Shown: positions 1 to 52,570 of the stretch, one piece after another
Numbering within the stretch: the first letter of the stretch is position 1
Layout of the letters: each line of letters begins with the position of its first letter
Virus record (IMG/VR): IMGVR_UViG_3300049482_000051
Coordinates: 1-52,570 of that record
Origin: a virus
Lineage: Duplodnaviria > Caudoviricetes
Length of the DNA: 52,570 nt
Reading direction: 5' to 3' (one strand)
Program-made: the position numbers and the translations under genes
Notes under the pieces: model-generated
Database searches by the model: none
The model's input: only the letters and a program-made list of their open reading frames with translations
Told to the model about the DNA's origin: nothing

Positions 1-3000
1 GCGGTAGACCGCGACCGTCGCGACGAGCTCTTGGCTCGCATTGACAACGGCGAGGAACTCACGGACGAGGAACTTAACGAATCGGACGCCATTGACGCCC
101 GGATCAAGGCCCGCAAGGAAGCTGGACCTCAGAAGCCCGCGCCCAACCCGGAAGCCGAGAACGCCAAGCGCCTCGACAAGGTAAAGAACCTTGCAGAGAA
201 CGCGGCAACCGAAGGCGAACAAGAAGCCGCCGAGGCAGCCAAGAAGCGCCTGGAACTCAAGGCTATTCCGAACAGCCCGTTGACGCCGAAGACGCGCGAG
301 GAGATCGCGGACAGCCTCGAAGACGACATGCCGCCAGAGGCTATTGGCCGCATCATCGAGAACGCCCTGGAGCGCCAGCTTCGTCGTAAGCCCACGCCAG
401 GCGAGTGGTCTGCGGCGGTCAAGGACGCGCGCCAGAACGGCCTGATCCGTGACGATCAAGGCGTGACCAAGGACCAGCAGGTCGGGGCTAACCAGTTTCT
501 CAGTGGCTTGGTCTCTACCATGGCCAAGATCGCCGGAGTTAGTCCGGGTGGTTGGCTGCGTAATCGCTACCAAGAACTGGAACTGGACAACCAGGCGTTC
601 GGTGACGTGGTCCCGGCCATCAAGCCTGGCCAGATGGGCTACACGCCACGGCAAATTGCGAACTTCATTGTGCGCAGCATCCCCGGCGGTCGCGGCAAGG
701 CCGGGACGTGGCTGGTTGATATGGCGGCCAAGGTTTCTCAGATGGCTCTGGCGCGCACGGTGGCGGCGATGCACCCGTCGTTCCGGCCCATTCTGAGCCT
801 CGCAACGCACCAGATTGACCAGACCCGTCTGAGTTACCAGGAGGCCTTTGACGGCATCTCGGGGCTCATGAAGCTACCTCGGGAGAGCCAGAAGCGCGTC
901 GAGGGCGCGTTGATTCAGTTCCGCTTAGAAGACCGTGATCCGTCCAAGTTCAACGAGACCGTGAACTACACGGACGAAGAGGGCCGCGTCCTGAGCTATA
1001 AGCTCACAAGCAAGGAACAGGGCGTCGCGCATAACGTAGTGTTGACGACCAACGAGGTCCTCAAGAACTACGTGAAGACTATCCGCGAGGTGTTCCAGAT
1101 CCCTCCGTCAGTCGTGACGGCAGCAGACCTGGCGCGCGAGATTGCTGCGGGGAACATTGACGCTTCGGCAAAGATGCTGGAGGCTCCGCTCAAGATCCTC
1201 GAAACCGGCAAGATCAACTACATCCCGCTGAAGCGCTTTGGCGATGCGTACCGCGCAGTCGTCTATGACGCGGCCAAGTACAACGCGGCCAAGGGTCCAG
1301 TGCAGCGCAAGGCTGCCGAAGTCGGCTTCATCAAGGCCGAGTCCAACGCGGACCTGAACCGCCAGATGGAGCAGTGGCAGCAGAAGCGCCCCGGCATCTA
1401 CATCCGTGCGTACGGCGAAAGCGAAGTTAATGCCGGCGACCGTAGCCCCGTTGGCGCCAAGGAACTCCTGGCTCTGGCAGACAAGGCTAACGTGCCTGCC
1501 AATGTGCTCCAGGATTTCTTGGACGCGGGGGTTGAGTCGTACCTGGAAACCCGTGGCATTGGCGCCCGGTTCGCCGAGGCCAAGAAGGTCCCTGGCTTCA
1601 GCCATGACGTTCTTCGCAGCGTGGCGTCCCACCTCCAAGCGATGACCCAGGCAACCGAGCGCCTGCGGCACCGGCACCTCATGGAGAAGAGCACCAAGCT
1701 CATCAAGGACGAGCAGTTGAAGCTCTACGCCCAGCGCTTTATGCAGCGCATGGATGCTCCGACGTACACCTCGGTCGGCATTGGCCGCCAGATCACGACC
1801 CTGTACTACCTCGGCCTCGGCGCGGTTTCGGCCCTGGTGAATAGCTTCACGAGCCTTGTTATCCAGCCCGCCGGACTCTTCATGGCAACCGGAAATCCGG
1901 CTGACGCGATCCGGGCATTTGGTAACGCGAGCCGTGAGCAGTTCAACGCCTTGGCACACATCCTAGGTAACGGGCTGCCCGTAGTAGGGCGCGGCGTCGA
2001 CCAGGTTCAGCAGGCCCATGACCGCTACGCGAAGAACCCGGCTACCCGGGCGCTCGCGGACGCTATCGAACAGGCTGGAAAAGCCGGGGTATTCTCTAAC
2101 GTTTTTGAGCGCGAAGCGGAGGAAATCGCCAAGCGCGGTGAACTCAGTCTCGCCACTAAAGTGAGAGACGGAATCTCCAAGCGTTTGATGCACTTCTTCG
2201 CCAAGGTTGAAACGGCCAATCGGCTCTCTGCGTTCATCGCGGCCTTCAATGTCCACGAGCAGAACCGGGGCAAGGCGGGCTACGATGCCTTCGTGGATAA
2301 CCTCGGGTTCAGCGCGGGAGGCAAGCCTGCTGAGTTCGCCGAGTGGTACAGCGACTTCAATAACTTCCGCATGGACAAGACGGATATGCCGTCTGTGGCC
2401 CAGGGTAAGTTCGTGAAGGCCCAGGGCGCCGAGGTATTCACGCCGAGCCGCGTCCGTCCTCTGGCCTATGCCCTCAAGGGCTACATGGTCAATCACATGA
2501 ACCAGCAATTCTTGATGCTCCGGGCGGCGCTCAAGTCCGGGTGGATCGGTCGCGCGCTGTACACGGCAATCATGGCCTCAATGCTCGCCGCGTTCGGCGC
2601 AGTGAACATGGTGCCTGGATTGCAGGTGCTGGACCAGGGAATTAAGGCGGCCTCTGGCGGCCTGGAGTCTCCGTCTGAGAAGCTCAAAGACCAGGGCGGC
2701 CTAGCGCGCATGTTCACCACGGGCGCGGCTGGGATGGCCATGGAGCGCCTGGAGCCCATGCTCGAACTTGGGCTCTCGGAGAGCACCAAGTACCTCTTTG
2801 GCGACAAGGCGGGCAAGGTAGCAGGCGAGATTGCTCAGAGCGCTGGGGACATTGTGGACGAACTGGTGGGCCGCGCGGGTTCGGGGAACATTATCCCGAA
2901 CAGCGTGGATCCCATGCAGATCTTTGCTCCTCTGAGCGTTGCGGCGTCTATGGCCCATGGCCTTAGCAACCTGGCAAGTGGCGACGCTGAGCAGCAGCTT

Positions 3001-3555
3001 GAAGGCGCTGGTCAACTCATCGGTAAAGAACCCACGCGCCTGGCACGCCTGTATAATCAGGCTACTGGGAGTCGCGGCTTCACTACAAAGAGCGGAAATA
3101 CCTTGGTGCCCAGTGCGAAGACCGCAGTAGCTGGGGCGCCGTTCCTGTCGTACGGAGACATGATGTGGGCAGCGGCGGGCGGTCAGCCTAAGGTAGTCCG
3201 CGAGGCCTATCGTGAGCAGCAGATGATCCGCGATATGAAGACGTCAAACGATGCTGTTATGGAGAATGCGGTGCTACGCGCGGCTGACGCCATATTCGCG
3301 AAGGACCAGAACCTCATGAACAGCGCAATCACTGCGTTGCAGGTTTGGAATCAGGAAGCGATGAAGAAAGGGGAGACCTGGAAGGTCATTACTGGTGACG
3401 CATTCAGGCAGGCTGTGACGATCGAAGTTCAGACCCGGTCTCTTGGCTCTCGGAATCTGCGCCCCGTTCCGAAGGGCGGTCGTCAAGAATACCTCAAGCG
3501 CTTCGAGGACGAAACGCCGGAGGAGAACATCAAAGCGTCGGAGCCTTCAGAATAA
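1..3555 (+). CDS. C-terminal part of a very large virion/ejection (polyvalent) protein with a PLxRFG motif
   Basis: The frame is open from base 1 (AVDRDRRDELLARID...). It contains YIPLKRFG (PLxRFG signature of phage polyvalent proteins), a DUF2786-like segment (RLDKVKNLAENAATEGEQEAAEAAKKRL) and an Ala/Gly-rich helical C-terminus typical of podovirus ejection proteins. It probably continues the ORF that starts at 50110. Confidence 0.7.
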   Translation, partial: AVDRDRRDELLARIDNGEELTDEELNESDAIDARIKARKEAGPQKPAPNPEAENAKRLDKVKNLAENAATEGEQEAAEAAKKRLELKAIPNSPLTPKTREEIADSLEDDMPPEAIGRIIENALERQLRRKPTPGEWSAAVKDARQNGLIRDDQGVTKDQQVGANQFLSGLVSTMAKIAGVSPGGWLRNRYQELELDNQAFGDVVPAIKPGQMGYTPRQIANFIVRSIPGGRGKAGTWLVDMAAKVSQMALARTVAAMHPSFRPILSLATHQIDQTRLSYQEAFDGISGLMKLPRESQKRVEGALIQFRLEDRDPSKFNETVNYTDEEGRVLSYKLTSKEQGVAHNVVLTTNEVLKNYVKTIREVFQIPPSVVTAADLAREIAAGNIDASAKMLEAPLKILETGKINYIPLKRFGDAYRAVVYDAAKYNAAKGPVQRKAAEVGFIKAESNADLNRQMEQWQQKRPGIYIRAYGESEVNAGDRSPVGAKELLALADKANVPANVLQDFLDAGVESYLETRGIGARFAEAKKVPGFSHDVLRSVASHLQAMTQATERLRHRHLMEKSTKLIKDEQLKLYAQRFMQRMDAPTYTSVGIGRQITTLYYLGLGAVSALVNSFTSLVIQPAGLFMATGNPADAIRAFGNASREQFNALAHILGNGLPVVGRGVDQVQQAHDRYAKNPATRALADAIEQAGKAGVFSNVFEREAEEIAKRGELSLATKVRDGISKRLMHFFAKVETANRLSAFIAAFNVHEQNRGKAGYDAFVDNLGFSAGGKPAEFAEWYSDFNNFRMDKTDMPSVAQGKFVKAQGAEVFTPSRVRPLAYALKGYMVNHMNQQFLMLRAALKSGWIGRALYTAIMASMLAAFGAVNMVPGLQVLDQGIKAASGGLESPSEKLKDQGGLARMFTTGAAGMAMERLEPMLELGLSESTKYLFGDKAGKVAGEIAQSAGDIVDELVGRAGSGNIIPNSVDPMQIFAPLSVAASMAHGLSNLASGDAEQQLEGAGQLIGKEPTRLARLYNQATGSRGFTTKSGNTLVPSAKTAVAGAPFLSYGDMMWAAAGGQPKVVREAYREQQMIRDMKTSNDAVMENAVLRAADAIFAKDQNLMNSAITALQVWNQEAMKKGETWKVITGDAFRQAVTIEVQTRSLGSRNLRPVPKGGRQEYLKRFEDETPEENIKASEPSE

Positions 3556-3877
3556 GGTTAGGCGCGACGTAAAAGCAGACATCGTCTTCCATGGCGCTGT
3601 CTAGGACAATGGGAAGACCAAGAAGATGAGGATGCTCCAGATCAATCTGGTTGGCTTCCTCACGCTTATTCATGCCCCGCAGCATTTGCTTAGCATTGCT
3701 CAGGGCTTCCATGAACTTACCGTGAAACTCAGTGCCGAGCTTGATGCACTCGGGCTGTGCCCCGTTTGCTCTGCGGTGCTTGTGTTCTAGGACGCGCAAT
3801 AAAACCAAAGGATTTATTACGCCACTGTTCGCATGATCCTTGGAACACAGTAACTGAATCAGGGCGTCATTATTCAT
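3530..3877 (-). CDS. hypothetical protein (last gene of the minus-strand arm)
   Basis: 115 aa ORF coupled to the upstream gene; overlaps the end of the large plus-strand gene convergently. Confidence 0.6.
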   Translation of the reverse strand: MNNDALIQLLCSKDHANSGVINPLVLLRVLEHKHRRANGAQPECIKLGTEFHGKFMEALSNAKQMLRGMNKREEANQIDLEHPHLLGLPIVLDSAMEDDVCFYVAPNLILKAPTL

Positions 3878-4046
3878 CGACTTCCGTCCCGTCTCCTACG
3901 TTCTTCTCCAGCATCTGGAGCGCGAAACCCTGGGCTGGCGTGAGAACGGTATCTTTAGAGATCACAGGATCAAAGTCAATCGTGACGTTCACGTTGCCCT
4001 TATCATCTGGTTCTTTGTCTTCGATGGTGATGGTGACTTTGGGCAT
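3870..4046 (-). CDS. small acidic hypothetical protein
   Basis: MPKVTITIEDKE...; the ATG at 4046 forms a TAATG overlap with the upstream stop. Confidence 0.6.
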   Translation of the reverse strand: MPKVTITIEDKEPDDKGNVNVTIDFDPVISKDTVLTPAQGFALQMLEKNVGDGTEVDE

Positions 4047-4831
4047 TACATCCTCTTTGCGAGTTCGCCGAGGCACGAAACGCCTTCGGCTATGGTGACT
4101 TGGACATGCTGGAAATTCCCGCTACGAGCACATAGTTGGATAGCATATCCGTGGGTGTGCCCAGTGGGAGTGGTATGGTTATAAAGCTGCTGGAGCTTAG
4201 CAAGGCATCCAGGGCTCCAGGCCCCAATAGTGCCAGTAGCGACTTTTCGACTAACAGCACTCTGGTTACGGTGAACGTGCCCGAAAACGACGTTGTCTGC
4301 AAAGGCATCCAGATGTCGTTCTGCCGCATACTTCGCTGCGCTAATTCCATGAGTAAAGTAGCATTTTCCAAGTCTGATAGTGCCGGGGATGTTGATTCCC
4401 TGGTGGTGTTCGTGGCTTCGGATATACGTGATGCCGCGTCCGGCCAGGTCGAGCAGATATTCCGGCGCGACGTTTTCTCGGAGGTCTTCGGCGTCAATGC
4501 GCTTACCCAGCGCCGTAGCAATCGCCCAGCGTTCGACACGAAATTCATGGTTTCCCTCGATGTACCAGATTTTAGCTTTGGGACAGGCCTTCTGGATCTC
4601 GTCCAGAAACTTATTGCAGGCCGCGACGTCCTCGGTGTACGAGTAGGCGCAGTCTGCCATGGCGCCCGGAAGACCATGGGTGCTCAGGAATCCTGAACAG
4701 TCCACGTGGTCTCCGAGCATCACGATTTCCTCGGGCGCCAGGATCTTGGCGTCTCGGAGGAATGCGTTCTTCGCCTTCTTGTCGATGTAGCAGCCGTGGC
4801 TGTCAGGGATGATGAGGCGTAGTTTAGACAC
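4046..4831 (-). CDS. calcineurin-like metallophosphoesterase
   Basis: All five motifs present: PDSH, LGDHVD, GNHE, THG, GHVH. Confidence 0.9.
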   Translation of the reverse strand: MSKLRLIIPDSHGCYIDKKAKNAFLRDAKILAPEEIVMLGDHVDCSGFLSTHGLPGAMADCAYSYTEDVAACNKFLDEIQKACPKAKIWYIEGNHEFRVERWAIATALGKRIDAEDLRENVAPEYLLDLAGRGITYIRSHEHHQGINIPGTIRLGKCYFTHGISAAKYAAERHLDAFADNVVFGHVHRNQSAVSRKVATGTIGAWSPGCLAKLQQLYNHTTPTGHTHGYAIQLCARSGNFQHVQVTIAEGVSCLGELAKRM

Positions 4832-5402
4832 GGAGTTTCTCCAGGTGTGCGAACTCGGCGAGAAAGCGCTTCTCTACGGTTCCTGAGGTTTGTGAGCCTA
4901 GGGTCGGACCCCAGTATTGCAAGCAATCAGGGATGTCGGGCAACCAGGCCCACCGGTCCTTCTCGCGATTTGGCATCAGGTACTTGGCCTCGATAGCGAG
5001 GGCCAGGGTGTCGGCGGCCTTGACGATCTTTGGCTCGTCTGGGCTCATGTCGAACTTCTTGCACACCGTATCCATGATCTGCTTTTCCATGTCGCGGTAG
5101 AACGCGAACTCTGGCTGCTGCTTCAGAGGTCTAGCGATGTCTGAGACGTAGGCTTCCGAGGCATCGTGGAGCAGGCCCCAGAGGATAGTCTCAGGATCGC
5201 GGTGCTCCCAGTAGTGGAGAATGTCGCACACCAGGAGGCTGTGTTCTCCCACGCTGTAGTGCTTGATGCAGTGCCCGGTGAATCGACAGTTGCGGGACAG
5301 GGCGGCGGCGATGTCTTCTACCTTTACGTCCTCGACACGAGGGCGTAAAGGATAGAACCGGCCTCCCGACGCCGTCTGAATCCACCCAATATCACTCGGC
5401 AT
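4824..5402 (-). CDS. HD-domain phosphohydrolase (YfbR/YfdR-like 5'-deoxynucleotidase)
   Basis: EDIAAALS..CRFTGH...YSVGEHS, LLHDASEAY.SDI..PLK and VKAAD motifs; start placed at MPSD (5402). Confidence 0.85.
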   Translation of the reverse strand: MPSDIGWIQTASGGRFYPLRPRVEDVKVEDIAAALSRNCRFTGHCIKHYSVGEHSLLVCDILHYWEHRDPETILWGLLHDASEAYVSDIARPLKQQPEFAFYRDMEKQIMDTVCKKFDMSPDEPKIVKAADTLALAIEAKYLMPNREKDRWAWLPDIPDCLQYWGPTLGSQTSGTVEKRFLAEFAHLEKLRV

Positions 5403-5766
5403 TTGGGACATTGAGGTACTCCAGTACTTCATAGAGTTCGGCGCGTGCCCAGAAGCCGTAGCGGAGGCGCGGGCCGCCCGGGTTTCCTGGCTCGGAAAGC
5501 TGCCAGGTATGCTGGTTGCTCAGGTTATCCAAGCGCACAAAGGTCCCTGTCGGCGACCACTCCAGGATTCGCCAGGATTCAATGTCCTGGGGGCGACGTT
5601 CCATGCCTTCTGGTGGCAAGGCGTCGCAGTAGTGGCGGCGGTCTTCAAATGGCGAGGGCTCCTCGTCGCGAGTACGGCGATCCAGCGGCGAAGGCCGAGC
5701 GCGCATAGACGCCCGGTAGCCGATGAAGTCGAGGCCGATCTGGTGGTTTTGGCGTTGGAGTTCCAT
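5392..5766 (-). CDS. hypothetical protein
   Basis: MELQRQNHQ...; fits between its neighbours in the operon. Confidence 0.55.
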   Translation of the reverse strand: MELQRQNHQIGLDFIGYRASMRARPSPLDRRTRDEEPSPFEDRRHYCDALPPEGMERRPQDIESWRILEWSPTGTFVRLDNLSNQHTWQLSEPGNPGGPRLRYGFWARAELYEVLEYLNVPNAE

Positions 5767-5767
5767 G

Positions 5768-6037
5768 TTATTTCGTGTTCCCTTGGAGTCGTTGATCGAC
5801 GAGGCTAGCGTAGCCAGCGATGTCGTGCCAGGAGTCGGCGTAGTTGGGGTCGCCCTTGAGGATCCGGCCAATCTTATGCGCAATCATGTCGAGGGCTTCG
5901 ATCATGTCAGGATCCAGCCGCGACACGTTGTGGTCAACCATGACGCGCTTGAGCGCCTGAGTACACTCGGCGTGGTCCACGAACTTTCCGTACCGGGAGC
6001 CGCGTTCAGCCAGGGTTGCTTGGATGTCTTGGGTCAC
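5768..6037 (-). CDS. DUF6378-like protein (putative nucleotide-metabolism alpha-helical domain)
   Basis: TLAERGSRYG...KIGRILKGDPNYADSWHDIAGYA signature; GTG start overlaps the upstream stop (GTGA). Confidence 0.75.
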   Translation of the reverse strand: MTQDIQATLAERGSRYGKFVDHAECTQALKRVMVDHNVSRLDPDMIEALDMIAHKIGRILKGDPNYADSWHDIAGYASLVDQRLQGNTK

Positions 6038-6492
6038 AGAGTCTCCAGGTACTTTGCCAGCGGAATCCAGGACTCCGGGCTGTGTTGGTGATAGAACATC
6101 ATGGCCTCGCACTCTCTCAAATCTTTTTGTTTCATCTTGCACTGGGCAACTTCGTGCCGCATCTTGAGGGCGTGGCCCTTGGTCCAGACGTGGGACGGGG
6201 CGACTCTCACTATGTTAGAGCCAAGGATATTATCAATATCCTTGGCGGCTGTGATATTCCACAGCGCCCACCGGAGCCGGTTTACTACTTCGCCCTTGAT
6301 CTCTTTCCATACCGCGTCTTGCTCCATGTAAAGGATCGGTGAAACCACTTCGACGAGGACCAAGTCGGGCTCCCATTCGCTTAGCTGGTCAAGCGCCAGG
6401 AACGGAGTCGGATCTGCCTTGGCTAGGACCTGGCCCTCTGAGGTGACACAGTAGACCTTGCGCAGATCCAAGTCGAACGCGGCTACTTTCAT
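6034..6492 (-). CDS. putative RuvC-like (RNase H fold) Holliday junction resolvase
   Basis: N-terminal VAAFD strand, DLVLVE, VAPSHVW and a C-terminal D..E.EA acidic helix follow the RuvC motif order; divergent. Confidence 0.55.
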   Translation of the reverse strand: MKVAAFDLDLRKVYCVTSEGQVLAKADPTPFLALDQLSEWEPDLVLVEVVSPILYMEQDAVWKEIKGEVVNRLRWALWNITAAKDIDNILGSNIVRVAPSHVWTKGHALKMRHEVAQCKMKQKDLRECEAMMFYHQHSPESWIPLAKYLETL

Positions 6493-6677
6493 TCCTTGCT
6501 TCCATAGTCCGGGATGAACACTGTAGTCAGGGCCTCTTCGCGGTGTACCGAGGTAGCGTGTTCCGGACCCCAGTCAACTTCAACGAGCTTGGTAGCCGTG
6601 ACGATGCCAGGGAGTTTCTCGGATTCGGTGAGGTGATACACCACGTCGCCGGGTTCGATGGATTTCTGCTTAGCCAT
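6489..6677 (-). CDS. small hypothetical protein (SH3/KOW-like)
   Basis: IEPGDVVYH...GIVT pattern; TAATG coupling. Confidence 0.55.
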   Translation of the reverse strand: MAKQKSIEPGDVVYHLTESEKLPGIVTATKLVEVDWGPEHATSVHREEALTTVFIPDYGSKE

Positions 6678-6904
6678 TACTTCCTCCACGTCCAGTTGTT
6701 AGCAAGACCAACGACAGCCGAGGTGCTGAAGACTAGGCTGGACGCGACGAGCCAGGGAAGCCCGAGTGTCGCGGCGAGTGCAGCCTGCATGAGCGAGGCG
6801 CTCAGGATACAGGCGAACCCAGTCCGCCGGAAGTCCATGCGCCGCGATGCCACCATGAACGCGCCGGGTACGGAGAGGATGAAGATGAACAGGGAGATCA
6901 CCAT
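6677..6904 (-). CDS. small membrane protein
   Basis: 75 aa with 2-3 hydrophobic segments; coupled to its neighbours. Confidence 0.55.
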   Translation of the reverse strand: MVISLFIFILSVPGAFMVASRRMDFRRTGFACILSASLMQAALAATLGLPWLVASSLVFSTSAVVGLANNWTWRK

Positions 6905-7731
6905 AGCTTCACCTCTTTCGGCCCCTCTTTGTGGGCGAAGTCGTTCTTAGTCTTCGCACCCTTATTGAGAGTGAGAGTGCCGCCAGGAGGTACAAGGCCA
7001 GAATAGCAAACTCGGCTGTTGCGATAGCTACAGAAACCTGATTTACAGTGATCGCCGGGGACTGGGAAGAAGCGCTTGGTCCCATTGAAAATATCCTTGC
7101 GCCGCTCGGCCATCCCCTCGGCGAAGAAAGCAATGGCGTCGCTCTGGAAGTCGACTGGATCAGACATGATTGCCCAGTCTCCCTTGAGGCTGTCGACATA
7201 CAGGATGCGTCCAGTCTTAGCCTTGCGGCCACGAAGTTCCCAGTAGCTCACAAGCTGGTACAGGTGCAGGGGTTTCAGGCGTCCGTGGTCTGGCTTGCGC
7301 GCCGTGGTCTTGAGGTCGATTATCTCAGATAAATCCTGAGATTCAAAGTCCAAGTGCCCCGTCAAGTCCGTCAGGGCATCCTCAGGCTCAGCCACCCAGG
7401 GCTTGCCATCTAGGGCCTTTGGGAAGATCCCGGCAGCGAACTCTACAGCCCTTGAAACCACGGCCTCAAGCTCCTCGCGGTCCTTGAAGAGTTCCTGGGC
7501 CTTGAGCCACATAGGCTCCATCATCCCCGGGAGGCGCTCTTGCATGACGCAGCCTAGACGGACCTGGAGTTCGTTGTGGATTATGGTGCCAAGGTCCGCG
7601 TAGGCCGAGGAGCTAAAGTCCATGTCGTCTAAGACTGGCTGGGCTCCAGCCTGAATTGCCTCGTCCAGCGTGGCCGAATACCCGCAAAGGTTATACAGCC
7701 CAGACTTGGAACAGCGCGTCTTAAAAGCCAT
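6898..7731 (-). CDS. Cas4/RecB-like PD-(D/E)XK exonuclease
   Basis: N-terminal Cys, LGTIIH, LTGHLD, IIDLKT, YQLVSY and C-terminal C...FC......C (Fe-S ligand pattern). Confidence 0.85.
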   Translation of the reverse strand: MAFKTRCSKSGLYNLCGYSATLDEAIQAGAQPVLDDMDFSSSAYADLGTIIHNELQVRLGCVMQERLPGMMEPMWLKAQELFKDREELEAVVSRAVEFAAGIFPKALDGKPWVAEPEDALTDLTGHLDFESQDLSEIIDLKTTARKPDHGRLKPLHLYQLVSYWELRGRKAKTGRILYVDSLKGDWAIMSDPVDFQSDAIAFFAEGMAERRKDIFNGTKRFFPVPGDHCKSGFCSYRNSRVCYSGLVPPGGTLTLNKGAKTKNDFAHKEGPKEVKLW

Positions 7732-7969
7732 TGGGCGGTACTTTCGTTGGAGTGACTAGGCGGATCACGTGATCGGTGTACTCTTTGAGATCCAGATACT
7801 TGAACACGACCTGGCCTGTCCGGGGGTCCAGTTGATACTGGCCCAGCGACAGGTCAAAGGCTTTCAGTCGCTCGTGGTGCACCGCGTTCGGGGCCACGTG
7901 GCACCAAGAGAACAGCATGCCGCTGACGAAGCCAAGAAGAATGGCTACCGCAATCGTCGCGTACTTCAT
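7721..7969 (-). CDS. membrane-anchored hypothetical protein
   Basis: N-terminal hydrophobic helix; GAGGA Shine-Dalgarno upstream. Confidence 0.6.
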   Translation of the reverse strand: MKYATIAVAILLGFVSGMLFSWCHVAPNAVHHERLKAFDLSLGQYQLDPRTGQVVFKYLDLKEYTDHVIRLVTPTKVPPNGF

Positions 7970-7981
7970 TATTCCTCCGTG

Positions 7982-8128
7982 CTAAAGGCGGGGATCGTTG
8001 GGCTCATAAGGATTCTCCAGGCGTTGGGGTTTCGGCATAATCCAGACGGCGATGCCCATGAGAACCATAGCGCCAATGGCGAATGGCGCGCTCAGGACAG
8101 ACCGGATGACTCTAATTGTGCGGCTCAT
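7982..8128 (-). CDS. small membrane protein (48 aa, not in the ORF track)
   Basis: MSRTIRVIRSVLSAPFAIGAMVLMGIAVWIMPKPQRLENPYEPNDPRL fills the gap between coupled genes. Confidence 0.5.
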   Translation of the reverse strand: MSRTIRVIRSVLSAPFAIGAMVLMGIAVWIMPKPQRLENPYEPNDPRL

Positions 8129-8525
8129 AGTCTTTGGTTCCTTTGGGGGCTTTGGGTTTCAAGGTGGGCGGGGCGGCGTCGAGGCGCTCCAGGATGGCGG
8201 AGCACATGACGGCGACCTGGTCTACGCTCTGGCTAATGTTAGCCAGGCATTCTCGCGTTTCCGTGGAGTCCTTAGGGACTTCGCGGGGGCCAACCGTCTT
8301 GACATCGCGGAGAGCGTCGAGGTTGATGTCGCCTCGGGCCGCTGAGCGCACGTCTTCGCTATTAACTAAAGTTAAGTTTGCAGACTTCTCGGGATTGAGG
8401 TTCGACTTAAATGGCGAAGTCGTAGCCCGGATGAGTCCGGCAGCCACGGCGCGGACCATAAGCGACCGGGATACTCCCAGTAACTTGGCCGCGCTGTTCA
8501 GGGTCATGTGGTCTGCATCAGTCAT
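8112..8525 (-). CDS. winged-HTH (excisionase/MerR-like) DNA-binding protein
   Basis: MTLNSAAKLLGVSRSLMVRAVAAGLI; the ATG at 8525 lies in the last codons of groES. Confidence 0.7.
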   Translation of the reverse strand: MTDADHMTLNSAAKLLGVSRSLMVRAVAAGLIRATTSPFKSNLNPEKSANLTLVNSEDVRSAARGDINLDALRDVKTVGPREVPKDSTETRECLANISQSVDQVAVMCSAILERLDAAPPTLKPKAPKGTKDYEPHN

Positions 8526-8781
8526 GAAGCGCTCCCAGGATGTCTTCAGCTTCAAAGACCAAGAGTGTCTTGCCGTCCAGGATAACTTCAATGCCGGAGA
8601 ACTTGGCAAACAGAACGTGCTGGCCAACCGCGATACCTTCGGCCTTAGGCCCTGCCGCGAGAACCGTGCCCATCTGAAGCGTCTCCTTGGCCTTGTCTGG
8701 CAGGTACAGTCCTGACTCAGTGCGGGTTTTAGGGTCGTCGCGTTCGACTAGGACGCGGGCGTTCATGGGGCTGAGTTGCAT
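8518..8781 (-). CDS. groES: co-chaperonin GroES (Cpn10)
   Basis: LSPMNARVLVER, mobile loop TESGLYLPD, GTVLAAGP, VGQHVLFAKFSGIEV, EDILG. Confidence 0.95.
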   Translation of the reverse strand: MQLSPMNARVLVERDDPKTRTESGLYLPDKAKETLQMGTVLAAGPKAEGIAVGQHVLFAKFSGIEVILDGKTLLVFEAEDILGALHD

Positions 8782-8872
8782 GTGGACTCCTGAAATGTTG
8801 TGGGTAGGGCGTTACCGCATAATCCGGGTGGCCGGGAGTTCCTACGACGCGCTGGCGTAGGCCGGGAGAGTC

Positions 8873-9652
8873 TTAGAACTGCGGCGGATTCAGCGCGATT
8901 CCGGCCTTGAGGGCCTCGCGCACCGCATCAGTCATCGGACGGTCTGAACACTGGAGCCAGCCTTCCACTGCGTCTTTGAGGACAAGGTCCTCAGAGACTT
9001 TGGTTCTGTACTCCTCGAACGAAGCCAGCAACTTCACGGCATTGTCGCCGCTAATTGGCTCGACACCGCAGAACGCGGAGTCCCAGTTATACCCGCCGCC
9101 TTTATGCGGCTTGGTATCCGGCTTAATCATGACGGCCACTGGTCCCTGCAAGGACCTGACGGCCTTGATGCCGTCAACCACATTGTAGTAGTTGGGCGAG
9201 ACACCGACCACCATGAAACCGACCTTGTCCATGTAGACTAGGATTTCCATGAGCGGCTTGACATGCCCGACCTTAGAGGCTTCAAAGTCAAAGCTAGGCT
9301 GCTTCAACTTCGGGCACATCTGACGTGCCTTCGAGCAACCAGCGATGAGACCGATGTCATCGTCATTCTGCGGCTTTGCGAAAACCGCGAATGCCGGGGT
9401 CTCGTCGTCAGTCTTCTTGTCGTACCCGTTCTTCCAGGACAGGGCGCCAACCCGGTATCCGATGTAGATTGCGGGCTTGGCCTTGCCGTTGTCTGGCAGG
9501 AGGTCAAGGACAGTTGGGTCATTGCCCGGAGCGGGCGTGAAAATCTTGTCAGTCACCTTGATCGTCGGGAGCATGATGCCCGTGGCGGTGTCGGCGATGT
9601 CCAAGAACGCGGCGCTTGATTTCGCGAGGTTCGTAGTGAGTTCGTTAGTCAT
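8873..9652 (-). CDS. hypothetical protein, possibly ssDNA-binding
   Basis: 259 aa, beta-rich, with its own upstream promoter in the replication module. The function is inferred from context only. Confidence 0.4.
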   Translation of the reverse strand: MTNELTTNLAKSSAAFLDIADTATGIMLPTIKVTDKIFTPAPGNDPTVLDLLPDNGKAKPAIYIGYRVGALSWKNGYDKKTDDETPAFAVFAKPQNDDDIGLIAGCSKARQMCPKLKQPSFDFEASKVGHVKPLMEILVYMDKVGFMVVGVSPNYYNVVDGIKAVRSLQGPVAVMIKPDTKPHKGGGYNWDSAFCGVEPISGDNAVKLLASFEEYRTKVSEDLVLKDAVEGWLQCSDRPMTDAVREALKAGIALNPPQF

Positions 9653-9687
9653 TAGGTTTACCTTAGTATCCTGGGGTTATGTTACGC

Positions 9688-9714
9688 ACTCTAGTAGTCC
9701 TAGAGCCTCGTCAA
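9688..9714 (-). promoter_or_regulatory. sigma70-like promoter
   Basis: TTGACG-15 nt-TAGAGT, containing a CTCTAG/CTAGAG inverted repeat. Confidence 0.45.
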
Positions 9715-9718
9715 TAGG

Positions 9719-10264
9719 TTATTCTGACATGGTGATTACCGCACTCCTGACGCCAAACTGCTTAGCATGCTCAGGGTCGGTGAAACGTAGTTCCAGATGC
9801 AAGACGCCAGTTTCCTTGTACCTACGGCGCAAAGCTCCCCCGGTGTCATCAATACGCCAGGAGCGAGGGACGTCATAGGGCGGGAAGCCGGGGAAGCAGA
9901 GCACCACGTGCCGTCCCAGCATCTCACGAGGTCCCGCGATTCCGAAAGGTCGTTCAGAGACCAGAGTGCCATCGGCAGTTCTGGGTATCGGATGTCGTCG
10001 TCGGTGCTCATGATCTATAGCATCCCATGGTGTATATGCCCTGAAAATCGTTGTCGTCTGTGGCGTTGAAGCCTCGGGGAGCGACTGGGAGGGCGGCAAG
10101 GAAGTCCCAGAACTCGGGGCAGGGACGACGGGGATCAACTCGATGGGTGTTGCAGTCCCTTGCGTCTCCACCGTCATCATACCAGATGTGCTCGATATCA
10201 TCTGTAGAGCTAGTAGCCAGAATACAACTAAAAAACAGGGGTGGTAATAGCGGAACGATAGCAT
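9719..10264 (-). CDS. 3D (MltA-like) domain protein with N-terminal membrane anchor; candidate peptidoglycan-acting enzyme
   Basis: RAYT...TADG...IDDTGGAL...HLELRF...AKQFGVR matches the 3D domain pattern (TAY..TASG..DTGGAI..IDI..A..FG); hydrophobic N-terminus plus Pro/Thr linker. Confidence 0.7.
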   Translation of the reverse strand: MLSFRYYHPCFLVVFWLLALQMISSTSGMMTVETQGTATPIELIPVVPAPSSGTSLPPSQSLPEASTPQTTTIFRAYTPWDAIDHEHRRRHPIPRTADGTLVSERPFGIAGPREMLGRHVVLCFPGFPPYDVPRSWRIDDTGGALRRRYKETGVLHLELRFTDPEHAKQFGVRSAVITMSE

Positions 10265-10332
10265 CTGGGCGGATCCTTTGCATGAAGTCTGCGGTCATGA
10301 GGATATCGCGGGCCAGGGTCCAGGCGCCGCTG

Positions 10333-11859
10333 TCAAGTAAATCCCAGTCCGCACGCGCGCCGTACATCTTGAAAAGACGAGACCGATGCGTCGAATACCA
10401 TGCCGAGGCGGATACTCTCAAGGATATCTGACTGGAGCCGATTGGAAACAAGGTCTGTATGGGTGCACCGATGCACTTGGCCACGTCGACATGTGCGCGC
10501 GAGTGCCTGGTCATAGGATTCTGGTCTCCAACTGATGTCGGTGGCGACACTGCGACGGGCTCGGGTGAGTTCGATGCTGATGCCGACCGTCTCGATCTGG
10601 GCGAGGAAGCACTGAACGCCATTGGAGGCGGATTGAAAGCTGTGTACACAAGCGGATCGTCTCTCGTCCACCACCGTGCCGTCGACTCTGGCATACGTTA
10701 TTCCTTCTTCTTTGAGTTTAGTTTCGATGTAGTCTAGGCTCTCATGGTACTGGCAGAAGACGACGAGGGGTTGTCCGTCGCTCAATGTATCTAAGATATA
10801 TTGAGTCTTAACCTCTATGCCCTCATGTGCCAGCGCCTGCATGATGGCCATGTGATGAGGGATGCCTTCGTTGGCAGCGATGGCGCGGCGGACTTCGATA
10901 ACCGAGGCGGTATGAACGTCCATCCAGGGGCCGCCGAACTCTTCGGTCAGCTGGTCTTGTTCTGGGATAGTCACGGATTGCGTAACAATCGGGGACTTCT
11001 TAGTCAGCGCGCAGACATTGTGCCGAGCCACAAACTCCTGGAACTTGGTAGCGCCAGGACCCTGTGGTTTCAGAATCTTATAGTGCTTAGTGCCATTGAC
11101 GAAGATTTCTCCGAGGCACCCGAAGTGCGTGGCAGCGTTGAAGTTTGAGGAGAACCCGGCCAATCCTGGCACCGCTAGGTTCATGTTCACTAGGGCTCTT
11201 GGTATGCCCCCGTGAAACATGGTCCCTGAGAGACAGATACAGTCGTCCACTTTGAGTCTAAGCTTGAGGGCATGTTTAGTTCTTCGTGCGGTAATTCCAC
11301 CGAGTAAGTGCGACTCGTCCAGGATGAGCAGTCCTCCGGCGCTAGGAAAACCGGGCTCAAACTTGTGCAAGGAATCGATGGATACGAGAAATACGTCAGA
11401 GTACCCCATCGCTTTGAACCGAGGGATATATACTTTCCAGGCGGCGAAGGCGGTGAGGGTTGTAGCAATGATGACGGGACGGCCCCTAAGCTTTGCAGCC
11501 ACAGCTGAAGCGTAGACCTCTGCCGTGAGCGTCTTGCCAAGTCCGCAGCCGAGTGCCAGAACTCCTCCGGCGCTGGACATCTCTCCTGCTGCATAGAGTT
11601 GATAGGGGTCGGGCGGGTATAAAGTTCCCGATATGCCGATGACATTAGTTCTTCCACCTCGGAGGGCGTCAAGCCAGTAGTCCTGGCGGGCGAAGGGCAC
11701 ATCGTTGCTCCGGAGCCACTGACGCACAGCCTCTTTGCCGTGAGGTCCGAAGACCTCTGGGCTGGCGAGGGCGCTCATCGCGGCGAAGTAGGGCCAGTCA
11801 CTACGGACCAGCGTTTGTTTGCGGCCTTCGCAGAAGTAACCGGTGCTAGGGATAACCAC
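10333..11859 (-). CDS. SNF2-like superfamily 2 helicase
   Basis: GCGLGKT (Walker A), LILDESH, LSGT, LVVFCQ, QALARTCRRGQ. Confidence 0.9.
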   Translation of the reverse strand: MVIPSTGYFCEGRKQTLVRSDWPYFAAMSALASPEVFGPHGKEAVRQWLRSNDVPFARQDYWLDALRGGRTNVIGISGTLYPPDPYQLYAAGEMSSAGGVLALGCGLGKTLTAEVYASAVAAKLRGRPVIIATTLTAFAAWKVYIPRFKAMGYSDVFLVSIDSLHKFEPGFPSAGGLLILDESHLLGGITARRTKHALKLRLKVDDCICLSGTMFHGGIPRALVNMNLAVPGLAGFSSNFNAATHFGCLGEIFVNGTKHYKILKPQGPGATKFQEFVARHNVCALTKKSPIVTQSVTIPEQDQLTEEFGGPWMDVHTASVIEVRRAIAANEGIPHHMAIMQALAHEGIEVKTQYILDTLSDGQPLVVFCQYHESLDYIETKLKEEGITYARVDGTVVDERRSACVHSFQSASNGVQCFLAQIETVGISIELTRARRSVATDISWRPESYDQALARTCRRGQVHRCTHTDLVSNRLQSDILESIRLGMVFDASVSSFQDVRRACGLGFT

Positions 11860-11860
11860 G

Positions 11861-11947
11861 TTAGAACTGCTTCCTAAAGGGCCAGGTGAGGAACCGGAAA
11901 CACCAGAAGATCGCGTAGAGACAGGCAGTCATAGCGTCTAGGAGCAT
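11861..11947 (-). CDS. small hydrophobic peptide (28 aa, not in the ORF track)
   Basis: MLLDAMTACLYAIFWCFRFLTWPFRKQF; TAATG overlap with the polymerase stop, and fills the gap exactly. Confidence 0.45.
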   Translation of the reverse strand: MLLDAMTACLYAIFWCFRFLTWPFRKQF

Positions 11948-14079
11948 TACGCTACCTCCTTGAGTACACTGTAATCTCCGGCATCCATGCGAGGCCAGAA
12001 TTGTTTTTGACACCACTTCTCGTCGTCCCAAAGACTCTTAGAGACTGTGACTGACTTGGGGTCTACATTAATTGCCCATGAATATCCAAGTGTATTCCCC
12101 GGTCCGAAGACTTTGAGCATGTCGTGGCGCGCTTTGAGGACGCACTCGGGCTCGGCTTTCGTGAGGATGAACGCTTCGTCGTGGATCGAGATTTGGATTT
12201 CGTGGCCCATGTCTTCGAGTTCGAGTTGCCCTTTGACGAGCGCGCACCTCGCGAAGAACTGGATGAAGTTTTCGATGGCGATGTTCGGAGTGAAGGCGCG
12301 CGGGGGCTTGTGGCCTGCGAGCACGGAGGTAAGACATGCACCTCGCAGTGTCTCTCGAACCGCCAGATCCCGCCAGCACACGCTCGCAGGCCATTGAGCA
12401 TATCGGGCTCGTACGGAGGAACCTCCGAGACTACGATCGACAAACAGCTCAAGCAGGTTGCGGTCTGGAGCACCCGGTAGTTCGTATAGGGCTTGTAGGG
12501 CTGAACTTGGGTCATGGGCATACGACAGGCGGGACACAGCGGCTTCCATCCAGCGGCCCAGTCTGGCAAACTCGGGGTGGCGTTGGTGGAACAACTCATG
12601 GACCTTCTCTCCTACGACTCCGATGATTTCGTGACATCCGAGAATCTTGACGTGACCACGGGTGCGCCCCGAACAGCGAGACCACCGTCGTTCTTCCGCC
12701 AGAGTGCAGAGATCAGCAATCGAAACGTCTCCTCTTGCGACCACCTGGAGCAACTGTCCCATCCAGGTTTTGATCCCCATGAGGTACCCGAGTCCAAGGA
12801 CGGCGGCTTTGAAGATTTGGCGTAGCGCTTTGCCGTTCGGTGTTGTCGGGTCGATCTTGAGACCCGTCGACCACTCACCGAAAGCCACATAGGGGTCGGC
12901 GAATAGGTCTTCGGTAAAGAGGTGTTGTATGTACTCGGACCCAGCCACCAGTCCTTCGACTCGGTACTCCACGTTTGCGAAGTCTCCTCGGACCCAAATG
13001 TATCCTTCGGGTAGGACGAAGCTGCGGCGGAAAGGCTCAGCAATGAGCTTGTTATGCTTCGGACAGTTGTGGAGGTTAAGGCCTTTTGTACCTTCGTTGC
13101 GCGAGGCAAACCGCAGCGTATGCGCAGCCGCATAACTAATCTCACAGTCTACGGCTAGGACGCCAGAGAACTTACGTAGGCCTCGGCCATAGCTGAGGTA
13201 CTTGTTCAGTTCTGACGTCTTGGTGATGGTAGTCCGTCCGGCGTCCGACATGTCGGCGAGTTCGGCGGGGTTTATTTTCTTCAGTGATATCGACTTTTTC
13301 GTAAAGTCGATAGCGAGTCGATCCAGGAGCAAAGCCTTAATGGCATGCGGCTTCACTGACTTCGGGGACATCTTGAGTGCTTCATCAATTGAGGTGGGAG
13401 CCACGTCCCCATGCCATCCGAAGGCTTTGAGAATCTCCGGGTCATCGTCAAACGCATGGGCGACTTCAAGAGCCGCAGCGCCCGAGGCGTTCGCCATGTT
13501 CTCTACGGCAGCGAGGACTTGGTCCTGGTCGACCTCGAAGTAGAGGCGCTTGGCTCGGTTGCTCAGTTCACAGACGCGGAGTTCACTTGGAGAGACTAGT
13601 TTCAGAACTCGAAGATGGATTTCCCGTAGCGCCGCAACGTCGGCCACGCAGTATTGGGCGAGTTCCTCACCTGATGAGGTGAGTAGATCCACCTTGAGCT
13701 TTTTATACTTGAGACCAAGGGTAACTGAGAGGTTGTCGAGGGAGTAGCCACCGGGCTGGTTCGGCCAGGCAGCCCGAGATAGCTCCATGGCGCAAACCAT
13801 CCGCTTGGGGTACGGTAGGCCCAGCGTGTAATGCAGCACCCGGGAGTCAAAGGAACTATTGAATGCCACGAATACGACGTCCTCACACTCACCCAGTTCA
13901 CGCAGGTAAGCGAGAAGTCCTTCGCCGGGCTTTCCAACATGGTATTTAATCTCCTCGCCGTCCAAGGCATAGGCCAACATGGTCACTTCGGTCTGCTCAC
14001 AGTACGACCGGGTGGTCATCTTGGTCAGCCGAAGATCCTTGGTCATCTTCGTTTCAAAGTCGTAGTAGAAATAACGCAT
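11947..14079 (-). CDS. family A DNA polymerase with 3'-5' exonuclease (SPO2/APSE-like)
   Basis: Exo motifs YDFET, FNSSFD, YCVAD; polymerase motif A GDFANVEYRV, motif B RQIFKAAVLGLGY, motif C IHDE; ENFIQ. Confidence 0.92.
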   Translation of the reverse strand: MRYFYYDFETKMTKDLRLTKMTTRSYCEQTEVTMLAYALDGEEIKYHVGKPGEGLLAYLRELGECEDVVFVAFNSSFDSRVLHYTLGLPYPKRMVCAMELSRAAWPNQPGGYSLDNLSVTLGLKYKKLKVDLLTSSGEELAQYCVADVAALREIHLRVLKLVSPSELRVCELSNRAKRLYFEVDQDQVLAAVENMANASGAAALEVAHAFDDDPEILKAFGWHGDVAPTSIDEALKMSPKSVKPHAIKALLLDRLAIDFTKKSISLKKINPAELADMSDAGRTTITKTSELNKYLSYGRGLRKFSGVLAVDCEISYAAAHTLRFASRNEGTKGLNLHNCPKHNKLIAEPFRRSFVLPEGYIWVRGDFANVEYRVEGLVAGSEYIQHLFTEDLFADPYVAFGEWSTGLKIDPTTPNGKALRQIFKAAVLGLGYLMGIKTWMGQLLQVVARGDVSIADLCTLAEERRWSRCSGRTRGHVKILGCHEIIGVVGEKVHELFHQRHPEFARLGRWMEAAVSRLSYAHDPSSALQALYELPGAPDRNLLELFVDRSLGGSSVRARYAQWPASVCWRDLAVRETLRGACLTSVLAGHKPPRAFTPNIAIENFIQFFARCALVKGQLELEDMGHEIQISIHDEAFILTKAEPECVLKARHDMLKVFGPGNTLGYSWAINVDPKSVTVSKSLWDDEKWCQKQFWPRMDAGDYSVLKEVA

Positions 14080-16505
14080 TAAGTTCCTTCTAAGGCGCTA
14101 TGGAACTCAAACCGATCATTAACACGACTAAGCTTCCACCCTTGTACTGCGCCCGGTTCTCCCGGGAGCAGCCAGGTATCCCCGTTCCCCGGCACCGCCT
14201 CGTTCAGGCTATCCGTGAGCGCCATGAGCACGGCACGGTTAGACACGCGGCGATTGGATCCCGTGAGAGCCTGCACATAGTCCTGATACGGACGCCCCGC
14301 CATGTTATACGTCTCGGCCCAGGCGTTGAGCAGATCCTTGGTATTGCAGCCAGTCCGGCCACTCACAGCGGCACAGTTCTGCTTGAAGCGCTTGAAGTCG
14401 TCAATGCTCATGCCATCAAAGAGGTATGAGATACGCAACTTCAATGCCGTGCCAAACTCCATAGCAGCCACGAGGCCCGAGTCCACCGCAGTGATGACGT
14501 GGCTACGGAGCCGACGCTGCATCAGGTCGAACGCGGTGTCGAGTAGCGCATAGCCTTCTTCCATGTCGACTTTAGCTCGCTGCATGAGAATTGCGCAGGC
14601 AAGGGTACGATGCGAGTCAAATCGGAGGCCCCTGGAGGAAGATTGTCGGCCCATAGCTTTGTAGACTTGAGCAAGACTCGTTTTCTCCAGGAAGGCGTGC
14701 ATCCCGAGACGCATTCGGAGGCTAAGTGCGCCGGTACGAATTTCTTCGAGAACATCTGAGCGCTTGCGCATCTCATCAGTAAGCGGGCCAAGCCAGTGAG
14801 CCAGGCTGCGATTTTGAATGTCTGGTGGGACTTCGTACACTTTAGCGCTGAACACAGGGCTGGATCTGAAGGCAACAGTACCCTCATTCTCGTACACCCG
14901 TCCCGAAGCCACGCTAGATCCCGTACAAAGCGACTGCATATTGTCGTGAGAGAGGATGTGGGTCTGATTCTTTGGCGGGCGAAACTCATCGACTGCGATG
15001 CTGCCCGTCGTCCGAATCTCGCCTGCAACTGTACGAATGTCTGGAGCGCTAGACGAATCGTTGATCGAGACAAGCCGCGAGATTGCTGGGTTCGTTGCCT
15101 TGGCGTAGACCAGCGTCGCTTGAGACTTCCCTTGGTTCGTTGAGTTGGACGGCGACGGATCTGAGGGCATGAACACGACAGCCGGGTACTCCACGGCCAA
15201 CTCGGGGCGCGAGTGACGGAGAAGGGAAGCCGCGATTGGAACATCGAGCAGAGTCTTGAGAGCAAGAGTTGCTTTTTCATCTGCGCACCATGAGGTATCG
15301 TAGTTAGGGAAGGCTCCCAGGAAGATGTCAGAGGGCCAGGATTCTTCGTAGGTCTTTGGGAGGCCAGACGCGAAAACGCGGCGCTCGTCTCCGAAAGATG
15401 CCGGGTTCGTACAATTCCAGTCAAAGTCAAGCACTTGTGGTTGGTCAAGTGTCTCCCTCGAAATAATGCCGCCAATAGCGGACCACAAGCCCGACATCCG
15501 GAGTCCCGTTTGGTAGAACCCGTGGAAAGACGAGGTATCTGGTACTGCCATACTCCACGGTCCGCCCAATACGTTTGGGGGCAGCAGCATAAGGCTGCGT
15601 TTCCGGAGCAAGTGGTTCGTCTCCAGGCTGCTCAGGATACTCTGCATCGCCAGGGTCGTCAGCCATTCGGTTTTGCCTTTATTGGATTTAGAATCTAAGG
15701 CTGCCAGGATACTGGTGCGTGCGGTGTGTGAGGAAGCAAAGGTATTAGAGCGTTCTAAGGGGATTACGGAACTAAGCCCTCCGTGATGGGCGATGATTTC
15801 CTGAGTCGTGGAAACTCTTACGTGTTTCAAAACATGCAGGAGTGCCACCATATTCAGCCAGCGAGGAGCATAGCCCTCCGCCGTATCTCCGAGGGCGCGA
15901 CGGGTCTTGGTCCACTGGATCCAGCCTAATTGGCTTGGCCATCCTGTGGTTGCGTGGGCCTTGAGTAGGGATTCATTCCAATCTTGCTCCGACTCATCGG
16001 GGCTGAAAGGACACCCAGGAGCGATTGACGTTAGCTCATGGGCCAGACGGGCATGGCTGACAAAGCCAGCACCGGCAATGAAGCACCGGATTCGAGACCA
16101 AACGAACTCAGCGGTTTTCTCATCTAGGGATTCCGGAAGAAATCCATAGATTGCGGACAACTGACACCAACGGATCCACACTTCAAGTCCAGTCCCGGGC
16201 GAGGCCCTCCAGGCTGGTGCCGCTTCGGCAAGGATCTCGTCAAACACACTATTCGCGCCCTCGGAGTCATTACCCAGCTTGAACATCTTTTCGCCGTAGA
16301 TGGCCATAGAAACATCAGCAGCCCGAGTGTAGGGCTCGCGGAGTTTCCCAACTCGTGCGATAAAGTCTGTCCAAACTTCGTCCTCATTCTTACTTTCCAA
16401 GAAATCTACATATTCCTCGACAACGTCATCAGGGGCACCCTCGGGTTTATGTGCATTCCAGTAGTTCCGTTTGCTGGCGTCGTCGGGGAACTGTAGAGTC
16501 GGCAT
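14079..16505 (-). CDS. divergent P-loop (AAA+/SF3-like) replicative helicase candidate
   Basis: NQGKS (Walker A-like), IAVDE (Walker B), VFSAK and PPDIQNRS (arginine-finger-like); directly upstream of the polymerase. Confidence 0.55.
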   Translation of the reverse strand: MPTLQFPDDASKRNYWNAHKPEGAPDDVVEEYVDFLESKNEDEVWTDFIARVGKLREPYTRAADVSMAIYGEKMFKLGNDSEGANSVFDEILAEAAPAWRASPGTGLEVWIRWCQLSAIYGFLPESLDEKTAEFVWSRIRCFIAGAGFVSHARLAHELTSIAPGCPFSPDESEQDWNESLLKAHATTGWPSQLGWIQWTKTRRALGDTAEGYAPRWLNMVALLHVLKHVRVSTTQEIIAHHGGLSSVIPLERSNTFASSHTARTSILAALDSKSNKGKTEWLTTLAMQSILSSLETNHLLRKRSLMLLPPNVLGGPWSMAVPDTSSFHGFYQTGLRMSGLWSAIGGIISRETLDQPQVLDFDWNCTNPASFGDERRVFASGLPKTYEESWPSDIFLGAFPNYDTSWCADEKATLALKTLLDVPIAASLLRHSRPELAVEYPAVVFMPSDPSPSNSTNQGKSQATLVYAKATNPAISRLVSINDSSSAPDIRTVAGEIRTTGSIAVDEFRPPKNQTHILSHDNMQSLCTGSSVASGRVYENEGTVAFRSSPVFSAKVYEVPPDIQNRSLAHWLGPLTDEMRKRSDVLEEIRTGALSLRMRLGMHAFLEKTSLAQVYKAMGRQSSSRGLRFDSHRTLACAILMQRAKVDMEEGYALLDTAFDLMQRRLRSHVITAVDSGLVAAMEFGTALKLRISYLFDGMSIDDFKRFKQNCAAVSGRTGCNTKDLLNAWAETYNMAGRPYQDYVQALTGSNRRVSNRAVLMALTDSLNEAVPGNGDTWLLPGEPGAVQGWKLSRVNDRFEFHSALEGT

Positions 16506-16513
16506 AGGTCAAC

Positions 16514-16542
16514 TTTCTAGAGAGCTTACTACAGTAAGTCAA
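16514..16542 (-). promoter_or_regulatory. sigma70-like promoter, probably giving a leaderless or near-leaderless mRNA
   Basis: TTGACT-17 nt-TAGAAA, 8 nt before the ATG at 16505; CTTACT/AGTAAG inverted repeat. Confidence 0.45.
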
Positions 16543-16548
16543 GCGAAT

Positions 16549-16791
16549 TCAGAAGCTAACGGGCGTTCCGAGAGACAAGGACACGGGAACTACTTCCCAT
16601 AAGGGACCTTGTAGCGGAGTAACCCATTGTTTGGTTTCGTAATCGAATCTCCGGACAGGGCGGCTTCGGCGACGGGCGACGGCTTTTGCTCCTCCAAGGG
16701 TGTAAAGTTTCGGAGTTGCGTTCAGTCGCCAGAGACTCAGATAGCCTTGTGGGCTCCGTACGAAGTAGTATTGAACGTCGAGTTGTGGCAT
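16549..16791 (-). CDS. hypothetical protein
   Basis: 80 aa ORF immediately after the GATase stop. Confidence 0.55.
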   Translation of the reverse strand: MPQLDVQYYFVRSPQGYLSLWRLNATPKLYTLGGAKAVARRRSRPVRRFDYETKQWVTPLQGPLWEVVPVSLSLGTPVSF

Positions 16792-16794
16792 GGC

Positions 16795-18327
16795 TTACCC
16801 TTTGGCGCCTACGAGAGTTTGTTCTTCCGGATCCCCGTCAATCGTCACGCTAAGCACTTCGTCGTACTTGGCTTGGATGCTGATACCCAGGTCACTCTTG
16901 ACGGTGAAGGTGTCGCGGTCCATGGCGGTCAAGCGACCGTCGAAGGCATGGGACTTCGCCAGAGTCTCGACGACCACATGGCAGCCGAGGTGATTCTGGA
17001 GGTCCTTCATCCTCGGTAGACTGAGCGTCAGTTGCGACGTGATGTCAGCGATGAAGCCCCAAGAGACTTGGCCAGTCCCGCCGTCATGGCGCTCATAGGA
17101 TAGGCCGATGTCGCTGATGGACGTGCAGACCCCGACGCGCTTCTCGTCGTTATTCAGGACGATCACGACACGCCGACCGATGAAGATACCCGCGTTGTTT
17201 GAGTGCCACACGGGCGTCAGAGTAACCGTGGAGGTCTCTTTGTTGGCCAGGTAGTCATTGATCGCGGCCTCGTCGGCAGCCGTGGCAGCTTCCAGGGCAT
17301 CCGTGTCGTCCTTAGGCTCTGCGAAGGCCAGGAGCGCGTCAGGTACGCCGGCGAGTTCTTTGGCGCTAAGGAGCTTCATGGCCCAGCGAACGGAGGGCTT
17401 GGTGGGCTTGAGGGTTTCGACTTGTTCGAGGACAAAGTCCAGGAAGTCCTCGCCCTCCTCGGGCAACCAGTCGTACCGATCGACTGCGTGCTTCAGGTCT
17501 TTGGCTTCGTCGATAGTCAGGATCTTGCGATGGACCAGAGAGCCGCAGCGCTTACCGAAGTTATCAGTAGCTTTCTTCCGAGCCTCTTTGTATGTCTCCA
17601 TGCGCTTTTTGGCCGCTTCGTGGTCGTACCCTTGGTTAGTCCCAGTATTGCTGCTGCTCCCGGCGTCTGGCTTCGTCGATGGACTGTTGCCAGTTTGCAT
17701 TGCTCGGCCCTGACGAAAATTTCCGGCCTGTGATCCTCCGGCCTGATGTGCTGGTGCCTTGTAAACCTGGTACCCCATGTTCGAGTAGATGAGGCCTGTC
17801 TCCTTGTCCTCGTACCAGCCACTCTTGTTCAGGAGAACCACGCCGCGTGGCTCGATCACGGCTACCTTGTTGCCGCCTCCCATATACTCCTCGACCAGAT
17901 GCTGCCATGGACGCTCCATGTACCAGCCGTCAGGCAGCTTGGTCAAGATGTCCTCAGTGAAGGCCGAGGTATCCGAGCGGCCCTTGCCATACTCCACGAG
18001 CTTCTGGTAGGGCAGGATGCCGTTGTGGGCCATCGCAACCTTGCCGTCCTTGACCCAAAACGGATGAGTATTGGCCTCGTCCTTGGATCCGTGGGTGCCG
18101 ATGCGGAAGTGCAGCATGTAGAAGATGTCTTTGGCTGGCAGGTCCAGCAGAGGCTGCATGGCGGCTCGGAAGTCTGCGAACTTCATGAGGCCCTTGACGA
18201 CGCTGATGCCGCCATTGACATCGGGGTAGGCGATGCCTGCACCGTCTGGATTACGGCTCCACATTTGCTGGAGAACTTCGTCCGTTGGGTGCGAAGCGCC
18301 GGAGACTTTGACTGCGATGATGCACAT
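16795..18327 (-). CDS. class II (Ntn) glutamine amidotransferase with a long C-terminal extension
   Basis: Catalytic Cys2 (MCIIAVK), NPDGAG, HFRIGTHG, NTHPF, AHNGIL, SDT. Confidence 0.9.
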   Translation of the reverse strand: MCIIAVKVSGASHPTDEVLQQMWSRNPDGAGIAYPDVNGGISVVKGLMKFADFRAAMQPLLDLPAKDIFYMLHFRIGTHGSKDEANTHPFWVKDGKVAMAHNGILPYQKLVEYGKGRSDTSAFTEDILTKLPDGWYMERPWQHLVEEYMGGGNKVAVIEPRGVVLLNKSGWYEDKETGLIYSNMGYQVYKAPAHQAGGSQAGNFRQGRAMQTGNSPSTKPDAGSSSNTGTNQGYDHEAAKKRMETYKEARKKATDNFGKRCGSLVHRKILTIDEAKDLKHAVDRYDWLPEEGEDFLDFVLEQVETLKPTKPSVRWAMKLLSAKELAGVPDALLAFAEPKDDTDALEAATAADEAAINDYLANKETSTVTLTPVWHSNNAGIFIGRRVVIVLNNDEKRVGVCTSISDIGLSYERHDGGTGQVSWGFIADITSQLTLSLPRMKDLQNHLGCHVVVETLAKSHAFDGRLTAMDRDTFTVKSDLGISIQAKYDEVLSVTIDGDPEEQTLVGAKG

Positions 18328-18368
18328 GGGTAACGTCCTGTATCTTAGGTTTAGGGTTTTTGGTTGGT

Positions 18369-20873
18369 TTAGAAGTCGTGACCGGCCACAGCGGCCCGTG
18401 CGTTGAAGGAAGCCAGGTGGTCAAGGACTGGTTTGTAGCGCTCTCCTTGTTCCGTGAGGAACTTCTTGTAGGACGCAATGCCGATCGTGCCGTTCTTGGG
18501 CAGGGCCTTGTTGCGACAATACTGGATGACGCTGTCGATGAAGAGCACATTGCGGCGGTACTCTGCATATGACGTGGTGGACTTGAAGATCCGGAACTCC
18601 ACGGTTTTCTCCGTCATGTTGACGGCAGCGTATCGCTGACTCTTCCGGGCGTCCAGGTCCGTGGCCAGATGGACCATTTCGCTGACCGGAGTACCTCGGG
18701 CGCCCCAGTCTAACGAAGCATACGTACTCCGTCGACCAGCAAAGTGAACCGTGAGTTCAGGATTGCCGTAGATGAAGCGCTGGACTCGGAGCAAGCCACG
18801 ACCGATTCGGCGTTCTAGGGTGGACTTTTCTCCTTGGGGTAAGGTGCTGGATAACACCTCGAAACCCGGTTTCGAGGTGTGGATATGAATACCACAGCAG
18901 TCGCGCTCAGCCATCTGGACGCTCAGGTACTGGAACAGCGTCTGGAGGGTGCCCTCGTTCTCGTCCATCCAGGCCAGCGAGAAGGGATGCGACACGAACT
19001 CGATACCATCGCCGATAGAGCCGTCGCGCTTGGCGTAGAAGAGGCCCTTGGACAGTTCAATGGCCCGCTTGGCTGTCGGAGTGCGCTCGTAGGCTCCTCG
19101 GCCACACAGTTCAACCTCAGTACCAAAGTACAGTGGTCCTACGCCGTGAAGACGGGCCTTGGGCTTGTAGCTATAGTCAGCGACGACCTGGAAGTTATTC
19201 TTGCGATAGCAGACAGCACAGACGCCGAAGACGTTTGAGGTGGCCTCGAAGCCCTGGCGACACCCCGGGCATTGGTCGACGTGGGAAGCGCAGGCGCCGC
19301 AGACCATATGGGTTGTCTCGTCGGCCCGGATAACAGTGAAGCCACGTTCGCGGCTATGAGCAGCGCCGCAGCGGGGGCATGTCTGGTTCAGGCGGCGAAG
19401 GACGGCCTGTTTGCCCTTGGCGGTAACGGGGTATTTAACTCCGTCGACCGTGATGCTCTCGGTGGGCTTTCCAAGCTTGGCCTTGCCGAGCGTGCCATTC
19501 TCGTTGTTGACCGTGAGGTACCATTCGCCGGGTGCTGCGAGCATACGGACAACGGTATAGCGTGAAATGTTGCTCTCTTCGGCGAAGCGACTTGGACGTT
19601 CAAGCATGGCCGAATGACCGAAGCTAACAAGGCGTGCAGTTCCCGGAAGGTCTGGAGTGCAGACATCAGATACCACGTCGCCGCCGAACATGAGATACAA
19701 GGCGCCTGGGACACGCGGGCCAGGTAGGTTGAGGGTGCCTTGAACAATGTGGGGTTCGAGGCCGTAGACCTGGTCTCCAGTGATGAGCAGTTGCATGCGA
19801 CGATCGCCGTCGGCCATGACAAAGGCGTCTTCTTCCTCAAAGTTGATGTCGACCTTGGACATGGTCCGGAGCCGCAGGGAACGAATGAGTGAGCCAGTCT
19901 CCAGGCAGGTCACGACGCAGCGACGACCGCTGTAGGTGATAATGGTACCAGGTTCAGGGATGTCAGACTTAGGACGCGGGGCTGCCCAAGTGATACCCTC
20001 GGGCTCTGGAACAGTGACAACAGGAAGGCCGCAGTAGCGCAGGCTTCCCTGGAAGAACTCGGACGACGGAGGAACATTGGAGTTCTCCTGGATGTTCTCC
20101 ATGAGAATGGCGCCGTTGTTGTCGACCCAGGCTACGCTCTTATCTGCGACGGCCAGGATCTTGCCATGTGCCTCGCCGTACTTGATGAACATACCGGGCT
20201 CGAACCGAGTAGTCGGGGCGACCGTAGTAAGCTGAGTGAATGGGCCTTTGAGGTCTCCCTGAGGAACGCGGCCCTCAAAGTCAGCGGGCTCAATGCCGTG
20301 ATCGCGGCGCTTGAAGATGCGCTGACGGCCTTCGTGGACAGCGTGAAACAGAGCGCCTGAGGGAACGTCGGTGACTTTGGTAGTGACACCATGAGTAGTT
20401 ACCGTAGTGCCGCCAGGATTGAACGGGCGGTTAGCGGCGTCGAGGAACTGACCAGTAGGCGAGAGGTGAAGAACCTGAACGCCGCCGTTCTTGCCGTGAA
20501 GGATGTTGGGACCTGCGATCATGAGGCGACCACCGCCTTCAAGCTCGAAGAGGCCTGGTTCTACGGTGAACGGAATGTTCGAGGTGTCAAGTTCATTGGC
20601 CTTGTAGGCCGCAGCGATGGCCGCGATGCCGTAGCCCGTGTAGAACTTGAAGCCGTCGACCGTCGAGGACGCGACGTTCTGAAATTGGTGTGTTGCCAGA
20701 GTTGCGGCAACGTTGATTTCTGGGCATGAACCAATGCGGTTCAGCGGTGACACGAAGAACCGGAGGCATCCGGAGCGATCGGTCACGGGAGGTTCGATGA
20801 CTCGGAAATGCGCGCCAGTCGTGTCGACCAGCACGGAGTCTTTGGTGATATCAGTGAGGGCCGAGATCGTCAT
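18369..20873 (-). CDS. putative amidoligase (COOH-NH2 ligase, Amidoligase_2-like) with zinc ribbons and a long N-terminal extension
   Basis: YFGTEVEL, KRDGSI..GIEFVSHP, CGIHIH, RYAAVN, TVEFRIF; four CxxC pairs immediately upstream; adjacent to the GATase. Confidence 0.85.
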   Translation of the reverse strand: MTISALTDITKDSVLVDTTGAHFRVIEPPVTDRSGCLRFFVSPLNRIGSCPEINVAATLATHQFQNVASSTVDGFKFYTGYGIAAIAAAYKANELDTSNIPFTVEPGLFELEGGGRLMIAGPNILHGKNGGVQVLHLSPTGQFLDAANRPFNPGGTTVTTHGVTTKVTDVPSGALFHAVHEGRQRIFKRRDHGIEPADFEGRVPQGDLKGPFTQLTTVAPTTRFEPGMFIKYGEAHGKILAVADKSVAWVDNNGAILMENIQENSNVPPSSEFFQGSLRYCGLPVVTVPEPEGITWAAPRPKSDIPEPGTIITYSGRRCVVTCLETGSLIRSLRLRTMSKVDINFEEEDAFVMADGDRRMQLLITGDQVYGLEPHIVQGTLNLPGPRVPGALYLMFGGDVVSDVCTPDLPGTARLVSFGHSAMLERPSRFAEESNISRYTVVRMLAAPGEWYLTVNNENGTLGKAKLGKPTESITVDGVKYPVTAKGKQAVLRRLNQTCPRCGAAHSRERGFTVIRADETTHMVCGACASHVDQCPGCRQGFEATSNVFGVCAVCYRKNNFQVVADYSYKPKARLHGVGPLYFGTEVELCGRGAYERTPTAKRAIELSKGLFYAKRDGSIGDGIEFVSHPFSLAWMDENEGTLQTLFQYLSVQMAERDCCGIHIHTSKPGFEVLSSTLPQGEKSTLERRIGRGLLRVQRFIYGNPELTVHFAGRRSTYASLDWGARGTPVSEMVHLATDLDARKSQRYAAVNMTEKTVEFRIFKSTTSYAEYRRNVLFIDSVIQYCRNKALPKNGTIGIASYKKFLTEQGERYKPVLDHLASFNARAAVAGHDF

Positions 20874-20909
20874 GGGGTTTCCTTGAGTTGTAACTTCGTT
20901 ATTTCACAC

Positions 20910-20940
20910 AAAAATACCCAGGGTTTGTAGTCCCCTGGGT
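20910..20940 (-). terminator. intrinsic terminator
   Basis: ACCCAGGG/CCCTGGGT stem followed by ATTTTTG on the minus strand. Confidence 0.65.
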
Positions 20941-20965
20941 CAGAGCCGCTTCTACTTTCGTAGAA

Positions 20966-21172
20966 TTACGGGTTCTTGATTTCCAACTGCACGGTCTTCA
21001 CAAAGCTCAGGCCACGGGCACTGCGGATGTGATTGCGCGCATTGCGCTCAGTGCGGTACGTCTTCGCACCGGGTTCGATGTTGCCCGCAGCGTCCTTGTA
21101 GACGTTGACGAAGAACTTCACGGTTGCCGCAGCGGCAACGGGGGCGACGAGGGTCTGCTGGAAACGGGACAT
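20966..21172 (-). CDS. small basic hypothetical protein
   Basis: 68 aa with a strong AGGAG Shine-Dalgarno; lies between the ribozyme and the terminator. Confidence 0.7.
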   Translation of the reverse strand: MSRFQQTLVAPVAAAATVKFFVNVYKDAAGNIEPGAKTYRTERNARNHIRSARGLSFVKTVQLEIKNP

Positions 21173-21259
21173 GATAACTCCTGCTGCCGGTTAAGGCGTG
21201 CCCATCAGTGTGTCGATGGGGGTTCCCTTGAGCGCAAGGTAGGGCGGTGACACGGACGT

Positions 21260-21348
21260 GTACACTACAGCGCGGGTACCGTAGCTGAGGAGGCTACGGC
21301 TTATTACTCACGCGCTGTTTCGGCCACTCAGGCCATCTTCAGGTGTAC
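21260..21348 (-). ncRNA. type I hammerhead ribozyme
   Basis: Minus strand reads GUACAC-CUGAAGA-U-GGCC(UGAGU)GGCC-GAAA-CAGCGCG...CGCGCUG-UA-GUGUAC: complete core, three paired stems and a GUA cleavage triplet. Confidence 0.9.
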
Positions 21349-21366
21349 TAGCGTAGCTAGACTAAC

Positions 21367-21582
21367 TTAGAACTTCCTAGAGTTCTTAGCGCGCTGATAG
21401 TCAGCCCAGTAGCCGAAGCCACCGGCAATAATGATGACCAGGAGCATGATGAACCAGAAGGTTACAAGGCCAAGCAACGGCGACATCACCCAGAACCAGG
21501 ACCATGCGGCAATGGCTGTGAGTCCTGCGAGTTTGCAGAAGATGAAGGCGGCTTGGAGCATGGCGATGATAGCGGTGAGCAT
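21367..21582 (-). CDS. small membrane protein (KL.G...WSW.WV.SP family common in phages)
   Basis: FCKLAGLTAIAAWSWFWVMSPLL; two hydrophobic helices. Confidence 0.7.
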   Translation of the reverse strand: MLTAIIAMLQAAFIFCKLAGLTAIAAWSWFWVMSPLLGLVTFWFIMLLVIIIAGGFGYWADYQRAKNSRKF

Positions 21583-21615
21583 GTGATTTCCTGTTTTCTG
21601 TGTAGCTTAGCTACA

Positions 21616-21685
21616 ACAAAAAGCCGCCGTGCACGAACCCCCAAGACCCGCAGGTCGCATGGATGGGCTTACTGGCACGGCGGCT
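21616..21685 (-). ncRNA. candidate ~70 nt small RNA or attenuator hairpin
   Basis: An 11 bp stem AGCCGCCGUGC/GCACGGCGGCU closes an inner hairpin and is followed by UUUU; it begins 7 nt after a -10 box. Confidence 0.55.
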
Positions 21686-21692
21686 GAGTGGT

Positions 21693-21719
21693 AACGTAGA
21701 GTTCTTTGAACTATGTCAA
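21693..21719 (-). promoter_or_regulatory. sigma70-like promoter
   Basis: TTGACA-15 nt-TACGTT; AGTTC/GAACT inverted repeat in the spacer. Confidence 0.55.
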
Positions 21720-21722
21720 GAA

Positions 21723-21806
21723 CTATTTTGAGGCCTTGATGAATCGATAGACAGAGTAGATCCAGATGAGCCATAGAATAGCGTAGACGACGAGGAACGT
21801 AGTCAT
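21723..21806 (-). CDS. small single-TM peptide (27 aa, not in the ORF track)
   Basis: MTTFLVVYAILWLIWIYSVYRFIKASK; ATGA overlap with the upstream stop. Confidence 0.5.
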   Translation of the reverse strand: MTTFLVVYAILWLIWIYSVYRFIKASK

Positions 21807-22018
21807 ACAGCCAGGAGGGCTTCGGTATCCAAGCCGTACTCAAGGCCAATGTCACGGGCTTCTTCATGCCACTTAGTTCGGTGGAACTGTGACATGGTTG
21901 TGCGAAAGTCATTGAGCATGTCGCGCTCATTGACGCCTCTCGCCTGGGGGAACGGCTTCCCTGAGAACATGGCTACGACGCAGGAGTTGTAGAAGCCCTG
22001 AAGCTTCGTGAGGGTCAT
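21803..22018 (-). CDS. hypothetical protein
   Basis: 71 aa; ATGA-coupled at both ends. Confidence 0.65.
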   Translation of the reverse strand: MTLTKLQGFYNSCVVAMFSGKPFPQARGVNERDMLNDFRTTMSQFHRTKWHEEARDIGLEYGLDTEALLAV

Positions 22019-22317
22019 GACTGGCTTTCTTGGGCGATAGGACGGCGGGGAGAGCCTGAGGCGTCTTGAAGCGCAAAGGCGAGGTTGTTGAGGCGAGTGT
22101 TCATCATTTCTTGGAGCTCTGGGCCACGAGAGAGGATCTCAACGCCTGGGTGCTCAGAGCCACTGGCCTGGGCTAGGAACACAAGGAGTTCGTCGCCTGC
22201 GCTGGCGGCTTTGTGGAGCGCAAGGCCGAGGGCTCGGAGTTTTGAGATAACTAGGTACTGGAAGCAAATGATGAACAGGGCAATAGCGAGGGCTATTGAG
22301 AGGATGAGGGTGGTCAT
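22015..22317 (-). CDS. membrane-anchored hypothetical protein
   Basis: N-terminal TM helix; ATGA coupling. Confidence 0.65.
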   Translation of the reverse strand: MTTLILSIALAIALFIICFQYLVISKLRALGLALHKAASAGDELLVFLAQASGSEHPGVEILSRGPELQEMMNTRLNNLAFALQDASGSPRRPIAQESQS

Positions 22318-22577
22318 GGTTCTTTCCAGACTAGTTTAACGCGGACTACGAGGCACGTGGGGCCTGCGCGTCGATTGGCTCCTAGGCCAGGCACTGGGGC
22401 CGTAGCGTGCTCGAAGTGGGTGCGGTACTCTACGCAGTCGTGGTACGGCAGTGCCCTGGTGTTCGAGGTCTTAACGTAGGTGTAGGTATCAAAGTCAGCT
22501 GGGCATCCAAAGACTTCGCCGATGGCCAGGTCTTTGAATTCCAGGGTGTTTCCGGTGGCTAGGGCTTTCCAGGGCAT
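22314..22577 (-). CDS. MPW-array paralog 8
   Basis: MPWKAL...FKDLAIGEVF...YVK...VKLVWKE. Confidence 0.75.
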   Translation of the reverse strand: MPWKALATGNTLEFKDLAIGEVFGCPADFDTYTYVKTSNTRALPYHDCVEYRTHFEHATAPVPGLGANRRAGPTCLVVRVKLVWKEP

Positions 22578-22579
22578 GT

Positions 22580-22831
22580 CTAGTTACTCCAGCGGAACTT
22601 CAAGGTGTTGAATATAGGGCCATCGCTGGCGCTTGCATGACGCGCAATGGCCGGGGAGCGCGGAGGAATCACAGGCTGTTCGCCGGGGGTGAAGTAATCC
22701 CAGTGGTTTTGGAGAGGCCCTGTCTTTAGCCAGAACTTGGTGGCGGCCATGTGGGCTCGGGAGAACACAGTGCCAACTTCCATAGACTCAAAGGTTACGT
22801 CGCGCTTTACTACTGAGAATGTCCAGGGCAT
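22580..22831 (-). CDS. MPW-array paralog 7
   Basis: MPWTFS...FESMEVGTVF...WLK...LKFRWSN. Confidence 0.75.
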   Translation of the reverse strand: MPWTFSVVKRDVTFESMEVGTVFSRAHMAATKFWLKTGPLQNHWDYFTPGEQPVIPPRSPAIARHASASDGPIFNTLKFRWSN

Positions 22832-22832
22832 T

Positions 22833-23093
22833 TTAGTCCTTCCATTCTAGGCGGTACATGAACACCTTTGCGTTGTCACGGAAGGGTGAGTGTATTCTGG
22901 CAACTGGAGAAGCCTTGGGTACGGGGCCTTCGTTGGAGTCGGAGGTGTTTATGGAGAAGCACTCGGTTTCGGTGTGCTTGACGCGGCCTGGATAGCGATA
23001 GCCGGGGGAATAGGTATGTAGGGATACGCCTAGGCCTATTGGTACATTGCGGAATGTGCTTAGGCCAAGGCAGGATTTGATGACCCAGGGCAT
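22833..23093 (-). CDS. MPW-array paralog 6
   Basis: MPWVIKS...FRNVPIG...RVK...YRLEWKD. Confidence 0.75.
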   Translation of the reverse strand: MPWVIKSCLGLSTFRNVPIGLGVSLHTYSPGYRYPGRVKHTETECFSINTSDSNEGPVPKASPVARIHSPFRDNAKVFMYRLEWKD

Positions 23094-23094
23094 T

Positions 23095-23346
23095 TTAATC
23101 TCTCCATTCTAGCTTTATTTGGTGCCAGGATTGTTCTGGGCTATGCGAGCCTCGGCTACTGTCGAGGGGTCGTGGTATGGGAATATATCCGCGATCTAGC
23201 CTTTGGAGCCTGCCCTCGTGGTTGAGAATCAACACGGACCCAACCTCTTCGCCTACTGTGTTCTCCATGCACTGAATCGTTGAGCCTGGAGGCAGGTGCT
23301 TCATGAGGCTAGGATGATCTGCTATCCAGGTGACAATCCATGGCAT
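23095..23346 (-). CDS. MPW-array paralog 5
   Basis: Start at MPWIVTW (23346); MKHLPPG...IKLEWRD. Confidence 0.7.
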   Translation of the reverse strand: MPWIVTWIADHPSLMKHLPPGSTIQCMENTVGEEVGSVLILNHEGRLQRLDRGYIPIPRPLDSSRGSHSPEQSWHQIKLEWRD

Positions 23347-23348
23347 GA

Positions 23349-23585
23349 CTAAACATCCTTGGTGGTGAGGGTGCCCTCCAGTTCGATAACTTCGTATCCT
23401 ACGCACCAGACGTGCTCTTTGCCAGACTCGGTGCCAGTAAGGGTCATGGAGCCATTGGTGCTATGTTTCAGCTTCATGAACACAACGCCGGGGAACTTCT
23501 CGTCCCGGAATAGGTCTCCGCCTTCCAGGTGGTCGATGACAACTTTGCGGCCCCGGACTTCGCGGTTCAAGGTAATGCGTGGCAT
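23349..23585 (-). CDS. MPW-array paralog 4 (most divergent termini)
   Basis: MPRITL...IDHLEGGDLF...VFMK...VIELEGTL shares the core pattern. Confidence 0.7.
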   Translation of the reverse strand: MPRITLNREVRGRKVVIDHLEGGDLFRDEKFPGVVFMKLKHSTNGSMTLTGTESGKEHVWCVGYEVIELEGTLTTKDV

Positions 23586-23586
23586 G

Positions 23587-23859
23587 TTATATTTCCTTGT
23601 ATTCTACGTTTACGAGTTGGCACTTATAGTCTGGACGCAGGAACACATTCTCGGCCACGGGGCTCTGGATTGAAGGCGTGGGACTTAGGGTCAACGGGGA
23701 GTAGCTATGCGCGTCGCGCTTGATGAGGGGAGTCCAGGCGGTGTCGCCTATGTGAAGGTCTGCGTGGCCTATGATAGACCAAGTTTGCCCTACGGCCATG
23801 TCGCCGAAGCGAATGTGAGGGCCTACGCTTTTTATTACCCAGGTCATAAGGATCCTCAT
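23587..23859 (-). CDS. MPW-array paralog 3
   Basis: (MRIL)MTWVIKS...FGDMAVGQTW...LIK...VNVEYKE. Confidence 0.7.
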   Translation of the reverse strand: MRILMTWVIKSVGPHIRFGDMAVGQTWSIIGHADLHIGDTAWTPLIKRDAHSYSPLTLSPTPSIQSPVAENVFLRPDYKCQLVNVEYKEI

Positions 23860-24122
23860 TCAATCCAGGCTAGGGTGGCGCGGTAGACCAGGTGTTCATC
23901 ACTGTAGTATTCGTGGTATCCGTTGAGTGAGGGAACGGGAGTAGCGCCATGGTGCCTAGGGTGGTTTGCGTCAACATACTGTTCGGGGCCGACCTTGATG
24001 AGGGTGTAGAGGTGTCTGGTCATGAGCAACTCGGGATCGCACGCTGTGGCCCAGGCTTCTCCGACTCCGATTTCAGAGAACGGAACGCGGGTATTAGATA
24101 TGCTTCGCATTACCCAGGGCAT
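23856..24122 (-). CDS. MPW-array paralog 2
   Basis: MPWVMRSI...FSEIGVGEAWA...LIK...VYRATLAWIE. Confidence 0.75.
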   Translation of the reverse strand: MPWVMRSISNTRVPFSEIGVGEAWATACDPELLMTRHLYTLIKVGPEQYVDANHPRHHGATPVPSLNGYHEYYSDEHLVYRATLAWIE

Positions 24123-24125
24123 AGG

Positions 24126-24404
24126 CTACTCCACATAGGTAAGGATGGCTTTGTAGACAGTGCGGGATGGGGAGAAGTCATGACGGGTCCAGGTGCTTGA
24201 TACCCGCAATGAGGACAGATCAGGAACGGGTAATAGGGCTAGCGTTACATCAAGGTACAGGTGGTCATCGAACTTTATGAGGGACCTGACTCCTGGATTC
24301 ATGATGTAGTAGGGCACTTCGTAGCTTGATGCCCAGGCTTCTCCGGGGAGTAGGGTGCCATAAAGCACGGGCTCGGGGTTTATGGATTTCATTAGCCAGG
24401 GCAT
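24126..24404 (-). CDS. MPW-array paralog 1
   Basis: MPWLMKSI...YGTLLPGEAWA...LIK...VYKAILTYVE. Confidence 0.75.
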   Translation of the reverse strand: MPWLMKSINPEPVLYGTLLPGEAWASSYEVPYYIMNPGVRSLIKFDDHLYLDVTLALLPVPDLSSLRVSSTWTRHDFSPSRTVYKAILTYVE

Positions 24405-24411
24405 AGGACAC

Positions 24412-24840
24412 CTATTCCTCTAGGAGGATACCGCACGGCGTTTCTGAGCCGTCTTCGTGGACGTGGACGAACATAGCCAGGAGGCTTTCAGGCATGCACA
24501 GCTTCTCAGACTGGTCAAGGCCTTCGTAGCTTACTAAGCTGGCGTAGGTGTTGGGGGTTCTTTGGGCGGCAAAGATGTGCTGGGTGTGGCTATGTAGGCA
24601 GCGAATCATGAGAATCTTGGGTACTTCGTCCTTGGTCCAAGGGCGCCACTTAGGTTTGGGCTTGACGCGGAACTCAAAGTTGCCGTTGAGCATCTTGTGC
24701 CAGGAGTCGAAGTCACGGGAGTTCATGTCCTGCCAGCGAGGCGGGGTTTGGTCATCGACAAGGAAGGAGTACTGAATTGCCTTGCCACCGACGAAGGCCT
24801 GGAGGATTGGGATGAGGAACGAGGCTTCGTTGACGTTCAT
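24412..24840 (-). CDS. conserved phage hypothetical protein
   Basis: ILQAFVGGKAIQ...W.D...FRVKPKPKWRPW is a pattern I recognise from phage early proteins of unknown function. Confidence 0.65.
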   Translation of the reverse strand: MNVNEASFLIPILQAFVGGKAIQYSFLVDDQTPPRWQDMNSRDFDSWHKMLNGNFEFRVKPKPKWRPWTKDEVPKILMIRCLHSHTQHIFAAQRTPNTYASLVSYEGLDQSEKLCMPESLLAMFVHVHEDGSETPCGILLEE

Positions 24841-24870
24841 GGTTCATACCTTTCAGGTAATGCCCGTACA

Positions 24871-24945
24871 AAGCCTAGGTGATGACGAGGTTATATAGAG
24901 TGAATATAAAGCGTGTACACTCTACGGCATTCATCGCCTAGGCTT
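24871..24945. repeat. 15 bp inverted repeat enclosing a second 7 bp stem
   Basis: AAGCCTAGGTGATGA (24871-85) pairs with TCATCGCCTAGGCTT (24931-45); inner TAGAGTG/CACTCTA. Confidence 0.75.
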
Positions 24946-24972
24946 AATGTTTCATAGCGTTTCAGCTAATCG

Positions 24973-25323
24973 TCAGCGGGCTTTGAGGTTGCGGAGCAAT
25001 TTATGGGCCGCGATATGCTTGAAGGTAGCCTTGCCCAAGTCGTTGAGCTCGGCCAAGTCGTTCATTGTGTTACGGCTTAGCCCGAGGAGCTTGGCATTCG
25101 CTATGTCCAGGAGCCCTGAAGCGCACTGAGGAAGGCGGCACACGAGGGCGGCTACACCGAGGCAGCAGAACGACTTGCCCGCCCTTGGAGAGCATTCGCT
25201 GCTGCTCGCGTCGATGCCCTGGCGAGCCAGGGCGCCAGTGGTCTGCTTGTAGCGTCCGGAGCGCAGGGCCTTACGCCACTTAGAGCGCAGGGCATTGATT
25301 TCTTTGCGTTTTTTGGCTTTCAT
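24973..25323 (-). CDS. conserved phage hypothetical protein
   Basis: W.KALRSGRYKQ..G.L...FCCLGV...LAELND.G..TF..IA pattern; start placed at MKAKKRK. Confidence 0.7.
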   Translation of the reverse strand: MKAKKRKEINALRSKWRKALRSGRYKQTTGALARQGIDASSSECSPRAGKSFCCLGVAALVCRLPQCASGLLDIANAKLLGLSRNTMNDLAELNDLGKATFKHIAAHKLLRNLKAR

Positions 25324-25324
25324 G

Positions 25325-25486
25325 TCAGTCTTCGCTTTCATAGTGGGCAATGAGCACAGCGCGCTCAACGAGGGCTGTGACTCGATTGTGGATGAGGGCA
25401 GACACGGCAGCCTTGGTGGCTTGGTCGCCGTTGTAGCCAGCTAGGAACAAGGACTCTAGGAGTTCTTGGATGGTTGGGTCTGGCAT
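25325..25486 (-). CDS. small hypothetical protein (53 aa, not in the ORF track)
   Basis: MPDPTIQELLESLFLAGYNGDQATKAAVSALIHNRV...; fits the gap exactly. Confidence 0.55.
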   Translation of the reverse strand: MPDPTIQELLESLFLAGYNGDQATKAAVSALIHNRVTALVERAVLIAHYESED

Positions 25487-25489
25487 GGC

Positions 25490-25639
25490 CTAGTCCTTGG
25501 ACGCTTTGTGGAAGCACCAGAGGAAGACCACGAAGTTCACTACGGACAGGGTGGCGCTCAGGTGGCTTCCAGTGGCTTGGAAGTCAAAGGCCAGGTAGAC
25601 GCCGCAGATGAGGTTGAGGAGGGCGAGGGGGAGGTTCAT
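25490..25639 (-). CDS. small two-TM membrane protein (49 aa, not in the ORF track)
   Basis: MNLPLALLNLICGVYLAFDFQATGSHLSATLSVVNFVVFLWCFHKASKD. Confidence 0.55.
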   Translation of the reverse strand: MNLPLALLNLICGVYLAFDFQATGSHLSATLSVVNFVVFLWCFHKASKD

Positions 25640-25646
25640 GGGAGTC

Positions 25647-26345
25647 CTAGGTTAGAAGGGTATTGCTCAGCATGTACTGAACGATGTGGCAGTTAGGGCC
25701 AACCATGAACAGGTACGGGTAGTCCTGGCTGGCGTGTCGCATGATGTGGTAAAGGCGCCCGGCGTTGCGGTCTGAGGCGAACAGAACCTTAGAGCGCGAA
25801 CCGGTCGAGGAGTCAAGGACTAGGAAGTACAAGTGGACCAAGCCCTTAGCCCTTGGATACCGGGTATCGAATGACAGGGCGTGTTCAAGTAGCCAAGGTT
25901 GTGGGTTGGTGAAGCGCTTCAGGCGGTCCAGGACTTCTTGGGGGAGTGGGGGATTCGCAGCTTGGCCGTGTTCGTCAAGTAGCTGGTCGGACCGGATGGT
26001 GCCGACGGGTGTCAGGTATTCGACAGGGCTATGGCGGTAGGGCAGTTTGTAGTGGCGGAGAAGCTCTTGGCCCACGGCTTGGTTGAAGAGGGTTTGAGCA
26101 CGCGGGGCTAAGCGGGGGAGCGCAGAATGCTTGGAGTTGAGGTTCTGGCAGGACGTGAATTGATCCACGACCATCTGGACTTTCCAGCGGTCCCGAGCGA
26201 GTTGGATGGGCTCTAGGGCTAGTGGATTGAAGTGTCCGGGGGTCACGCGAGTGTGCGGAGAACGTATCCCTAAAAGTTTGTCTTTTTCGAGCAAACGTAA
26301 GTCCAGTGTTTTGGGGTCCGCTGGCGGCAGGGGGAAGAGGGGCAT
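25647..26345 (-). CDS. hypothetical protein
   Basis: Start placed at MPLFPLP (26345), just outside the long inverted repeat; no motif recognised. Confidence 0.6.
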   Translation of the reverse strand: MPLFPLPPADPKTLDLRLLEKDKLLGIRSPHTRVTPGHFNPLALEPIQLARDRWKVQMVVDQFTSCQNLNSKHSALPRLAPRAQTLFNQAVGQELLRHYKLPYRHSPVEYLTPVGTIRSDQLLDEHGQAANPPLPQEVLDRLKRFTNPQPWLLEHALSFDTRYPRAKGLVHLYFLVLDSSTGSRSKVLFASDRNAGRLYHIMRHASQDYPYLFMVGPNCHIVQYMLSNTLLT

Positions 26346-26356
26346 AAAAGAGCGTC

Positions 26357-26535
26357 CTTGTAAGTGCTTGGTAATCAATATCGGCAACCGTTCAAAGTGG
26401 ACCTGGAACATCTAAGAGGGCTTATAGGCTATTTATCCCTAAAGGCCATTAGTGATATTTTGTAGTATTTTGCCTTTGACTGTTGCTAGGTCCACTATGA
26501 ACGGTTAGCGATATTGAAAACAAAGGACTTACAAG
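26357..26535. repeat. ~54 bp imperfect inverted repeat around an AT-rich spacer
   Basis: 26357-26410 CTTGTAAGTGCTTGGTAATCAATATCGGCAACCGTTCAAAGTGGACCTGGAACA versus the reverse complement of 26481-26535 CTTGTAAGTCCTTTGTTTTCAATATCGCTAACCGTTCATAGTGGACCTAGCAACA. Confidence 0.85.
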
Positions 26536-26605
26536 CCTACTGTTCAAGTGTTGCAGGGGTCTTGGGCACCCCTGGACACTCTAGCTCTAGTGAGGCTTTG
26601 AAGCC

Positions 26606-27223
26606 TCAAGCCTGGAGCGTTTGGGCCGCTTCAGCGCTCAAGATTTCAGGCTCCTGGGCCGGAGCAATCCCGGTCACTTCAGCGATGAGCGCGGCTTTCT
26701 CGGATTCGCTGAGGCGAGCAAAGGCGGCCTTAGCTTTTTCGGCCTTCGTGCGTTCCAAGACTTTCGCGCCGCCATCGAGTTTCACCGTGCGTTCCGCATT
26801 CAAGCGGTCGCCGTACTTGGCTTTCAGTTGGATGAAGATGCCACGGGCAAACATGAGCAGACCATGATCCTTGACCAACGCGGCTTTGCCCAATGTCACC
26901 TTGTCGAACGCGGTGGCTTCAAGGCATGCGTCCACCGGGTTCGTAGCATCATGGATTCGATACGCCGTGGGAACAAGGATGTCGTCGACATCCGCGGCTT
27001 TCAGGAGGCCTGCGAAGCGATCGAGGGTGCTCTGGTAAGCCAAGACACCACGGACTTCGGCGGGCAAGTGCTTGGTCTTTCCGGGCTTTGCCATGGCAGC
27101 CATGGCGTTCAACTCTGCGAGGCACGCGGTGCCACGGAGCAAGGCAACGCCCACGATGGTCAGGCGATTCAAGTCGCCCCGAGTCGTGGACATGATGGTT
27201 TTTTGGGTTTCAGTAAGGCTCAT
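26606..27223 (-). CDS. hypothetical early protein
   Basis: 205 aa, Ala/Lys-rich; first long ORF of the minus arm. Confidence 0.7.
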   Translation of the reverse strand: MSLTETQKTIMSTTRGDLNRLTIVGVALLRGTACLAELNAMAAMAKPGKTKHLPAEVRGVLAYQSTLDRFAGLLKAADVDDILVPTAYRIHDATNPVDACLEATAFDKVTLGKAALVKDHGLLMFARGIFIQLKAKYGDRLNAERTVKLDGGAKVLERTKAEKAKAAFARLSESEKAALIAEVTGIAPAQEPEILSAEAAQTLQA

Positions 27224-27245
27224 GGCTAGTCTCGTTTCTTGATTC

Positions 27246-27446
27246 TTAGGTGTCTAGGACACTCCAGATGCTTGGAACACCCAAGCCCTGGGAGCCTAGT
27301 ACGGGAAGGCTAAGCCACTCTGTGGCCCATGGTTCTGAGAAGCTAAGAGCATCGCGCCAGGAGGCTTTGCGCGCTGTGCGGGTCACAGTGACCCGTGAGC
27401 ATGGAATCATGGCCCACATACGCGCTGCGAGTGCTTGGATTGTCAT
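27246..27446 (-). CDS. possible small hypothetical protein
   Basis: 66 aa ORF with the same TAGGACTCCCATG start context as the gene at 25639. Confidence 0.35.
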   Translation of the reverse strand: MTIQALAARMWAMIPCSRVTVTRTARKASWRDALSFSEPWATEWLSLPVLGSQGLGVPSIWSVLDT

Positions 27447-28180
27447 GGGAGTCCTAGACGACTAGGGTTTTCAAACGTCATTGTGCCACCCTGTTACCAG
27501 GATGGACACAGAACGCTTGGAAGCGTCTTGGAGTGTTATTTTGAGGTTGCACTGCCATTAGGATGCTAACGGGTCGCCCCTGACAACTATGTTGCCGCAT
27601 CATCACCTAACACGCCAAACTAGGTCAAGCTAGTCCGGTCACATGGTCTTGTCAGAACCAAGAGGGCAAGAGCGTGCTTGATCCGAGGTGCGCCGCACTA
27701 GGCGGGTCTGGTATCTGTGGTCATAATGCCGGCCAAGATGTCTTGGCTGCTACCACGCTCACATGGTCGCTGCATCACCTGATGCATTGTGTCCCTGTGT
27801 TTACCGGATCGCTCAGATTCTGGGAGCTTCGCCGGATGCTTGGACACCTGGGACGCTAGGTCAGAACCCTAGACGGCGCAGGCGCTTGGATGTCAAAGTC
27901 CTTGTGACCCTAGGCGGGCCAAGACCCCGAAGGTCCTGGTATTTTGATCCTCCCGGTCGCTTGGTGGTCTCTGCCACCTAGGTCTAACCGGATCTCACAT
28001 AGTCTTAGAGGGCTTGGAAACTAGGATGACTGGGTCGCGTGGACAACTGAGACACCAAGACAACCTAATTATTCCGTTTTGAAACCGACTGTGAGAATAA
28101 GGGTCCCTACCCCCCAGCCGCGCAAACAACCGGGATATAAGGTAACACTTGAACACATAGCTAACCGAGGCTACTAGGAC

Positions 28181-28208
28181 TTGACATGGGCCTCCTGGCC
28201 TCTAGGGT
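28181..28208 (+). promoter_or_regulatory. sigma70-like promoter for the terminase genes (leaderless)
   Basis: TTGACA-16 nt-TAGGGT, then 6 nt to the ATG at 28215; no Shine-Dalgarno. Confidence 0.55.
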
Positions 28209-28214
28209 ATCGCC

Positions 28215-28709
28215 ATGCCCAAACTTCCAGCCCCGAAGACCACGGCCTACGTGGTAGAGCTAGAGCGTCTGCGAAGAGCTCTGCCACTTCGTGCTCTTCT
28301 CCAGCTAATGACCCAGTCCGCCCTAACCGGCCAAATCCCCATCCTAGACCTGTACGGTAAGCCCACAGGTCAGTTCAAGCCCTTGCGCCCGGACAAGCAG
28401 ATCGACCTGGCCATGTCCTTGATAAACAAGGCGCTCCCCGACCGTCCAGAGCAGCCAGTGCTCCCAGAAGACGCTTCACAAGGTAAAACCATAGATGTCC
28501 GAAATCTTAGCGACGAAGAACTCGAAGCCCTCGCAGTCCACGGCGACACCAAAGACGCCTGTCTTCTCGGACCGAGGGGAGGTCTTGGTACCCCTGGGTC
28601 CATCCAGGACCCAGGGGTTAGCGATACCCAGTCCAGTGCTGAGCCTAGAAGCCCAAGCGAGCCTGGAACTGACCCGGCGAGCCGCGACGACGGAGCTTCA
28701 GCGACGTAA
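28215..28709 (+). CDS. probable terminase small subunit
   Basis: Sits before terL; LINKALPD and IDVRNLSDEELEALA motifs are typical of TerS C-termini. Confidence 0.6.
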   Translation: MPKLPAPKTTAYVVELERLRRALPLRALLQLMTQSALTGQIPILDLYGKPTGQFKPLRPDKQIDLAMSLINKALPDRPEQPVLPEDASQGKTIDVRNLSDEELEALAVHGDTKDACLLGPRGGLGTPGSIQDPGVSDTQSSAEPRSPSEPGTDPASRDDGASAT

Positions 28710-30228
28710 GCTGATCCACCTAACGTCCGCGTTCACCAACGACTACATGCCCGGCTGGGTGCACAAGGAAGTCGCCGAGCACTTGGAAGCCTTCATGGAG
28801 GCCGTGGAGCGCAAGCAGTCTCCGCGCCTCATGATCTTCTTGCCTCCACGGACCGGGAAGACCCAGCTAGTATCCCGGTGCTTCCCGGCCTACGTCATGG
28901 GCCACCACCCAGAATGGGAAGTCATCGCCGCCACGTTCGGCCAAGACCTCGCCGACGACATCGGGCGCTACGTACGGAGCATCGTCAATGACCCCCAGTA
29001 CCACAAGCTATTCCCCGACACTAAGCTCCAAACTGGCTCTAATGCCGCCGACCGACTTGATACCACGTCTCGCGGTGGCTACCGGGCGGTGGGACGCGGA
29101 GGCGCTCTCACGGGTCGAGGAGCCCATGTACTTATACTTGATGACCCGCTCAAAGACGACTCAGAAGCTGATAGCGCCACCGTCCAAGAAGGACTCCGGT
29201 CCTGGTACATCACGAGCGCCCGAAGCCGTCTAGCGCCCGGGGGCGGCATCATCATTGTCCAGACTCTCTGGAGTCTCAACGATCTCCCCTTGTTCCTCCT
29301 GGAGTGTCAAGATAAGGACGAACTCGCCGACAAATGGAAGGTCTACAAGTACCCGGCTATCGCAACCCAGGACGAACCTAACCGCAAGAAGGGCGAGGCG
29401 CTACACCCTGACCGCTTCGGCGTCAAGGATCTAGAGCGCACCCGGGCGTCCTATTACGCTACGGGCATGAGCCGCTGGTGGAACTCCCTGTACCAGCAGA
29501 ACCCAGTCGACGAAGAAGGCAATTTCTTTAAAAGAGAATGGATCGACTATTACGACAAGCTCCCAGAGGACCTGAACTGGTACATGGGCGTCGACTACGC
29601 CGTGTCCGTCAAGTCGCATAACGATCCTACAGCGATCGTAAGATTCGGAGTCTCTCCTAGCGGAGACATCTACATAGACCCCGAAATCTTCTGCGACCGC
29701 GTGTCATCCCTAGACGCCATCAACACCGTGCTCCGCATGGCCAAGGCCAAGAAGGTCTGGCAGATCGGGTCTGAAAAGGGCGTCATTGAGAACGCCATTG
29801 GGCCACTGTTTGAGCAGCGCTGCCGGGAGATGAAGTACTACCCGTTCGTCCACAAGCTAGCCCGTAGTCAGTCTAAGCACGTCTACGCCGCCGTGTTGCA
29901 AGGCCGTATGCAGCAGCACAAGATCAAGTTTCCTAGAACTAAGTTTGTCGAAGAAGTCCTGGTCCCTGAGCTTATGGCCTTCCGCGCCGACGCAGACAAT
30001 AAGAGCGACAACCTCGTAGACGCCCTAACCAACGGGTTGCTCATGGTCAACACCCTAATCCCAGCGAAGGAGTCGAAGCCCGAGCCCGTAGACTCAGATA
30101 TAGTCCCCGGGTCCATGGAAGACCTCATGAGCCGGAAGCACCATAACATCTTCGAGCTAGACCAAGAGGACCGCAGTTCCATCTTCGCTTGGCGCAAGAA
30201 GGACAAAAAGAAGCCTAGGTTCTGGTAA
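28495..30228 (+). CDS. terL: terminase large subunit
   Basis: LPPRTGKT (Walker A), LTGRGAHVLILDDP (Walker B), GVDYA..DPTA and DNLVDA nuclease motifs; true start uncertain. Confidence 0.95.
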   Translation: MSEILATKNSKPSQSTATPKTPVFSDRGEVLVPLGPSRTQGLAIPSPVLSLEAQASLELTRRAATTELQRRKLIHLTSAFTNDYMPGWVHKEVAEHLEAFMEAVERKQSPRLMIFLPPRTGKTQLVSRCFPAYVMGHHPEWEVIAATFGQDLADDIGRYVRSIVNDPQYHKLFPDTKLQTGSNAADRLDTTSRGGYRAVGRGGALTGRGAHVLILDDPLKDDSEADSATVQEGLRSWYITSARSRLAPGGGIIIVQTLWSLNDLPLFLLECQDKDELADKWKVYKYPAIATQDEPNRKKGEALHPDRFGVKDLERTRASYYATGMSRWWNSLYQQNPVDEEGNFFKREWIDYYDKLPEDLNWYMGVDYAVSVKSHNDPTAIVRFGVSPSGDIYIDPEIFCDRVSSLDAINTVLRMAKAKKVWQIGSEKGVIENAIGPLFEQRCREMKYYPFVHKLARSQSKHVYAAVLQGRMQQHKIKFPRTKFVEEVLVPELMAFRADADNKSDNLVDALTNGLLMVNTLIPAKESKPEPVDSDIVPGSMEDLMSRKHHNIFELDQEDRSSIFAWRKKDKKKPRFW

Positions 30229-30229
30229 C

Positions 30230-30481
30230 ATGAGGTACCGTGGCTCTAGCTTTGTTCTCAGCGACGATAAAACCTACGTTAGGGTTAGGAATGACCCCGT
30301 GACATTTGTCGAAATGACAAAGAATCTACTTGAATTTTGCAATTTCGATCCTAGGTACTTTGAACTGTACCTGGACAAAGCCGGAGCCCTGTGGGTCCGG
30401 AAGCCCGCAGGGACTCAAAGGAAATACCCAGATGCGCCCATTCTCCGGAAGCTCCCGTCGATCTCGTACGAGGCGCTGTAA
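30230..30481 (+). CDS. hypothetical protein
   Basis: 83 aa ORF starting 1 nt after the terL stop. Confidence 0.5.
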   Translation: MRYRGSSFVLSDDKTYVRVRNDPVTFVEMTKNLLEFCNFDPRYFELYLDKAGALWVRKPAGTQRKYPDAPILRKLPSISYEAL

Positions 30482-30923
30482 AGGTTGCGGGGTCGAATGC
30501 ACCGCCGAACGCTGTACCCCGTGCAAACGGGCTTACCGCGATAAGCTAGGTCGAGATCAGGCCACCGCGACCGCCCTACGCGAGGTCCTTGAGAAGACCT
30601 GCGACTTCTGCGGAACAGAAAAGCGTCATGTCGAGTTCCATAAAAGCTCCACTTGCTTGTCGTGCCTAGCCAAGATAGCCAACGCTTCGACCTACGGCCT
30701 ATCCCGGCCCGACTACGCGGCCATGCTGCGGGAATCCTCTGGTAGGTGCAAGATATGTAAGACCAACTGCGACCTCGTGATAGACCACTGTCACGCCACT
30801 GGTCGGGTGCGCGGCCTCCTGTGCCACCACTGCAATAGCCTTCTCGGGTTTGCGCGGGACAACCGTGCGACCCTGCTAAGCGCCGTCGGGTATCTAAAGA
30901 AAGCTGTTGACGGTTTAGAATAG
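30432..30923 (+). CDS. endonuclease VII-like (His-Me finger) nuclease with N-terminal zinc fingers
   Basis: YGLS..DY..ML..S.GRCKIC...LVIDHCHATGRVRGLLCHHCNSLLG; start uncertain. Confidence 0.88.
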   Translation: MRPFSGSSRRSRTRRCKGCGVECTAERCTPCKRAYRDKLGRDQATATALREVLEKTCDFCGTEKRHVEFHKSSTCLSCLAKIANASTYGLSRPDYAAMLRESSGRCKICKTNCDLVIDHCHATGRVRGLLCHHCNSLLGFARDNRATLLSAVGYLKKAVDGLE

Positions 30924-30934
30924 TCTGGTAGGAT
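30907..30934 (+). promoter_or_regulatory. sigma70-like promoter with extended -10
   Basis: TTGACG-16 nt-(TG.)TAGGAT upstream of the 30986 gene. Confidence 0.5.
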
Positions 30935-30985
30935 TCCAGTATAACCACGCCCTGGGGTAAACCCAGAATTTCCCAAGGATATCCC

Positions 30986-31834
30986 ATGGCCACGAATCGC
31001 CTCTTCTCCGACCCCGCTCAGGTGGTCTTCATCTCCAACGCGTTCTTGTACTCGCGCCGGACGCCGTTCATCGTTGAACAGCCGGTGAAGATCAAGTCGC
31101 ACGCAGGTACTACGCTCTACGGCGCTAATCACCCCGGCGATGCAAGCACCACGAAGTTCCAGAGCTTCAAGCAGCGCTTCTCGGGCAACAAGGCGTTCGT
31201 GCTCCCCTCGACTGTCACCATCCCCCAGAACACCACGGGCGGCGCCCTCTCGGCGGCTAACCAGCTTCGCGTGGTCGTGTTGGTCGAAGACGTCCCGGCT
31301 CTCCGCGCTCGCGGCGACCAGGTGGCTGTGGCTGGCCAGAGCATCGTGGCTGCCGGTGGCGGCACTGCGGCGGGCGACGCGACCCTGAGCATCAAGGGCA
31401 CCACGCCTGCCAATCTCCTGGTCGGCTCGGTTCTCATGTCCATCGCGTCCAGCGGCGCCGACACCAACACCATCCTGGTGGGTGACAAGCTCAACGTCGC
31501 CGGTCACACGGTTGACTACTTCGCCACTGCGACTACCACCTCCCTGAACGGTACCACGGAAGTCAACGTCCCGATTACCCCGCCCATCCAGACTGCCATG
31601 GTTGCGGCCCAGGTTGTTACCATCACCTCGGCTGGCGGCGCTTCGAGCCGTACCCTGATGCTCGGTACTGCCCCGGCTGTCGGCGCAGTGGTCGAGGCCC
31701 TCGTGCTCGATGCTACCGACGTCATCACTGAAACCGGCGGCGCCATGACCGCTGGCCGCGACTACGAGACCCGCGCCAAGTCGGTGTTCTACACCGTGGG
31801 CGACGTGAACCTCACCAAGGCCATGGGTATCTAA
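30986..31834 (+). CDS. virion structural protein (decoration or fibre-like)
   Basis: Thr/Ala/Gly/Val-rich beta protein with its own promoter and terminator. Confidence 0.55.
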   Translation: MATNRLFSDPAQVVFISNAFLYSRRTPFIVEQPVKIKSHAGTTLYGANHPGDASTTKFQSFKQRFSGNKAFVLPSTVTIPQNTTGGALSAANQLRVVVLVEDVPALRARGDQVAVAGQSIVAAGGGTAAGDATLSIKGTTPANLLVGSVLMSIASSGADTNTILVGDKLNVAGHTVDYFATATTTSLNGTTEVNVPITPPIQTAMVAAQVVTITSAGGASSRTLMLGTAPAVGAVVEALVLDATDVITETGGAMTAGRDYETRAKSVFYTVGDVNLTKAMGI

Positions 31835-31857
31835 GCTTCATAGAGTTCTAGGAACTC

Positions 31858-31888
31858 AAAAGCCCTGGGTGTCCCCCCAGGGCTTTAT
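31858..31888 (+). terminator. intrinsic terminator (possibly bidirectional)
   Basis: AAAGCCCTGGG-loop-CCCAGGGCTTTAT; preceded by a GAGTTC/GAACTC hairpin. Confidence 0.65.
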
Positions 31889-31900
31889 ACTTGGAGCCTT

Positions 31901-32509
31901 ATGAATCGTGTCGCCATCCCCGTAACCCAGGAGTCCCACGGATTTGTTCGCGGGACTCCTATCTTCTTTGACGGCACGAACTGGGTCCTGGCCACCATTG
32001 GCGGGCCTAGCGTCGGCGTCGTCGGAGACCTCTTGTCCCAAGACGCCTTCGAGTTCGTCCTACTCGGCGAGGTCACGGGCCTTGACACCCTAGTCGCCGG
32101 ATCGCTGTATTACCCAGACGGCGCGGGCGGACTAAGCCTAACCATTAACGGACAGTCTGTTGGCATCGCCTACACAGATACTATACTCCACGTCGTCAAC
32201 GGCGGTTCTGCCTCCGCGTCGACTCCGTCTACTGTCGTCGACCTTTCAAGCTACGCGACCAACGCGGCCCTACTTCAAGCTATCGCAAACGAAGTATCCC
32301 GGGCAAACCTGGCCTACGAACTCAAGTCTACCAGTTCGACTCTGGTTTACACCGGAGACCTATTGACTTCTGTGACCGATGCGTACGGTACGAAGACGTT
32401 CTCGTATGACATTGATGGCCGGCTGACTTCAATCGTCGGGACTGGCCTTTACCCCACCAAGACCTTCGCCTACACGGGCGACCAACTTACTTCGATCACG
32501 GTGACTTAA
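31901..32509 (+). CDS. virion appendage protein with C-terminal YD-like repeats
   Basis: LVYTGDLLTSV / FSYDIDGRLTSI / FAYTGDQLTSI. Confidence 0.55.
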   Translation: MNRVAIPVTQESHGFVRGTPIFFDGTNWVLATIGGPSVGVVGDLLSQDAFEFVLLGEVTGLDTLVAGSLYYPDGAGGLSLTINGQSVGIAYTDTILHVVNGGSASASTPSTVVDLSSYATNAALLQAIANEVSRANLAYELKSTSSTLVYTGDLLTSVTDAYGTKTFSYDIDGRLTSIVGTGLYPTKTFAYTGDQLTSITVT

Positions 32510-32949
32510 TGTCGATGTCCAATGCTGCTGAGGGCGCGCTCCTCGACCTCCTGTTCCTCAACATAGACTTCGCTAACGTGGGCGACGCGGCGGGCCTCCA
32601 GAACAGCGCAGCCGCCGGTAACTTCTACATCGCCCTGCACACCGCAGACCCAGGTGAGGCTGGCGACCAGTCGACCAACGAAGTCGCGTACACCGGGTAT
32701 GCCCGAGTGGCCGTGCCCCGTACCGCCGGCGGATTCAGTCGCTCCGGCGACACGATCTCCAACGTCGCCGCGATTACCTTCGGTCAATGTACCGCAGGTT
32801 CCGCAACCGCCACGTACTTCTCGATTGGCCTGGAAGTCTCAGGCGCCACAGTGATTCTGCTCTCGGGCGCCCTGTCCGCCAATCTTCCCATTAGCTCGCC
32901 GATCCAGCCTATCTTCGCCCCCGGTACCATGACGGCGCAGGTCGACTAA
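32509..32949 (+). CDS. tail/fibre-associated structural protein
   Basis: YIALHTADPGEAG...EV...GYARVAV is a common phage minor tail pattern. Confidence 0.7.
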   Translation: MSMSNAAEGALLDLLFLNIDFANVGDAAGLQNSAAAGNFYIALHTADPGEAGDQSTNEVAYTGYARVAVPRTAGGFSRSGDTISNVAAITFGQCTAGSATATYFSIGLEVSGATVILLSGALSANLPISSPIQPIFAPGTMTAQVD

Positions 32950-32950
32950 C

Positions 32951-33805
32951 GTGGTGGGGTTCCCGAACGTTAAAGCGGTTGTAGATGCCGAGACGCAGGG
33001 GCGTGTTCGGCGCTACTCGTTTCGTAAGACTCCAGCCGTGACGACGGTCGCCGGAATCTGGTGCGACCTGAGTATGTCGCCTGGAAACCCGGTACCAAAC
33101 TACTACGCAAACACGCCGCTGGTTGCTGCGGTTCTGGAAGGCAACGAAGGCCTGTTCCACGGAAGCGATGTAGCACCTGCGACCAAGCACCTGCGCGAAA
33201 CTCTGATTCTTTCGTCTAGCGCAACGGGGCTGCCGCTGGTTCTTCTGCTTTGCGACTACCTGCTGTACTACCCCTTCATCGACCAGGGCGACACTGATCC
33301 GCAGGTCATGGACAACACGGTCACGCTGCCACGATACAGTGACGGCGCGGGCGTCCAGATCATGCCAATCCTCGTGGGCGCGCAGACGGGTGACCAGTCC
33401 TTCACCGTCAGCTACACCAACCAAGACGGCGTGGCAGGCCGCACGACTCCAGTCTGCATCTGCAATACCGCGACGTTCAACGGTGCCATCGTCAGTTCTC
33501 AAACGGCAAACGCCTTGGCTCGCGGCCCGTTCCTCGCGCTCCAAGGTACCGACACCGGCGTCCGGTCCATCGAGTCCGTGACCATGCTCGGCGCCGACGT
33601 GGGTCTCATGACCTTCGTTCTCATCAAGCCCCTCACCACCTTCATCCTCCGCGAACAGACCGCGCCAGTCGAAGTCAATTACGTTACCGATCGCCCGGGT
33701 ATCCCCGAGTTCAAAGACGGCGCGTACCTGAATCTTCTCTGCTGCCCCCAGGGCTCGCTCTCTGGCGTCTCGCTTCACGGCATCCTTACTACGACTTGGA
33801 ACTAA
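32951..33805 (+). CDS. virion structural protein (paralog of the next gene)
   Basis: LPRYSDGAGVQ, YTNQDG and GTDTGVRS are shared with 33809-34960. Confidence 0.6.
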   Translation: MVGFPNVKAVVDAETQGRVRRYSFRKTPAVTTVAGIWCDLSMSPGNPVPNYYANTPLVAAVLEGNEGLFHGSDVAPATKHLRETLILSSSATGLPLVLLLCDYLLYYPFIDQGDTDPQVMDNTVTLPRYSDGAGVQIMPILVGAQTGDQSFTVSYTNQDGVAGRTTPVCICNTATFNGAIVSSQTANALARGPFLALQGTDTGVRSIESVTMLGADVGLMTFVLIKPLTTFILREQTAPVEVNYVTDRPGIPEFKDGAYLNLLCCPQGSLSGVSLHGILTTTWN

Positions 33806-33808
33806 CCC

Positions 33809-34960
33809 ATGGGCTACTCCTCACTAGACGACTTCATCAATAAGGTTTCAGTGTCGCGCAAGTTCAAGCGCACAGACTGGAACAAGAACATGCTGCCAAC
33901 CTCGGCTGCCGTGGCCGGCGAGTGGTCGAACTTGTTCCGTGGCGGCGGCAACCCTGGCGCTGACTCGGTCATCAACACCGGAACCAACTTGGCGTTCCAG
34001 CAGTTGAAGGACACCACGACCAACGCGACTGGGATCCAGCACGGCGGCGACGTCACCCCTGAGACCAAGCACATCATCAACGCCTCGGCGTTCAGCGCCG
34101 CTGCGACGACCATGCCCGCCGTGGCCATGCTGGTCGACCTCGTCGGCTGGTACCGCATCACCTCTGTCACCACCACGGGCGACCAGGCTCTCACCAATGC
34201 CCTGACGGCGCTCGGTACCTTCACCGCCGACGCGGGCACGGATGTCTGCACGCACAGCAATAACAATCTCGACCACACCACCCGCGTTCAGTTGACGACC
34301 TCCGGAACGCTCCCGGCGGGCCTGGCTTTGGCCACGGACTACTGGACGATCTACGTCACCGACGTCACGTTCAAGCTGGCCACGAGCTACGCGAACGCCG
34401 TCGCCGGGACGCCCATCGACATCACGGACGCGGGCACCGGCACCCACACGACCACCTGCGTTCTCCCACGCTACACGAACGGCGCGGGCGTCCAGGCCAT
34501 GGTGGTGAACTCGAACGCAACGGCGATGGGCGCGGCGACCCCCAACATTCGCCTGACCTACACGGATCAGGGCGACACCGCTGGCAACCTGACGCCCACC
34601 ACGCTCCCGATTGGCAAGACCGCTGCGGCCAACGGGCTCATCGTGTACTCTGGAACAGGCTCAGGTAAGTACGGCCCCGCGATGCCTCTGGCTGCCGGGG
34701 ACTCGGGTATCCGCCTCTGCACCCAGTTCAACCTCTCAGTCTCCTACGTATCGGGCGAACTGGCCACGGTCCTGTACGTTCCGCTGCTCACGCTCCCCAT
34801 GACCACGATCGGCGTGGCCGCTGAGCGCGACTTGCTCCATCAGGTTCCTAGCCTCCCGCGCGTTCGAGACGGCGCGTGCCTAGCCTGGCTGATCTACCAC
34901 GGCGCTGCGACCCCGACGAACTCCGCGTTCTTCGGTCACTTGGACTTTGGCTGGGGCTAA
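33809..34960 (+). CDS. virion structural protein with an inserted beta domain
   Basis: LPRYTNGAGVQ, YTDQGD, AGDSGIR; insertion TTSGTLPAGL..ATDY...FKLATSYANA..GT.IDIT.AGTGTH. Confidence 0.6.
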   Translation: MGYSSLDDFINKVSVSRKFKRTDWNKNMLPTSAAVAGEWSNLFRGGGNPGADSVINTGTNLAFQQLKDTTTNATGIQHGGDVTPETKHIINASAFSAAATTMPAVAMLVDLVGWYRITSVTTTGDQALTNALTALGTFTADAGTDVCTHSNNNLDHTTRVQLTTSGTLPAGLALATDYWTIYVTDVTFKLATSYANAVAGTPIDITDAGTGTHTTTCVLPRYTNGAGVQAMVVNSNATAMGAATPNIRLTYTDQGDTAGNLTPTTLPIGKTAAANGLIVYSGTGSGKYGPAMPLAAGDSGIRLCTQFNLSVSYVSGELATVLYVPLLTLPMTTIGVAAERDLLHQVPSLPRVRDGACLAWLIYHGAATPTNSAFFGHLDFGWG

Positions 34961-34963
34961 GCC

Positions 34964-35551
34964 ATGCTACTCGGGAACTACAACGTACTGTCGAAGGGGC
35001 CTGGACGGGCCCTCGGCGGCAGCACGGTTTCCGGGGATCGCAGTAACTTCAATAAAGCCGGGGCTGCCCGGAATATGAACGTCAACGAGTACTGGTCGCA
35101 GTACGCGGCGGTTCCGCTGGGCTACGCGCCGGGTGGCGCCTGGGTTCCCGCTATCAAGGCAGGCTACATCGCTGCGCGCTACCAAGCGTCCTTTGCCTTC
35201 AGCGGCGCCGTGGTTCTTGGTACTGCCGGGACGCTCGCCGGTGCCTCGTCCTTCACGTTCACGGCCTCGTCGGTATCCTACGCGGTTGGCGTCCTGGAAG
35301 GCCACATCACGCCGTTCACTACCCTGTCGCCGGAGAACCTGGCTATCGCCGTCTGGGAAGCCCAGTTGGTAGACCACACTGCTCCCGGCAGCTTTGGTGA
35401 ATCTGTTGGTTCTGGCGTTACTATCAATCCTCAAGACGTTCGCGATGCCATGATGTTGGCCCCCACGCCAGGATCCCCGGCAGCCGACTCCATTGACTCT
35501 GACCTCGACAAAATCAAGTCCCTCGCGGGACTCATCCCGGCGGCACTCTAA
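34964..35551 (+). CDS. virion structural protein
   Basis: Ala/Gly-rich; AVWEAQLVDHTAPGSFG motif; part of the same operon. Confidence 0.55.
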   Translation: MLLGNYNVLSKGPGRALGGSTVSGDRSNFNKAGAARNMNVNEYWSQYAAVPLGYAPGGAWVPAIKAGYIAARYQASFAFSGAVVLGTAGTLAGASSFTFTASSVSYAVGVLEGHITPFTTLSPENLAIAVWEAQLVDHTAPGSFGESVGSGVTINPQDVRDAMMLAPTPGSPAADSIDSDLDKIKSLAGLIPAAL

Positions 35552-35841
35552 TGCTCAGATACAACCAGAAAACTGGCGACTTCTCACTGGCTCCCGGTGC
35601 CCTGGCCTGCCTCATCGCTGGCGTGTTCGGCTTTGGCGGCTGGATGACCAAGATGCAGTACGATGTCAGCGGCTGGTACGATGTCGCCGCCAGAGTCAAG
35701 AATATCGAGAGAGTCCTCATCTATAACCGCCTGGACGCCCCAGACATTCTTGGAGGCCCTATATGGCCCGATCCCTCGTTGCCCTCGCCTTACTGGCCTG
35801 CCTTGGTCTCTTCTCAGGCTGTGGTCACGAAGCGCGAGTAG
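35551..35841 (+). CDS. single-TM protein, holin candidate
   Basis: ALACLIAGVFGFGGW helix; overlaps the downstream lipoprotein gene. Confidence 0.4.
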   Translation: MLRYNQKTGDFSLAPGALACLIAGVFGFGGWMTKMQYDVSGWYDVAARVKNIERVLIYNRLDAPDILGGPIWPDPSLPSPYWPALVSSQAVVTKRE

Positions 35842-36368
35842 GCGTCCGTAACGTCGAGGAAGCCGGGAAATACCTGGCTACCCAAGGGCCTGACGACTTG
35901 ACTCGGGCACTCGGGCGCTCCATTGCCCAGCAAGCCGGAGCCAGCGCCGATCAGATGGACCTGCTGCTCTGGGGTCTCCTAGCGCGCAAGACCGGGGCCA
36001 CCGTGACTGCCCAGGACTGGAAAGACAGCCCCGCTGCCGCAGAACGCATGAGCGAGAAGCAGGCCGTGACCATCCAGCGCGAGACCGCCCGAATCCAGGC
36101 GATTTCAGGCAGTATCTTTGAAAGCCTAGGCTTGGCCACGGGTCTCACCGGAACGGGCTTCGTTGGCCTTGCGTTGGCCTTCATGCTCAAGAATCAGGCT
36201 ACCCTCCGCGCGGGCCTCGATCGTGCCGTAGCTTTCGGTGAACGCCTGAAGACCGTCAAGCCAGGCAAAGAAACCGAAGACGTCGAAAAAGAGTTCCGAG
36301 AACTCCCAGAGAATCCAGCCCTCAAGAAGTCTCTTGCTAAGGTCAAAAAGACCAGTAAGGTGTCGTAA
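35763..36368 (+). CDS. lipoprotein with a second TM segment; unimolecular-spanin-like candidate
   Basis: Signal peptide with lipobox LFSG-C at residue 20; later hydrophobic segment LGLATGLTGTGFVGLALAFML. Confidence 0.5.
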   Translation: MARSLVALALLACLGLFSGCGHEARVGVRNVEEAGKYLATQGPDDLTRALGRSIAQQAGASADQMDLLLWGLLARKTGATVTAQDWKDSPAAAERMSEKQAVTIQRETARIQAISGSIFESLGLATGLTGTGFVGLALAFMLKNQATLRAGLDRAVAFGERLKTVKPGKETEDVEKEFRELPENPALKKSLAKVKKTSKVS

Positions 36369-38503
36369 TGGACCAGGAGCCTATGTACGAGGAAGAGCCA
36401 GTTGTCGATGAGACTCTGGTCGAGGAAGTTGTTGAGCCCGAGGAAGATGTTGAGCCCGAGGAAGATGCCTCGGAAGCGTCTAAAATCGACGAGTTCGAGA
36501 AGCTCGTCAAGATTCCGTCGTGGTGCCAAGACACGTTTACGTGGATGGACGACGACGCGCGCTACGTGGCCGAAGACTGCCAGTACGCGAACAAAGACGA
36601 CGAAGACACGATTTCGACCAACTACATCCTGCGTAACCAGTATGTACTGATTTCCCAGATTTACGCCCGCAATCCGACGGCTCGTATCCAGCCCGCGCCC
36701 ATGATGGGTCCGCAGCCCCCGGGTCTTCAAGAGTTTGCGAAGACGCTTGAGATCGTAGCCAAGCGCCTGACTGACGAAGCCGACTTCCGTCGCAAGCTCG
36801 GCGGCGCAATCCAAGACGTTCAGACCCATGGCATCGCGTGGCTCAAAGCTACCACGCAGCAAGACATCGCCAAGGATCCGTTGGGCCAGGCTCGCCACGA
36901 CGACCAGTTGGACAACATTGCCCGGTTGCAGTGCCTGCTCAATGAGTTCCAGAACGGCGACTTCAACGAAGACAGTTCCGAGTACGCGGACCTCCGCGAC
37001 CTGTCTGACACCGTGCGCGTCTACCTCGCCGGGAATCTCCGCGAAGACATGGCACGCAATCCTCCCATGCCTGTTTCGTCGTTTGACGCCATGGGCATGG
37101 AGACCCTGGTCCCCGACCCGGGTGATCCGCGCGTAGCCCAGCTTTCGCAGATGGAAGACCCGAATACCCAGATGGAACCCGGGATGCTCCCGGAAGTCCC
37201 GGTATTCATGGGCATCAACATCGACGAAGTCCTGCCGCACGATGTCCGCTTTGACTGGAGCATCACGCGCCCCGAAGACTTCTACAACGCTGCCTGGGTC
37301 GCCCACCGCGTCTACATGACGCCGGACGACATCAACATGCGCTGGAAGGTCGACCGCGAAGATTTGGATTACTGCGTGTCCAAAGCCAAGGGCGGACGCA
37401 GCGATAAGCGCCGCACGGCTGACGACGAGAACCAGGCTAACCGCGACGGCGCGGGCGGCACCGGGTCCGATCGCAACATGAACGGCATGGTCAGCGTCTG
37501 GGAAATGTGGGACAAGAATACTTGCCGCCGCTACGTCTGGGTTGAAGGCATGTCCAAGTTCCTGGTGAACGAGGTCGTCAAGAACTCGTGGCACCGCTTC
37601 TATCCGTTCTTCCCGCTGCTGTTTAACCGCGTAACCGGAAGATTTCTTCCTGTTTCCGATGTTACACTACAGCGGCCTCTACAAGAGGAGATCAACCGGA
37701 AGCGCACTCACTTCAATGAGGCCCAAGGCGCCGCGTATCCGCGCTTTGTCGTGGCAGCCGGTGCTATCTCGACCGACGAGAAGGACCGCCTGGAACGTGC
37801 GCTGCCGTACTCAGTTACCGAGTTGCAACATCCAGATACCGTCGACATCAAAGAGTTGACGCCGATGAAGATTGACCCGATGCTCTATGACAAGAGCGAC
37901 GCGGTCCGAGAGATTGAGATTTCCGCTGGTATCCCACAGCAGGCCGCTGGCGGCGTTGGTGGCGCCGAGTTCGCTACGGAAGTCGCCGTGGCCAATCAGC
38001 AAATGGGCGTCCAGGCCGATCGCCGTCGCACCGTGATCGAAGAGCTTATCCGCGATGTCAATGAGTGTGTGGTCGAAATGGCCCTCCAGATGTTCCCAGA
38101 AGAGAACATTAAGGCCATGGCCGGTATCGGCGCCGTTTGGCCCCTAATCGACCGCGACCACCTGTGGCGCCAACTCCACGTCGTCATCATGCCTGGGATG
38201 TCCGGCAAGCCAGATACCGAGAAGGTCCTGGCCAAGTGGACCCAGTTCGCCGACCTCATGAACCGCCTTGGCCTCGTGGTCAATGCACCCGAGGTCGGCC
38301 GCAAGATCGTGGACGAACTAGACTTGGGTATCGACTTTGACCGCTATGTGATGCAGCCTCCGATGGCCGGAGCGCCTGTTGGTCCTGGCGGTGAAGGCGC
38401 AGCCCCGACTGGCCCCGGAGCCGGAGCGCCGCCGATGGCAGAGCGTTCTGGGCCTCCCAAGCCGGAAAACGTAAACAACCGGCCCACAGGCAAGACCGCC
38501 TAA
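36368..38503 (+). CDS. portal protein (P22-like podovirus type)
   Basis: 711 aa; IYARNP, G.AWLK, VSVWEMWDK, LQEEINR, ATEV motifs; Pro/Gly tail; precedes scaffold and capsid. Confidence 0.85.
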   Translation: MDQEPMYEEEPVVDETLVEEVVEPEEDVEPEEDASEASKIDEFEKLVKIPSWCQDTFTWMDDDARYVAEDCQYANKDDEDTISTNYILRNQYVLISQIYARNPTARIQPAPMMGPQPPGLQEFAKTLEIVAKRLTDEADFRRKLGGAIQDVQTHGIAWLKATTQQDIAKDPLGQARHDDQLDNIARLQCLLNEFQNGDFNEDSSEYADLRDLSDTVRVYLAGNLREDMARNPPMPVSSFDAMGMETLVPDPGDPRVAQLSQMEDPNTQMEPGMLPEVPVFMGINIDEVLPHDVRFDWSITRPEDFYNAAWVAHRVYMTPDDINMRWKVDREDLDYCVSKAKGGRSDKRRTADDENQANRDGAGGTGSDRNMNGMVSVWEMWDKNTCRRYVWVEGMSKFLVNEVVKNSWHRFYPFFPLLFNRVTGRFLPVSDVTLQRPLQEEINRKRTHFNEAQGAAYPRFVVAAGAISTDEKDRLERALPYSVTELQHPDTVDIKELTPMKIDPMLYDKSDAVREIEISAGIPQQAAGGVGGAEFATEVAVANQQMGVQADRRRTVIEELIRDVNECVVEMALQMFPEENIKAMAGIGAVWPLIDRDHLWRQLHVVIMPGMSGKPDTEKVLAKWTQFADLMNRLGLVVNAPEVGRKIVDELDLGIDFDRYVMQPPMAGAPVGPGGEGAAPTGPGAGAPPMAERSGPPKPENVNNRPTGKTA

Positions 38504-38533
38504 GGCCCTTGACATAACCAGGAGTTATGGTAT

Positions 38534-39646
38534 ATGAGTATCGAAGATGAGGATAAACTGCCGGATTCCTCAGCCGGCGAGGGTGATTCAACCGCGTCCA
38601 ACACACCCGTGGACGGTAAAGCAGATGAGGTCTCCAGGGAACCATCGGAGACCGGATCGCCGGAAGCTCAGAAATCGACAAAGTCTGAGAACCGTGAAAA
38701 GCTGATTAAGGAACTCTCGCAGCCGGAAGCGGTTGACGATGAGGAAGACGAGGAAGATGAGCCTGAAGTAGGCGAAACCGAGGAAGTACCCGAGGCCAAA
38801 AAGCCGGAGGAAAAAGCCGGTGAGCGCGAAGAGCCCGAAAGCTCCGAGCACGATACTTCAGACCGTCGGAGTAAGGCGCAGCAGAAGTTTGAGAAACTCA
38901 CGACTCATAACCGTGAACTCAAAAAGAAGCTCGACGAAGCCACGCCGTTCGCGGCATACGGTCAGTCGATGTTCAACTACTGCAAGGACGCCGGACTTTC
39001 GACGGAGAAGCTTGGCCTGTGGCTGTCAGTAGCCGCAGACGCCGAGAAGAACCCGGGTGGGGCCAAGCAGAACTTGGAGCGCCTAGGAATCAAGCTCGAT
39101 CCAGTGCGCGAGGTCGTCAAAGAGATCCCCGTGGAACTCGAAGACGCCTTGCTGGACATGACGACCAATGGCCAAGTCGCCCCCGAGGCGTTCAAGGCTC
39201 TGGTTGGGATGATCCGGAAAGCACGGGCTTCAACTCCCCCGCCTGCTCCTGAACCGGCTCCTGTGCAACGCCAAAGCGCGCCCGCACCGACCGCTGCCCC
39301 ACAAGCAACTGATCCGCGCAAAGCGGTGTACGACCAAGACCTCGCAAGAGCCGTGGCCGACATTGACGAACGCGAAACTCAGCTTGCCGCGAAGTATCCT
39401 GCGGACTGGCCGAAACTGAAAGCCCAGATTGCAGAGTCGTTCAAACGCTATCGTGGAACCGATCCAAAGATGTGGAAGGGTTTCTTCGAGGAAGAGTTGA
39501 ACAAAGTCATCGCGAAGGCTAAGCGTCCCGTTGTTCCCCCCGCTTCCAAGGCTCCAATCCGTCCGTCAACAACCTCCTCGGCACAGAAGCCCCCGACCAC
39601 AGGTCGCGCGGCACTGATCGCCGAAATCACCGGAAAATCCCGGTAA
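38534..39646 (+). CDS. capsid scaffolding protein
   Basis: Acidic disordered N-terminus and coiled coil; lies between portal and capsid. Confidence 0.75.
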   Translation: MSIEDEDKLPDSSAGEGDSTASNTPVDGKADEVSREPSETGSPEAQKSTKSENREKLIKELSQPEAVDDEEDEEDEPEVGETEEVPEAKKPEEKAGEREEPESSEHDTSDRRSKAQQKFEKLTTHNRELKKKLDEATPFAAYGQSMFNYCKDAGLSTEKLGLWLSVAADAEKNPGGAKQNLERLGIKLDPVREVVKEIPVELEDALLDMTTNGQVAPEAFKALVGMIRKARASTPPPAPEPAPVQRQSAPAPTAAPQATDPRKAVYDQDLARAVADIDERETQLAAKYPADWPKLKAQIAESFKRYRGTDPKMWKGFFEEELNKVIAKAKRPVVPPASKAPIRPSTTSSAQKPPTTGRAALIAEITGKSR

Positions 39647-39658
39647 AGGCACACTCCC

Positions 39659-40762
39659 ATGGCTACCGCATCCCCCGAAGTGCTTCAGCGCATTTCTTAC
39701 TCTGTTTACAACGACGTGATGAATCGCAAGAAAGCGATCATCCTCGACCGCAAGGACATGGCGTACTTTGCCTTCTTGATGAAGCGCAAGGAATCCAGCG
39801 GCCAAGCGGGCGGCTCGACCACGATTAAGCTCCAGAAGGACGGTGGTTTTACCATGCAGTTCTGGGAACGTCGCGATCCTCTCGCGTTCCAGGAAGCCAA
39901 CATCGAACTGGAAATCAGCTTCCCGTTCACCAACGTCCACCAGGGCTTCGAGGTCGTGCACGAAGACCTCTACAAGATGGGCTACCTCATCAAGCCGAAC
40001 GGCACCAGCAAGGCTTCGGGCGCTGCTTCGCGCCTCTCAGAGGACGAAGTCAACGTCCTGGCCGACTGGTTCGACCGCGTTCTGGAAGAGTGGGACGACT
40101 CGTTCGACCGTAACATGGAAATTGCCTGGGCCCGCGATGGCTCGTACAACTCCAAGGCTCCGGTTGGCTTGGACGGCCTCATCAACCTGACCCCGACCAC
40201 GGGCACCATCGGTGGTAAGAGCCGCGCTAACCCGCTGCTCCAGCACACCGTGTCCACTGGCCTGACCACCACGGCGCTCACCGGTACCCTGATTACCGGC
40301 ATGACTGCGGCTCGTCGGGAAGCTAATACCTTCTCGCGCGGTACCGGCAGCCCGAGCGGCGGCATCGACCTGATCCTGGTCGGCGACAGCTTCCTGGATG
40401 CCTACGTCCAGTACGCGCGCAACAACGGTATCCAGTACCAGAAGCAGATCGGCGGCCCGATCAGCAAGCTGGACCTGGGTATCCCGGAGAGCGGTTACGA
40501 GTTCGAGGGCCTGCCCCTCGTCCGCGCGAACGTCTTCCGCGACCTGGATGTCCTGGAGCCGAGTGCGACCGTTCCCTGGGCCAAGCGGGCGTACATGCTG
40601 AACAGCAAGTCGTTCCACTTCCTGGAAATGGCTGGCCTGGATAAGTTCCAGAGCCGCGCTGCTGATGCGAGCGACCAGCGTGTCTCGCGCTTCTCGATGG
40701 ACGGGCGTTACTGCCTGGCCGTGAGTGCGCCGAACCGCAATGCGCTCGTGGCGGTTGCCTAA
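39659..40762 (+). CDS. major capsid protein
   Basis: 367 aa, strongly biased codons, DG.....P.GL..LI motif, after the scaffold and before a terminator. Confidence 0.85.
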   Translation: MATASPEVLQRISYSVYNDVMNRKKAIILDRKDMAYFAFLMKRKESSGQAGGSTTIKLQKDGGFTMQFWERRDPLAFQEANIELEISFPFTNVHQGFEVVHEDLYKMGYLIKPNGTSKASGAASRLSEDEVNVLADWFDRVLEEWDDSFDRNMEIAWARDGSYNSKAPVGLDGLINLTPTTGTIGGKSRANPLLQHTVSTGLTTTALTGTLITGMTAARREANTFSRGTGSPSGGIDLILVGDSFLDAYVQYARNNGIQYQKQIGGPISKLDLGIPESGYEFEGLPLVRANVFRDLDVLEPSATVPWAKRAYMLNSKSFHFLEMAGLDKFQSRAADASDQRVSRFSMDGRYCLAVSAPNRNALVAVA

Positions 40763-40799
40763 GAATTAAGGGCGGGTTTACTCCTGGCCTGCCCTGGCA

Positions 40800-40835
40800 C
40801 CCCTGGACCTAAAAAGTCCAGGGGTTGCTTTTTCT
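40800..40835 (+). terminator. intrinsic terminator after the capsid gene
   Basis: CCCCTGGAC/GTCCAGGGG stem followed by TTGCTTTTTCT. Confidence 0.7.
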
Positions 40836-40871
40836 CCAGGATACGATAAGACCCCTTATACAGGAGTTCTC

Positions 40872-41498
40872 ATGACCATTTTTAAGATCCCGAAGGTTGC
40901 CGTGTATATCCCCGGCGACACCTCGCGCATTCGATTCGTCCCGGAATACTGCTACCCGCTGTTCAAGCGCGTGCATTCCAAAGTTGCCGACCCCATCGGC
41001 GACCCGGTTCGTATCGTCCCCCACCCCAAAGAAGTCAAGCTCTACAACGCCTACTGGCACGAGATTGAAGCCGACAGCATCGAACAGGCGCTCGTCATCG
41101 AATCCCGTGCACTTCGCGCCGAGTTTGGCATTGACGCCAAGACTAACGATTATCTCTTCGACGCCGTGTACGGCGATGGTGTCTTCGACGCCGTGTTCGC
41201 CAAGGCCTACGCCAGTACCGACAGCCTCAAGGACGATCCGATTCGCCGCGACCCCGCTGATAACATTGCTGACATCTGTGCCGAAGTCGGCCTGGACCAC
41301 AAGGTTGCCCGCAAGCTGGTTGCCACTGGCTACCTGGATGTCGAAGCCCTGGCCATCGCGGACATCGACCAACTGAGCCCGCTGGTTGGCAAGGTTCGCG
41401 CAGGCCGTATCATCGCCATCGCCACCAAGCGCATTGACGCCCTGATCGACGCAGGCCCGGAAGCCCAGATCGCTGGCGCCAAAGCAAAGGCAAAGTAA
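40872..41498 (+). CDS. protein with a C-terminal helix-hairpin-helix domain
   Basis: GLDHKVARKLVATGYLDVEALAIADIDQLSPLVGKVRAGRII (NusA-AR/RadA-N-like HhH); AGGAG Shine-Dalgarno. Confidence 0.7.
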   Translation: MTIFKIPKVAVYIPGDTSRIRFVPEYCYPLFKRVHSKVADPIGDPVRIVPHPKEVKLYNAYWHEIEADSIEQALVIESRALRAEFGIDAKTNDYLFDAVYGDGVFDAVFAKAYASTDSLKDDPIRRDPADNIADICAEVGLDHKVARKLVATGYLDVEALAIADIDQLSPLVGKVRAGRIIAIATKRIDALIDAGPEAQIAGAKAKAK

Positions 41499-41501
41499 GC
41501 C

Positions 41502-42245
41502 ATGACCCTCCCGCTGCACCCAACCCTTGGTGAATTGCGTAACGAAGTATTGCTTCGGTGCGGCTACTCGACTACAGGGAACCAGGCAGCGGGTGTCATC
41601 CCCGTTACTGATAGTTATATTGCTGGTTCGGAAAAGGAATTGTTCTACGAGTGTGAATGGTTGAAGTCTGTGCGGCGCACGAGCGTCGACCTTGTCGCAG
41701 ACAACAACGTGGTGGATTGGCCGGATGAAAGTGCGCCGGGGGAGATTACGCTGGTTGTTGTTCTCAAGGAGAATGACGACGGCACGATCTCGCGGTACGA
41801 AGTGGCCCCCGGCGCACGGCTCCAGGAGCGTGACGCCTCAGAAGTTGACGATGACGATGACTCCGAGCGTTGCCCTGCGGTCTACGAGTTAGTGGACGAC
41901 GTGATCTATCTGTACCCGTCACCGACGGTGGAGTACCTGACGCTTGAGATTGATTATCGTGCCCAGCCCTCATTGCTCCAGGAAACCGATCGTACTCTGG
42001 TAGACGGAGAACTCCTGGTTCAGCGCGCAGTCTTCAAGCTTAAAGAATACCTGGCGCTCCCGATGGGCCAGAAAGAAATGATGGACCACGAGCGCTACTT
42101 GGCTCGGCTCCGGGCGTCGAACAGCCAGAGAGACGGGATCCAGCTTGGCGGGCATCGCTCGTACAAGACCCGTATGCAGAACAAGAACCGAGTGACCGAA
42201 TACGGCGCTCCAAGTAATGGCTTCAATACCTTTCACCCTTGGTAA
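41502..42245 (+). CDS. head-tail adaptor
   Basis: TLGELRNEVLLRCG N-terminus, IYLYPSP motif; position after the capsid. Confidence 0.7.
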   Translation: MTLPLHPTLGELRNEVLLRCGYSTTGNQAAGVIPVTDSYIAGSEKELFYECEWLKSVRRTSVDLVADNNVVDWPDESAPGEITLVVVLKENDDGTISRYEVAPGARLQERDASEVDDDDDSERCPAVYELVDDVIYLYPSPTVEYLTLEIDYRAQPSLLQETDRTLVDGELLVQRAVFKLKEYLALPMGQKEMMDHERYLARLRASNSQRDGIQLGGHRSYKTRMQNKNRVTEYGAPSNGFNTFHPW

Positions 42246-42248
42246 TCT

Positions 42249-43703
42249 ATGGCTGCCCGCAAAGATCCCGGTAATATCGGTAACTTCTCCGGCCTGGATC
42301 TGCGTCGGTCTCCGGCGACTTCGGACCCCTCGTCTCTTCGCGTAGCCGAAAACGTCAGCCTCGTTGTGGGTGGCAAGATTGCTACGCGCCCTCGTCTCGT
42401 AAAACTCTGCGACGTCTCAAGCGAAACTGTAGGACTCTACAGCGCCGACGGGCTACTGCGTACTGTGTGTCCGGGTGGCCAAAGCCTCCAGGACGCGCGA
42501 CCCTCTGAAATCTGGTACGATGTCATTGGAAATGGAGCGTCCTACGCTCTCGGAACCTTGTCGCGTCTCCACGCCATGGAACTTGCGGCTGCGGCCACGG
42601 CGGGCAAAGCGTATCCGTACGTCGCGGTCGAGAACACCTCTGGGCGCATCGAGCACCACTGGTGCAACGCGGCTCCGGTGAACCAAGCTGACCCCGTGGA
42701 CACCCAGGTTACGTTGCCCTTTGATCCGGGTCGCTGCCTCGTCAAGTCCCAGAACAAGCTGTTCGCCGACGATCCAAGCGCCGGAGTCCTACGTTTCTCA
42801 GCAACCACCACGGACCCTAAAGACTGGTCCAAGGCTCGCGACGCCGGATTCCTCGCGGTTCGCCGCATGAGCGCAGGCGCCACGAACATCGTCGGCCTGA
42901 GTTACTTCAAGGAATACGTTGCGGTAATCTTCGAGGATTCAATCCAACTTTGGAAGATGGCGCCAGACCCGGCAGCCATTACGTTCGGCACGGCCCTAAA
43001 CGGCCCTGGAACCGAAGCTAGCCGTGTGACGACCAATGTCCTCGGCGACATGTTCTATTTCAGTCGCGGTGGCTTTAGGTCCCTCAGCCGTAGCCTAGTT
43101 ACCGGAGACAACAAGGCCGAGGACATCGGAGCCAAGATCACGGCGCTTACGAGCACCGAAGACGTCTCAGCCGTAGAGCCCCTGGCCATCTGGTCCGAAG
43201 CTCGCTCGCAGTTCATTGCGGTCTTTGGCACCACCGTGTACGTCCTGACCTACTCGCCGTCCACGGAGTGCGTGGGCTGGACGACCTGGGAACTCCCTGT
43301 TGCCCTGGAGTACCTGGTTGAGCACGACGGCGGGCTGTACGGTCGCGCGGGCGACACGGTCTACCAGTTTAGTGACGAAGTCTCAGAAGACACGGCTGGC
43401 CCCGTGACGTTCGACGTTGCCCTGGCCTTCCAGACTATGGGCTACGCGGGGCGCAAGAAGTCCTTCCGCTGGGTCGACCTGGTTCAGACGGGCTCTTCGC
43501 GCATGAACTTCCACATTGATCCGACTAACCCCGACGTAGCCGAGTTCCCCATTGGCATTGCGACTTCCGGGGACACCTTCAACGGTGGGCGCATCGCTAT
43601 CAATCGCATCGGCGACGCCCTAGGCTTCCGGTTCAGCGGTACCGGGATCTGGGAGCTTGACTCGGTGCTCCTTGACGCTATGACTCTGAGAGGGCGCGGG
43701 TAA
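42249..43703 (+). CDS. tail nozzle/stabilisation protein (P22 gp10/T7 gp12-like)
   Basis: NFSGLD...AENV N-terminus, beta-propeller-like body, GWTTW motif. Confidence 0.7.
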   Translation: MAARKDPGNIGNFSGLDLRRSPATSDPSSLRVAENVSLVVGGKIATRPRLVKLCDVSSETVGLYSADGLLRTVCPGGQSLQDARPSEIWYDVIGNGASYALGTLSRLHAMELAAAATAGKAYPYVAVENTSGRIEHHWCNAAPVNQADPVDTQVTLPFDPGRCLVKSQNKLFADDPSAGVLRFSATTTDPKDWSKARDAGFLAVRRMSAGATNIVGLSYFKEYVAVIFEDSIQLWKMAPDPAAITFGTALNGPGTEASRVTTNVLGDMFYFSRGGFRSLSRSLVTGDNKAEDIGAKITALTSTEDVSAVEPLAIWSEARSQFIAVFGTTVYVLTYSPSTECVGWTTWELPVALEYLVEHDGGLYGRAGDTVYQFSDEVSEDTAGPVTFDVALAFQTMGYAGRKKSFRWVDLVQTGSSRMNFHIDPTNPDVAEFPIGIATSGDTFNGGRIAINRIGDALGFRFSGTGIWELDSVLLDAMTLRGRG

Positions 43704-46063
43704 TGACGGCACTAGGTCGCAGAGACTACAAGTTCTTCGACATTACCCGGCTGCGCCAGGTAGGCTCGCGCTTCTTTGCGATGTCCGGACTGCGCCAGAC
43801 GGTACTGGTGGCGACGGTTTCCGGAGGGTTGACGAGCATCGTGGGCGAGACCGCAGACCTGGGCGCCGAAGCCATTGACGTTGTCGCGGTGAGCACGGAT
43901 CTCTTCATCCTCCTGGAGAATGGGGTCGCAGTAGCCGGAGTAGCCGACACCCCCGTCGTGTCCGATTCCGTGACCTATGATGTGGGCGACGGCCAGTGGA
44001 TCCTGGCGTCTGGGAACTACGTCATCGCGCCGGCCAAGGGCGGACTCCGCGTCTTTGATGCTGACGACCTGGATACTTTCACGTTCACTACGGCACCCGG
44101 GATGGGCGCCAGCACCGCAGCGGCAATTAGTTCCGAGGACCTCCTGTACGTCGCCGACGGCGTGCGCGCCAAGATCCACGTGTTCCGCGTCCTGGGAAAC
44201 ATCGCGGTCTACGTGAATAGCTTCCGCGCGCCGAACTGCCGCGATATAATCAAAGTGGAACTCGACGAGGCCAATGAGACCTTGATTGTCCTGTGCAAGC
44301 GCAATGCTGTGCAGTTCAGCATCCCGAACACCGGAGTCGAGGATAGCGACGTTGAGGTCGTGAAAGTCTCGGAGTCTGGAGACGTGGGCTACGACTACTC
44401 GGACGTTGTTGTGACGCCAGATGGCTACTGGTTCGGCGTCGATGGCGATACCCCGCTGAATCCGAACGCGGGACACTTCATGGGCCGCCAATACGGAGTG
44501 TTCAACGCTTCGACGGACGAGCTTATCCTGGCCTGCCCCGACCAGTGCTGGTTCGCCGCGAGCAATGTTGTTCCGCTAGTCGAAGAGGTCTCCGAAGTTG
44601 AGGACGTGGTGGACGAAGTCGTTCCGCCGCCCGTCATCGTCACCCCTGCGGCCCCTGTCATTACGTCGCTCCTGACGGACGACACGGTCGAAGACACACT
44701 GTGGACCTATACTATCACGGCGACCGGGTCTGGCCCGATATATTTTGATATCGCGTCACCCCCGTCATGGCTGACCAGTATTAACCATATTACCGGAGTA
44801 ATCTCTGGAACTCCGCCTGATGCGGCGACCGTGAACCTGAACATCACGGCGACCAACGCGGGCGGCACGGACTCAGAGACCCTGGTTCTCACGGTGGAGG
44901 GTGCTCTGGGCGACGTGAGTGCTGTACGCACTAACGGCCCCGTGACCGCCTTGCGCGTTGTCGGGACTCTCCTGTATGTCGGTGGCGCGTTCAGCAGCGT
45001 AACCGACAGCAGCGGAACGGTCACGCGAAACTTCGCCGCTTGCCTAAATCTCCAGACGGGCCTATGGACGGCATGGAACCCAAACTGCGCTGGGTCTTCG
45101 ATCCAGGCTATCGGAAGCGACGGCTCCTATATTTACCTGGGCTTCGCCGCCCCCGCAGGCACGATTGGCGGTACCACCCGTAATGGATGCGGGCGAGTCA
45201 ACCCCACCACGGGGGCCTTGGATTCTTGGAACCCGAACATCGACGGTGGCGTTGAGGACTTCCTGTTTGACGGCTCAGATATGTACGTCTGCGGCGCGTT
45301 CTTCACTGCGGGCGGAAATCCGCACGAGTACGTCGCCAAGTATTCTGGGACTACCCTCCAATCTTGGCGACCCCAGGAAAACATCGGTGGTGGCGGCCCA
45401 CGGTACTTGGTGGCCCACAGCGCCAACCGAGTCTCCAGGATGTTCGACAGGGGAGGGAATATCGCTCTTTTCGGCGGTATGGCCATGCGGGACGTGGTCT
45501 CTGGCTACTGGGGACAAGAACTCCTGGAGGTGTCGAAAACGACCGCCCTTCCGACGCTCAGTGTCAACGGCACGAACTCCGGGTGCCTCATCGCAGCCGT
45601 TCAGGCCGGCGGGTCCGTGTATTGTGGAGAGATCAACGGCGGGACGACTTACTACACTACACTGCCAACCGAGGCGCCGCAGTTTGGGCCGTTCGCCCCC
45701 CGTCACCCCGTCTCCTACACTAACACCACCTTCAACACCTCCTGGAACCCGGTCTTCCTCAACGGATCCACCGGCAATATCTTGGCCCTCGCTGAAGTCG
45801 ACGGGGACCTGATTATAGCGGGCGGCTACACTCAACTGAATGGCAACACCAACCATGAGTACCTGAACCGGGTGACGACATCTGGGGCCACGGTTTCGGG
45901 CTTCGTCGCCGCCTGGGCAGGCGGGGCCCCGTCCTGCACCGCACTGGCGACCTTCTCCAGCGCGGTCATCGTCGGTGGCACATTCGGTGGCTCCATCACG
46001 CTGAATGGCGCCGACCGCGACAACATTGCCTTCCTGAACAAAGATACCGGAGCCGTGCTCTAA
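43703..46063 (+). CDS. tail spike/receptor-binding protein (propeller - Ig-like - propeller)
   Basis: APVITS...YTITATG...PSWL..I...TGVISGTP...ITATN..G (putative Ig domain); repeated LYVGGAF/WNP blades. Confidence 0.7.
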   Translation: MTALGRRDYKFFDITRLRQVGSRFFAMSGLRQTVLVATVSGGLTSIVGETADLGAEAIDVVAVSTDLFILLENGVAVAGVADTPVVSDSVTYDVGDGQWILASGNYVIAPAKGGLRVFDADDLDTFTFTTAPGMGASTAAAISSEDLLYVADGVRAKIHVFRVLGNIAVYVNSFRAPNCRDIIKVELDEANETLIVLCKRNAVQFSIPNTGVEDSDVEVVKVSESGDVGYDYSDVVVTPDGYWFGVDGDTPLNPNAGHFMGRQYGVFNASTDELILACPDQCWFAASNVVPLVEEVSEVEDVVDEVVPPPVIVTPAAPVITSLLTDDTVEDTLWTYTITATGSGPIYFDIASPPSWLTSINHITGVISGTPPDAATVNLNITATNAGGTDSETLVLTVEGALGDVSAVRTNGPVTALRVVGTLLYVGGAFSSVTDSSGTVTRNFAACLNLQTGLWTAWNPNCAGSSIQAIGSDGSYIYLGFAAPAGTIGGTTRNGCGRVNPTTGALDSWNPNIDGGVEDFLFDGSDMYVCGAFFTAGGNPHEYVAKYSGTTLQSWRPQENIGGGGPRYLVAHSANRVSRMFDRGGNIALFGGMAMRDVVSGYWGQELLEVSKTTALPTLSVNGTNSGCLIAAVQAGGSVYCGEINGGTTYYTTLPTEAPQFGPFAPRHPVSYTNTTFNTSWNPVFLNGSTGNILALAEVDGDLIIAGGYTQLNGNTNHEYLNRVTTSGATVSGFVAAWAGGAPSCTALATFSSAVIVGGTFGGSITLNGADRDNIAFLNKDTGAVL

Positions 46064-47415
46064 TGGCCTACCCGCCCTACCTCGCTCGCATCACGCACTT
46101 TACTTTCGACGCCACGGCAGGCATTGATTCTCCCGCGCCAAGCGGCGTGGACGCGGAACTGAACTCGCTCCTGGAGTCGGTGAACCAGCAGAACCTCTTC
46201 ATCCGCCGGATCACCACGGCTGATGGAAACCTGAAGAACTTGGCCGTTGCGACGGCTCAGGCTCTCGCGGGCACCCAGGAGTTTGTGGCGACCGCGAGCC
46301 AAACGGCGTTCCTGACGAGCATCGCCTGGTCCTCGTCGTTCAGCAATTTGAACGTCATGGTATTCTCCGGTTCGACGCGCTTCGCAACCTCGGCTGTCGC
46401 GGTGGCCGATAGCGGCGGATTCCTCCAGGTTACTCTGGCGGCCCAGGCCCTCAACACGTCAATCACCGTGTTCGCCTTTGAATCTGGCGCTGGGCTCCTG
46501 ACGCGACTCCAGACTGTCTCTGCATCCGACGGCGCCCATCTCCTGGCAATCGAGGACGCCGGAGCCTACACGGCTGTGGCCACAGTAGAGGCCGCGATCC
46601 AGGAACTCTACGACCACACCCAGGGTGCGGCGGGTAAGACCTGGCTCGAAGGCGTCCTAGTCATGTCAGGCTACCTGGCTAAGACTGGCGGCACGATGAC
46701 TGGCAACATTGCCATGTCTACTGGCGCCACGGTTACTGGACTCCCTGCGTCTGCGTCTAACGGGCAAGCTGTGCGTCACGAACAGATCGTCGCGCTCCAG
46801 AGTTCTATCACGGGCATCACGTCAATCTTCATGCCCAAGTCTGGCGGAACGTTCACCGGACCCGTGAACTTTGGTAGCCAGACGACCACGGGCGTCGTGA
46901 CTCCGACGACCTCGGACGCCATTGCTAGCAAGGGATACGTCGACACCACGCTGGCAAGCTTCGGTGGTCTCCCGGTTGGGACCATGGTTGACTTCGCTGC
47001 CGCGTCAGCCCCGACTGGCTGGCTGCTGTGCGACGGCGCGACAATCTCGCGTACCGTTTATGCCTCGCTGTTCGCCGCTATTGGCGTAGGCTTTGGCGCC
47101 GGAGACGGCGTGACGACCTTTGCCGTTCCAGACTTCCGTGGACGCGTTGCCGTGGGCTCGGGGGCAGGCTCTGGCCTTACCGCGCGCACCCTGGCTCAGA
47201 CTGGCGGCGAGGAAACTCACGTTCTGACCATCGCGGAAATGCCTGCGCACACCCACGATATCATCTCCAATAGCTCCGATTCCGGATTCACCGGAACTCC
47301 TCGGGCCGACGGCGACGCAGCGGATTCCACGACGGCGACGCAGAGCCGGGGCCTCGATGGCGCACATAACACCATGCAGCCATTCCTCGTTGCTACCAAG
47401 ATCATCAAGTACTAA
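46063..47415 (+). CDS. tail fibre with a tail-collar domain
   Basis: PVGTMVDFA...PTGWLLCDG..ISRTVYASLFAAIG...FAVPDFRGRV; GGEETHVLT..EMPAHTH; HNTMQPF. Confidence 0.88.
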   Translation: MAYPPYLARITHFTFDATAGIDSPAPSGVDAELNSLLESVNQQNLFIRRITTADGNLKNLAVATAQALAGTQEFVATASQTAFLTSIAWSSSFSNLNVMVFSGSTRFATSAVAVADSGGFLQVTLAAQALNTSITVFAFESGAGLLTRLQTVSASDGAHLLAIEDAGAYTAVATVEAAIQELYDHTQGAAGKTWLEGVLVMSGYLAKTGGTMTGNIAMSTGATVTGLPASASNGQAVRHEQIVALQSSITGITSIFMPKSGGTFTGPVNFGSQTTTGVVTPTTSDAIASKGYVDTTLASFGGLPVGTMVDFAAASAPTGWLLCDGATISRTVYASLFAAIGVGFGAGDGVTTFAVPDFRGRVAVGSGAGSGLTARTLAQTGGEETHVLTIAEMPAHTHDIISNSSDSGFTGTPRADGDAADSTTATQSRGLDGAHNTMQPFLVATKIIKY

Positions 47416-47424
47416 GGCACCATC

Positions 47425-48351
47425 ATGGCTGAACAAGACGACGATTTCGGCGCACAGTTGGGCTCCATGGACCGCGCGCAGTTGCGGGCGCTCGCGGAGG
47501 AATACCAGCAGCGCATGAACCAGGGTTTCGCCCTCAGTAATCCTGGCGGCGGCAAGGCCCCGACGATCCATAGCGCTACGCCAGATCCACACAAGTGGAC
47601 CCAGACCAGCGTGTCGGACTACAACACTGAGACCTTCCGCGACACCGCAGGGTTGGCTAGTGGCTATGGCGCGTACAAGCGCTACACGCGTAGCAAGAGT
47701 GATCGCAAGAAAAAGAAGAAGTACGACGAGGCCATGCGTGCCGAAAAGGCTCGTCAGAGCGGAATCGCCGGAGAGCGCCTGCGTTCCATCCAGGGCCAAC
47801 TGAAAACCCTGGACATGCGGGACAAGGTAAACACGCAGTTCAAGGACATGGACATGGAGGGGCTCTTCAAGCGCATTGCCGACCAGGGTCTCCAGGCCAA
47901 CATGCTCGGAATCACCCAGCAGTACGAAGACTTCAGCCGCCAAGGTGGCTTCGGGGCTGCACAGACCGGGCTCTCCGGTAGCTCGGTGGACGCAGAGCGC
48001 TTGGCCGACACGGACGCAGCGGAACAGGGCGACCGTAGCCAGGCGGTGGCGCAGAGCCAGAACCAGCTTAGCCAGATGACGCAGCAAAGCGACATGGCGC
48101 GTCGGCAACTCCTGGATTCTGTGAGTTCCTCGAATCCTGGCGAAGAGGCGCGTCTCGGCGGCGAGTTGGCCAATATCCAAAACCAGGCGAACTCGTTTGG
48201 CCAGAATGCCCAAGGGCAGATGTGGCAGCAGCAGAACAACGCGGCTGGTATGAACGGCCAGTCCCAGGCGCTCGGCGGGCTCTTGTCTACCTACTCCACG
48301 CTCTATACTCAGAATAACCGCCAAGAAGAGATTAACCGGAGAGGTTACTAA
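47425..48351 (+). CDS. internal virion (ejection) protein
   Basis: Gln/Ala-rich helical protein after the tail genes. Confidence 0.6.
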   Translation: MAEQDDDFGAQLGSMDRAQLRALAEEYQQRMNQGFALSNPGGGKAPTIHSATPDPHKWTQTSVSDYNTETFRDTAGLASGYGAYKRYTRSKSDRKKKKKYDEAMRAEKARQSGIAGERLRSIQGQLKTLDMRDKVNTQFKDMDMEGLFKRIADQGLQANMLGITQQYEDFSRQGGFGAAQTGLSGSSVDAERLADTDAAEQGDRSQAVAQSQNQLSQMTQQSDMARRQLLDSVSSSNPGEEARLGGELANIQNQANSFGQNAQGQMWQQQNNAAGMNGQSQALGGLLSTYSTLYTQNNRQEEINRRGY

Positions 48352-49103
48352 TGGTTGCTCCCTTACTCGCATTGATTGGCTACGGCGCCCAGGCCTACGG
48401 CTCGGACCAGCAGAAGCAGGCCCAGGCCGTCGCGGATTACACAGCGTCCATAAACAACCGGTTTAACTCGGCTGGCCGTGAGGCTGAGCAGGCGCAGAGC
48501 AACGCGGCGTATGATAACCTTGGTGGTCAGTGGAATGACTCGAATGCCTTGGCTGTCGACGAGCAGGGGGCTCCGCAACAGCGCATGGCGTTTGATAACG
48601 CTGGGGCCGCCCTCGGAGGCCAGATTGCTCAGGCGGCTGGGCAACCCGGAGCCATTGATCCTCAGGTTATGGCGAGCGCAGACAACACGGCCTTCACGCG
48701 CGCCATGGCGTCGAAGAACAAGGGCAACCAGATCCGCACGAACGCGCTGAACAAGGTCCTTGAAAACAATGCTGGCCTGGACGCCAAGAATACCTTGATT
48801 AACAACAGCAACCTGGATAACCAGGATCGCAAGGGCCAGATCGCTCAGCGTATCCACCAGATCCAGATGCTCCAGAACTACGCGAATGGCGTACGCGACG
48901 CAGCGCTCCAGAAGACTGGAGCACAACACGCTCTTGACGGCGCGTCGGCAGCCAGTACAGGTTCAGGTGCCATGTACCTCGGGGCTTTGCTCCAGGCGGG
49001 CGCAGTGCTCTCTAATCGTCCTCAGTACGGCCAGACGGCTACCGGCCCGCTTAACGGTGTGGATAGCCCAAGTAACCTCGGCAACACGAACCCTCAGGTA
49101 TAA
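48351..49103 (+). CDS. internal virion (ejection) protein
   Basis: Hydrophobic N-terminus, Ala/Gln/Asn-rich; TAATG-coupled. Confidence 0.6.
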   Translation: MVAPLLALIGYGAQAYGSDQQKQAQAVADYTASINNRFNSAGREAEQAQSNAAYDNLGGQWNDSNALAVDEQGAPQQRMAFDNAGAALGGQIAQAAGQPGAIDPQVMASADNTAFTRAMASKNKGNQIRTNALNKVLENNAGLDAKNTLINNSNLDNQDRKGQIAQRIHQIQMLQNYANGVRDAALQKTGAQHALDGASAASTGSGAMYLGALLQAGAVLSNRPQYGQTATGPLNGVDSPSNLGNTNPQV

Positions 49104-49106
49104 CAC

Positions 49107-50096
49107 ATGCCACGCTTCGATCAAATCGCCCAAGCGGCAAACACTCCCGGCGGCTTCCAGGCTGGCGTCAACGACATCGTTGCGGCCATCATGGGCGCGG
49201 ACGCGGAGAAGTTCAAGGCCGCAAAGCAGGCCGAGGCCGACGCGGCTAGTTCGGACCTTAATAAGCAGAAAATGTCTGAAATGATCCGGGCTAACGCGGC
49301 CCAGGAAGGTCTTCGCAGCCAGGATATTGCGGGTGACGAAGCGTTCCGTCGGGATAGCTTGGGCGAGACTATACGGCATAACGGGGTCATGGAGCAGCGT
49401 CCTGTCGGCGGGGCTGGCACGGATCCCTCGCTCGTTGAGCAGCGCGGACACGCCATCGACCGGTCTGATGCAAATACTATGGCGGGCATGGTCGATGACA
49501 ATACGGCCTGGATTGACCAGGAGATCCCACCGGATCCGCTGGCTGTCAATGGCAAGCCGACATTCAAGAAGGTCCGGGGTCCAGCGTCGGATACGCAGAT
49601 GCAGATGCGGGATGCCGAGTTCGCTAGACTCCGGGCCGCTCGTGCCAATGCGTCTGCTGGCGGCCAGGGCGCCACAGGCCAAAAGCCCCAAGGACGCGGA
49701 AGCGTCTTGGACGGCGTTATGCCAGACCTGCCGAAGGCTGGTGGCGCTCCTACGAGCCCGGGTGCTCGGCCCATCCCGGTTCCGCTTGGCAACACGGCGG
49801 ATCAGCGCGCTCCGGTCGGTCCTCAGACTGGTGTTCCTACGCCCCCTCGCGCCGAGGGCAAGGCAGGAAACGCTCCCGTCAGCCCTGGCGCGCAGCCGAC
49901 CGAGGTCCCCCTGGCTCAGGGTGCGTCCAAGAACCTCCAGCCGCTGCAATCCCTGCGGGACCGGGCGACCGGAGTGCCTATTGACTTCGACGCCCTCGAC
50001 GCTAAATATCAGGAGCTGAGCCCCGCGTACCGCCAGAAGCGCTCCAGTCCCACTTGGAACTGGAAGAAGTTCTTGCAGGATAATGCGGCGCAATAA
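49107..50096 (+). CDS. internal virion (ejection) protein
   Basis: Ala/Gly/Pro-rich; same operon. Confidence 0.55.
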   Translation: MPRFDQIAQAANTPGGFQAGVNDIVAAIMGADAEKFKAAKQAEADAASSDLNKQKMSEMIRANAAQEGLRSQDIAGDEAFRRDSLGETIRHNGVMEQRPVGGAGTDPSLVEQRGHAIDRSDANTMAGMVDDNTAWIDQEIPPDPLAVNGKPTFKKVRGPASDTQMQMRDAEFARLRAARANASAGGQGATGQKPQGRGSVLDGVMPDLPKAGGAPTSPGARPIPVPLGNTADQRAPVGPQTGVPTPPRAEGKAGNAPVSPGAQPTEVPLAQGASKNLQPLQSLRDRATGVPIDFDALDAKYQELSPAYRQKRSSPTWNWKKFLQDNAAQ

Positions 50097-50109
50097 CTAG
50101 GAGCGCCAA

Positions 50110-52570
50110 GTGACTGATCCATTTGCTAATGCCAATTTCGATGGATACGAAGACACCCCGGCGCCGCTAGTAAATCAGGTTCCCGTTCCGCAACCACGTC
50201 CGGCGCCAGTTGATCCTGGAGCTACGGATCCATTTGCTGGTGCGGACTTCGGGCGCTACGAAGAGACTCCTGCTCCCCTGCTCTCGAAGCCTGTGGCTCC
50301 GACGCGCGCTCCGGCGTTTGGTGCACCTCCGGCACGTAAGCAACTCCAAGCGCTGAACCAGGCCTCTGGCGGCTTGGCCACTCCTGACGACTATATGTGG
50401 GCCGAGGAATCGGCGCTCAAGAAAGCCCTGGAAACCAACGACGTTGCCAGCGCCGAAGAGCTCATTGATTTAGGGGTAAATAAAGATGGCCTCCGGAAGA
50501 TCCTGAGTTCCTGGAACGGGAGCCTCGGCGACATCTACGAGTCCACGGGTGGCATGAGTCGCGCGGATCAGAAGCGTCTCTACGAAGCCATTGACGCACC
50601 CAACGGCGTGAATCGCTCGGATCGCTTGCTGAATCGTGCGCGTCAGGCTAACGGTGGCAATACTCCGCAAGCACACGCTATCTATGACATGACCCGGCAG
50701 CAGTACGGCATGCCAAGCGTTGACGCCCAGAACATCGCGCCGGTCGAAACTGGCATGGTTGACCAGTTCCTTGGCAATTTCCAAGCCGGTGCTGTGCGCA
50801 CCCAGAACGCCCTGGGCGCTGCGGCTCTCGGCGTCGCGGGCCAGGGTAACTACTTCCCCGAGGCGGCTGCGGAATCCGCGAAGGTTCTGCCGCCGGCTCC
50901 TACGAGCTTTGGTGGTGAGCTTGCTGCGGTTATCGGCGGCGGCCTGGAGTCTGTGGCCGAAGGCGTCGTAGCAGGTCCATTGACCAAGGGTCTCGGCGTT
51001 GGTGAGAAAGCCCTGCCCTACGTGGCCGGTGGCCTTCCAAGCGTCCCGGCGTCCCTGAATACGTATGGCGAAGCCCTGAACTCCGGGTCCAGCCAAGGCG
51101 TCGCAATCGGCAAGGCTCTCGCAAATGTCGCTGTCGACACCGCCACCGAAGGCGCCGGAGGCATCCGTGGTGCAGATCGCCTCTCGCTCCCAGGAGCCGT
51201 GCAAGCCGCGAAGCCAGGCATGCGCCAGGGCCTCGAAGAAGTCTTGCTCGGAGATATCGGTGGCGAGCACTTGGCTTCGCTGCTCCAAAACGAATCATCG
51301 CGTCGCCTGGATGCTTATGACGGGAAGTACGAAGCTCCCTCGTTGCCGAGCGCGGCGGAAGCCATTGGTACCACCGTTGTGGCCGGCGGACCTGGTGCTG
51401 CGGGCGTCGCGCGGAGTGCAGTTGAAGATGCAGTAACCGGACCGCCTCAGGCTCAGATCAATCTGGACGACCCTGAGTTCCAGGGGCCTAAGGACCGCCT
51501 GACGTTCCTCAAGGAGCGCTTGTATGACGAAGTCGAGGGCGACGAAGCCAAGCAGATCCTGTCGGAAATCGACGCTATTGAGAACCAGTCGCCTGAGGTC
51601 GAAGACCCGCTCGCGGCGGAAATCGACGCCTTTGAGAAAGCCCAGCCGCAAGACCTCCAAGACGTCACGGAAACCTCGGTCGACATTGGCACGCCCACGG
51701 GCTACGACCAAGTCCTCGCAAGCCAGGAAGACGAGAAGGACGCTGCCCCTGTGGTTCCGGGCACTCCTGGCCTCACCATTGCCCCCAAGGAAACTTCAAG
51801 CACTCCAGGTCCTGAGCAGCTTAGCCCCCTGGGCCGTCGTGCGTACAATTCGCTGAGTGACGTCGAACGCAGCCAGCCAGAGATTTCTGAAGTACTTAAC
51901 CGCCTCAAGGAGAATCCAAGTGACCTCGACGCCGCAGACATCGTTACTGCCCGAAATGCTATCCGAAATCGCCGGATTATGCCTAAGCCGGTTCGCGTGG
52001 ACAGTGCTCCCGTGCCGCCAGTCGCACAAGCCGCGCCAGTGGTTCGGGAGGCTCCAGCCGCGCCCAAGCAAACCCAGGAAACGCTGAACTATGAACAGTC
52101 CACTGTTCCCAGTGATCCCGTGGCACCGGTTGCCCAAGCGACACAAAGCACGGAAGCTCCAAGCGCTCCTAAACGCTCAGCGTTCCCGGCCCAGAGAGGT
52201 TCGCTCAAAGGCGCCCGTGCAGAGCGTCAAGTCTTCGGACCAGACCTAGGTGTCAAGCACGCAGCCCCTCCTGGATCCCAGGAGATCGGGGTTCGTGTAG
52301 CCAAGGATTCCGGGTTCGTCAAGATGCACGTCAAGATGGCGGGGAAGTACGGCGTTGCCGTGCACCCGACTCGTGGCGGAGTCTTGGCTGTGACCAGGAC
52401 TGACGAGAAAGGACGCCCGGACGAGAACGGCGTCGAGTTCCGGCCAGTTGGCCCGGATGGCCTGCCGACGGCGTGGAGCGAGGGCACCAATATCCCGAAG
52501 TTCGATACTGACCGGGATGCCATTCGCTTCATCGCGCGCAACTTCTCTGAGGGCAATGCACCCAAGGGCG
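50110..52570 (+). CDS. N-terminal part of the very large virion/ejection protein (runs off the window end; absent from the ORF track)
   Basis: GTG at 50110 after TAGGAG; MTDPFANANFDGY...DPFAGADFGRY; no stop found in this frame up to ...FSEGNAPKG (about 820 codons). Confidence 0.75.
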   Translation, partial: MTDPFANANFDGYEDTPAPLVNQVPVPQPRPAPVDPGATDPFAGADFGRYEETPAPLLSKPVAPTRAPAFGAPPARKQLQALNQASGGLATPDDYMWAEESALKKALETNDVASAEELIDLGVNKDGLRKILSSWNGSLGDIYESTGGMSRADQKRLYEAIDAPNGVNRSDRLLNRARQANGGNTPQAHAIYDMTRQQYGMPSVDAQNIAPVETGMVDQFLGNFQAGAVRTQNALGAAALGVAGQGNYFPEAAAESAKVLPPAPTSFGGELAAVIGGGLESVAEGVVAGPLTKGLGVGEKALPYVAGGLPSVPASLNTYGEALNSGSSQGVAIGKALANVAVDTATEGAGGIRGADRLSLPGAVQAAKPGMRQGLEEVLLGDIGGEHLASLLQNESSRRLDAYDGKYEAPSLPSAAEAIGTTVVAGGPGAAGVARSAVEDAVTGPPQAQINLDDPEFQGPKDRLTFLKERLYDEVEGDEAKQILSEIDAIENQSPEVEDPLAAEIDAFEKAQPQDLQDVTETSVDIGTPTGYDQVLASQEDEKDAAPVVPGTPGLTIAPKETSSTPGPEQLSPLGRRAYNSLSDVERSQPEISEVLNRLKENPSDLDAADIVTARNAIRNRRIMPKPVRVDSAPVPPVAQAAPVVREAPAAPKQTQETLNYEQSTVPSDPVAPVAQATQSTEAPSAPKRSAFPAQRGSLKGARAERQVFGPDLGVKHAAPPGSQEIGVRVAKDSGFVKMHVKMAGKYGVAVHPTRGGVLAVTRTDEKGRPDENGVEFRPVGPDGLPTAWSEGTNIPKFDTDRDAIRFIARNFSEGNAPKG

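Follow-up and report, generated by a model that had tools for sequence, protein, structure and literature searches.

A complete type I hammerhead motif in a metagenomic phage genome, a member of a populous phage ribozyme class located upstream of a single small gene

We identified a complete type I hammerhead ribozyme motif on the minus strand of a complete virus record of metagenomic origin (52,570 bases; the whole of this stretch is referred to as the window), where, by sequence reading, it spans 89 nt (21348-21260). A preliminary description had put forward such a ribozyme, and computation bears this out: the core is full, all three helices form, the cleavage site is a legal UH, the match goes beyond chance, and the element fits a class of viral hammerheads. 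We consider it quite likely that the motif is a genuine type I hammerhead within a leftward polycistronic RNA, where it would cut co-transcriptionally and thereby uncouple the mRNA of a downstream 68-aa gene.

Every part that had been listed for the ribozyme was found in place in the sequence. On the minus strand, the 5' strand of stem I (GUACAC, 21348-21343) pairs over 6 bp with its 3' strand (GUGUAC, 21265-21260) in the MFE fold and is followed by the core C3-A9, CUGAAGA (C3 U4 G5 A6 N7 G8 A9; 21342-21336), by an extra U between A9 and G10.1 (21335), and by the stem II hairpin GGCC-UGAGU-GGCC (21334-21322), which is evident in both the sequence and the MFE fold. The closing pair of this hairpin, G10.1-C11.1 (G21334-C21322), is present, with U21335 separating G21334 from A9. 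Next come G12 A13 A14 (GAA, 21321-21319) and A15.1 (21318), which pairs with U16.1 (21267), and then the 5' strand of stem III (CAGCGCG, 21317-21311). Together with its 3' strand (CGCGCUG, 21274-21268), this segment forms the 7-bp stem III of the preliminary description, or 8 bp when A15.1-U16.1 is counted, so that by sequence and fold the whole of stem III (21318-21267, 52 nt) encloses a 36-nt insert. The insert consists of a first part, UGAGUAAUAA (21310-21301), a nested hairpin supported by sequence and fold, GCCGUAGC-CUCCUCA-GCUACGG (21300-21279), a U (21278) that can pair with G21300 and extends the nested hairpin to 21278, and ACC (21277-21275) ahead of the 3' strand of stem III. A17 (21266) occupies the cleavage-site position H17 (non-G), and hammerhead numbering places the predicted cut after A17 and before G1.1 (21265), with the triplet GUA; its earlier placement at 21266/21265 was correct. 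The unpaired A residues directly 5' (21349) and directly 3' (21259) of stem I form an A/A cap. The positions that define membership of the hammerhead family, C3-A9, G12 A13 A14, A15.1-U16.1 and a non-G at 17, are all present in sequence and fold, and the helices (6, 4 and 8 bp in the MFE fold) follow the type I order, with stem I open and stems II and III closed.

A descriptor of the motif (CUGANGA, 0-1 inserted base, closed stem II, GAAA, stem III, UH, stem I) matched the window exactly once over both strands and, with stems of at least 5/4/4, gave no match in 400 dinucleotide-preserving shuffles; with loose 4/3/3 stems, four matches were obtained in 400 such shuffles. CUGANGA words occur 33 times in the window (16 on the plus and 17 on the minus strand), and only the one at 21342-21336 is followed by a 4-bp stem II and then GAA. 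Folded alone, the 89-nt element adopts the three-way hammerhead junction as its MFE fold (-39.2 kcal/mol, z = -4.75), a stability reached by none of 200 shuffles, and the whole 194-nt gap in which it lies is more structured than its own shuffles (z = -2.96). Taken alone, the shuffles exclude chance incompletely, as the scan covered very many windows; the class comparison described below closes this gap, and the hammerhead match is beyond chance.

The class is defined by the pattern CUGANGA-N-GGCC-loop (3-8 nt)-GGCC-GAAAC, that is, core, free base, GGCC, loop and GGCCGAAAC, and the pattern occurs in at least 119 viral contig stretches. With lenient thresholds, the loci listed for it contained 125 matches (93 type III, 21 type I and 11 neither). 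With stricter thresholds, 98 of the 112 matches listed with 140-nt flanks formed a complete hammerhead (15 type I, 83 type III), as compared to 18 of 2240 flank-shuffled controls (0.8%), and the base inserted after A9 was T in 92 of these 112 listed matches. The exact stem II hairpin of the window, followed by GAAAC, was found in 19 copies in 12 further viral loci, 18 of which are complete type I hammerheads that lack the extra base, the remaining copy being cut by the contig end; some of these loci carry two to three copies per contig, each a short way ahead of a ribosome-binding site and start codon. Pooling both sets yielded 42 distinct type I members, in which stem I measures 5-6 bp and is never longer. 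Copies with and without the insert were found on the same contig in four loci (L024, L046, L047 and L115). An extra U after A9 is common, and no rarity, in viral contigs. Known hammerhead alignments, too, contain insertions of 1-2 nt beside CUGANGA (PMC10085705), which upholds the view that a single-base insertion at this point occurs in natural variants.

Within the class, 26 members keep all 15 pairs paired, with 9 of the 15 changed on both sides, a count that is partly circular given that the sequences were picked by a pairing filter. Members typically lie ~27 nt upstream of an ORF start. Position 17 is C in 38 of 41 members and the cleavage site is UA in the other three (3/41), while long stem III inserts (loops >35 nt) are likewise found in 3 of 41 (L031, L047 and L120). 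The unusual points of the window element are its 52-nt stem III with a nested hairpin and its GUA site; otherwise, it is a real but ordinary example of a hammerhead. By its sequence, the element adds a further example to a phage class that is already known and has many members, marked by an open stem I of 6 bp, a GGCC stem II of 4 bp and, often, an extra U, and the alignments of Perreault et al. may already contain this class.

Several members of the class deserve mention in their own right. Loci L122-L133 are related phage contigs that carry two to four type I hammerheads each, with near-constant stem II and loop, and each of these hammerheads precedes, by ~27 nt, the start of an ORF of its own that has a GGAG ribosome-binding site. 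A type I element of the same class lies 2 nt after a tRNA inside a 24-tRNA array (L086, 4317-4363, minus strand), and another lies 8 nt after a tRNA (L031, 12068-12169, plus strand); hammerheads placed directly 3' of tRNA genes hint at a role in tRNA-array processing in other phages.

A feature that was absent from all search patterns links loop II to the open end of stem I. An A at both -1 and +1 of a 6-bp stem I accompanied a 5-nt UNANU loop II in 25 of 25 members, versus 1 of 16 members with other loops, although the 25/25 count and its Fisher value are inflated because many members come from related phages; even so, ~6 distinct stem I sequence groups carry the signature. In the window element, loop II is UGAGU, A21349 and A21259 flank stem I, and stem I begins with G-C, as in all 25; this signature provides independent support for the membership of the element in the class. 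The A/A-flanked stem I is also a better candidate for a loop II contact than the pairing suggested in the preliminary description, in which UGAG of loop II would bind CUCA in the stem III hairpin loop or in the downstream hairpin. We rejected UGAG:CUCA as the main tertiary contact on grounds of geometry and class comparison: stems II and III stack coaxially with their distal ends far apart (PMC10085705), such that the duplex must bridge the far ends of the two stacked stems, and class members with the same loop lack the partner. A duplex of modest calculated energy would result in either case: -6.0 kcal/mol for the stem III loop and -7.1 kcal/mol for the downstream hairpin. No pseudoknot partner for a stem I-loop II interaction was found in the window element. 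The UNANU-A/A association points to a testable tertiary contact in open-ended type I hammerheads.

The search with Rfam hammerhead models that had been proposed as a check came back empty. No Rfam family, hammerhead models included, reached its gathering score in the window, and the element, which shares the core and three-helix junction of RF00163 (Hammerhead_1, type I) and RF00008 (Hammerhead_3), matched no Rfam hammerhead model at E <= 10 on the 401 nt around the site. The same models also miss clear members of the class, with no hammerhead at the Rfam gathering score in 21 loci that contain clear phage hammerheads. For a textbook-looking compact type I element in L040, the models gave no more than a partial alignment to the type II model, at 13 bits. 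With Rfam Hammerhead_3, an evident type III copy in L012 reached 32.5 bits where the cut-off is 48.5, its extra base after CUGAUGA being aligned as an insertion. Because clear class members are missed likewise, the Rfam null says little about the window element; the result measures the reach of the models and not the fold, and the curated models are too narrow for the phage class. As Rfam 15 cut-offs miss the whole phage class, such elements go unannotated. The loci missed by Rfam 15 include L012, L016, L006, L111, L119, L122, L123, L125, L130, L018 and L040. With the covariance model R1, the site was the only match in the window (28.3 bits, E = 5e-7), a score that is partly circular in that the sequences behind R1 had been retrieved with the core of the candidate itself. 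R1 aligns only the 5' half correctly, the 3' half being misaligned owing to the long stem III insert.

Minus-strand genes extend from ~27.4 kb to 4 kb, as small, tightly packed ORFs followed by larger genes including a DNA polymerase, and plus-strand packaging and structural genes follow from 28.2 kb onward. The preliminary description had assigned the element to an early transcript, a deduction from gene order only; the leftward RNA is probably early. Minus-strand ORFs in this part of the operon overlap or abut, and the widest non-coding gap among them, 194 nt in length (21366-21173), contains the element and no minus-strand ORF of at least 30 aa. The upstream gene (21582-21367, minus strand) encodes a 71-aa predicted membrane protein (phrog_1374, function not assigned). 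Immediately beyond the stop codon of this gene lies a small hairpin, GUCUAGC/GCUAG-AC (21362-21345, minus strand), which shares bases with the 5' strand of stem I and, in energy models, competes with the active ribozyme fold.

The downstream gene (68 aa; 21172-20966, minus strand) starts 93 nt after the predicted cut and is preceded by a Shine-Dalgarno sequence, AGGAG (21182-21178, minus strand). Its product has one homologue, P0002 (68 aa, 69% identical, from a Logan assembly), which supports the predicted gene as probably real; the protein matched no Pfam or PHROG family, and its structure neighbours in the Atlas are unnamed phage proteins. Directly after the gene, on the same strand, is an intrinsic-terminator-like hairpin, ACCCAGGG-9 nt-CCCUGGGU, with 8 bp and a subsequent U tract, AUUUUUGUGUG (20940-20905). 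The 71-nt stretch of this hairpin has a z of -3.51, and it lies 32 nt before the start codon of an 834-aa gene; a consensus terminator scan missed it because of the 9-nt loop. By descriptor and CUGANGA survey, the hammerhead is single in this genome, whereas related classes often occur in sets, and no other ribozymes or tRNAs were found in the window.

In the mechanism that we propose, the junction would fold once the 3' strand of stem I (21265-21260) exits the polymerase, loop II would dock onto the A/A-capped end of stem I, and the 2'-OH of A21266 would attack its own 3' phosphate. The upstream RNA would be left with a 2',3'-cyclic phosphate and the compact ribozyme at its 3' end, and the downstream RNA would start with a 5'-OH at G21265, possibly within a 5'-terminal hairpin (21265-21247), and would carry only the 68-aa gene before the terminator-like hairpin. 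As this downstream RNA would consist of the 68-aa gene alone, cleavage would uncouple the stability and translation of its mRNA from those of the early genes upstream. The enlargement of stem III most probably represents a peripheral expansion that the ribozyme tolerates. Two other readings of the nested hairpin were rejected: as a terminator, it was listed on the plus strand only, among 8 matches where 7.5 are expected by chance, and against a repeated element, the words of its arms turn up elsewhere only as isolated 7-mers and it falls outside all repeat families.

How efficiently such an element would cut depends on its behavior in longer transcripts. In the energy model, stem I has a pair probability of 0.5-0.87 when the transcript ends at 21260, and this value drops to 0.01 when 20 further nt are transcribed, with two flanking hairpins, among them one predicted from the fold between the 3' strand of stem I and downstream sequence (21265-21247, minus strand), beating the active fold by 3.9 kcal/mol at +20 nt and by 6.3 kcal/mol over the whole gap. 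As the longer transcript disfavours stem I, cleavage may be inefficient unless it is co-transcriptional or aided by tertiary contacts. These energies would suit a hammerhead fold that is catalytically weak or conditional, a slow or gated cutter that cleaves a fraction of transcripts, hampered by the extra U, the GUA site, the 36-nt insert and the two competing hairpins, the balance depending on how fast transcription proceeds or on a factor bound to the nested hairpin; we regard this as unlikely. Predicted loss of stem I is common across the class (7 of 40 members at +20 nt, 18 of 40 at +90 nt) and may therefore reflect a shortcoming of the energy model, in which tertiary contacts are left out. 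GUA occurs as an active triplet in nature and is somewhat slower than GUC in purified ribozymes acting post-transcriptionally at low Mg2+, but during transcription a GUA variant outpaced the three other variants compared with it (PMC1636495). The long insert is indeed unusual for the class, whereas the extra U is the commonest state among the viral matches listed and coexists with copies lacking it on the same contigs. The modelled dependence of stem I on transcript length is, in our reading, a general hint of co-transcriptional action and product release, and does not call for a special switch.

The other alternatives concern the origin of the motif and the use of the gap. A chance or decayed hammerhead-like sequence, in a gap that serves as a protein-binding hairpin, an RNase III site or cassette spacing, would be compatible with the lack of an Rfam match, with the lack of any orthologue found to show conservation, and with the very many windows scanned, among which rare chance matches are expected somewhere. 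We nevertheless hold it to be very improbable, because none of the 400 shuffles reaches even weaker stems, all invariant core positions are intact, a core and stem II with shuffled flanks so rarely complete a hammerhead, and the element has class features that had not been searched for (a 6-bp stem I starting from G-C, A/A flanks with UNANU, and a location between genes, ahead of an ORF). A promoter inside the gap that makes the 5' end of the 68-aa mRNA, leaving the hammerhead only to trim read-through, would agree with the resemblance of a gene with its own terminator to an independent cassette, and phage-specific promoters would escape a sigma-70 scan; however, that scan found no sigma-70-like site on either strand between 20000 and 27598 (the only three sites fall within 27599-28097), hairpins occupy the stretch from the cut to the start codon, and a promoter leaves the intact hammerhead unexplained, making this explanation scarcely credible. 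It is also distinctly unlikely that the ribozyme and the terminator ~325 nt downstream constitute a self-excising single-gene cassette, in which CUCCU of stem III would mask AGGAG until cleavage frees translation as the upstream fragment leaves. CUCCU in the nested hairpin loop is complementary to the downstream AGGAG, a coincidence with a chance of ~1.8% for a single test, but other long-insert class members have no CUCCU-type complementarity, and masking is given low weight on that account.

One metatranscriptome run from another study, X2, contains four contigs at least 99% identical to the window, covering 20986-21249 (depth 20.1), 21327-21477, 21460-21610 and 23324-23590 (depth 3 each). 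None of the X2 contigs spans 21250-21326, where the cut site falls. Given that assembled contigs show neither ends, strand nor level and that the library may contain DNA, we do not count this hole or the difference in depth as evidence of cleavage.

Searches for relatives of the phage itself gave little. Comparison of 20900-21700 with cultured phages by blastn yielded no match, tblastn of the DNA polymerase likewise gave none, and tblastn of the 834-aa protein returned only partial mycobacteriophage matches at 28% identity. A protein-guided scan of viral contigs with the 834-aa protein found no relative, and a scan with the large terminase found only one 24%-identical fragment (L121). The alignment of the 68-aa protein with P0002 retrieved nothing from metagenome, viral and genome contigs, and the exact core and loop pattern with the extra U had no metagenome match. 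With a single ribozyme, a single small gene and a single terminator, this phage lineage without known relatives offers a clean case.

The nearest counterparts of the element are the type I hammerheads of the IMG/VR loci L018, L040, L042, L117 and L122-L133, which share with it the type I order, a 6-bp stem I starting with G-C, a GGCC stem II, a UNANU loop II (UGAGU, 12 distinct copies), A/A flanks and a downstream ORF. In these loci, stem III comprises 5-6 bp with a 4-nt loop and the ORF begins ~27 nt after the cut, in contrast to the 52 nt, 93 nt and GUA of the window element. Beyond the ribozyme, no sequence similarity linking these phages to the window was found by blastn or protein-guided contig scans. 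An active hammerhead with an extra nucleotide between A9 and G10.1, that of the plus strand of chrysanthemum chlorotic mottle viroid, was reportedly described by De la Pena and Flores in 2001. That hammerhead is of type III and belongs to a viroid RNA with rolling-circle replication, whereas the window element is of type I and lies in the mRNA of a DNA phage. The hammerheads of cherry small circular RNA (+) and sLTSV (-) resemble it in their GUA site, 6-bp helix I and 4-bp helix II (PMC1636495), but are circular satellite or viroid-like RNAs with a closed loop 1, whereas stem I of the window element is open and flanked by single A residues.

Hammerheads of phages and prophages were reported by Perreault et al. 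(2011) to flank genes in sets, several of them cleaving in vitro, and were proposed to cut polycistronic RNA (PMC3088659). The window element shares with them the consensus core, the intergenic position in a polycistronic operon and the proposed transcript-cutting role, but differs in being a single copy and not part of a set, and in the 36 nt, nested hairpin included, that are inserted in its stem III; the pseudoknot that was described for many of those representatives is not evident in it. A further source describes phage hammerheads as abundant and their purpose as an open question, and differential stability or translation of the cleavage products is a suggestion that awaits demonstration (PMC6765202). 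The window copy leaves this picture of their purpose unchanged.

Two further observations concern neighbouring genes. Tandem small minus-strand genes within 22314-24423 (22314-22577, 22580-22831 and 22833-23093) encode products that begin MPW, and their repeated 5' ends, CCAGGGCAT on the plus strand, recur at 23085, 23841, 24116 and 24396, a pattern suggestive of a family of at least five paralogous early genes. Over residues 482-788, the 834-aa protein (18369-20873, minus strand) shows ~28% identity to mycobacteriophage proteins annotated with a 'glutamine amidotransferase domain', and the next gene (510 aa; 16795-18327, minus strand) has weak class-II amidotransferase Pfam matches below the cut-off; the two genes may form an amidotransferase-like module.

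Follow-up and report, generated by a model that had tools for sequence, protein, structure and literature searches.

The genes of the array

Record IMGVR_UViG_3300049482_000051 comes from an uncultivated tailed phage (Caudoviricetes) of freshwater sediment. The window analysed here is the entire virus record, a stretch of 52,570 nt with a CheckV completeness of 100. Its plus-strand arm encodes a large terminase, a portal-like protein and a tail collar protein, and the minus-strand arm a family A DNA polymerase, an SNF2-type helicase, a PD-(D/E)XK nuclease and an HD phosphohydrolase. Eight small adjacent ORFs, M1 to M8, occupy positions 22314-24404 of the minus strand, 3-5 kb into this leftward, non-structural arm and ahead of the replication genes. 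The ORF list agrees with an earlier note on this DNA about their place and their starts, six of which read MPW, one MTW and one MPR. Seven of the products are paralogues (the MPW family) whose genes account for ~4% of the genome.

M1 (24126-24404, 92 aa), M2 (23856-24122, 88 aa), M6 (22833-23093, 86 aa), M7 (22580-22831, 83 aa) and M8 (22314-22577, 87 aa), all on the minus strand like the rest of the array, begin with MPW. So does M5 when read from its MPW ATG (23095-23346, 83 aa), the listed ORF with a GTG start being longer. M3 (23587-23847, 86 aa) has the MTW start, with GAGGA 5 nt ahead of its ATG; an alternative upstream ATG gives a 90-aa version (23587-23859) that overlaps the M2 stop by 4 nt. 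M4 (23349-23585, 78 aa) is the gene with the MPR start. Upstream of the array, 7 nt before M1, lies a minus-strand gene for a 142-aa protein without family assignment (24412-24840). The next gene in the operon (22015-22317, minus strand), whose start is overlapped for 4 nt by the M8 stop, codes for a 100-aa protein with a hydrophobic N-terminus that is probably membrane-spanning. Neither of these neighbours is a member of the family. Hydrophobic segments were not seen in the MPW sequences. The isoelectric points of the proteins range from 5.5 to 9.8, M6 and M7 being basic (9.3 and 9.8) and five of the seven members acidic or near neutral, a spread that would be compatible with different binding partners.

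Junctions and expression

The intergenic gaps from M1 to M8 measure 3, 8 (or a 4-nt overlap with the long M3 start), 1, 2, 1, 1 and 2 nt. GGAG, AAGGA or GAGGA is present ahead of all eight starts, within the final codons of the preceding gene. This spacing of 1-8 nt and the Shine-Dalgarno-like motif in each preceding gene therefore make coupled translation from a single transcript the most likely mode of expression. No promoter-like site was found inside the array, and the single terminator-like hairpin, a weak one (5 bp, 22686-22701), lies on the opposite (+) strand. From its genome position alone, the array would be expressed early. The only Rfam match, to the manganese riboswitch on the opposite strand (23684-23854; 16.4 bits for a gathering score of 45, E 0.29), is taken as chance.

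The DNA junctions had been described as repeated, which holds for two of them. The M6/M7 junction (22823-22850, minus strand), which contains GGAAGGA, is the reference copy of a 28-nt repeat, and the M5/M6 junction (23085-23112, minus strand), which carries the ribosome-binding motif GGAGAG, is identical to it at 25 of the 28 positions. The latter spans the end of M5 (its final five codons and TAA), a single spacer base and the start of M6 (three codons). A third copy (24396-24423) reaches only 64%, and the remaining junctions show no such likeness. The suggestion that conserved junctions serve as recombination sites is thus not sustained, since only two resemble each other and their 28 nt consist of the last-strand coding sequence, the stop, the MPW start and the GGAG/AAGGA motif. 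M1 and M2 have in common an exact 15-mer (24049-24063 and 24331-24345). The sequence ATGCCCTGG occurs seven times in the window against an expectation of 0.52, a count reached by none of 100 shuffles, and five of the seven occurrences are MPW gene starts.

Paralogy, divergence and age

Paralogy was assessed with leave-one-out HMMs, each protein being scored against a profile of the others together with 1000 shuffles. The earlier claim of eight paralogues stands for seven genes: M1 (18.8 bits), M2 (33.1), M3 (18.6), M5 (16.0), M6 (13.2, with a best shuffle of 9.5), M7 (14.1) and M8 (20.2) gave scores that 0 of 1000 shuffles reached. It does not stand for M4, whose -1.6 bits were reached by 823 shuffles. 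BLASTP links some copies directly (M1-M2 42.7 bits, M1-M3 39.3, M2-M8 30.0). The alignments contain the motifs listed in the earlier note, namely F/Y-x-x-h-x-x-G-x-x-F/W (h, hydrophobic), h-K, PVP/PIP and a terminal strand followed by W/Y-x-D/E. They also bear out the contrast between conserved ends and variable middles, with a column entropy of 1.36 bits over residues 1-8, 0.76 in the PVP block and 1.96 over residues 81-88, against 2.3-2.6 in mid-protein. The aligned sequences lie too far apart for pattern scans. Aligned identity among the paralogues is 14-35% and the end branches of their tree measure 4-6 changes per site, which is saturated; the duplications are therefore old.

M4 shares with the array its junction layout, size class and MP start, and has neither the PVP motif nor the terminal W. 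Comparison with the MPW family (A3) by hhalign gave E 0.74, so that its relationship to the family is not demonstrable by sequence. A word-index protein search with M4 found M4 itself alone, BLASTP against N4 gp21 found nothing, and the best Pfam match, YceI, scored 14.3 bits for a cut-off of 23.7. Its AF2 model from single sequence is unusable (pLDDT 41.5), and its neighbours in the Atlas are viral hypothetical proteins of 65-80 aa. Either M4 is a small gene of other origin, or it is a family copy that has changed past recognition.

Predicted fold

The AF2 model of M2, built on an alignment of 7 rows only, has a pLDDT of 81.8 and a pTM of 0.75, with strands at residues 3-14, 23-25, 41-43, 48-51 and 78-86. 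In this model, residues 1-20 are predicted to contribute a core strand to the barrel (pLDDT 85-95) and there is no N-terminal helix. The ESM Atlas model of the same protein is poor (pTM 0.46, pLDDT 0.54). Neighbours of M2 in BFVD are uncharacterised phage proteins of 55-95 aa (best E 5.8e-3, TM 0.60; another with TM 0.64/0.71), and nearly all of the 50 structural matches listed are cellular SH3-like small barrels. The small beta-barrel scaffold that had been proposed is hence what is predicted for M2. Mapped onto the model, the alignments place the conserved positions in the predicted strands and the unalignable stretches in two long loops.

Extended to the family, this model suggests that every copy would be a small SH3-like barrel of five strands. 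Its strands would be built by the conserved W3, the V-x-F-x-x-L-x-x-G-x-x-W hairpin, h-K, Y-x-D and a last strand ending in W-x-D/E. The two long loops, at about residues 25-40 and 52-77, the latter with the P-V-P turn, would be the parts that diverged past alignment.

Homologues and distribution

The earlier note recognised no described family, and indeed none of the eight proteins reaches any Pfam-A gathering cut-off or has a PHROG match. A full-text literature search by general terms found no description of such an array. A profile search of 1.84 billion representative proteins returned 16 matches at E <=0.001: the seven proteins of the phage itself, three small foreign proteins and six long repeat proteins. 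The last were rejected as relatives; their single repeats score at most 14.1 bits (i-E >=6e3), so the totals are spurious sums. P0012 is 46% identical to M1 and P0011 45% identical to M2, and the M1/M2 split therefore predates a related phage. Each of these two foreign proteins comes from a single 2535-bp contig, very probably one and the same. The third, P0015, is encoded on a short contig of 1613 bp and was found by the word-index search with the family (A3) along with five of the window's own proteins; the same search with M2 found only M2. In viral contigs P0011 had no match, and P0012 matched four loci over residues 47-74 only. None of these loci, nor positions 1-16000 of N4, scored above 6.7 bits with the family profile. 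With three relatives beyond its own seven copies, the MPW family is almost unique to this phage.

The phage itself is novel. Its large terminase has a best identity of 38.5%, to Aeromonas phage phiA008, which carries no MPW family member, and further terminase searches gave one locus in metagenome contigs and one in viral contigs, each at 24% identity. There was no match for positions 20000-27000 in phage records (blastn, distant setting), for the DNA polymerase in viral contigs or for the 834-aa neighbour protein in metagenome contigs. Among DNA runs, the array region is present in one only, probably the record's own source. A contig from an RNA library of a second study matches positions 23324-23590 with 1 difference in 267 nt. 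This places the phage in another sample; such contigs carry no strand or transcription information. RNA-library run X2 leaves the greater part of the array uncovered, which has no bearing on its expression.

Interpretation of the array

We would give roughly even chances to the explanation that the array encodes small binders, anciently duplicated, diversified and translated together, that act in host takeover or counter-defence, a role and partners that we infer. An old series of tandem duplications would have expanded one lineage-specific small soluble protein of 83-92 aa to seven copies. Through its loops, each copy would engage a partner of its own within the infected cell, and the array would provide host-takeover or counter-defence factors on one scaffold. 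Loop divergence could instead reflect relaxed constraint. A further suggestion, that the proteins are adaptors for a neighbouring ligase, found no footing: ORFs of the early/replication arm were compared with Pfam, PHROGs, NCBIfam and PDB sequences, and no ligase domain turned up in those tested of 4046-10264, 10333-20873, 21803-22317 and 24412-27223.

It is unlikely that the MPW proteins are RNA- or DNA-directed modulators. The matches listed include the RNA- or RNAP-associated barrels of uL2, EF-P, eIF5A, Spt5 KOW, CarD and the C-terminal Tudor domain of UvrD/PcrA, and the structural neighbours FeoA and the SH3 domains of IdeR/Mn-repressors are those published for the T4 GoF family (PMC12152347). 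The basic character of M6 and M7 points the same way, but the other five members are acidic or near neutral and no sequence link connects the family to GoF (hhalign E 0.35) or MotB.1 (E 0.097). Wild-type GoF itself has no established function.

Less probable still is a library of cassettes comprising all eight genes, in which the junctions promote recombination that often duplicates, deletes or swaps them. The 25 of 28 nt common to two junctions, the M1/M2 15-mer and the start, size class and junction layout of M4 would fit such a library. The unlikeness of the remaining junctions (64% for the third copy) speaks against it, as does the explanation of the 28 nt by coding sequence and ribosome-binding motif, and neither sequence test places M4 in the family. 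In another contig, M1-like and M2-like genes have stayed separate lineages, and the paralogues, 14-35% identical and on saturated branches, so give no sign of recent exchange.

Two other proposals have little to recommend them. According to one, coupled translation supplies the seven paralogues in equal amounts for a single hetero-oligomer, for example an SH3/Sm-like ring assembled through edge strands, and the array would then encode one machine instead of seven separate factors. In eukaryotes, seven paralogues with the Sm fold, whose topology is SH3-like, make up an Sm ring. The member count of seven, the 1-8 nt coupling that suits stoichiometric synthesis and the individual retention of old copies agree with this picture, but the row is interrupted by the apparently unrelated gene M4, and the foreign contigs are too short to reveal whether the seven stay together. 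It is a long shot that a phage ring or stack of seven barrels acts during takeover on RNA or DNA of the host or the phage, its conserved end strands serving as inter-subunit edges and its loops individualising the positions.

The other proposal, equally far from probable, holds that the proteins are packaged in the capsid and co-injected with the DNA, the MPW-h-h-K-S N-terminus being a packaging or processing signal and the remainder a variable payload. T4-type phages encode their internal proteins in polymorphic rows of small genes that have an N-terminal targeting peptide in common; this capsid-targeting peptide is cleaved off by the prohead protease, and the proteins are present in virions. 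A conserved N-terminus followed by a variable rest recalls that arrangement. The prediction, however, places the MPW N-terminal segment with high confidence in the barrel core as a strand (pLDDT 85-95), the C-terminus is conserved as well, and the head and tail genes stand on the other strand from the array, which belongs to the non-structural arm. Finally, that the ORFs are chance open frames, as overlapping opposite-strand ORFs in G+C-rich DNA might suggest, is hardly credible in view of their protein-level paralogy, foreign homologues at 45-46% identity, confident fold prediction and regular ribosome-binding motifs and spacing.

Comparison with known systems

The predicted topology and size of the MPW proteins are those of the uL2 C-terminal domain, EF-P/eIF5A domain I, FeoA and the Tudor, KOW and CarD domains. 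Sm, LSm and Hfq proteins have an N-terminal helix and five strands and assemble into hexameric or heptameric rings. The M2 model is without an N-terminal helix; no Sm, LSm or Hfq chain is among the 50 structural matches listed, which does not exclude that family.

There is a resemblance in size and setting to the N4 gp21-like proteins of Schitoviridae (phrog_7431, 7832, 8365 and 6570), which are likewise uncharacterised, measure 55-90 aa and are encoded in non-structural regions. In BFVD they make up the main neighbours of the M2 model (GAP52 K4F7Y3, E 0.011, TM 0.54/0.60; N4 Gp21, E 0.21). Their V-P-F-x-x-I-x-x-G-x-x-F segment aligns in register with the MPW proteins, at an hhalign E of 0.087 over 21 columns that is not significant. 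None of the four PHROG HMMs matches the window at E <=10. Ten MPW family members had no match to phrog_7431, 7832 or 8365, and one of the ten touched phrog_6570 at E 0.2. The records retrieved by tblastn with N4 gp21 were just 16, all N4-type and near-identical, and so too uniform for a diverse profile.

[quoted passage not shown] These proteins consist of a barrel N-domain, a linker and a C-terminal domain and occur as three dispersed copies. The MPW proteins differ in being seven single-domain copies of 83-92 aa in an unbroken tandem row, in each of which a long P-V-P loop precedes the last strand. The hhalign comparison, made for GoF and MotB.1, gave a probability below 1% in both cases at the E values given above.

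Phage functions in host takeover and counter-defence that are still unknown reside mainly in small early genes, which are usually singletons and hence hard to analyse. Seven kept copies with fully diverged loops offer a natural series on the re-targeting of a minimal barrel. The family, confined among 1.84 billion representative proteins to this phage and three relatives, is therefore also a marker of a phage lineage without cultured relative.

The host-takeover module of SPO1 is reported as a 26-gene cluster of small early genes that are presumed to switch off a variety of host processes (PMC6873191). The MPW array resembles it as a block of many small phage genes and differs by repeating one scaffold. 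To our knowledge, the SPO1 host-takeover genes are not paralogues of one another. If the MPW copies bind different host proteins, the array would be a compact case of a phage repertoire that arose by duplication and not by gene capture.

Organization of the gene row

The locus between positions 22314 and 24404 of the minus strand is genuine: seven old paralogues and one gene without assignment, arranged in a row like an operon. All eight ORFs proposed in the earlier note are found at the expected coordinates and code for proteins of 78-92 amino acids: M1 (24126-24404), M2 (23856-24122), M3 (23587-23847), M4 (23349-23585), M5 (23095-23346), M6 (22833-23093), M7 (22580-22831) and M8 (22314-22577). 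Six start with MPW, M3 with MTW and M4 with MPR, and the motifs described as shared are recognisable in the alignments. M8 overlaps the next gene (22015-22317) by 4 nt, and intergenic gaps measure 1-8 nt. The sequence ATGCCCTGG occurs seven times in the window against 0.52 expected, five of them at gene starts in the array. The public gene calls of M1 (P0008, 88 aa) and M2 (P0001, 84 aa) begin at a Met at codon 5, a residue absent from that position in the foreign homologue P0011. For both genes the MPW start upstream is preferred, given the conservation within the family and the placement of the ribosome-binding motif.

Because the gaps are only 1-8 nt, the row, the upstream gene for a 142-aa protein (24412-24840) and two downstream genes are most likely coupled in translation as one unit. 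No promoter-like site was found inside the array, and its single terminator-like hairpin (22686-22701) is weak (5 bp) and lies on the opposite (+) strand. GGAG, AAGGA or GAGGA stands ahead of each start in the row, within the last codons of the preceding gene, the motif being supplied by the terminal W-x-D/E codons themselves (TGG-AGA-GAT, TGG-AAG-GAC, TGG-AGT-AAC, GTG-GAG). The DNA repeats noticed at the junctions are genuine in one form, a 28-nt repeat with 25 of 28 nt identical between 22823-22850 and 23085-23112, and this likeness is limited to the M5/M6 and M6/M7 junctions. The repeat spans five codons from the conserved last strand, the stop codon TAA, a single base and ATG-CCC-TGG, so its similarity is accounted for by protein conservation and the ribosome-binding site. 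At the sequence level there is no evidence for these junctions as recombination sites.

A family of seven ancient paralogues

In a leave-one-out test, a profile was built from seven proteins and the eighth was scored beside 1000 shuffles of itself. M1, M2, M3, M5, M6, M7 and M8 reach 13.2-33.1 bits, a score attained by none of their 1000 shuffles, while M4 scores -1.6 bits, equalled by 823 of 1000. These scores indicate that seven of the eight genes of the row form a single family, named MPW after its usual start. Alignment of M4 to the ten-row family alignment with hhalign gave E 0.74 over 8 columns, and a word-index protein search detected no homologue of M4. Its single-sequence model is unusable (pLDDT 41.5); the ESM Atlas holds a better one (pTM 0.61), whose neighbours are viral hypothetical proteins of 65-80 aa (feature score 0.91-0.92, TM 0.63-0.68), broadly similar in kind to those of M2. 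M4 may be an eighth copy that has diverged strongly, or else a small phage gene unrelated to the family.

The seven paralogues share 14-35% aligned identity pairwise; their tree lacks resolution, and its end branches measure 4-6 changes per site. The family profile was run against 1.84 billion sequences representing about 15 billion proteins and matched 16 of them at E <=0.001. Seven are the window's own proteins and six are long repeat proteins (651-1351 aa), rejected as homologues since their scores are spurious sums: single repeats reach at most 14.1 bits (i-E >=6e3) and the alignments cross repeat boundaries. The other three are genuine foreign proteins: P0011 (86 aa, 45% identity with M2), P0012 (89 aa, 46% identity with M1) and P0015 (91 aa, on one 1613-bp contig). 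P0011 and P0012 each lie on one 2535-bp contig, very probably the same. The existence of an M1-like and an M2-like foreign protein places the M1/M2 duplication, as read from these sequences, before the split from a related phage. Since both copies were retained, redundant cassettes that turn over quickly are a less likely reading.

The MPW family is nearly private to the lineage of this phage. None of the eight proteins exceeds any Pfam cut-off, the ten family members touch seven PHROGs families through one member each (best E 0.039), and the best match of the family profile among PDB sequences has E 0.84.

Predicted fold

AlphaFold2 modelling of M2 with a seven-row alignment (pLDDT 81.8, pTM 0.75) gave strands at residues 3-14, 23-25, 41-43, 48-51 and 78-86, with confidence dropping at 31-40 and 51-70. 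The model predicts a small SH3-like barrel in which the strands are conserved and two loops have diverged. Predicted strands carry the conserved columns (W3, F15, L18, G21, W24, a hydrophobic residue and K at 42-43, Y49-x-D51 and those of the final strand), and the hypervariable cores reported for the array fall, as unalignable stretches, on the two long loops. On this point the evidence bears out the inference of the earlier note. Foldseek found no significant match to the M2 model in the PDB (first row FeoA, E 0.55). Its neighbours in BFVD are uncharacterised phage proteins of 55-95 aa, many from N4-like phages (best E 5.8e-3, TM 0.60; another TM 0.64/0.71).

Genome context

The window comprises a whole IMG/VR virus record (52,570 bp) and is 100% complete according to CheckV; IMG/VR found no end repeats, and the genome is laid out in two divergent arms. 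The minus-strand arm, from ~27.2 kb down to 3.5 kb, codes for a family A DNA polymerase (11947-14079), a SNF2-type helicase (10333-11859), a PD-(D/E)XK nuclease, an HD phosphohydrolase and a metallophosphatase. The neighbouring ligase invoked in the earlier note is unsupported: none of the ORFs tested in this arm gave a ligase domain. The N-terminal 110 residues of the 510-aa product of 16795-18327 show a weak resemblance to class-II glutamine amidotransferases of the GlmS/PurF type that stays under every curated cut-off; the remainder has no family assignment. Two large proteins of this arm, of 834 aa (18369-20873) and 808 aa (14079-16505), gave no match in Pfam, in NCBIfam or among PDB sequences, and the former matches only PHROGs of unknown function.

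The plus-strand arm begins at 28.2 kb and encodes the large terminase (28495-30228), a portal-like protein and a tail-collar protein. The adjacent genes 32951-33805 and 33809-34960 of this structural arm, with products 33% identical across 162 aa (E 1e-12), are the sole paralogous pair of the phage besides the MPW family; the second has weak PHROG matches, a baseplate wedge family among them. Very large plus-strand ORFs run off both record ends (50110-52569, 820 aa, 3'-open; 1-3555, 1184 aa, 5'-open). They lack Pfam and PHROG matches and are out of frame with each other on a simple circular join, and no 20-200 nt repeat common to both ends was found. They may be two genes or a single giant gene spanning an imperfect end. 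No tRNA genes were found in the window.

The phage has no close cultured relative: the top large-terminase match is Aeromonas phage phiA008 (38.5% identity) and blastn of 20000-27000 against phage records returned zero matches. Only one DNA run contains the region, a freshwater-sediment metagenome from which the record probably derives. In another study, a metatranscriptome has contigs 99-100% identical to parts of the minus-strand arm, including 23324-23590, which covers M4; they show that the phage was present in a second sample and are not proof of transcription. The sole difference in this contig, C>A (+ strand) at 23378, would change codon 70 of M4 from GAG to TAG, with loss of the last 9 residues, and may be an error, the contig being single and at depth 3. 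Between the arms, ~1 kb (27250-28215) has no convincing ORF and no Rfam match, and its folding is slightly more stable than that of shuffled copies (z -2.35 minus strand, -1.56 plus strand). Of the pieces compared, the greatest word depth (64) is that of a contig from the second-study RNA library, which spans 27650-27983. A leader, a small RNA or an origin/promoter region could lie here.

Possible roles and comparison with known phage proteins

The array would be co-expressed early in infection, and its predicted SH3-like barrels would bind diversified partners for host takeover or counter-defence. We regard this statement as a whole as evenly poised between right and wrong, and hold any single specific role of the MPW proteins with less confidence. 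The spread of pI among the paralogues (5.5-9.8) is compatible with different partners and proves nothing. Less probably, the proteins might be nucleic-acid modulators resembling T4 GoF, build a single hetero-oligomer or be injected as internal proteins. A set of recombining cassettes fits poorly with an M1/M2 split that predates a related phage and with the keeping of both copies.

The diversified barrels proposed here find their closest described kind in the LSm-like barrel proteins GoF and MotB.1 of T4, to which hhalign detected no sequence link (E 0.35 and 0.097, respectively). The small N4 protein gp21, assigned to phrog_7431, 7832, 8365 and 6570, all of unknown function, carries a V-P-F-x-x-I-x-x-G-x-x-F segment in register with the MPW family at an hhalign E of only 0.087, and none of these four PHROG models matches the window. 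Small barrel proteins of phage early regions are a known kind, to which the MPW proteins add a new, tandemly expanded family.
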